NCBI GenBank assembly: GCA_001600815.1
Contig: BCKZ01000010.1
Span: 451,527 to 487,103 of the forward strand
Direction of reading: 5' to 3'
DNA length: 35,577 nt
Source of the DNA: Alloascoidea hylecoeti
Lineage: Eukaryota
How positions within the stretch are numbered: the stretch's first letter is position 1; every line of letters starts with the position of its first letter. Positions 1-35,577 of the stretch are shown here, in pieces. The notes under the pieces were generated by a model. The model was given only the letters and a program-made list of their open reading frames with translations. It had not been told where the DNA came from and did not search any database. The position numbers and the translations under genes are program-made.

Positions 1-2
1 CA

Positions 3-1475
3 TTAGGTCATGTTCAAAGAGGTGGAACAGCTGCAGCTTATGATAGAGTACTTGCTTCAATTCAAGCAGTTGAAGCAGTTCAATGTGTTTTAGAATCAAA
101 TCCTTCAATACCATCTCAAATGATAAGTATTATAAATAATTCAGTTTCTCGTGTTCCATTAATGAATGCAGTTAAAGAAACAAAACAAGTGGCAACTGCA
201 ATTGAAAATAAGGATTTTAAAAAAGCAATTTCTTTAAGAAGTCCTGATTTTATTGAACAATTAAAAAATTTTAAAATATTAAATACTGCTATAAATGAAA
301 ATAAAAGATATAAACATTTACATGGTGATTGTTTAAAAATTGCAATTGTTAATATTGGTGCTCCAGCTGGTGGTATGAATGCTGCAAATAGAGCAGCTGC
401 TGTTTATTGTTTATCAAGAGGTCATAAACCTTATGGAATATATAATGGATTTTCAGGTCTAACTCGTCATGAATCAATTAGAGAATTATCATGGTTGGAG
501 ATGGAAGATTGGGCAAGTCTTGGTGGATCAGAAATTGGTACAAATAGAGATACTCCTTTAAAAACAGATATTGGTATGATTGCTTATTATTTTAAAAAAT
601 ATCAAATTGATGGTTTAGTTATTGTTGGTGGATTTGAAGCATTTGCATCACTTGAACAATTAGAATCTCATAAAGATATTTATAATTCTTTTAATATACC
701 AATGGTTGTTATACCATGTACTTTATCAAATAATGTACCAGGTACTGAGGCAAGTATTGGTAATGATACATGTTTAAATGCTTTAATTAATTCATGTGAT
801 GTTATTAAATTAAGCGCAAGTGCAACAACAAGAAGAGTATTTGTTGTTGAAGTTCAAGGAGGTAATTGTGGATATGTTGCAACATATGGTGGATTAATTT
901 GTGGTGCAATTTCAGTTTATACACCAGAACAAGGAATTGATTTAAAAAGATTAGAATCTGATATTAAAGTACTTAATGAAGCATTTGATTATTCAAATGA
1001 AAGATATTCATCGTCAGGAAAAATGATAATTGCGAGTGAAAAGACATCAAAAGTTTTCACAACAGATGTCATTGCAAATTTAATAAAAGAAGAATCAAAA
1101 GGTCGTTATGATTGTAGAACAGCAGTTTTAGGTCATGGGCAACAAGGTACAAATCCATCACCATTAGATAGAATTAATGCTTCAAGACTTACAATTCGTG
1201 GTATTACATTTATTGAAAATCATTATAATTGTAAAATAAGAAAGCAAAATAAAAAACCAGTTGTAATTGATCATAATAATGGTGGATTTTTAACTATTGA
1301 TCCTTTACATGTTGTTATTGGTGTTGAATCTGGTGCATTAACTTTAAGTTCTGTTAGACAATTATGGGATTTTGAAACTGATTCTGTAAAAAGATGTCCA
1401 AAACATGGACATTGGAATAGAATATCCCAAATTTCAAATATTTTGGCTGGTAGAGGTTTACAATTTAATAAGTGA
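3..1475 (+). CDS. PFK2: 6-phosphofructokinase, beta-subunit-like (5'-partial; runs off the window start)
   Basis: The frame of the 120..1475 ORF is open back to base 3 (LGHVQRGGTAAAYDR). PFK motifs include GAPAGGMN, GGSEIGTNR, DIGMIAYYF, GGFEAF, TLSNNVPGTE and VEVQGGNCGY. The C-terminal RQLWDFET..KRCPK..HW resembles fungal Pfk2 more than Pfk1. Confidence 0.9.
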   Translation, partial: LGHVQRGGTAAAYDRVLASIQAVEAVQCVLESNPSIPSQMISIINNSVSRVPLMNAVKETKQVATAIENKDFKKAISLRSPDFIEQLKNFKILNTAINENKRYKHLHGDCLKIAIVNIGAPAGGMNAANRAAAVYCLSRGHKPYGIYNGFSGLTRHESIRELSWLEMEDWASLGGSEIGTNRDTPLKTDIGMIAYYFKKYQIDGLVIVGGFEAFASLEQLESHKDIYNSFNIPMVVIPCTLSNNVPGTEASIGNDTCLNALINSCDVIKLSASATTRRVFVVEVQGGNCGYVATYGGLICGAISVYTPEQGIDLKRLESDIKVLNEAFDYSNERYSSSGKMIIASEKTSKVFTTDVIANLIKEESKGRYDCRTAVLGHGQQGTNPSPLDRINASRLTIRGITFIENHYNCKIRKQNKKPVVIDHNNGGFLTIDPLHVVIGVESGALTLSSVRQLWDFETDSVKRCPKHGHWNRISQISNILAGRGLQFNK

Positions 1476-2631
1476 ATACTATAAGTTTATAACAATTGCA
1501 AATATAAAATATCAGATTACATATATTAATTATATCTTTTAGTTGTATACTTTCATTCATTGTAAACATTATTGTCAAATAATGTATTGTATATCGGGTT
1601 ATATGATCAACAATAAGTGGAAACATGTAGTGTTTATTCTAAGGTATAATTGCGGGATTGGACAGCCGATGATTAATACATCATATGGTCAACGTTGAGT
1701 AGAAACATTGTGTTGTTTCTTTCACTTTCGTAACCATCTTTTCTTATATGATTAATGTGTTAATTGAGTGAAGATGAAGGGATTAAAACTATTTATATGG
1801 CATACGAAATGATTTAAATGTTTCAGCAATGATATATTTATGAGTTTATGTTAAAACTAATGGATTAAAGACATGGCTTAAAGTGATTGATATCTATTAT
1901 GACCATTATTGAATTTAATGAAAATGCTTTAAAAACTAAATAAGTGATGGTCATTGGAACAGGAAATACACCATCAAACTATATTCTCGAATAATCCACA
2001 AGTGATTACAGCTATGATGATCCATTTTCTTCATAACTAGAAATTCAATTTGGAACCAAACCGCAGAAGTAGGTGGAGCTTTACTTCTAGTAAAGGAATA
2101 AATTTGGTTAGCGCCATCAATATTTAGTTAACAACATTTAGGCTAATAATGGTATAAACAAAGTCACTTCTTCTCCTTAGAAACCCTCTCTCCAGCTTTA
2201 AGATACATTGGTAAACAAAACTATTTCCCACGACTCTTAACTTCACTTCTTTTATATTTTTCTGTATAGGACAAACATAATAATACACTTTTACCTACAA
2301 TAAATATATATTTGTTTAATAATGAAATCTTCATTTCTTACAACAATAGCATTTGGTTTTTCGACTTTTCTCTCTTTTATCAAAAGATGTGTATCATATC
2401 ACCGCCATCAGTTTAAAAAGCAGCTCAATTTGCTTTTCTAATGGTTGTTGAATGTTTTTGAAAATCTTGTGGAAAATGATTTTGAAGAAGCTTCGGAATC
2501 TATGGATGAAAATAATGATTAAGAACTTGTCGGAACAAATGATTATAAATACATTTTTCAATGTTTAATGATTATAAATTAATGAAAGTGTTGTTACATG
2601 CATAAGTTATGTTGAAGATAGTGATCCTTTG

Positions 2632-2839
2632 AACTAAATATTCGGCCATATTTTATTTGTAAATTTAGCTATACGTTGCATTTGGTATTAGGCTACGCTG
2701 ACTGCTAATTATTGACCATCCCAATAATTAAATTTCGGCCACATTATTACCGACATAACCCGTTCATATGCAGGGCTCTGGAACAACCTCGGGTGCTACA
2801 CCCGGCCGAAATTAAGCAATGTTTATGGCCAAAATTAAG
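2632..2839. repeat. Cluster of four GGCC(G/A)AAATTAA-like motifs, two per strand; possible DNA-transposon end remnants
   Basis: AACTAAATATTCGGCC 2632-2647, TTAAATTTCGGCC 2728-2740, GGCCGAAATTAAG 2804-2816 and GGCCAAAATTAAG 2827-2839. The third is preceded by TA-CACCC. Confidence 0.4.
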
Positions 2840-3614
2840 TGAATTGACTGTGCAACTTTGGACTAACGATTTATTAGTGTCAAGCGAAATACGCCACCAA
2901 CTCAATGGTGTAACTAAAATATTGGGGGAAAATACAATACTTAATTAACCATTTGTTAGCTAGCCATATATATGCATTAATTGGAAGACAAAGTGCACTG
3001 AAATCACTAATCATAATCAACTTTTATACATCTAGCTGATTGGTTCTCATATAAGTGATGAGGTCTTAAACAAATAGGTTTTAGAGTAATAACTTCTGAG
3101 TTAGTTACTAATTAATTATAAGTAAATTTCTATGAAGATCTATAGATAATACTTTGATTTTATTTTAATTCGCGAATAATCTCTATTCTAAGGTACCATC
3201 TGGTTTATCTTCACCTGTACCATTAACAAACGCTCATCCGCCAGTTTGTAACTCGCCTGTGTCATCTTCTGTTACCCCTGATCATGATACCCCTGGTAAA
3301 TTGGCTCTCGCACCAGAATTAGCAGTGGTTCATGCAATTATAATGGTCCAACCGAAGGTTCAATCTACTTGGTGGCCCATTCAATGGTTTAACCCATGAT
3401 CCGCCCAACTCATCTGGATCTACTAGCTAGTAATCTAGATGAAATAGTTAACAATATAAACATGTAATATCTTAAACTAATAAATTTAAATGTAGATATA
3501 GATAACAAAGCATCAATGTCATAAAATAAAAAAAGCAAACAAACAAACAGATTTGATTTATTTAAAAGAAAGAAATTTAACGTAATTCAAAATTAATAAA
3601 AGTATTTAAATTTT

Positions 3615-4244
3615 TTAAGTAGTTGTAGAATTAACTCTTGCCAATTGAGCTTCTTTATCCATATCATTTTTTGATTGTAATAAAGATAAATCATCCTCTA
3701 AATCCTTTGAACTAATTGTATCCGTTGGTTTAGTATTAATACTAGTTGAAGAAGGATTTCGAGGTTCAGAGGTTGAGTCTGTATCATTATTTCTATTTAA
3801 AGCATGACCTGTTCGTAATAATCTAATTTTATCATTTAAAGTGAAAGGAGGGGCAGTTGGTATATTTGGAGTTTGATTGTTTGTTGAAGTTGTTGAATAA
3901 TTTGTACTATCTTCAGTATTAGTAGATGAAATTGATTTTGAGTCATTATTGTAAACGTGGGGAGAATAAGAGGACAACAGAGAAGTGGTATAGGGCTGGA
4001 AGCCAGGAACTCTGTGGATTCTTTTACCCTCCACGCCATCTTTCGTTGCAGTGGTGGACAGTCCTGAGGTGGTGGAGCACCTGGACAGGGGGCGGGATGG
4101 GGGGCGGGAAACTGGAAGGACCGGGGAGTTCTGGTAGTCAGAGTCTGAGCAGACGGATGCGGCCGTCGAGGAGATTATGAGCGATGGAGTCTGCACTTGC
4201 AGGGAGCCGGCGGCCAAAGAGTCTTGGTTCAAATTGGAATTCAT
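3615..4244 (-). CDS. Ser/Thr-rich uncharacterised protein, YER079W-like
   Basis: 209-aa ATG ORF. The motif SRCSTTSGLSTTATKDGVEG..PY..SLL resembles the conserved block recalled for S. cerevisiae YER079W (SGCSITSGAS..ATKDGIQG). It lies near ICP55 (YER078C) and an MRX1-like (YER077C) gene. Confidence 0.7.
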   Translation of the reverse strand: MNSNLNQDSLAAGSLQVQTPSLIISSTAASVCSDSDYQNSPVLPVSRPPSRPLSRCSTTSGLSTTATKDGVEGKRIHRVPGFQPYTTSLLSSYSPHVYNNDSKSISSTNTEDSTNYSTTSTNNQTPNIPTAPPFTLNDKIRLLRTGHALNRNNDTDSTSEPRNPSSTSINTKPTDTISSKDLEDDLSLLQSKNDMDKEAQLARVNSTTT

Positions 4245-4362
4245 TTTGTTTTGTGCTTGAATAATAATAATATGTAAAGCAACTCAAATAAACTTTGGGC
4301 CTGTTCGATATGACCGCATGACTAAGAATGCTAGCTGGATTATGTAAGGACGTGTGTCGCTG

Positions 4363-4384
4363 ATCACATGAACGTATCACGTGA
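4363..4384. promoter_or_regulatory. Two RTCACRTG (Cbf1/bHLH-type) sites
   Basis: ATCACATG 4363-4370 and ATCACGTGA 4376-4384, between the YER079W-like start and the tRNA. Confidence 0.5.
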
Positions 4385-4407
4385 GTGTGCGTGTGGTGCC
4401 CAGAGTT

Positions 4408-4490
4408 GGAGGGTTGGCCGAGTGGTCTAAGGCGGCAGACTTAAGATCTGCTGGACGTTGTCCGCGCGAGTTCGAACCTCGCATCCTTCA
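4408..4490 (+). tRNA. tRNA-Leu(UAA), intronless, long variable arm
   Basis: Acceptor stem GGAGGGT..ATCCTTC-A, A box TGGCCGAGTGG, anticodon arm GCAGA-CT-TAA-GA-TCTGC (anticodon 4442-4444) and B box GTTCGAACC. T-runs just downstream fit a Pol III terminator. Confidence 0.97.
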
Positions 4491-4783
4491 TTATTCTTTT
4501 TATTTTTACTTTTCCTGTTTCCCCGGGAGAAAGCATACCGAACTTCCGGAATATTAATGATAAAGAATCGAGATATCGATATTAAACATTCAAGAGTTCT
4601 TTATTTTTGGGTAAATTATCGATCATTATTGATAGAGATCACATCTTTGTTTTCATTGTATTATTCGTCGGGTTTATATTTTGTTAAAGTTCACAACACT
4701 CTTTCATGTTGTGGGTGATAAAAGTATATAAACCTTCGAATCCCCCCTTCTCTCCTTTCTTTCTCCATATCACTCTTCTAGAA

Positions 4784-6851
4784 ATGTCCACCCTCACTGC
4801 AACAAAAGTGTCTTCAACTACCTCCTTACGTCTTCTAAACACACTCTTAACGGTGTCCTTTGGTTGCTTAGCGTTTCTAAGGGGGTTATTTCCTGATGAT
4901 TCTTTTGTGGACCAACGTTATGTTGCTTCACCAGACTCAAATAGTAAACGTAATTCAATTAGAATTAAATCTATTTCAAGAGGCGCAACAAAAGAATCTG
5001 ATATTTATTTAGATTGGCTCGAACAAGGTGTTTTCCATGCTGTTGCAAATAAATATCTACGTGCTTTAGTTTTATCTATATTTGAAGATCCTTCAAAACC
5101 TGAAAATATAATTGAATCTTATACTTTTTCTTTCATTTATTCAAACGATTCTTCTGATTTTAAATTAAAATTAAATGATATTGATTTATCATTGGATGAT
5201 GCAAGGAAATCTTTACAATTATTAATGAGAAGATTTATATTAATAACTCAATCTTTACAACCATTACCTGATAAGAAATTTTTATCTATGCATATGTTAT
5301 TTAATGATAATTGTCCATTGGATTATCAACCTCCGCATTTTAAAGATGCTTCTGATGAAAAAACTCCTTTCTTTACTGGTTGTGTTGATGAACATATTGC
5401 TGGATGCTTAAAAACTCCTTATCATTCGTATGTTTCATCCATATGATTATGATACCCGCTATTTTAAATATTAACTAATATTATATATCTATAGTGTTTC
5501 TGTTAAAGTTATGACATTACCGGAGTTTGATGAAGATACTACAATGAATTTGAATACCAGTATAAGTACAAATGATCCATTTTGTGAAAATATACCAATT
5601 ACAAGAACAACAACTTCTAATAATATTGAAGAAGATGTGAAAAAGGATAAAAATGAAAGTGAATTAAAATTAAAATCTTATTTACAAAATTCAAAATTTA
5701 AAGAAGATGATATTTGTTCTACTCAAGTAGATGAAGAAATACAAAATCATAATAATGATTTAATCTTAAATGAAAATTTAAATTGTCATTGTGATTCCAA
5801 ATTTGAGATATCAAATTTAAACTCAGATTCAAATGAAATTGAAAATTTATTAAAATGTACAAAATGTTTTAAATTATATCATAAACAATGTTATGGATAT
5901 TCTACAAGATCAAATATTTCAACATCAATTAATAAAATAAATCTAAAATTTTCATGTTATAATTGTTTATCAATTGATTTATCAAAAATTCCTAAATTTT
6001 ATTTTCTTTTTAAAAAAATCTTTTTAGTTTTAACTGAAGATGGTTTACCTAATAAATTATCATTTTTACATACCAATATTTGTGGATTTTCTTTACCAAA
6101 TGATAATAATAATAATAAAAATGATATCAATGATAAAAATTTAAAGACAATAATTAATATTATTAATATTTTAATTGAATTAAATTTCTTAAAATTAATT
6201 GAAACTGAAAATAAAAATGAATTTAATAAATCATCTAAAAAAAAAATATCATCAAGAAATCTTCCAAATAGAGAAAGAAAAGTAAATTTTGATATATCAG
6301 GTATAAAAGATAAATCTGGTAAATTGTTATCATTAAAGGAATATAATTGTATTTGGATACCAAGAAATTATAAACAAAATTTAACTTTAAAAAATGGTAT
6401 AAATTATTCAGAATTAACATTAATTAGACAATTATTATTTGCTAAATTAAATTGGAATAAAGTTCAATGGAGTTTAGAAGCATTATCAGTAATTTATAAT
6501 GAAATGATTAAACAAAATAAATCTAAAGATGATAATGTTATTCAAGTTTTAGAATCTCAAGATCAAGATCAAGACATTAGCAATAATGTTAGAGCAATGT
6601 CAAAATTAAATCTTGATGATGATAGTAATAATGTTTCTAAGAAAAGGCCATTGGATAATGATTATAATGAAAAAGTAATTGAAGAATCAAGTCAAATTGT
6701 TAGTGAAGATGATCCATGTGGTTTTTTAGAATTAATAAAGAATAACAAAGATACAAATGATGATGATGATAAGAATAATGGGGATAAGAAAATCATTAAA
6801 AAGAAGAAAATTAGCGTAACAAAACAAAATTTAGCTACAATCGCTTTGTGA
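4784..6851 (+). CDS. HOP1: Meiotic HORMA-domain axis protein Hop1; exons 4784-5427 and 5495-6851
   Basis: HORMA motifs SFGCLAFLRGLFPDDSF, WLEQGVF, LITQSLQPLP and YQPPHF. Intron GTATGT(5428)..AACTAAT..TAG(5494) joins the two ORFs in frame (YHS/VSVKVM). A PHD-like Cys/His cluster (CHC..CTKC..HKQC..CYNC) and a C-terminal KKISV closure-like motif follow. TATATAAA at ~4725 favours the ATG at 4784. Confidence 0.92.
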
Positions 6852-6957
6852 TATTAATAAATAATTTGTATATCATTAGCTATAAATATTTATATGCAAT
6901 TTTGTTTTATTATAATTTAAAATTTATCTAAAAAATCTAAAAATCTAAAAATTTAAA

Positions 6958-8681
6958 ATGTTCCTTCACCAGTTCGTTCGTCCCAACTTAATAAAAATGC
7001 CTGGTGTTAGATTCTCAATCCCAAAATCCTTTCCTAAAACATGTTTAACGACACCTTCTACTAATTCTCTTCGAGCATTATCATCTAGACATATTCAATC
7101 TCTTTGGAATATTAATTTTAATGGCAGTGATAATGGGACGAGAGAATTTTCAAATAATAGTTTCCTTGGAATAGATGCCGGACAACCGATTTTTGAAACC
7201 CGACCCCATTTATTGACATCCGGAGAACGTAAGTGACCTCCTTTCTCCAAAATGAAAAGATATAATTTATCTAACTTTGATATTATTATCAAAAAACAGT
7301 TACACCAGGTATAACAGCACTTGAATATTTTGAAAGGAGATTAAGATTATCATATCATTTACCAAAAAAATCAATAGCTATTGTAATTGGTTCAAATATT
7401 AAATTTGCAACTAAATCTGTATTTTATGAATTTATTCAAAATCCTGATTTTTATTATTTATCTGGTTTTTTAGAACCTGATTCAATATTAATAATTGAAA
7501 AAACAGATAGTTCAAATATTGATGATGAAATTATATTTCATATGTTTGTACCACCAAAAGATCCAAAAATTGAACAATGGGAAGGTATTAAAACAGGTAT
7601 TGAAGGTACAAAAGAAATTTTTAATGCTGATGAAGTCTATTCAAATGATAATAAATCAATAAATTTAAAATTAAATGAAATTATAAATAGAAATGATACA
7701 ATTTATATTGATTCAAATTCTAAGACGAATAGTAATAATAACAAGAATTTTTTTACAAATTTTTTTAATATTGATAATGATGAAAAATTAAAACAATTTA
7801 ATACAACAATAAATGATTTATTAATTAAATCTAAAAAATCAATTAAACCATTATCACCAATAATAACACCATTAAGAACAATTAAATCAAACTCTGAAAT
7901 TTCAATAATGAGAAAAGCTGGTAGAATTTCTGGTAGAGCATATAATCAAGTTTATGCAAATTTAAAAGATTTAAAAACAGAAAGAGATTTACAAGCTTTA
8001 TTAGAATATCATTTTAAAAGAGGTGGTTGTGAAACAAATGCTTATTTCCCAGTTGTTGCATCTGGTGATAATGCAAGAACAATTCATTATGTTAGAAATG
8101 ATGATTTATTAAAAAATGGTGATATGGTACTTGTTGATGCTGCTGGTAGATTAGGTGGTTATTGTTCAGATATTAGTAGAACATGGCCAAATAATGGAAA
8201 GTTTACAACTGAACAAGCTGAATTATATGATGCTGTTTTACATGTTGAAAGAGAATGTATTAAATTATGTTCTGTTGATAAACAATTATCATTACAAGGT
8301 ATTCATAGTATAAGTGAAGATTTAATGTTTGAATCTTTAAAGAAGTTGGGATTTAAATTTGGTACGAAATGGGAAATGTGTCAAGTTGTTTATCCACATT
8401 ATATTGGTCATAATCTTGGTTTAGATGTTCATGATGTTCCAGGAGCAAGTAGACATACATTATTACAACAAAATCAAGTTATTACAATTGAACCCGGTGT
8501 ATATATTCCTCATAATGATTCAAGATGCCCTAAAAGATTTTGGGGTATGGGAATAAGAATTGAAGATGATGTTGCCGTTGGCAAAGAATCAATGATGGTA
8601 TTAACTAGTGAAGCTGCAAAAGAAATTGATGATATTGAATTTATTGCAGAAAATGGAATTTCTACTCCTGAATTGAAATAG
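6958..8681 (+). CDS. ICP55: Mitochondrial intermediate cleaving peptidase (Xaa-Pro aminopeptidase, M24B); exons 6958-7228 and 7300-8681
   Basis: Basic presequence-like N-terminus. GQPIFETRPHLL.GE/LTPGITALEYFERR spans intron GTAAGT(7229)..CTAAC..CAG(7299) in frame. M24 metal motifs: LVDAAG, SDISRTWP, HYIGHNLGLDVHD, TIEPG, IRIEDD. The start could be 6958 or 6997. Confidence 0.95.
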
Positions 8682-8727
8682 ATGATTATAAATATGTAAA
8701 TAGATATATAAAATTAAATACGTTCTT

Positions 8728-10333
8728 TTAGTTCTTAGCAGAACCAATTATAGAACCAATAACAGTATCAATTTTCACAGCTTTTTCAACTTCTCCAATA
8801 GTATCTTCTAATTTATTAAATAGTCTTTCTTGGTTTTTATCCTTTGAATCATTATTAACAAAAGAAAAAACTTCATCAATAACATCATATCTAAGATTTA
8901 ATTTTAAAACTTTTATTAATGCTAATATTTCATCTGTAACTTGCGGTGCTATTAAAGCATTTAAATTTAAACATTGAACAATTTGTTTTGATGATATTCT
9001 TTTAAATGGTGTTAAAAATTGAATATAAACTCTTTCTCTTATTAATTTTAATAAATGATCATAAACTTTTGATAAATAACAATCAATCGGTTTAATTTTT
9101 TTATTATTTTTTTCATAATATGAAATAATTATTTCATTCATATGTAATTTTTTTAAAAAAATTTTGAAATTTGATGTTGTATATAATAATAATAATTCAT
9201 TTAATTCATTACTTAAAGTATTATCATTTAATTCATCAATTAATAATTTAAATGATAAATTCTTATTTAATAACTTTAATTCATTTAATGATAAACTTGA
9301 TAAAGCTGATAAAGTCATAAACAATAATAAATCATCTTTTGTTAAATTAATAATATTATTATTTAATTCATTATCAAATTCATTAATTAAAAAAATTTCA
9401 AAATTTTCATCTTCTAATAATTTTAAAAATCTAGTTATTGAATCAAGATATAATTTTTTACAAAATAACGAAATAATTGAATAGATTTCAAGTTTCCAAT
9501 AAAATTTTGTTACGATATTTTTTTGTTCATCTGTAAAATTATTTGATAAAATTGTTTCCGTACAGATTTGTTCAAATCTTTTTGATTGCGCTAAAACACC
9601 ATTCCAATTCTTATCTGATAAATGAATTTGTGATATTTTATGAATTGTTATACTTGAGTCAATTGTTCTATAACCAGCAATCATTAAATTAGCATCATTT
9701 ATTCTATTGATAATACGAATAGAATTTGGAATATCATTTTTTAATACATTTAATGATGATAATTCATCAATTTTTTGTAATAATGTTTCCCTGAGATTAG
9801 GTATTTTTTCACTTGATAATTGATGTTGATCTTGTATTAATGCTTTAATCTGGAGTTCTAAAGTTAACATATTTTGTTTTGTTTGTTCTGTCAATTTGGT
9901 AGCCCAATTTGATGAGTGATTATTTATAAAATTTGATAAAATTGGGTCATTAATAGATGAATTTATTCTTTTTAAATGAGATAAGAAATAATCATAATGA
10001 AGAGAACTTATAACTTCATTGGTTTCAAAAAATTCAATTCCCTTTTTAGCAGCTATAATAGATAATTGTTGACCTTCTGGAGTTATATTATATTTTACAC
10101 TTTCACAAATGAGCATCAGCCTATCGATAATAGTTCGTCCTGTTTTAAATATTAGAAATTTATAATTGTGATATTGATGATAATTTCCCCCTGTTTCTTA
10201 CCTTTATAACAGGACAGATAACTATCCACATCAAAGTTTTGATCTAGATCATAAGTAACACATTAGTTGATATTCTTACATCCTTCAAAAGATGAACATA
10301 TATTTCCTTACCAAATCCAGCTCTAATATCCAT
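8728..10333 (-). CDS. PCI8: COP9 signalosome Csn1/Pci8-like PCI-domain protein; exons 10333-10312, 10243-10202 and 10139-8728
   Basis: Two introns (10311-10244 GTAAGG..AACTAAT..TAG; 10201-10140 GTAAGA..CTAAT..CAG) give the N-terminus MDIRAGFDQNFDVDSYLSCYKGRTIIDRLML, matching the Csn1 FD..Y..Y.GRT..RL pattern. The C-terminal DCYLSK..LLKLIRER..QFLTPFKRI is PCI-like. PCI8 neighbours HOP1 in S. cerevisiae. Confidence 0.75.
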
Positions 10334-10386
10334 AATTGTGAAGTTGGTGAAGAAGAAGAAAAGAAGGTGTAAATAATAGTAACAAA

Positions 10387-10394
10387 CACGTGAT
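10387..10394 (-). promoter_or_regulatory. RTCACGTG site in the 144-bp divergent promoter
   Basis: CACGTGAT between the ATGs at 10333(-) and 10478(+). Confidence 0.4.
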
Positions 10395-10477
10395 ACGATG
10401 ATTACTAACTTATTTATTATTTCATATTTTTCAAATTTTTAACATCAAATTTAAATTTAAAGTAAAAAAATATATAA

Positions 10478-12346
10478 ATGATTGGAAGAACAAAACTCAG
10501 GATTCCGATTAATGTTCAGACTTTTTCATTTTCTACATCTAGATATTCAAGAATAGGGGTAAAAGAAAGATTAGGAAAATTAGTTAAAGGAGATTTATCA
10601 GTTCTTGAACCAACACCAAAACTCAAAATTAGAGATCCAAATGAAAAATTAACAAATAATCAAGCTTTAAAATTATTACAAACAAAAATTAATAATATAA
10701 ATGGGAAATATAAAACGAATATAACAGATATTGCAGAAATTGATGTTAATAAAATAAAAGAAATATCACCTGCATCACCAGATCAATTAATGTTATTAAT
10801 GAATAAAGATAGAAGATTATTGTATAACTTTTTAGGAACGAGTGCTGATCAATTAAAAGATTCTTATGTTGTTGAAAGAGATACCTTAAAATTCTTAAAA
10901 AGAAATGATGTTCATAAAGCGATTTATTTGGGTCGATTAGCTGGTGTTCAAGGTGTTGTTTCTTTTAATAGAATTTTGGAACATTTATTGAAAAATGAAA
11001 GAATATCGGCTGCCCTTGCTTTATTTCAAGATATGAAAAAATGGAGATGTTTTCCAAATTCTCAAACTTATACTATCATTTTTCATGGATGTAGTAGAAA
11101 AGAACAATTATTAACTGAAAATCAAATTACTTCTATTAAGAAAATATTCACAAGTTTGGAAGAAAGTAATCGTACAAAGATAAATATTAGGCATATAAAT
11201 AGTGCTTTGGAAGCTTTATCACATACAAATAATCAATTTCATGCTTGGGAATTATTTAACCGAATTACAGATGGAGAATTTAAAGGAATTAAACCTGATG
11301 GTGCTACAAGATTCATTATGTTTAAAGCCCTTGGACAATTACAAGATCAATCAACTGCAATTGAAAAAGCTAATAAAATTTGGAAAACAACAGTTGATGA
11401 ATATAATCAATTATCAGAATCAAAAAAAAATCGTGTTAAAATCTTTGATACCTCAAATGTTATATCATATGCAAGGATTCATTTAAATGATCTTGAAATT
11501 AAAGAAAATATTAATCGATCTCTAGAAATTCTTTATTCATGGTATAATATTAGACCTGATTTACGCGAATTATTTTTACCAAAGGATCAAATCGAAATAA
11601 ATCCTCTTTGTAATAATAAAAAATACTCTGGTTTCCCTTTGGGATTATCTGCTGTTGATACAATACTTCATATTTTCATAATCTCAAATCGGTATCAAGA
11701 AGCTGTTGATTTTTTTACTCAGTTTGAAGGTGTAAATAAATTTAGCATTCTTGAATTAGATATCAATATATACAACAAATATCTACAATGTCTTGTTAAA
11801 TTACAAGATTATAAAAAAATTTCTCAACTATTAAAATCATTGTTGAAAGATCCTGAAAAACCTGATCCAAATATTAGATCGATAATTTATGCATTTAAAG
11901 GTTTTCAAAATCTAAATGATATGAAAGAAGGATTTGAAGAAATTGAAAAAATTAGATTAAAATATTTACCAATATTAACTCCAAAATTCCCAGAATATGG
12001 AAATTTATCAATACTTTATTCATACATTAATGCTATAAATGGTAAAACTTTAACAACCGAAAATTCTCAAACTGTTTTAACAATCATTAAAAAGGCAATG
12101 GAACCGTATGGAGCTTTAGATATTAAAACTATTCCTTCTAAATACGGTGCTATAAATACTAGCATTGCTAAAAAAATGAAATATATTATGCTACAAGGAA
12201 TTAAATTATGCCCAACAAATAAAGAAGGATCTTATCAGAATGGTAAGTTAAAGAAAGAATTATCTTCTAGATGTGATGAATTATCTAAAAAATTTAAGCT
12301 GAAACATTTCACTCAAACTAGTGATAATGAGTTAAAAAAGGCTTAA
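10478..12346 (+). CDS. Mitochondrial pentatricopeptide-repeat protein, MRX1-like
   Basis: Presequence-like N-terminus. PPR motifs VVSFNRILEHLLK..ALALFQDMKKWRCFPNSQTYTIIFHG, HINSALEAL..IKPD and INIYNKYLQCL. Position near ICP55 fits YER077C/MRX1 (inference). Confidence 0.8.
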   Translation: MIGRTKLRIPINVQTFSFSTSRYSRIGVKERLGKLVKGDLSVLEPTPKLKIRDPNEKLTNNQALKLLQTKINNINGKYKTNITDIAEIDVNKIKEISPASPDQLMLLMNKDRRLLYNFLGTSADQLKDSYVVERDTLKFLKRNDVHKAIYLGRLAGVQGVVSFNRILEHLLKNERISAALALFQDMKKWRCFPNSQTYTIIFHGCSRKEQLLTENQITSIKKIFTSLEESNRTKINIRHINSALEALSHTNNQFHAWELFNRITDGEFKGIKPDGATRFIMFKALGQLQDQSTAIEKANKIWKTTVDEYNQLSESKKNRVKIFDTSNVISYARIHLNDLEIKENINRSLEILYSWYNIRPDLRELFLPKDQIEINPLCNNKKYSGFPLGLSAVDTILHIFIISNRYQEAVDFFTQFEGVNKFSILELDINIYNKYLQCLVKLQDYKKISQLLKSLLKDPEKPDPNIRSIIYAFKGFQNLNDMKEGFEEIEKIRLKYLPILTPKFPEYGNLSILYSYINAINGKTLTTENSQTVLTIIKKAMEPYGALDIKTIPSKYGAINTSIAKKMKYIMLQGIKLCPTNKEGSYQNGKLKKELSSRCDELSKKFKLKHFTQTSDNELKKA

Positions 12347-12567
12347 TAATAGTACTAGAACAACCCTTGTAAATATTGGTAATATGTATAGTTATAACAT
12401 AAGCTATAAATTGTATATTTTTAAAATTTAAACGGAAATTTAATTATAAATGTAAAATATAAACATTCCTATATATCTAGAAATCATAAAATTTTATGTG
12501 TTTGTGTATATAAAAGTTAAAAAGTATTTTTTAGTATACAATTTTTTTAAAAAAATATGCTATGCAC

Positions 12568-15500
12568 TCAAGTTCTTGATCTCTTATCTTGACTTACATT
12601 TGGTCCATTTTCTGGAAGAGACCTTTTAAGACGATTAACTTGAGGTCTTGGTAAGCCGCCTCTTGGTTGCGGTAATTTTGATCCTCTATTAGCATGACTT
12701 CCTCTTATCGCTCCAGGTCTACCAGGGAGATTAGAAGAAACATTTTTATTGACCGTACCTTCTTGATTGTGGGAAATCTTAGGAGCATTCGATTGATTCA
12801 TCATTTGAGAATTAACTTGATTCATTAACTGTTGATTGTGTTGATTCATCATCTGCGAATTCACTTGATTCATTAATTGTTGATTTTGCAAATTCGGTGT
12901 TGTTGGCCGTTGACGAGGAGGACCCTGTAATCGTTGCATTTGTTGGGGCTGATTATTGTGGTTTTGATTTTGACCTAATATCACACTATGTCCTTGAGGA
13001 TTATGATTTGTAACTTGATGTACTGGTATCTGACTAGGTGAGATATTATGCCCCGTGTTAGGGTTGGGGTTAGTCCTATTTGCTGGCGATGATTGTTGTC
13101 CTCCTCCAGAGATTTGTTGTCTCAATGAATCTCGTTCTGCTTGAATCTTTTCGATTTTTCCTTGTAGTAACTTGTTCTTCATTTCAAAAGATGACGCTGC
13201 TTTAACCTTATTATTCGCATCTTCTAATTTCTTCTTCAGATCTGTAATCACATTTGAGTTCTCAGAATCACCCTTACCTGGACTTTGCTTTTCTAATTCA
13301 ATAACCTTAGCATCAAATGTTTTTTGTAAGGCTTCCTCCTTTTCTTTTAAATCAGCATCCATTTGAGCCTTGATAATAGCCACCTTTCGCTCGGCGATTT
13401 CTTTTAGTTTTGCTTCACTTGGAGCACGTAATGTCTTTTTAGCTTTCCCAACAGCCTCCTCAATTTGTTCTTCAAGTTGCTTTTTATGTTCTTCATTTGA
13501 AATAAACCCCTCACCTGGGGTTGTACCAGCTGTACCATCAGTGGAAGTTGATTTTAAAGTTGTAATTTCCAATTGGAGAGAATCTATTTGTTTTTGGTAA
13601 TTTTCTTGAAGGGCTTGTTTTTCTTTTAGATAGTTGATTTTGGCAGTCTCAACCGCTTCCGATGACGATGAGTCCCCAGCAACGTTGGATTGTGCAGCTG
13701 CTAACTTGCCTTCCAATTCACTAACTTGTGTTTCAAGTCTTGTTTTCTCTTCCTTATTCTTTTCCACTTGAGATTTTAGCTCAGAAATTTCTTTATTGTA
13801 CTTTTCGATTTGATCGTTAATAGATTCTTTATATTTTGAATGTGATTCATTTGCTTGTGCTAGCTCTTCTGATAAATTCTTGTAATCATCCCTTAGCTTT
13901 TTACTCTCATCTCTTCTAGATTTTAACTTTTGAATAGATTCATTCTTTAAATTTTCAAATCTAGTCTGTAATGTGATCAATTCGGCTTTAGTAGTTTCAT
14001 ATTCTGTTGCATTTCCAGCGACAGCTCCTGCCTTAGCTTGTAATTCTTCGATTTGTTTTGTTTTACTTTCAAGTGCTTTCGTATGAACTGCAACTAAAGT
14101 TTCTTTCTGATTCTTTAATGTTTCAGACAACTTCTCTAATTCTGACTTTTGACTAGTCAATTCCTCAATATTCTTTTCTAATTCTTCTACCTTTAATTTA
14201 CAAGCATTGAACTCAGCAGGATCAACCCGGTCATATTTTTGCATAATTGATTGTGCACGACTTTTCCATCTATCTTTATCTTGTTCAAGCAGTGTTATTG
14301 TATTGATTTTTAATTCAAGCTCAGCTTTAACATCCGAAAGTTCACCTATTACCAAGGGAGGAAAAATGTTAGTTGTCACACTTTTGAAAAAAAAATAAAA
14401 AATAAAAAATAACAAAATTACTTACTCTTCAATGGCTCTATTGCTGTTTGTAGTCGATCAATTTCTTTTGTCAGCTCAACCAGTCTTTTTCCTTTATGTT
14501 CATTTTCAGTTCTCAATGATCCATTACTTTCTCTTAAGATATTCAATTGATTGATTTTCTCAAGAAGTTCCTCATGAGCAGCATTCTGGCGAAGAGTGTC
14601 ATCCCCTCTTTGTCTTTCCTTTACCAACTCCATTCTGGTTTCTTCGAGTGTTGAAGTTGTATGGTCTAATCGTTGTTTTAAGCGTTTTGCTTCTTGGACA
14701 GAAACTTCAAGTTGTGTATCAACAATTTCCTTTTCACGACGTAAGAATCGAATGATATCTCTAAATTCTTCGGTTGATCCATCTATTGTGTCAGCTGCTG
14801 GGGTGAAACTGTCGGATTTGTTTGCATCTTTATTGTTATTGGCAGTTAATATTTCAAGTTGATTGTGTAAGAGTTGATTTTGTGAAACTAAATCTTCAGC
14901 CCTATTTTTCAAGTTGGAGATTTCTTCGTTAAGTGCAGATTTCTGAGAATCCCAACTTGATTGACTTGACTGAAGAATACTTTCAGCTCTAGTTGCATTA
15001 TTTCTTGTCTCTTGTAACTCTTCCTTAAACTTATTATATTCTGCCTTCAGTTCCTGGTACTGTTTACTACTATTGGCATGCTTCATTAATTCTTCTTGGT
15101 AATTTATTTCGGCTTGTTTAGAAATTTCGGCTTGGCGACCAAGATCACTTCTTAACCCTTCATTATTTTGATTCAATTTTGATACTTCACTAGACAAATT
15201 TGTGTTCTCGCTTATCAGATTATTTCTTTCTTTTTGTAAAGCTTCAATAGATGAACCTGATTGTCGCTGAGTTTCTTTCAATTTCTTATTCACAGCTTCC
15301 AACTCTTCATTAAGATAACTTAATCGACTCTCTGCTTCCTTCAGTTTACCTTCTGTAGTCAATTTATATTCATCAAACGATTCCGTCATACTTTGTAATG
15401 CTTCTTCGGCAGTACTTGCAATATTTTTAAATTCCTCCACATTTTTATTACCGCTCTCAATCTGACTTCTTGAAGATTCAAGTTCAATATTAAGAACTTT

Positions 15501-18500
15501 AATTTGATCACGCAGCGCTGTTTCATCAACGGTAGATGTGGTTTCTTCTTGTTGTTTTTCTAGAGCAGCTAACTGTTGTGAAGTTACCTTTAACTCCCCG
15601 GTCTTTGATTGAAGTTGTTCCTGTAAGCTACCAATTGACTCCTGAAACTTCTCTAATTGATTTGTTAGATTATTAATCTTATCTTGCGATGCCTTATCTT
15701 CAAAATCTTTTCGTAGTTGTAAAGCACGTAATTCTAAAGTTTGATCTTCTAAACGTTTCTTTGATGATTTTAATTCAGATTGAATAGATTCAATTTCATT
15801 CTCTAACCGACGTTGACGTTCAGATTCAGACCGTTCACGATCAGTTTGAATATTTTGTAAGTTTATCACGAGTGAATTCAACCTAGTTCTTTCTTCAGTT
15901 AATGATTTATTATCTTCATTTAATCTCTTTTCAACCGAATTCCAAAGTGATTTCTCTGCTCTTAAGTTCATAATTTCAGATTTTAAAGATTCACTTGTTG
16001 ATTTAGCATCAACTAAATCTTCTGCAACTTGTTGTGTTCTAATATCTTGTTTTGATAAAGTATTTTGAAGTTCATTATTTCTCTTTTGTAGTTCTTCATT
16101 TTCAGATTTTGAATACCTAATATTCTCCAACAAATTTTTATATCTTTCATCAAATAATTCTAATTGGCTTTGTGCACGAGCTAATTGAACACTGATTGAA
16201 GATTTGTCATTTGAAAGTTGATCAATTTGATCGTTTAATGTCTTAATTGTAATATTGGTCTCGTTTCTAAATGCTTCATATGAAGATTCAACCTCTTGTA
16301 ATTTAGTCTCGATTTCTTTATTAGTTTCTAATAGTTGTTGTTCATGTTCATTAGAAGAAAGAGATTGGGCATTACCGGTATTACTAGCTCCATGGGAGGA
16401 AAGTAATTCTCTAAACATATCCCGTTCCCTCCTCATGGCCTCGGACTTGGTTTGAAGGCTAGAGAGCTCTTCTTGAAGTGTGATGATTGCCTCCTTAGCC
16501 TCAGATACAGCTAAAGTTTCCAAATCTTCAATTTTTTGTTGAGATTGAGACTCATTATTTTCCATTTCTCTACCCAACTGTCTTGTAATTTTTAATAATT
16601 CTTGATTTTTCTTCTGTAAATCAACAACATTCTTAAAAACAACCAATCTTTGAGATATAAGACGATCTGTATCTGATTCATGTTGCTCTTCCAAAGTGCC
16701 ATCTAAAGCTTTTTGTAAAGCATACCTTTCTTCAGAAGATAATGGACCTTCATCATCATCTCTAATTTCAATCTGAATTAATAATTGTTGAACTTGTCTA
16801 CCCAAATCATTAACTTGTTTATTTAAGATCGTAATTTCCAAACTTTTATCTTTAACAAGTAATTCATTATTTCTAACTTGAGAGAATAATGCATCTTTAT
16901 CATTATTACTGTTTTCTAATAAGACACTCATTTCAGCTAATTGCTCCTCTAAAAATTCAGCGCGTTCTTTTGTTGCTTGAATGACAGGTGCTTTAGACTC
17001 CAACTCTTCAATAAATGTATCAATCTGCTGCTGCATGAGTTCCTTGGTTTTACGCTCCTGTTCTAATTGTTTTTGCATGACAATGAAATCTGAATATAAT
17101 TGACTAAGACTAAGTGAGCCTTTTTGTTTAGAAATGATAGCTTTTGCTGAAGGCGACAATATACCAAGAGTTGTTGAACCATATCTAGATGGAGTAGAAG
17201 GAGTAGGTGTGCCATGTATTGACATTTCACCATCACCATTTGGTTCTTCTGATGCGACAGCCAATTCCTCAATAGTATTCTCCAATTCAGATATTCTTGC
17301 TTTTTGTTCAATATTTAAAGATTTATATTTATCAACTTCATGTTTCAAANATGCTTGTTCATCGATAATTGAATTTCTAATATTTTCCAAATTATTTTCA
17401 AGCTGTTCTATTCTATCTCTTCTTTCTTCAGCAGATACTTTATATAAATTAACAAGTCTATCTTTAGCAGACATTTCTTTTGCAAAATCTTCNTGATAAC
17501 TAGATTTTTCATCTTGTAATCTTTTAATACTCATTAATGATTGATCTAAATCTTGGCAAGATTTTTCAAATCTCGATTTTAGGATATCATTAGAACTGGT
17601 GAGGGTAGCCAATTCAGATCTTGATGATTCTAATTCAGACTGTAAAGTACCCATTAATGATATTTTTTCTTTTCTGTAAGAACTAAATTCTTGAGTTTTA
17701 TTTGTTAATTCAGTATTTAGCCAATCATTACTTTTTTTGGTCATTTCTAATTCTGTTTCAAGTTGTTGAGCACGAAATTTTGAAGTAATAAAAGAAGATC
17801 GTTCTTGTTGTGCTTGATTTTCTAAATCACTAATTAATTTCCTATTCTCTGATTGATTTTTATGAAGTTGATCAATTTCTTGTTTCAAAGAAAAAATTTC
17901 AGAATTTTTCTTTTCAAGTAATTCTAATGTTTGTCTCTTTTCAGCATTTAATTGAGTTATTTTTTGATTAAATATTTTACCTTCACCAGTATTAGTTGAA
18001 GAAGATTCAGAGTTTTTTTGAACTTTTTCTAAAAGTTTTTCTTTATCTGATTCAAGAGTTTTGATTAATTCTTTTAATTGTTCAGCTTCTTGTTTTGTAG
18101 ATTTTAATCGGAAATTAATAGCAGAAATACGGGTACTAGCAGTATGTGATATTTGTCCATTCGTTACTTCAAGTCTTAATTTTTCCGTTTTTAAATTTTC
18201 TAATTCATTTGCTCGAAGTGTAATACTATCCAAGATCTCCTTTGGAAGATTTGAGACAATTTGAATGGAGCATGATAAAAAAGAAGAAAGATAATTGGGG
18301 TCTGGCTCATCGATTGTCTGTTCTTTATTAATATCTTTAGCTTGAAGAGGGGTTCTTTTCAAGACTGGTTGTCGAGCTTCATTGGTAGGAAGTGGAGACG
18401 ATGGGTCTTGATGAACAGAAATTGATGTTTTTGGTGACCTAGGTACCAAAATGACTTCCGGGTCATCATTTCCATTTTTAAAAGGCTGTTGTTGTTGATT

Positions 18501-18830
18501 GGGTTCTAGGGGATCTTTAAAATTTTCAGTTAGGTCTTCGCTCGTGTATTGTTTATCTAAATGAGCAGGACTATCATTAGCATCTGTCATAGACACATCT
18601 TGAGTATAGGAGTCATCCGCCACAGGCTCAACCCCTTTAGTTACTTCAACTCTAGTGCTTTCTTCATTAGATACAGGGGAAGTGGACGAAATTTCCTTCG
18701 AGGTTTCTATTTCTTCATTATTAGGACTCTCTGAAGAGATGACAACTTCCTCTGTTGATGGAACGTCTTTCGAAAAAGACTCATCATTATCGTTTTCAGT
18801 CATCGCGATCACACTCAGCACTGGATGCAA
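12568..18830 (-). CDS. MLP1: Nuclear basket coiled-coil protein Mlp1/TPR; exons 18830-14426 and 14345-12568
   Basis: TPR/Mlp motifs WLNTEL, SLSQLYSD, FIEELESKAP, LISQRLVVFKNVVDLQKKNQELL, NYQEELMKHA, IIRFLRREKEI, LNILRESN and RWKSRAQSIMQKYDRVDP. Intron GTAAGT(14425)..AACTAAC..TAG(14346) joins the ORFs in frame (PLK/SELSDV). The start may be 18803 (MTEND). Two N bases occur at 17350 and 17493. Confidence 0.93.
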
Positions 18831-19661
18831 AAAGTACTATGAAAGATAATACTAAAAATACAATTGAAAGGGGTAACGATGAAGAGATTTAACAGAGGAT
18901 GTTATCTTTAAAAATTGAGTGGTGAAGACGCGAATTCCGGGTAACAATAAATGAGTACATTTTAAACTTGCTTTTATTCTGCTAATATACACTTGAGCCG
19001 ATTTGAATTGTCACCGAGTGAAAATATTCAAATATTAATATTACCAAAGTCAATACCCTTCTAGCTGAAAGTAAGGTGTAGTGTTTCGTCAGTGAAGGGT
19101 AATGGGACAAAACATGCTTCTCGGTCACCCCAAACTGTTGCCATGTGCCAGTACTATGTAGTTGGGTTCAAACCATGGTCGAAATGCTCGCAATCTATAG
19201 GTGTATAAGCCACGCATCGGCCAAAATATCTGGGTTGGAGACCGCTAATGCAGCCTGCTCGACCTCTGGGAGAATTGTGTGTGCTCGCTTTTAACTCCCC
19301 ATAAATACTTTCTTTCTATTTTTTTTACTCCTTTTCGTTTGAATTTTTCTTTTTCTTTTTTCTTGAAGCTGTAAATTATAAGATTTATGATGATTATTGA
19401 CTGTCTATAGCTACAGGTATTTGGCTTGGATTGGGTATGAGCTTGTCTCGCCTCGATGCTCGCCGGAATTCCAAATTTGTGTTCGAATGTTCCGCGATGC
19501 GCAGCCTACTACAGTTCCAATGTCACTCAACAGCCCATAGACTCCATGCTACGAGTCTATAGTATAACGGTGGGGTTCTGGTCCCAAAATGTTTCCCTCA
19601 GAATACGTGAAACTTTTGATAAACTTTATTTGTGAATATATCTTTTTTGGGCCATTCGAAA

Positions 19662-20410
19662 TAAATGACCTGGCCTGGCTTGACTACGGAGAAAAAGTAA
19701 TATCTCGTACGTGTCGGATCAGATCATTCCTATGTTAAAATTGGTAGAATTGTACAAGCCGCCAAAGTTATCTTCGGGATATCGTAGGGGTGTGATAAGA
19801 TAATTAGAAAAAGGTCCTATGATGCGATATTCTGCTACGGAGAAGTTTCAGGGAAAGACATACTTAGAGGCTTCTAACAAAAATGTGGTATTACGGGTAG
19901 CAATACCTTTTATTCAAGATTTTGAAGCTAGTATAATATAGGACAGTTCCCCAATTTATGTATCAAAAAAGCAGGAGGGAAATCAAATGGAACAACTATG
20001 CTCCTGGACAAGCATAGTTGTTCCCGACATAAATCCCATTGAAACCCGCTTAGCACAATCCCCCAAAGTGACCAGATAAAAATTATAAAGACTTATACAA
20101 AATGAAAGCTGAACTTAATAAGGTCAAGAATCGTGTTTCAGTTATATTCTCAGAATTATGGGAACAGTTAGATCAATCACGTCTTGACCACTCCTCGAAT
20201 ACTTATCGCATTCATGCAATGCGACTAAAACTAATAGTAGAACTAAAAGGAAGGAATAGTAACTTTTAAAATTGCATTAAGTTATGTTTAGACAGGTTAT
20301 GAAACGTTGTTATTTATATTTTATTTGGTAATAATTCCTTGAGAATTGTCTTTTAATCAAGATTATATGTTAATACATTTTATGTTTTCCAGAAACAGAA
20401 AGGCCCAGTG
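19662..20410 (+). mobile_element. Degenerate Tc1/mariner DDE transposase relic (left copy)
   Basis: One frame from 19891 reads LRVAIPFIQDFEASII*DSSPIYVSK...WTSIVVPDINPIE (D at 19942, E at 20041; compare FQQDNAP.H and WP..SPDLNPIE). Upstream SDQ lies at 19714-19722. Downstream ELWEQLD...MRLKLIVELKGRNSNF* resembles Tc1 C-termini. A possible end is GGCCCAGTG-TA at 20402-20412. Confidence 0.75.
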
Positions 20411-20477
20411 TATAGTAGATAAACGTTAACAGATATTGGGTTACATTTTTGTTTTACTAAGAAACAAACATACCAAG

Positions 20478-20975
20478 TTATAAACATAAAATCTTGATTA
20501 AAGGGGAAATTCTCAAGTAAATATTACCAAATAAAATATAAATAAATTTCCCTAACCTTTTGAAGTATAATTGGAGACAATTCTAGCTGTCTTTTGTCTG
20601 GTCGCTTTTGAGATTATGCCTGACGGGTTTCAATGTGGGCTTGGACCAACACAGCTGTTCCATCCTGTTGAAAAATAATACTTTTAAAAGTTTGAATAAA
20701 AAGTATTTCTACCCGTTAAAATACTTTTAAGCTTCACTAAAACCTCTTCGTATTATGTATAAACGAATATCGCGTCTTTTTTCTCGAACTTTTTTGTAAT
20801 TCCTTTACTAGACCCATACGATTTGGAAGATAACTTTGACCTTACTTGAGTTGGGCTGGTATACTCTAAGGTGGCGGTGACTTCATTACAAAAGGGGGTC
20901 CAACATAGGTGTGACCTGATCCAACCAAATGACCGATATATTACCTTTGCTCTGTAGTAGACCATGTCAGTCATA
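20478..20975 (-). mobile_element. Degenerate Tc1/mariner transposase relic (right copy, inverted relative to the left)
   Basis: The minus strand aligns block-wise with 19662-20375. It reads VIWLDQ (~20930-20915; compare VIWSDE) and FIQTFKSIIFQQDG (~20700-20660). It lacks ~190 bp present in the left copy. Confidence 0.75.
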
Positions 20976-21005
20976 TTTTTTTATTAGTCAAAAATGAGTA
21001 CATAC

Positions 21006-21222
21006 ATTTTAATGAACTTTGCAGAAATCTCAATCTCCTTTGATACTAAATTTATAGATATCAGTTGTTACAAGGTTGAACATTTTGGGGGTTGTTCAAA
21101 ATGTTGGCTCTACTCTTAGACCAAAAACATAATATACTGAGTTATCTATTCAAAATATCCTATGTAGCGAAAATAAGATCCGATAGAAACATTACAAAGA
21201 TCTTATTCGGGAACTTTTGTAT
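21006..21222. repeat. Dispersed repeat, blocks A (21006-21113) and B (21119-21222), both also found near 35 kb
   Basis: A matches 35112-35223 in direct orientation (CAGAAATCTCAATCT, AAATTTATAGATATCAGT, AACATTTTGGGGG, TTCAAAATGTTGGCTCTAC). B matches the reverse complement of 34944-35062 (GACCAAAA..ACTGA..TCTATTCAAAAT..AAATAAGA..TCCGA). Confidence 0.8.
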
Positions 21223-21464
21223 GCTTTCAGGTGAGATTAAGTATTCAACACAACTTTTGACACGGAAGAGGAAGGTAGTCAAATTGATTATAAATGCAAA
21301 TAGGCCCACTTTTAAAATATTGTGGTTAGGAATCAGCCCGAAGATAAGAGAGAGGGTATTATGTGCGGTTCGATGAAGCTACAAGGTTAAGATGAGTATG
21401 GATAATCAAAGCAAGAAATGAAAGAGTTTCATAATTGTTAAAAGTTTCATAGATTTAAATGTGT

Positions 21465-22298
21465 TTAATATGCTTTGTTTGCGAATTCTATCATGGGTTT
21501 TGCTATCTTTGAATACTGAGCAATAAATCTTCTATAATAGTTTGCTATTCCTAAGAATGATTGTGCTTCTTTATCATTTTTGGGTACCGGCCATTCCCTA
21601 ATGGTGGCTACTTTCTTATTATCCGGCATGATCCCATTACTTGTGATCTTATGTCCTAAAAAGTCTAATTCTTTCAACATAAATGCACATTTTTTCTTCT
21701 TTGCTCTAAGTTTGTTAGCTCTAAGTTTCTCCAATACCAGTTTGACATGTTTTTCATGCTCTTTCTCGTTCTTTGAGTATATTAAAATGTCATCTAAATA
21801 TACTATCACAAACTTGCCCTTAAAATCTGCTAAAACATCATTCATAACGTACTGAAAGGTGGCCGGGGCATTGGTTAACCCAAACGGCATTACATTCCAT
21901 TCAAAATGTCCATCTTTCGTTGTGAATCCTGTTTTCGCCCTATCTGATTCCTTTATAACAATTTGGTGATAGCCAGATATCAAGTCTAACTTCGAGAATA
22001 CTTTAGCACCATGTAATTGATCTAACAAGTCATTGATTACCGGTAAAGGATACCTATTCTTAATCGTTTGGTTGTTTAGAAGTCTATAATCAACACATAA
22101 CCTCATACTACCATCTTTTTTCTTCACAAATAACACTGGTGCCGAATATGGGGATTGTGACCTAGATATTGACCCATTCTCCAACAGTTCTTTTAACTGT
22201 CGTTGTAGTTCTTCATTATCTTTATATGACATTCTATAGGGAGCTCTAGCCGGTGGTTTAGACCCTCCCATTCTCTCTATGTTATGATAACACTGGTG
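21465..22298 (-). pseudogene. Ty3/gypsy reverse-transcriptase fragment (left arm)
   Basis: Motifs PYRMS, SPYSAPVLFVKKKDGSMRLCVDYRLLN, FSKLDLISGYHQI, VMPFGLTNAPATFQ, VYLDDILIYS, FLGH and QSFLGIANYYRRFI. It is truncated after EFANK. No gag, protease, RNase H, integrase or LTR is recognisable. Confidence 0.95.
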
Positions 22299-22319
22299 CC
22301 GAATATGGGGATTGTGACC

Positions 22320-23180
22320 AATATACAACCAAAAGGAGTATCGGACAGACACCACCAGTTTTATCATAACATAGAGAGAATGGGAGGGTCTAAACCACCG
22401 GCTAGAGCTCCCTATAGAATGTCATATAAAGATAATGAAGAACTACAACGACAGTTAAAAGAACTGTTGGAGAATGGGTCAATATCTAGGTCACAATCCC
22501 CATATTCGGCACCAGTGTTATTTGTGAAGAAAAAAGATGGTAGTATGAGGTTATGTGTTGATTATAGACTTCTAAACAACCAAACGATTAAGAATAGGTA
22601 TCCTTTACCGGTAATCAATGACTTGTTAGATCAATTACATGGTGCTAAAGTATTCTCGAAGTTAGACTTGATATCTGGCTATCACCAAATTGTTATAAAG
22701 GAATCAGATAGGGCGAAAACAGGATTCACAACGAAAGATGGACATTTTGAATGGAATGTAATGCCGTTTGGGTTAACCAATGCCCCGGCCACCTTTCAGT
22801 ACGTTATGAATGATGTTTTAGCAGATTTTAAGGGCAAGTTTGTGATAGTATATTTAGATGACATTTTAATATACTCAAAGAACGAGAAAGAGCATGAAAA
22901 ACATGTCAAACTGGTATTGGAGAAACTTAGAGCTAACAAACTTAGAGCAAAGAAGAAAAAATGTGCATTTATGTTGAAAGAATTAGACTTTTTAGGACAT
23001 AAGATCACAAGTAATGGGATCATGCCGGATAATAAGAAAGTAGCCACCATTAGGGAATGGCCGGTACCCAAAAATGATAAAGAAGCACAATCATTCTTAG
23101 GACTACTATTATAGAAGATTTATTGCTCAGTATTCAAAGATAGCAAAACCCATGATAGAATTCGCAAACAAAGCATATTA
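22320..23180 (+). pseudogene. Ty3/gypsy reverse-transcriptase fragment (right arm), frameshifted at ~23103
   Basis: Same RT motifs including YLDD. It extends slightly further 5' into the loop (QPKGVSDRHHQFYHNIE). GGACTACTATT versus GGAATAGCAAACTATT in the left arm is a 5-nt deletion plus one substitution. Confidence 0.95.
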
Positions 23181-24094
23181 AACACATTTAAATCTATGAA
23201 CTTTTAACAATTATGAAACTCTTTCATTTCTTGCTTTGATTATCCATACTAATCTTAACCTTATAGCTTCATCGAACCGCACATAATACCCTCTCTCTTA
23301 TCTTCGGGCTGCTTCCTAACCACAATATTTTAAAAGTAGGCCTATAATCAATTTTGCTACTTTCCATGTAAAAAGTTTATAACACTATCCATTACAATAT
23401 AAAACTTTATATGTAGTTATAGCGCTATGATACTAATTTGTAAAAAAAAAACTTGCACTATTTTAAAGAAAGGTCATTTAATACTTCCGTTATCACTAAT
23501 GGTGAAAATAGTAGTATTGGATCAGGACGAGGTGTGATCACTTTAATGGTTGATTTTGATTCGAAATCGAACAAGTCATAGGTTTATCCGACAGCCATTT
23601 AAAATAACCTATTTTAGGATCTATGGAATGAATAGTTTTAAATTTCATATGATCATTTGAATTTCCATAGATATTGGCAGCCGATACATATTTAGTCATA
23701 TCGAGATATGATTGTAGCATGTAAGAAGAAAGTACAGAGTATGAAGGGATGATATCTTAAAGGAATTAAATGCCTTTAATGATTCGGTTGGTTTTGTGCT
23801 GATAGATCAGGAACTGTAACACAATTTTACCATAGTTAAGAACAAATTTGCAGAAAAGGTATATTTGCACATAGGCCTTGCACTATGGTATACCATAGGC
23901 TTATAAAGTTATATAGTAACACCGAGCGTCCTGTTGATAAATGTGGATATTGCGATTGTAAGTTATATGGTCATCTCCCGATATTCTACCTAATTGTACG
24001 CTATAGCTATACGCAAATAAACAACAGTTATAAATATAGATGCACATATGGGTCTCTATAATTATATCTATAGCAATTATATGATTAGTAGCTA

Positions 24095-24240
24095 GTTGGG
24101 AGTTTTAGCTAGTTGAAAGAGAGCTATAAAAGTTTGTCACATCGAATCCATGGAGACTTTTCTGATTTCTCCAATAAGTGAATGGATCTCCATCCGATAA
24201 AACATTTTTAAAACTATTTGTATTCTTGCTGAGGTTTGAA
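24095..24240 (-). mobile_element. Possible hAT transposase C-terminal dimerisation-domain relic
   Basis: The minus strand reads QQEYK*F ... DPFTYWRNQK...FY[frameshift]ALFQLAK, reminiscent of the hAT E..Y..DPL.WW....YP.L..LA pattern. The match is short and degenerate. Confidence 0.3.
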
Positions 24241-24812
24241 CTTTCCATTATAACTAGGCCTATGGTTTGAATTAGTACTGTTGATATTATAACCATTTGA
24301 TAAGTTATTATCAGTTTCCAAAATAGAAACTGTAGGTGATAATTATAATGAAACTAGACCGAATATAGCGAAAATGGTTGGTAAATTTATTCTTCAAGGT
24401 TGATAATATTATAGAAGATGATTTAGTAGATGATAATTCATTATATAATTACCAGTTGATATAATATTTTTACTTGCATGATGATTTTAACTATGCATAT
24501 TGATTCCCAAAACGAATATTAGGATCTTCTATCATTTCATTGTAATATGGTAATTTGTTCGAATTTTGTAAATTTAAATGATTGATTTCCACTATCTCAT
24601 GACTTAACCCTAGAAATATAAACAAATCGTATTAGTGTCTTAACCTATTTCAAAGATGTTTAGCTATTAGTATAATAATAATCATTGTTAAAAATTGAAG
24701 TAACAAATAAAAAAAAAATTTTTTTTTTTTTTTGCTTTTTTAAGAAATATATATGTACCTTTTGTAATAATTATAATTATTTTCTTATCCACCACTATTT
24801 ATGATCTTTCTT

Positions 24813-27800
24813 TTAATTTCTTCTTCTTCTAGAACTTACTTTCTTTAAGAGAGATGTAACTCGATTAGTATTTTTCTTTTTCTTTGTATCTTCTTTTTTA
24901 TTGGAACGTAATTCTACTTCTCCAATTGTACTATCATCATCAAAAGAAGACGATAAAGATTCTCTTGATTTATTTCGAAATATATGTTTTGAAAAATTCT
25001 TACCTTTATTACCATTCGGAGTTAAATTGGTTGTCGGATTTGGTGTATTTGAAACACTCTGTGATTTCCCTGCAAGTGTTGATGTTGATGTTGATGATGG
25101 TGATGGAGATGGAGCTATTGATATTGAATTTCTAATCGGAATTGTTGCGGGTGCAGAATTTGGCGTCATTTTTGGCTCGATGGAAGTTTCGGTTATTGGG
25201 GTTTCAACTTTTATCTCCAATGGTTCATTCTCATCTATATGTAAATTTGATATCGGAGTGGTTGGCCTTTTGAATGATCTTGTTGAATTTGTTCTATGAT
25301 GATTGATTGAAGATGATGATCTTGCCAATTCTGGTTTTCTACTTGTTGGTGTAATTGATCTTGGAGTAATGGAAATTTTAGGTGTTGAAGATTCAGTTTG
25401 ATTTGAATCTTCTATAGGAATAATATTATGATTTGCTATAAATTCTTCATGAGATTCATATTCTTCATCCCTAATACCTGCTAATTTAACCATACTTTTT
25501 GTTTTTGTTAATTTTCTGTTTAAATCATTTGTTGATAAACTTGAAATCATATGATCAGATGGCGTTAAACTTGATCTTCTAAACTGTGATACTTCAGTTG
25601 AGATTATTGATGAGTTATCACCTTCATTAAATGAATCTAATTCAGGTATACAATCTTCGATCGTAGCATCACTTAAATTAATTGAAATTGATGTATTTGT
25701 GTTTGAATCATATGAAGCATGCATTGAATCCGATTTCAATGATGTAGAAGATAATGAATTAACTCTATTTGATTTTGCAATTGAAGGTGATGATCTTAAA
25801 GATAGATCATTTGGTGATAATGGATCAATTGAAGAATTATCATCATCATCTTTTGAATTTATTGTCTTATCATATGAAAATGAAAACGCAGGATCTAATG
25901 ATCTAACACTGTTTTCTTTTACTAATGGAATTGATGATGTTCTTATTGATGATAGATTTTTCATAGAATTTAATCGTCCTGATCTTGATGGATGGAAGTT
26001 ATTTGTTGGAGAGCTTGTTTTTCTTCTTGGTTCATTTTGTGATTGCGATTGTAATTGTGGTTGTAATTCTTGTCTTTTAAGAGATCCTCTTATAATTGAT
26101 TGTAATTGAACATTATCATCACTATTTTTGATTTCTTGATCGATTCTTTTGTTCTTATTTCTCAACGATTCACCACGAATAATAGATTGTAATTGAATGT
26201 TATCATCATTATTACTAATTTCTTCAACAATTATTCTATTCTTATTTCTAATCGAAACACCACGAATAATTGATTGTAATTGAACATTGTCATCATCATT
26301 ATTAATTTCTTTATCAATTAATCTATTCTTATTTCTCAACAAAGTACCACGAACAATAGATTGTAATTTAATAATTGGTGATTTTCTAATTTTAAAAGTA
26401 ATTTCTTTTAATAAATTATTATAAATACTTCTTTGTTTTTTACCTTTAATTAATGATTGTAATAAAATTGTTGACCCAAATTCTAAAGTTCTTTGAAATT
26501 CTAAATTTGATCTTCTAAATAATTTTTTTCTTGAAATTGATTGAAGTTTAATAATACCTAATGAATATTGATTTAATTGATTTTTAAATTTTTTAAATTT
26601 TAAATCATATTGATTTTTTTTAATTAATGATTGTAATTGAATTAATTTTTTGAGATTATTATTTTCATTTAATTGATTTTTAATATTATTAATAGATTTC
26701 TTTAAGTTCTTACTTTTTATTAATGATGTTAATAAAACTTGTGAATTTAAATTTAAATTTTTATTTAAATCATTATTTAATTGATTTTGAAAATTTCTTA
26801 AAAGGTAACCTCTTGAAATATTTTGTAATAAAATTGTATCATTTTCAAGAATTGTTAATTTTTCTTTTAATGATTTTAAAACTAATTTTTTTTTAAAAAT
26901 TGATTGTAAATTAGTTATTTCATCATTAATAACAACATCATTAAACAATTTATCTTTAATTAAATTTAAATCATTTTGAATTTTTTTTTGACGAATTATT
27001 GATTGTAAAGAAACTATTTCATTTTCATTATTAAAAAATGCTTGTTTAATCATGTTATTAATTGAATCTAAAACAAGTTTTTTTCTTATTATTGATTGAA
27101 GTTTTGTTAAATTTTCAGAATTATCAATTAATTTATTAAATATTTCATTTTGATTATTCTTATATTTTAAACTTCTTGATAATGATTGTAATTTAATAAT
27201 ATCTTTTTCATATTTATTAATTGATTTTAATAATTGATTAGTTGATTTTTGTAAATTTTTTAAACGTAATAAAGATTGTAATTGAATAATTGATATAGTT
27301 GATGATTCATTTGATAATTCATTTATTAAAATTTCATTTGAATTTCGAATTCTTTGTGCTTTTGTTATAGCTTGAAGTTTTTCAATATTTGGAATTTCAA
27401 GTTTTAATTCATTAATAGTTTTATTGGTAAAATTTCTATATAAATTACCTTTTATTAATGATTGAATTTTAATAATAGAATCTACATTATTTTCATTTTC
27501 AAGTTTATCAGATAATTCATTTAAATTTTTTTTAGATAATTTTAATCTTAGTAAAGCCTGAAAAGCAACGATATTATTTGAATCTTTTGATAACTCGTTT
27601 ATGATATTTTGATTTGAATTTCGATATTTTTTAGCTTTTATTATAGCCTGAAGATTTTCAATATTTGAAAAGTTTAATTTTGATTTTAATTCATTTAAAG
27701 ACTTTCTAGTTGAATGACTTCTCACTAATGATTGAAATTTAATAATAGATTCTTTATTATTATCAAATTTATTAGATATTTCATTTAAATTATTTTTAAT

Positions 27801-30263
27801 TAAGTATCTTCTTATTAAAGATTGTAAATTTGTTAAATCATTAAGACAATTTTCTTTCAATTCACTAGATATATCATCATTATATTTTCGACGATATAGT
27901 TCACCTCGAGCCAAAGCTTGTAAAATTGTGATATTCAAAAACTCTTTAGATAATCCATTCAAAACGTTTTCCTTTGATCCACGATATAATTTACTTTTTG
28001 CTATAGCTTGAAAATGTTTTAAAGTTTCTGAAGAATCGTTAGTCAATTCATTTTTTAACTTTTCATTGGAATGACGGAGTAAATAACCTCTTGCTATAGA
28101 TTGAACAATAACAATGGAATCATGGTTATCATCGAACTTATCAGATAATTCTTTCAGGGTATGTTTGGCTAATTGTAGTCTAAGTAAGGCCTGAAGAGCT
28201 GCAACATTTGAATTTTCAGTAAGATCGTTTATAAGCTTATCATTAGAATTATGATATAAGCGGCCTTTCACTATAGCTTGAAGAGCTTCAATATTTGAGT
28301 TATTTGATAAGTCGTTTATAAATCTTTCATTTGAATTACGAAATAACTCGCCTTTTACTATAGCTTGAAAAACTGCAAGATTTGAATTTTCAGTTATTTC
28401 ATTTATAATCTTATCATTATAACCACGGTATAATTGACCTTTAATTATAGCTTGAAGAGCTTCAATATTTGACTTTGACTGTTCAATAAGATTATCTATA
28501 AGCTTATAATTTGAATCACGAAATAATTCACCTCTTACTATAGCTTGAAGAGCTGTAATATTTGAATTTTTTGATAATTCACTTTTAAATCTCTCATTTG
28601 AATCACGAAGTAAATAGCCTCTTGTTAAAGATTGAATATCAACAATGGAATCATGATTATCATCAAATTCATCAGATAATTCTTTCAGGGTATGTTTAGC
28701 TAGTTGTAATCTGAGCAAGGCCTGAAGAGCTTCAATATTTGAGTTTCCAGTTATTTCATTTAAAACTTTAGCTTTAGAATCACGATGTAAGTAAGATCTG
28801 GCCATAGCCTGAAAAGTTAAAATATTTGAAGATGATTTAAATAATTCATTAAATAAGTTTTCTTTTGACTGACGATATAATTCACCTCTTGTTAAAGCTT
28901 GAAATTTTACGATATCTGATTCATAATCATAATCAACATTTTCTTCTTCGTCTTCTTCATTATCATCATCTTCAATAAAAGCGATATTTCCTTCATCATC
29001 ATCTTCTTCTCCATCACTTGACAAAGAATCAAGAAAACTTAAATCTTTTAATATGTCGTCATCATTATCATCATCTTCTTCAATAAAAGCTAAATCAGCA
29101 ACTTGTATATTATCAACTTCATTTAATTCATTTAATTCATTATTTTGATTATTTGATAAATCATCAGAAGTACTGTTATTATTAATTATTGCATCTAATG
29201 GAATTTCATGAGTTATAAAAGATTCATCAGGATTAATTGATTCATTATCATATTCATCAGAAGAAAAAATTAAGGCGTTATCATTATCATTATCATTATC
29301 ATTATCATTATAAATTGAATATGATGAAGAATTTGAAGAATGTGTAAAAGATTCAAATGATTTTGGTGGAAATGCTTCAAGTATTTCTTTTTGAATAGAT
29401 TTAATATTTTCATCTAGATCTATTTGTGAATCATTTTCATTTTCATCAAGTTGTAATTCGTTTTGATCTTCATGTTGAGATTGTGATTGTTGATCATTTA
29501 AATTTAAATTATCATTTACTATAGGAATATGAGATTCAAGAATTTTATAATGAACAGGAGATAATGATATTTGAGTAGTTTCAAAATTATTTTGATTTTC
29601 AATAGATTTATTATGATTTTGATTTTTCAATTGTAATGTATCATTTTGAATAGATTGTTGTAGTTGAAATTCTGGATTTTTAGCAATTATTGATAATGAA
29701 GATTTTAGATCATTTAATAACCAAACCCCAATTATTTTTAAGATAAATTTAAATTTTATTAACAATAATATTAAACAAGAAGTTAAAAATTGAAAAGAAG
29801 TTATATTTAAAATGAAAAATGGTAAAATTGTATTTGGAGGTGGGATTTTGAAGTTTTGAATAAAAAATTTAACCGAAGAGATCAAAGAAACGAAAGCTTT
29901 TGGTCTGTCAACGTTGATATCGATTAAAAATAATTGCAAGGGGTCCAATGGGCGCTCGGGAGTGAGGATAGTTGGCATGTCCAGAGAGAAGACATTCGTT
30001 TCTTCGTCACTGTAATCGTCGAATTGAGATGGATGGGGTTCGAATCCGAATTCCGATTCGGAAGGGATGGAGGTGGTGGTAACGGTAGTGGCCGTAGCAG
30101 CGATAGTGGAAGCCAGGTCGAACAGGTCGAACGTGTCGAACGTGTCGAACGTGTCGAACGTGTCTCCGAAGTCCGCACCGGGGGCGGCGGGAGAAGTCAG
30201 CTGGAGTCTCTGGGCTGTGGACTGTTTGTTAGTAAAGTTACGGACGCGACGCGACACCCACAT
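24813..30263 (-). CDS. Large protein with ~32 tandem IQ-like motifs, an N-terminal hydrophobic segment, an acidic region and a Ser-rich basic tail
   Basis: 1816-aa uninterrupted ATG ORF. [I/L]xx[L/F]Q[A/S]xxRGxLxR repeats every ~29-31 aa across 28920-26070. No CH, RasGAP or motor domain is recognisable. Confidence 0.85.
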   Translation of the reverse strand: MWVSRRVRNFTNKQSTAQRLQLTSPAAPGADFGDTFDTFDTFDTFDLFDLASTIAATATTVTTTSIPSESEFGFEPHPSQFDDYSDEETNVFSLDMPTILTPERPLDPLQLFLIDINVDRPKAFVSLISSVKFFIQNFKIPPPNTILPFFILNITSFQFLTSCLILLLIKFKFILKIIGVWLLNDLKSSLSIIAKNPEFQLQQSIQNDTLQLKNQNHNKSIENQNNFETTQISLSPVHYKILESHIPIVNDNLNLNDQQSQSQHEDQNELQLDENENDSQIDLDENIKSIQKEILEAFPPKSFESFTHSSNSSSYSIYNDNDNDNDNDNALIFSSDEYDNESINPDESFITHEIPLDAIINNNSTSDDLSNNQNNELNELNEVDNIQVADLAFIEEDDDNDDDILKDLSFLDSLSSDGEEDDDEGNIAFIEDDDNEEDEEENVDYDYESDIVKFQALTRGELYRQSKENLFNELFKSSSNILTFQAMARSYLHRDSKAKVLNEITGNSNIEALQALLRLQLAKHTLKELSDEFDDNHDSIVDIQSLTRGYLLRDSNERFKSELSKNSNITALQAIVRGELFRDSNYKLIDNLIEQSKSNIEALQAIIKGQLYRGYNDKIINEITENSNLAVFQAIVKGELFRNSNERFINDLSNNSNIEALQAIVKGRLYHNSNDKLINDLTENSNVAALQALLRLQLAKHTLKELSDKFDDNHDSIVIVQSIARGYLLRHSNEKLKNELTNDSSETLKHFQAIAKSKLYRGSKENVLNGLSKEFLNITILQALARGELYRRKYNDDISSELKENCLNDLTNLQSLIRRYLIKNNLNEISNKFDNNKESIIKFQSLVRSHSTRKSLNELKSKLNFSNIENLQAIIKAKKYRNSNQNIINELSKDSNNIVAFQALLRLKLSKKNLNELSDKLENENNVDSIIKIQSLIKGNLYRNFTNKTINELKLEIPNIEKLQAITKAQRIRNSNEILINELSNESSTISIIQLQSLLRLKNLQKSTNQLLKSINKYEKDIIKLQSLSRSLKYKNNQNEIFNKLIDNSENLTKLQSIIRKKLVLDSINNMIKQAFFNNENEIVSLQSIIRQKKIQNDLNLIKDKLFNDVVINDEITNLQSIFKKKLVLKSLKEKLTILENDTILLQNISRGYLLRNFQNQLNNDLNKNLNLNSQVLLTSLIKSKNLKKSINNIKNQLNENNNLKKLIQLQSLIKKNQYDLKFKKFKNQLNQYSLGIIKLQSISRKKLFRRSNLEFQRTLEFGSTILLQSLIKGKKQRSIYNNLLKEITFKIRKSPIIKLQSIVRGTLLRNKNRLIDKEINNDDDNVQLQSIIRGVSIRNKNRIIVEEISNNDDNIQLQSIIRGESLRNKNKRIDQEIKNSDDNVQLQSIIRGSLKRQELQPQLQSQSQNEPRRKTSSPTNNFHPSRSGRLNSMKNLSSIRTSSIPLVKENSVRSLDPAFSFSYDKTINSKDDDDNSSIDPLSPNDLSLRSSPSIAKSNRVNSLSSTSLKSDSMHASYDSNTNTSISINLSDATIEDCIPELDSFNEGDNSSIISTEVSQFRRSSLTPSDHMISSLSTNDLNRKLTKTKSMVKLAGIRDEEYESHEEFIANHNIIPIEDSNQTESSTPKISITPRSITPTSRKPELARSSSSINHHRTNSTRSFKRPTTPISNLHIDENEPLEIKVETPITETSIEPKMTPNSAPATIPIRNSISIAPSPSPSSTSTSTLAGKSQSVSNTPNPTTNLTPNGNKGKNFSKHIFRNKSRESLSSSFDDDSTIGEVELRSNKKEDTKKKKNTNRVTSLLKKVSSRRRRN
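30114..30164. repeat. 9-bp coding tandem repeat (GTCGAACGT / GTCGAACAG), ~5.5 copies, encoding DTF/DLF
   Basis: CAGGTCGAACAGGTCGAACGTGTCGAACGTGTCGAACGTGTCGAACGTGTC. Confidence 0.9.
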
Positions 30264-30450
30264 ATCCGGAACCGGCGCCGGGAAACGGCGGAGGACTCAC
30301 CAAAGTCGGCCACCATCTGCGGCACGGAGGCCAGCTGGTCCAGCCGAGGAACCCACAGCGGGGCGAAGGAAAACAGCAGGGCTGCCAGAAAGGCAAAGAT
30401 CATGGTTGGAAAAAGAAGGAAAGAGGAAAAAAGTGGGAATGTAATTCAGT

Positions 30451-30487
30451 ATGCACGTGCATGCACCTGGTCCGAAGCGGTCACGTG
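30451..30487. promoter_or_regulatory. Two CACGTG E-boxes in the divergent IQ-gene/importin promoter
   Basis: ATGCACGTGCAT palindrome 30451-30462 and GTCACGTG 30480-30487. Confidence 0.5.
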
Positions 30488-30596
30488 GACGCAGGAACCT
30501 ATGCACGGCTGCATCTACCAAATATTTATCTATTTATTTATGTCTCCTGTTTTTTCTTCTCCTTTTTGTTTTCTTCTTTTCTGAGATGGTAATTAA

Positions 30597-33500
30597 ATGT
30601 CTGATTTCGGGCTGTTGTGTGAGTGTTTTGAAGATTCGCTAGATTCCAGCCAGAAGATACGAAAGAATGCTGAATTCAATCTGAAACAGGCGGAGAATCT
30701 TCTCCCTGATTTCCCATATCAATGTTTGCACATAATAGCAACTGATTCTTTAAACCTACAATTGCGTCTCACTGCTGTTATCTACCTGAAAAATGTCTGC
30801 TCCAAAAACTGGAAGTCTTTTCGTCATGACGATAAAATTCAGCTAAGGTTACTCCTACTGAACATCATAACGACTTTGAATTCAAAAGATGTTATAGTTT
30901 TACAAAATAATCTGATTTCGATTCTAAAAAAAATTATTGAATTGGATTATGAAACAAATTCAAATTCAAATGAAAATGAAAATTCAAATGAAAATGAAAA
31001 TTGGAAAGATCTAGTTGATTTAGCTTTGAATTTATTAATAAATGGCTATAATTCAAGTGATTGTGAATCAATTCATTTAGCTTTGATTATCATATTAGAA
31101 ATTATAAAAATTATAAATCTACTCAATCATAATCAGAAAATAAAAGATTTGGATAAAATCTTGCATATTGCTTTTGATTATATTTTAAATATTGCAAATG
31201 TTTTGGTTGCTGATGATTCAGAAGATGCTGCGAAATTATTAAAACTGATTCTAAAAATTTATAAATTTACAATATACGTGAGTACCTTTTTTTCTTCAGC
31301 TCATTATCTCATTATAATTCTAACTTTTAATCAAAATTGATTATTTAAAATAGAAGGATGTGCCAATCCAATTACAACACCCAAATTCTTTAATACCATG
31401 GTCTACCCTACATTTAAACATAATTAAGAAAAAATTACCATCAAATGTCTTAATCTTAGACCTTGACGATAAGAATTTAAATCCATGGGTCAGATGTCAA
31501 AAATGGTCATATTTTAATTTATATAAATTATTCTTGATTGCACATAATCAAAATAATCACAATCATATGCATAATCATTATAACTCAAATTTTAAAAGAT
31601 TATTTATAAATTCATTTATACCTACAATACTTGAACAAATCCTAAACAAAATTCATTTATATTTAACTCATCATACCAAAGATGATAAAAATAATTATGA
31701 TTGGTTATCATCAAAACAATTATATTATATAATTTCAATTTTTGAATTATCAATCTTACATAAAAAATCATGGCAAATAATTAAAAAAAATTTAAAAAAT
31801 TTGATTGAATTTTTCATATTTCCGTTATTTAATGATATAAATAATGAATTATTATTGAAATTTAATGATGAACCAATTGAATTTCTAAATTTTTTTTTAA
31901 TTAAATTTGATTATGATAGTGAAAATAATGAAAAATATGATCATTTAAGTTTAGGATTAAGCTTAAGTTTAACAAATTCAAATTCAAATTCAAATTCAAA
32001 TACAAATGATTATTATTATGATTATTCAAAAGATGTTGATTTATCAATGATTAACTTTATAAGAAGATTAATCTTAAAGAAGAGAAATTATTCTTTAATA
32101 ATGATATTAAATTTAATAACAAATATATTAAATGATTATAATTCAACAGATTCAATAGAAATAGCACAAAAAAAAGAATCAGTTTTAAAAATAATGAGTT
32201 CAATTTCTGATTTAATTTTAAAATCTTTTTCAAATTTTCAAAATGATTATTCAGAATTAGAATATTTTTTAAAATTTTTTATAATAATTGATTTTAAATC
32301 CTCATTTAAATTTTTAAAAATTAGATCATTAAATATAATTTATAAATTTTTATCAATAAATTTTCAAAATAAAGAAATTTTATATGATATTATTAATGAA
32401 ACAATTAATAATATAAATAATTTTAAAAATCAAAATGATCTTAATGATGAAAATAATGAAATAAATTTAATTATTCAATTTCAATCATCTCTCATATTAA
32501 AAAATTTATTAATTTATCAAAAACAAGAAATTTTTCAATTTTTTTTAAATAATACATCATTAATTGAATCAATTATGATAAATCTTTTAAATTTAAATAA
32601 TTTAATTATAAAATATAATTTAAATGATTTAAATTTAAATGTTTTAGATGAATTTTTTGATTTATTTGGTGATGAATTAACTCCTTTTAGTATTGATTTA
32701 TGTAATCAATTATCATTAAATTTTATAAATTTATCAAAAGATTTAATTTCTATTCATGATAATGATAATGAAAATGAAAATGAAGATGAAGAATTAAATT
32801 TAAAAATTATTCAAAAACAATTATCTGGTCAAAGTATTTTAAATAATATTATTTCATTATTACAATCAATTGATTTATCAATTGATTTATTAAAAATTTT
32901 AGAAAAAATTTTAAATCCAATTATAAAGATTATATTAAATGAAAAATTATTTTACTATTATCATGAAATTTTTCAAATTATTGAAATATTAATTGAAAAT
33001 TTAAAATTTATATCAATTGAAATGTGGGAAATTTTTAAATTTATTATAAATTCAACAAATTTTTTTAATAATAATCAAAATAATGAAAATGAAGAAGATG
33101 ATAATGAAATTGAATTTGAAATTGAAATAATTTTAAAAAGTCTTAAAAATTTTTTATTATTTGGATTAAAAACTCATCATAATCATCATAATAATCAACA
33201 ACAAAATGAATCAATAAATAATGATGATATTATAAACAATGTAATTATTTCAATTTATAATATTTTCAATCATATAATGTCTACAACAAATAATTCCAAA
33301 TTTAATAATTTTATTAGATCAATTTCTTGTGATTTAACAACAACAATGATTTTATGTTTGAAAGATAATCATAAAAATCAAATTAATGATAATTTATTAC
33401 AAAATATAATAAATCAAACAATTACAAGATTTAAAACAACAAAATCTCTAAAAATTGAATATTTAATTAAATTTAAAAAGGAAAGTATAAATGGTAATGG

Positions 33501-34458
33501 TAATATTAATTATTGTATTAATTTATTAAATGTTTTAATAAGCTGTTTTTATTATAATCCAAATTTAACATTTCAATATTTAAATTCAATTGATCAAATT
33601 CAAAACCAATCTAAAAATGAATCAAAATTAAGATTTTTTGAAATTTGGTTTTTCATAATTCCTTATATTACAAGAGTTTTTGATTTAAAGTTATCAGTTC
33701 TAGCAATTTTATCAATTTTAAGCTTAAATTTAAATCAACAAGATTTACAACATCTGGAAAGTAATGATGATATGAATGGAAATTCAGATATTTTATTACA
33801 AGAAAATCTTTTAAAATATTTATTTATTTTATTAAAAAATTTACCAACTTCAATTAATAATCTTGAAGAACGTAAAATTATTAATAATGATTATAATTAT
33901 AATTTAAACAATCTTGAAAATGATTATGAAAATGACGATGATGATGATGATGATGATGAAGAGGATAACTCAAATTTAATAACTGAAGAATATCAAAAGT
34001 TTTTATCTAATGAATCAAAAAGATTAGAAGCATCACAGAATCATCATAATTACAACAATTCTAATGAAAATGATTATGATAATATTAGTGATACTGATTC
34101 TAATTATGATGAATTAGAAGAAGATATTTTAACAATTACTCCATTAGATGATTTAAATTTCTTTCTAATAGTCAAAGATTTTTTATTACAATTACATTCA
34201 AATAATTCATCATTAATTGCTTTTTTATTCAACAATAATAAGAATAAAAGATTTAGAAATCGAAGTGATAGTGGTGTTGGATTAATTGGTAATGAAGAAG
34301 AAAATATTAATTTAAATTTTAATATTAATAATTTAAAATCTTCATTTTTAAATAATAATTATTTTGATATTGAAAATGATATTGATTTAGATTTTGAATA
34401 TAAAAAAATATTACAATTTGTTTTGAATATGTCTAATGCTGAAAAAAATAAATTATGA
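30597..34458 (+). CDS. NMD5: Importin-beta family karyopherin (importin-7/8 type, Nmd5-like); exons 30597-31277 and 31354-34458
   Basis: IBN_N motifs IRKNAEFNLKQ and AVIYLKN. Intron GTGAGT(31278)..CTAAC..TAG(31353) gives LKIYKFTIY/KDVPIQLQ..PW..PWVRCQKW..NLYKLF as in Nmd5. Also DELTPFSIDL, RVFDLKLSVL and an acidic loop followed by TPLD. Sxm1 is not fully excluded. Confidence 0.8.
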
Positions 34459-34943
34459 TACCTATCATATGAAATGTTTTATTTTTGACTCTTACATTAT
34501 ATGCCATTTATATATTGGATTTATGACTTTTATGATTTGTATATATTCAAGTCTCTCCAAAAATTGTTTTTGTTTGTTTGTTTGGATTTTGTTATCCCCC
34601 TTTTATTATTATAATGAAATTCTCTTGTTTTTTTTTTTTATATTACTTAGTTTTTTGTTCTTATTTAATCAATCACATTTGAAATCTTCACTTAAAAACC
34701 AAAATTTCAAAACTATTTATTATATTTTTTTATTTTATTTAACCTTTTAATCAGAAATATTTCATATTTCAAAATAATTTGTTCTTATAATCACTCATAA
34801 TTTATAACTTTTAATTAATTTAATTTAATAACTTATTATTTATGTAATACTATATTTACTTTCTTTTTTTTTATTTATTTATTATCATTATTCTAAACTA
34901 GATTTAATTAAAGATTATAGGAGACCCAAATCTGGATTAAGTA

Positions 34944-35223
34944 ATAAAAACCTTCGAGAATGTATACTTTATATAATCTTCTTCGGAAGGTCTTATTTCT
35001 TATTATATACAATTACTACTATGTAAATTTTGAATAGAGAATTCAGTTCGAAGGTTTTGGTCCATACAATTGAAATCTTTAATCTACAACAAATTACCAA
35101 TGGAGCTATGTATTTTAATGAATTTTACAGAAATCTCAATCTTTTAATGATAAAAATTTATAGATATCAGTAGTTACAGGGTTAAACATTTTGGGGGAGG
35201 GGGTTTCAAAATGTTGGCTCTAC
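34944..35223. repeat. Second copy of the dispersed repeat blocks (B inverted 34944-35062; A direct 35112-35223)
   Basis: Visual alignment to 21006-21222. Confidence 0.8.
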
Positions 35224-35428
35224 AGATTTTAAAATTCCGATAAAAAGGAATGAGGGAAAGGTGTAAAGAAATCACATTTACTGACCAAAAAAGGTCAGAA
35301 ATAGAGACAGACATTATGACAAATCGGAATAGAGTTTTATATACATTCAATTCACAATATTAATCAGAATTGTCTTTTTATTATGACTTATAATTAACAA
35401 TTAAAATATATAAATGGGTATGATAAGA

Positions 35429-35577
35429 TCATAAACGGCTAGCACGCTTTTCTTTTATTTCAAGGGGATCCATCTGAAATATTTTATCAGGATTCATAAT
35501 ATTCAAAGGATCAATTGCATGTTTAATGGTTCTCATTAAATCAATGGCCGGTAATCCCAATTCATATTCTAAAGAAT
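35429..35577 (-). CDS. DLD1: D-lactate dehydrogenase (cytochrome) C-terminus, 5'-partial; not in the ORF track
   Basis: The minus strand reads SLEYELGLPAIDLMRTIKHAIDPLNIMNPDKIFQMDPLEIKEKRASRL*, matching the Dld1/FAD-oxidase_C ELG..DLMR.IK.AIDP..IMNPDKIF motif. Confidence 0.85.
   Translation of the reverse strand, partial: SLEYELGLPAIDLMRTIKHAIDPLNIMNPDKIFQMDPLEIKEKRASRL

Follow-up and report, generated by a model that had tools for sequence, protein, structure and literature searches.

A young Ty3 reverse transcriptase palindrome in a gene-free island of Alloascoidea hylecoeti: a possible hairpin-siRNA locus and an unlikely centromere

What kind of locus is a gap of approximately 6 kb in the Alloascoidea hylecoeti genome in which remnants of different transposon (TE) classes lie side by side in inverted orientation? 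The original prediction offered two readings: a locus that accumulates TE sequence in hairpin form, analogous to small-RNA clusters, or an inverted-repeat regional centromere. We analyzed the whole 35,577-nt stretch of DNA that contains the gap (the window), together with other parts of the genome, public sequencing runs, and the literature.

The ORF listing bore out that this gene-free island is the longest intergenic gap of the window. There were zero host ORFs of at least 80 amino acids at 18804–24812, where we found only Ty3 reverse transcriptase (RT) ORFs, antisense shadows, and one 91-residue ORF belonging to no family. Among the N-free gaps between ORFs of at least 150 amino acids in 245.6 kb of scaffold C10, the island was likewise the longest (approximately 6.0 kb vs 4.1, 3.3, and 3.2 kb). 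A 9.2-kb gap located 10 kb rightward, considered as a further TE cluster, proved to hold FAD-oxidase genes arrayed in tandem, with 6 kb of the gap being N. On the left, the island is bordered by a presumed MLP1/TPR-like nucleoporin gene (12568–18803, minus strand), which consists of two ORFs with a probable intron and reads away from the island; a partial MLP1-like duplicate at C10:530k matches Nucleoprot-TPR. The right border is an IQ-repeat protein gene (24813–30263, minus strand), which reads towards the Ty3 palindrome described below and has its 3′ end approximately 1.4 kb from the right arm. The region upstream of MLP1 (18850–19560) is unique, with no second genomic copy and no Rfam match. 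It contains what we take to be a Reb1-like site, CCGGGTAA, at 18937–18944, and a TATA-like/T-rich tract on the plus strand at approximately 19300–19365, from which divergent transcription into the island could start. A search of Rfam at the gathering score gave 0 matches, and no tRNA genes were present within the island.

The leftmost TE remnants are two convergent Tc1/mariner relics, the ends of which are badly decayed. The first (19590–20393, plus strand) is a decayed copy comprising the C-terminal part of the DDE transposase and the 3′ non-coding end, 71–72% identical to its closest dispersed copies. The second (20443–20978, minus strand) belongs to the same family, has an internal deletion in common with a copy at C11:449k (L086), and ends approximately 270–320 bp from the palindrome. 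Neither relic gave a direct Pfam match; their DDE transposase homology was detected by tblastn through an in-genome DDE_3-positive ORF, L061 (E 1e-5 for the left and 0.03 for the right copy). The two copies had been regarded as an old fold-back pair. However, their identity was 67.7% over 439 shared columns, and none of 200 bootstrap trees paired them with each other; the right copy and L086 grouped together (98/98). The tree contained 20 of the 21 other loci, spread over 13 scaffolds, at which the family occurs (C21:406k was omitted). Thus, since the copies are approximately 68% identical and never grouped, and since the deletion of the right one is common to L086, they represent independent insertions, and only their convergent arrangement stands. 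The occurrence of the family at those 21 loci also agrees with the scenario of neutral debris common in ordinary intergenes, which the original prediction had named as contrary to its own readings. Its further claim, that two TE classes lie approximately 280 bp apart and are each present as the catalytic domain only, was correct as to the spacing and incorrect as to the content, as unique DNA that does not belong to Ty3 makes up approximately 200 bp of the palindrome arms, and 3′ non-coding sequence is part of the Tc1 copies.

The anticipated dispersed repeat was found as a two-copy repeat (21006–21113, plus strand), 85% identical to 35112–35223 of the window and found nowhere else in the genome. 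To the right of the palindrome lies a broken piece of a Bul1-like host gene (23459–23828, minus strand), which had no place in the original prediction. Its gene family is multi-copy, with seven other loci; the fragment shows 65–70% amino acid identity to L025/L028, and Bul1_C was matched in the paralog L025 (E 5.5e-6). It is a pseudogene piece and not a transposon, and its interpretation as a solo LTR was rejected because it is Bul1-like coding debris; a protein-library search with a paralog gave no usable match. The possible hAT relic of the original prediction, presumed to be a stop-free stretch of 82 codons (24108–24353, minus strand), found no support. Pfam searches of 12 read-through frames up to E 10 and tblastn with the three hAT loci of the genome gave zero matches. 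Among 1.84 billion representative proteins there was one match (E 1.2e-8), to a bacterial-type protein and summed over ten Ig-like repeats, which we treated as due to chance; homology to a hAT C-terminal dimerisation domain was not found in these searches. Apart from the palindrome, the contents of the island are dead debris.

The palindrome itself (21252–23377), predicted as a young Ty3 RT structure, is real. Its inner arms (21546–22298 and 22353–23105) are 753 nt each and 100% complementary, and homology reaches 21252/23377 and then fades, the outermost 250 bp or so carrying four substitutions and two indel events; the arms thus measure approximately 1.05 kb and the spacer about 54–60 nt. 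The left arm (21472–22286, minus strand) is an LTR-less Ty3/gypsy RT fragment with an open frame and a YLDD motif, without RNase H, integrase, or gag. The right arm (22365–23174, plus strand) contains the same fragment, an exact mirror over 738 bp followed by a small frameshifting indel near 23103–23105, and its Ty3 homology ends at 23174. Both arms matched Pfam RVT_1 (E 2e-41); the fragment belongs to a family of Ty3/gypsy LTR retrotransposons, of which the window carries RT only. Beyond the Ty3 homology, the outer left arm (21252–21471, minus strand; approximately 200 bp, found only at this locus and fading at 21252–21300) is about 97% identical to the outer right arm (23175–23377, plus strand), which by sequence comparison is also non-Ty3; a Ty3 LTR, considered for the outer arm, gave no match there. 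The comparison showed that an LTR-less Ty3 RT fragment, with approximately 200 bp of flank, was duplicated in inverted orientation.

The centre of the palindrome contains a 33-nt templated insert (22287–22319, plus strand), an exact direct copy of 22130–22162, followed by native Ty3 sequence, the single-copy portion of the hairpin loop (22320–22364, plus strand), as compared with the C26 and C45 copies. The insert is flanked by two element-native microhomologies (7 nt and 11/12 nt) and, judged from these junctions, marks a double template switch. The left arm was 94.4% identical to the nearest family copy and 91–92% to full-length elements. Since the arms are far closer to each other (approximately 100%) than to any other copy (at most 94.4%), and in view of the junction anatomy, we infer a fold-back origin. 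The RT fragment has 13 synonymous and six non-synonymous changes private to the locus; from the latter and the four outer-arm substitutions, we estimate the age of the palindrome to be about 1% divergence or less. The small number of private changes, the missing RNase H, and the frameshift in the right arm give little reason to suspect a domesticated RT, although the frame of the left arm is open. The palindrome is predicted to fold into a long hairpin (z −81 vs 20 shuffles).

Could both arms be a single repeat that was collapsed, or separate loci that a short-read scaffolder misjoined? The assembly is indeed a short-read one with N gaps, the full palindrome was not spanned by any single contig, and the identity of the inner arms could reflect an assembler consensus. 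Of four public runs examined (X1, X3, X4, and X5), X5 was too sparse. In the remaining three samples, which come from three studies and show strain differences, contigs from both unique flanks stopped at the same mirror points, 21363/23282; X1 may be the source of the assembly itself, so that two samples would be independent. Each of the arm-specific indel alleles was present among the public runs, the right-arm allele in an X4 contig (23044–23311), and an X1 contig (22130–22316) covered one centre junction with zero differences, extending 157 nt on one side and 30 nt on the other (the rule of the tool being 31 nt). The depth of the arms in X3 was 16.4–21.4, against approximately 8.3 in the flanks, whereas in X1 it was near single-copy, only about 1.1–1.2 times that of the flanks. 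An assembly artefact is hardly probable.

Is the palindrome one of a kind? The Ty3 family has the order gag-PR-RT-RH-IN with LTRs, and its full-length copies have open frames and LTRs that are 99.5% and 98.6% alike. We found two more head-to-head Ty3 palindromes, on C8 (100% over 2365 bp) and C5 (99.8% over 491 bp). When about 0.9 Mb of the 24.8-Mb genome was sampled for inverted repeats of at least 80 bp at 85% identity or more, they were present at 9/14 copia RT loci, two of them on C10 (60k and 619k), and in 1/37 control tiles (Fisher p 6e-6). The Tc1 relics, set beside this concentration at retroelement loci, are of greater age, and the windows read for them were shorter. The 245.6 kb of C10 contained nine inverted matches, three of which are host-gene pairs; since host-gene inverted duplications occur, mutation alone can supply fold-backs. 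Literature searches, which covered open-licence papers, turned up no account of loci of this kind from this genome.

Palindromic siRNA-producing loci of Naumovozyma castellii were reportedly described by Drinnenberg et al. in 2009, and the palindromes of that yeast consist of Ty fragments. By analogy, a hairpin-siRNA role of the Ty3 palindrome, in an island that is otherwise an ordinary debris-collecting intergene with one young fold-back, is plausible, and we give this joint reading a probability of roughly 45%. A nascent antisense strand would have folded back on itself and slipped by approximately 157 nt before copying the arm outward. This would have taken place in reverse transcription (as snap-back cDNA) or in break repair, and arm-to-arm conversion would keep the inner arms identical. 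Read-through from the IQ-repeat gene, or transcripts started divergently at the MLP1 promoter, would yield an RNA stem of approximately 1 kb, which a Dcr1-type enzyme would cut into siRNAs for Argonaute, directed against the still-young Ty3 family; the palindrome may be one of many such siRNA loci in the genome. The prediction of a hairpin-type TE locus would then apply to the Ty3 palindrome and not to the island as a hairpin cluster, because the Tc1 pair represents independent insertions and none of the other debris has a second arm.

The genome encodes an Argonaute (a 983-residue open frame with PAZ and PIWI domains) and a Dcr1-type RNase III of 704 residues, which has the N-terminal domain and two dsRBDs, retains its catalytic motifs intact, and may double as Rnt1; additional short RNase III paralogues are present, as is one that is catalytically dead. 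An RdRP gave no match in the genome, in a search whose control was likewise silent, and RdRP is described as lost outside Lipomycetales in the part of PMC13017519 available to us; without an RdRP, the only sources left for dsRNA are hairpins and convergent transcripts. In N. castellii, 74.1% of siRNA reads derive from palindromic loci (bioRxiv 2019.12.12.873604 = PMC7528652), and most siRNA loci correspond to transposons and Y′ repeats, as stated in the accessible text. Hairpin silencing failed in C. albicans, where Ago and Dcr1 are present, according to the available part of PMC7175516. No LTR promoter is attached to the palindrome. Exact matches to each of four full-length Ty3 copies were found for 110–138 of the 834 arm 21-mers, in keeping with the Ty3 family as a target; since this is only 13–17%, the hairpin would be an imperfect guide against intact elements.

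Nearly as likely as the hairpin-siRNA role is an inert scar, that is, a fold-back left by an accident of replication, repair, or reverse transcription, not usefully transcribed and persisting by drift in a genome that readily forms inverted duplications, its arm identity being due to structure-driven conversion. Its youth, the host-gene inverted duplications nearby, and the dead debris around it are consistent with this, as is the lack of a G-U strand bias, both in the arm mismatches (2 vs 2; four transitions, hence low power) and across 19 inverted repeats (chi2 22.6, df 19, p 0.26), where such a signature of selection on RNA pairing would have been supportive of a locus of the N. castellii type. 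Inverted repeats that are long and lie close together are fragile in yeast (PMC3855049, text available in part). Against a mere scar stand the occurrence of the palindrome in three samples, despite this fragility and with differences between strains, and the enrichment of inverted repeats at retroelement loci.

The other reading of the original prediction, a regional centromere of the K. phaffii/C. tropicalis type, has in its favor the largest N-free ORF gap in 245.6 kb, near-identical arms, and the wide occurrence of inverted-repeat centromeres in budding yeasts (PMC12711049, in the portion at hand). It fails on geometry, on number, and on neighborhood. The spacer is 54 nt, compared with a 1-kb core between 2-kb arms (PMC5010909, partial text), and the island shows no A+T enrichment, its GC being 0.337 against 0.306 over 245.6 kb. 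One such island per chromosome had been expected; further retroelement inverted repeats, shorter and older, occur on C10, and C5 has three separate inverted-repeat TE sites. The scaffolds do not equal whole chromosomes. The neighbors of the island are PFK, HOP1, ICP55, a PCI-domain gene, MLP1, an SXM1-like gene, UTP5, an HPT1-like gene, and SGM1, none of which is, to our knowledge, centromere-linked in S. cerevisiae. ATO/ADP1-like genes 55–60 kb away were the sole weak hint of centromere linkage. RER1 flanks CEN1 in Phaffomycetales, according to partial text, and in this genome approximately 8 kb separate it from the copia cluster with which C21 begins, a better centromere candidate. Copia clusters are present elsewhere in the genome, many of them at scaffold ends; inside the island there were 0/58 RVT_2 matches and no Ty3 LTR match. 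An inverted-repeat centromere thus has a slight probability, and the island is unlikely to be a centromere. In this genome, finding an inverted repeat within a gene-free gap is a poor basis for calling a centromere unless synteny is considered.

A broader and doubtful idea is that retroelement cDNA is routinely converted into heritable fold-backs in this yeast: snap-back products would be captured at many sites, kept perfect by arm conversion, and retained to feed an RdRP-free RNAi with an expanded Dicer family, and some palindromes (C8, beside HSE1-LAG1-MRP4) might double as centromeres. If true, they would constitute a memory of transposons that is dispersed and updates itself, with a function like that of piRNA clusters. 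The origin and selection of budding-yeast palindromic siRNA loci are difficult to trace after their target transposons have disappeared, and this genome offers young intact Ty3 copies together with palindromes of several ages with readable junctions, whose locus-private alleles would allow siRNAs to be assigned to single loci.

Among known systems, the K. phaffii centromeres resemble the island in that inverted arms, near-identical and of kilobase size, lie in a gap of approximately 6 kb that is free of genes (PMC5010909, as far as available), whereas the arms here are approximately 1 kb of retrotransposon RT, the spacer is approximately 60 bp instead of a 1-kb core, and there are several repeats per scaffold. 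With the Ty5-cluster centromeres of Saccharomycetes and Pichiomycetes (PMC13017519 and PMC12711049, in part), the island shares retroelement debris in a gene-free gap, but not copia/Ty5 RT or LTR. The quasi-palindromes and template-switch fold-backs of S. cerevisiae (PMC3855049; PMC8604942; partial texts) show the same close long inverted repeat, microhomology junctions, and arm homogenisation; unlike them, the present palindrome is natural, common to several samples, and set within a genome-wide bias towards retroelement sequence. The N. castellii siRNA loci differ in that here intact young Ty3 copies coexist with the palindrome, and in that the host has additional short RNase III paralogues and a dead one. 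Like those loci, the palindrome is a chromosomal inverted repeat able to yield a long RNA hairpin, in a host with a canonical Argonaute and a non-canonical Dicer.

The island (18804–24812) has an MLP1-like gene on one side and an IQ-repeat gene on the other, each encoded on the minus strand. It belongs to an A+T-rich assembly of 24.8 Mb (136 contigs, with N gaps), whose genes and their arrangement suggest a budding yeast. At ~6.0 kb the island is, as originally noted, the longest intergenic gap of the window, and likewise the longest N-free gap in 245.6 kb of scaffold C10 (ORFs of at least 150 aa; next gaps 4.1, 3.3, and 3.2 kb). It contains one true young retrotransposon palindrome amid ordinary debris. 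Elsewhere on C10, the MLP1 5′ region has a partial duplicate at a distance of 60 kb (C10:530448–531680; locus L114:3345–4577), flanked by two ATO-family paralogues. Tandem copies of an FAD-linked oxidase (window 35460–35577 and locus L100), with 1.8- and 4.2-kb N gaps between them, represent a collapsed array.

The inner arms of the Ty3 palindrome (21546–22298 and 22353–23105; 753 nt each) are fully complementary and separated by a 54-nt spacer. Arm homology reaches 21252 and 23377, with four substitutions and two indel events in 21300–21545 and decay farther out. Each arm encodes a full Pfam RVT_1 domain. The Ty3 homology stops at 21472 and 23174, so that ~200 bp per arm is non-Ty3 DNA, which a genome search found only at this locus. 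The RT identity was 99.9% between the arms, 94.4% with the nearest family copy (scaffold C26), and 91–92% with full-length copies; since the arms are far closer to each other than to any family copy, the palindrome is a local duplication. A unique plus-strand stretch resembling decayed coding sequence (20930–21471) crosses the outer end of the left arm, and the part scanned (to 21300) gave no Pfam match.

Contigs of four public sequencing runs (X1, X3, X4, and X5) were compared with the window, yielding three informative samples from three studies, as X5 was too sparse. In X1, X3, and X4 (3/4 runs), left-flank contigs stopped at 21363 and right-flank contigs started at 23282, which are mirror positions of the palindrome. 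Of the arm-specific indel alleles, those of the left arm were present in X1 and X3 and those of the right arm in X4. Position 20808 distinguishes both X3 and X4 from the window, so these two derive from other strains, while X1 may be the source of the assembly itself. An assembly artefact would agree with the findings that no single contig crosses the whole palindrome, that the X1 arm depth was only ~24 versus 19–24 in the flanks, and that direct coverage of the centre comes from a single X1 contig that reaches 30 nt on its shorter side. However, the X3 arm depth of 16–21 versus 8 in the flanks, the mirrored contig ends in three samples, and the presence of both arms' indel alleles across runs make it highly improbable. 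The predicted young RT palindrome is real.

At its centre, a 33-nt insert (22287–22319) is an exact direct copy of 22130–22162; one of its borders is a 7-nt match to the native element, the other an 11-of-12-nt repeat. This is the anatomy of a scar of two template switches, from which we infer the mechanism: a strand copying the RT antisense would have folded back, slipped by ~157 nt, and continued outward with the arm as template. The 5′-in, 3′-out layout is common to this palindrome and two other Ty3 palindromes with LTRs at both outer ends, one on C8 (C8:758027–763727, L029–L031; arms 2365 bp, 100%; 967-bp spacer) and one on C5 (C5:1218164–1220640, L121–L122; arms of integrase end and LTR, 491 bp, 99.8%), the latter with further integrase sequence and 481 N in its spacer region. 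Their layout fits snap-back of minus-strand cDNA; the window arms terminate in unique flank, not LTR, and break-repair fold-back would fit just as well. In several copia palindromes the layout is reversed, so that fold-backs lack a single geometry; kilobase copia RT palindromes with converging layout lie in the last 2.9 kb of C12 (L126; 95% overall) and at C5:661–3360 (L137; 98% overall). The private changes of the RT fragment (6 non-synonymous and 13 synonymous in ~813 bp) suggest an age of about 1% or less. The inner arms carry no substitutions where ~12 were expected at the outer-arm rate (P about 6e-6), which indicates arm-to-arm conversion or the assembler's consensus.

A DDE_3 ORF from the same genome, used in tblastn, ties both relics (left ~19590–20393, plus strand; right ~20443–20978, minus strand) to Tc1/mariner (E 1e-5 and 0.03, respectively), and their family has 21 other loci on 13 scaffolds. 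The two copies share 67.7% identity over 439 columns, near the family mean of 64% (230 pairs). When the pair was placed in a tree with 20 of the family's 21 further loci, none of 200 bootstrap trees (0%) joined the two as sisters; the right copy paired with one on C11 (98/98), the same internal deletion being spanned by both. These results rule out the old foldback originally proposed; read simply, the sequences would represent two independent insertions. True Tc1-derived hairpins, unlike this pair, occur at L058:1937–2344 (83%, C13) and L156:152–639 (77%, C27). Open frames of 432–445 aa with DDE_3 and of 1007–1118 aa with a hAT dimerisation domain (L062, L064, L065, L066, L079, and L080) are possibly intact or domesticated DNA transposases. 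The suspected hAT relic found no support from Pfam in 12 read-through frames or from comparison with the three hAT loci of this genome, and a search of 1.84 billion proteins gave only one chance-type match. The repeat at 21006–21113 has one further copy, 14 kb away. Seven other loci match 23459–23828, reading as broken Bul1-like genes (Bul1_C match in one paralog); this dispersed family (including L025, L028, and L109) has at least nine members, often beside transposon relics.

Inverted repeats (at least 80 bp at ≥85% identity) were found at 9/14 copia RT loci, sampled from roughly 40 on the RVT_2 list, versus 1/37 six-kb C10 control tiles excluding the island (Fisher p 6e-6) and 1/40 Tc1/DDE loci (Fisher p 3e-6), a contrast that is overstated, since coding DNA makes up most of the tiles and the Tc1 loci are of greater age and were read in windows of 3–4.7 kb. 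By inspection, the arms of the nine were copia pol (six), Tc1-like (one), a short shared repeat (one), and unassigned (one). Among further TE-bearing regions, 10/11 had an inverted repeat, including three on C5 and one (C6) between host paralogues. It is this genome-wide clustering of fold-backs at retroelement loci that most deserves pursuit.

The alternative prediction, an inverted-repeat centromere, implied one such island per chromosome; besides the three repeats on C5, two of the nine copia-locus repeats are on the island's own scaffold, C10 (at 60 kb and 619 kb). Nor is the island A+T-rich, and its neighbour genes are not known to be linked to centromeres in S. cerevisiae. The C8 palindrome adjoins MRP4-, LAG1-, and HSE1-like genes on one side and PRS- and ETP1-like genes on the other, genes that flank S. 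cerevisiae CEN8, and is a better candidate for an inverted-repeat centromere than the window. At C7:1098253–1118252 (L135–L136), a copia cluster that lies at the scaffold end and contains small inverted repeats adjoins LST8-like and RFX genes. K. phaffii centromeres, one per chromosome, have a 1-kb core between 2-kb arms according to PMC5010909, whereas the window palindrome has its 54-nt spacer. RER1, which flanks CEN1 in Phaffomycetales according to PMC12711049, sits instead on C21 near BUD3 and an RRM gene; a copia cluster ~8 kb away, at the scaffold start, is a candidate retrotransposon-cluster centromere. This region (C21:1–20000, L127–L128) comprises the copia RT cluster, which includes two inverted repeats, followed by the RRM gene, a PGS1-like ORF, RER1, and BUD3. 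Since centromeres change position according to PMC12711049, the centromere idea for the island is weakened but keeps a small probability, and a centromere here is very unlikely.

The Ty3 palindrome is most likely either a hairpin-siRNA source or an inert scar, the former being slightly ahead (probability roughly 0.45) and the latter nearly as likely. Of the predicted TE-hairpin locus, the palindrome stands, its transcript being predicted to fold into one long stem; the Tc1 pair does not, and at 68% identity it would be a poor dsRNA source. In favour of a putative siRNA source, the genome encodes one Argonaute (983-aa open frame) and a Dcr1-type RNase III of 704 aa, which carries an N-terminal domain and two dsRBDs and whose catalytic motifs are intact. 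Young full-length Ty3 targets with open frames (LTR identity 98.6–99.5%) are present, each matched exactly by 110–138/834 arm 21-mers. The RNase III/Dicer family is expanded (L046–L050; C19:264k, C1:2117k, C3:836k, C19:20k, C1:1481k), its members besides the Dcr1-type enzyme being one of 340 aa, one split, one broken, and one of 713 aa with degenerate motifs. A genome search for RdRP gave no match, its control also being silent. Against an siRNA source, the arm mismatches lack G-U strand bias, the palindrome has no attached LTR promoter, and host genes nearby on C10 are also inversely duplicated; one is a phosphoglycerate-mutase-like gene (C10:414801–422753, L107–L108; 99% over 1194 bp, an aspartyl protease gene between). 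In C. albicans, moreover, a hairpin did not silence although Ago and Dcr1 are present, as stated in PMC7175516. In N. castellii, palindromic loci gave 74.1% of siRNA reads according to bioRxiv 2019.12.12.873604, and a putative siRNA source in the window would be of this kind.

Follow-up and report, generated by a model that had tools for sequence, protein, structure and literature searches.

How does a budding yeast come to carry two pieces of one retrotransposon gene joined head to head across 54 nt, and does the resulting palindrome do anything? To address this question, we analyzed a 35,577-nt stretch of DNA, called the window throughout. The palindrome is a real genomic structure: it is a genuine local inverted duplication and not a product of retrotransposition. 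Our preferred reading, to which we give a probability of roughly 0.55, is that template switching at the DNA level produced the structure and that it is now a neutral relic of the rearrangement.

How is the palindrome built? A preliminary description had placed head-to-head arms at 21252-22298 and 22353-23377 around a 54-nt loop. Repeat search and global alignment confirm this layout: they recover inverted arms at 21300-22298 and 22353-23345 on either side of the spacer, and a gapped alignment carries them past a 10-nt indel to 21252 and 23377 (Table 1). The inner block, 21549-22290 (742 nt), has zero differences between the arms, whereas the outer ~300 nt hold at least 8 substitutions and three indels (1, 5, and 10 nt), a divergence of ~3% (Fisher p 4e-5 for the contrast). 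Moving outward from the inner block, the arms show the 5-nt indel, 94 clean bases, the 1-nt indel, and 4 substitutions in 144 nt; beyond those 144 nt come the 10-nt indel and then 4 substitutions in 33 nt. The left arm was said to carry no internal stop in its reverse transcriptase (RT), and it is indeed open for 300 codons on the minus strand, belonging to a 300-aa ORF at 21465-22367. The frame of the right arm ends early through a 5-nt deletion.

Table 1. Palindrome, composite center, and surrounding genes, in window coordinates
Feature	Position	Strand	Remarks
Gene-poor interval holding the palindrome	18804..24812	.	6 kb, no recognizable gene
Left outer arm segment U	21252..21471	.	pairs with 23175-23377; non-Ty3, low-copy, inverted duplicate
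Left arm, Ty3/gypsy RT fragment	21472..22298	-	antisense on + strand; ORF intact
33-nt exact direct copy of 22130-22162	22287..22319	+	includes templated insertion
Spacer between arms	22299..22352	.	54 nt; hairpin loop if transcribed
Native Ty3 sequence upstream of RT core	22312..22352	+	right copy only
Right arm, Ty3/gypsy RT fragment	22353..23174	+	sense on + strand; frameshifted at 23105
Right outer arm segment U'	23175..23377	.	inverted copy of 21252-21471
Genes encoded in window			phosphofructokinase; tRNA-Leu; HORMA (Hop1-like) protein; Icp55-like M24 peptidase
Further window genes			PCI protein; PPR protein; long coiled-coil protein; IQ-repeat protein, 1816 aa; importin-beta

What do the arms carry? 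Each consists of ~830-860 nt of Ty3/gypsy RT and ~200 nt that is not recognizably Ty3, with one Pfam RVT_1 match per arm (E 2e-41 and 1.7e-41). The Ty3/gypsy type is given by 50-62% identity to Ty3/gypsy polyproteins and by a YLDD motif in the translation. Seven such polyproteins—the four most similar and three long ones, among 120 matches listed—were used as tblastn queries, and all seven match the window only at 21471/21474-22286/22310 (minus, with 50-61% identity) and 22311-23175 (plus). Protein homology to Ty3/gypsy thereby ends at 21471-21474 and at 23172-23175 with 7 of 7 polyproteins, and these queries gave no further match with E <0.2 to other pol, gag, or integrase pieces in the window. 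Repeat searches of the window found no LTR-type direct repeats flanking the palindrome. LTRs, gag, protease, RNase H, and integrase are all absent by repeat search, tblastn, and Pfam, which bears out the earlier picture of an RT core fused to non-RT flank and nothing else of the element. Sequence databases hold more distant RTs: a search for longer homologous proteins, looking for a near-identical RT or a full-length element, reached 62% identity at best among 120 listed; a search for close protein homologues reached 59% at best among 120 listed, a list from which the window's own ORFs are absent; and metagenome contigs yielded 79 RT loci, none a near relative (best identity 58%).

Two other identities for these segments were rejected. 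The outer segment U had at first resembled, by eye, a decayed thumb/RNase H region; neither tblastn nor Pfam detects pol in it, and other copies of the family diverge sharply at 21472 into an open frame, while its low copy number rules out an LTR. The divergent ORFs 21465-22367 (-) and 22284-23114 (+), each starting in the opposite arm, are not domesticated RT genes: their ATGs arise where a Tyr-His codon pair within the palindrome is read in antisense, they overlap across the 54-nt center with no room for a promoter, and one of them is frameshifted.

In what setting, and in what host, does the palindrome sit? The window consists of AT-rich nuclear DNA (28.5% G+C) from a budding yeast. Among named relatives, the best matches of the Icp55-like protein (in Pachysolen, Wickerhamomyces, Candida boidinii, Ascoidea, and Lachancea) reach only 51-57% identity. 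The host thus belongs to a Saccharomycotina lineage that lacks close annotated relatives, and such low identity of a housekeeping protein allows no inference on RNAi from close kin. Within the gene-poor interval there is no ATG ORF longer than 91 aa besides the RT ORFs and their antisense. The flanks and outer arms of the palindrome (18804-21260 and 23105-24812) gave 0 Pfam families at E<=1 in 12 read-through frames, and an Rfam search of the interval gave 0 matches at E<=1. Nothing in the window suggests a promoter or selection.

Is the RT fragment a solitary remnant or one member of a living family? Ten public sequencing runs were listed, four of which hold at least half of the sampled words; two of the four come from one sample, one from the same organism in another study, and one from a wood-decay metagenome, none of them being an RNA run. 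We compared the Logan contigs of runs X1, X3, X4, and X5 with positions 20900-22430, which cover the left half of the palindrome and its center. Summed contig depth over the RT reaches 100-700 in X1, against 21 in the flank, with a like excess in X3 and X4, and the RT part is represented by many variant contigs; the RT thus belongs to a multi-copy family. Among 36 variant sites within 21472-22298 (taken from 40 of 120 variant rows, after two in U and two in the spacer were dropped), 29 fall at third codon positions and 30 are synonymous. Such a bias is the pattern expected of elements propagated under selection for a working RT, so the Ty3 family appears to have been propagating. Its other copies carry open pol sequence on both sides of the RT. 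Judged from copy number, open flanking frames, and synonymous bias, the family looks active, as the preliminary description of a recently active Ty3 family supposed.

The other family copies also show where the Ty3 sequence of the palindrome stops. Their loose ends leave the arm exactly at 21471/21472; past 21472, by hand translation of the loose-end consensus, they stay in frame with a Trp-containing motif of RT-thumb type, whereas the window sequence hits a stop two codons beyond the point of divergence. Contig depth over U, the outer ~200 nt, is near that of the flank. Because the family copies diverge at 21472 and U lies near flank depth, U is not part of the Ty3 family.

How, then, did the two copies come to face each other? 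The arms stop at one point of pol (21472 and 23174) and both run on into a shared non-Ty3 extension, which means that a single fragment and the DNA beside it were duplicated as one block at the DNA level. Neither retrotransposition nor two separate insertions would yield shared end points plus a shared extension.

The center is composite. In its spacer, a 21-nt templated insertion (22299-22319), whose source lies 157 nt off within the same arm, gives way to 33 nt of native Ty3 sequence from upstream of the RT core. The insertion is bounded by a 12-nt microhomology with one mismatch and by an 8-nt microhomology: the first 12 bases of the segment 22287-22319 match the expected left-arm end, one mismatch aside, and its last 8 bases coincide with native Ty3 sequence at 22312-22319. 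Other family copies match the window from 22312 or 22319 rightward, with an open pol frame upstream (loose ends; hand translation), which marks 22312-22352 as native Ty3 sequence present in the right copy only, and polyproteins P0112 and P0116 extend to 22311 in tblastn. Since only the right copy keeps this native stretch, it was likely the original. The makeup of the spacer points to template switching at the DNA level; foldback-priming and template-switch models of inverted duplication in yeast are reported to predict microhomology together with a short templated insertion (PMC10622511).

The template-switch reading can be laid out as a series of putative steps. The series would have begun with a 0.86-kb internal fragment of Ty3/gypsy pol that had lost both ends of the gene, retained the RT fingers, the palm, and part of the thumb, and lay beside ~200 nt of unrelated DNA (U'). 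A template switch in the course of DNA replication or break repair would then have copied this block, fragment plus U', in reverse orientation directly upstream. At the center, the switch would have passed in order through the 12-nt microhomology, the 21-nt insertion from 157 nt away, the 8-nt microhomology, and the original copy. The outer arm ends would have diverged later, while the inner 742 nt stayed or became identical, presumably via arm-to-arm or ectopic gene conversion. The only activity predictable for such a relic would be a read-through transcript folding into ~1 kb of dsRNA.

What the data show directly is the structure, the anatomy of its junctions, the family context, and the folding potential; the order of events, the gene conversion, and the neutrality are inferred. 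Divergence that rises outward, combined with an open RT core identical over some stretches to family copies, suggests that gene conversion acted later, with the other arm or the family as donor; these stretches appear as contigs with 0 mismatches at 3-4x flank depth. An ancestral allele lacking the left arm was seen in none of three data sets, and the event order is a reconstruction.

The preliminary description had reasoned from the instability of long palindromes in yeast, a premise that needs correcting here: a 54-nt spacer lies far beyond the loops of <9 nt that are reported as strongly fragile in Saccharomyces cerevisiae (PMC8053094). In that species, breaks at inverted repeats are described as dropping ~80% with a 9-bp spacer, Mre11-Sae2 attack as limited to loops <9 nt, and inverted repeats with long spacers as tolerated (PMC8053094). 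Because fragility falls so steeply with spacer length, a 54-nt spacer needs no special explanation.

Three observations count against a neutral relic. The same flank junctions appear across three data sets, so the rearrangement is not a fleeting one; an identical inner 742 nt with an open RT frame, set against diverged outer arms, could reflect maintenance; and in an RNAi-competent yeast such loci are reported as the main siRNA sources (PMC7528652).

Could the palindrome instead be a hairpin-RNA locus? In such a case, a read-through transcript would fold into a ~1-kb stem, Dicer would cut the stem into siRNAs, and Argonaute would direct these against the RT of the resident Ty3/gypsy elements. 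The expectation that a transcript from either side would form ~1 kb of dsRNA agrees with the predicted fold: -1805 kcal/mol for the plus strand and -1815 kcal/mol for the minus strand, vs. -456 to -506 kcal/mol for five shuffles, with a predicted stem of ~1,030 pairs that includes a 742-bp perfect helix. The target family is multi-copy and apparently propagating, going by RT depth and the 30 of 36 synonymous sites, and both the inner-arm identity and the persistence across data sets are compatible with maintenance. Precedents are reported in the palindromic loci of Naumovozyma castellii (PMC7528652, PMC6713810) and in maize Mu killer (PMC3440606), from which the idea of a transposon-derived hairpin silencer is already known. 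Set against these points, most Saccharomycotina lineages are described as having lost RNAi, with a patchy distribution among the others (PMC5499181, PMC4629796, PMC12663654), and Argonaute, Dicer, promoter, and transcript are all hypothetical for this organism. Silencing that worked well would also be hard to square with a Ty3 family that is still multi-copy and apparently active; in N. castellii, where such loci occur, no retrotransposon is reported to be active (PMC6713810). We therefore regard siRNA production from the palindrome as possible but doubtful. It could be either incidental or selected as a defense, and a selected defense would take up about a third of whatever probability siRNA production deserves.

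In a bolder version, the locus would be an anti-Ty3 hairpin capable of renewing itself, housed in a deep-branching budding yeast and with an RT core that tracks the active elements. The palindrome would be old, since its outer arms are ~3% diverged and carry indels, and conversion from Ty3 cDNA or genomic copies would have kept the RT core identical, open, and near to the active copies. If this were true, the encoded dsRNA would keep tracking whichever Ty3 elements are currently active; we consider it unlikely. More generally, if siRNAs are made here, hairpin control of retrotransposons would extend from the Saccharomycetaceae to a distant, TE-rich yeast lineage, and the junctions would give a natural record of how a silencing locus is born. 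If none are made, nature would still have supplied a clean instance of local inverted duplication, with its microhomology and templated insertion, that is tolerated at a spacer of 54 nt; such a case is ordinary for the field.

Did the switch occur on DNA or during reverse transcription? In a cDNA-level origin, RT would have switched template on Ty3 RNA and snapped back on the nascent cDNA, and a chromosomal break would have taken up the resulting hairpin. A pair of jumps at microhomology around a short recopied segment is a trace typically left when RT switches templates. Read 5' to 3', the left arm corresponds to minus-strand cDNA, and arms with equal outer ends would result if copying went back as far as the cDNA 5' end. 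However, the outer ~200 nt of each arm are non-Ty3 and low-copy, the family copies diverging exactly at 21472, and non-element DNA in the duplicated unit would need a chimeric transcript. On account of U, a purely cDNA-level snap-back is disfavored, and we give this origin little credence.

Could the assembly have made the palindrome, by traversing one repeat twice or by misjoining two distant truncated copies through a chimeric center? Arms of 1 kb cannot be spanned by short-read contigs, a point in favor of an artifact. At the left, contigs bridge flank and arm with 0 mismatches in X1, X3, and X4 (three of the four runs, X5 having no cover there). The right flank-arm junction, the compared interval being the left half and center, appears as loose ends: one at 21300 in X1 and X4 (at least two of the four runs, among the loose ends listed) has a consensus equal to the reverse complement of 23346-23375, that is, the right arm with its own flank, and the X4 contig shares the right arm's 1-nt and 5-nt deletions. 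In X1 and X4, both unique flanks thus lead from opposite directions into one U-RT sequence, and X3 shows this for the left flank as well. Across three studies, each with its own data set, the flank junctions were found again, with the isolate sequenced in two and a wood-decay metagenome as the third.

At the center, an X1 contig covering 22130-22316 with 0 mismatches runs from the left arm into the spacer; it contains the first (left) center junction and is the only displayed contig crossing there, while the second junction is absent from the displayed pieces. X1 may itself be the source of the window assembly, which leaves some room for an artifact. Some runs' contigs also lack the window letters at 22267 and 22346, but minority variants are dropped when contigs are built, and a letter lacking from them does not count as evidence of absence. 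For the locus-specific contigs (21334-21607 and 21588-21855), depth is only ~1.1-1.6x that of the flank in X1 and X4 and 2-2.6x in X3. Two identical arms predict ~2x flank depth, although contig depth is not a copy number. At 21382 and 21394 the right-arm letters alone appear in all three runs; since contig building drops minority paths, we place no weight on either the depths or these letters. An apparent joint of opposite strands in X5, at 22271/22375, was rejected as an ordinary sense-copy contig, an effect of comparing the left half only.

The center, moreover, joins through 12 and 8 shared bases only, too short for a graph misjoin, and between the outer arms the assembly retained 4 substitutions as well as 2 indels, which shows that it did not simply use one copy twice. 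On these two grounds we judge the structure to be real, and an assembly artifact is very improbable. An inverted-repeat centromere can be dismissed, because such centromeres have a central core of ~1 kb or more between their repeats; a 54-nt spacer is too small, and the gene-free 6-kb setting is the only resemblance.

How does the palindrome compare with known systems? The palindromic siRNA loci of N. castellii were reportedly first described by Drinnenberg et al. in 2009, and the concept of silencing by transposon-derived hairpins is said to date from 2009 in yeast and from 2005 in maize. Palindromic loci are reported to supply 74% of siRNA reads (22-23 nt) in N. castellii, as the most prolific sources there (PMC7528652), with retrotransposon fragments described as a major siRNA source (PMC6713810). 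Like those loci, the present one is a long genomic inverted repeat in a budding yeast and can, by its predicted fold, form an RNA hairpin. For N. castellii, however, transcription, Dicer dependence, and Argonaute loading are reported as demonstrated, whereas the palindrome described here lies in a distant host lineage whose cognate Ty3 family is multi-copy with open frames. Maize Mu killer (Muk) is described as a natural partial inverted duplication of a transposon gene, with read-through from a neighboring gene as the proposed source of a hairpin RNA that would supply siRNAs for silencing the active element (PMC3440606). The likeness is a partial inverted duplication of a gene from an element of which active-looking copies are still present, that activity being judged here from sequence features. 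As reported, Mu killer alone has a DNA-transposon origin, included terminal repeats, a hairpin of ~4 kb, plant RdDM, and genetically proven silencing.

As a piece of chromosome structure, the palindrome invites comparison with an S. cerevisiae fragile site that is reported to consist of two inverted Ty1 elements with a ~280-bp spacer (PMC8053094). Both are natural head-to-head retrotransposon repeats with spacers of tens to hundreds of base pairs; the Ty1 pair, however, is two full-length independent insertions, whereas our arms are a single truncated internal fragment present twice, with the same end points each time. The foldback and template-switch duplications of yeast share with our locus a short spacer, junctions at microhomology or short inverted repeats, and fill-in synthesis with a possible switch (PMC10622511). 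Native Ty3 itself carries an 8-nt word at 22312-22319 and its complement at 22489-22496. Experimental foldback events are described as usually reaching the chromosome end, giving dicentrics or needing a second rearrangement (PMC10622511), unlike the local ~1-kb duplication found here, which kept both unique flanks and therefore required a second switch back. In its junctions, which combine microhomologies of 12 nt (one mismatch) and 8 nt with a 21-nt insertion templated nearby, the palindrome resembles a template-switch product.

What occupies the gene-free DNA immediately left of the palindrome of inverted Ty3/gypsy RT arms? The 2.4 kb at 18804-21250 contain no stop-free frame longer than 86 aa and matched nothing in Pfam or Rfam, and G+C reaches 37-42% at 19000-20250 as against a window mean of 28.5%. 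The stretch may harbor either a decayed element or a gene for a non-coding RNA. The left flank also carries a second, small inverted repeat (20310-20347 and 20508-20545), with 38-nt arms that are 95% complementary and lie 160 nt apart. A dispersed repeat of 108-113 nt occurs in two copies with 85% identity, one 140 nt left of the palindrome (21006-21113) and its partner close to the window end (35112-35223). The repeat is likewise without a match in Pfam or Rfam, and could be a solo LTR remnant or some other small mobile or regulatory element.

At the palindrome itself, we compared contigs from three public sequencing runs: two isolate data sets (X1 and X4) and a wood-decay metagenome (X3). 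Over 21334-21855, the depth of locus-specific contigs was about 1.1-1.6 times that of the flank in X1 and X4 but 2-2.6 times in the metagenome. In all these data, contig depth does not equal copy number, and contig building drops minority paths. At positions 21382 and 21394, none of the contigs of X1, X3, and X4 carried the letters of the left arm.

Several neighboring ORFs elsewhere in the window probably belong together. The HORMA-domain ORF and the one that follows it are probably a single Hop1-like gene whose reading frame is interrupted, either by a frameshift or by a short intron. The importin-beta and low-complexity ORFs probably form one karyopherin gene, with an intron or an error in the sequence separating its two parts. 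The tandem coiled-coil ORFs are likely a single Mlp-like gene; the only two ambiguous bases in the window (N at 17350 and 17493) both fall inside the larger of them. The IQ-motif protein is made up of many diverged repeats, with a unit of 87-93 nt and multiples thereof (repeat families D1, D3, and D6-D8).

Protein-coding features of the window
Feature	Position	Strand	Remark
HORMA-domain ORF	4706-5446	+	
ORF with weak PHD-like zinc-finger match	5511-6851	+	starts 64 nt after HORMA ORF
Coiled-coil ORF	12568-14244	-	in tandem with 14418-18803
Coiled-coil ORF	14418-18803	-	larger of the two
IQ-motif protein	26000-29000	-	region of the repeats; protein of 1816 aa
Importin-beta N-terminal ORF	30597-31340	+	
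Low-complexity ORF	31567-34458	+	963 aa; same strand as importin-beta ORF
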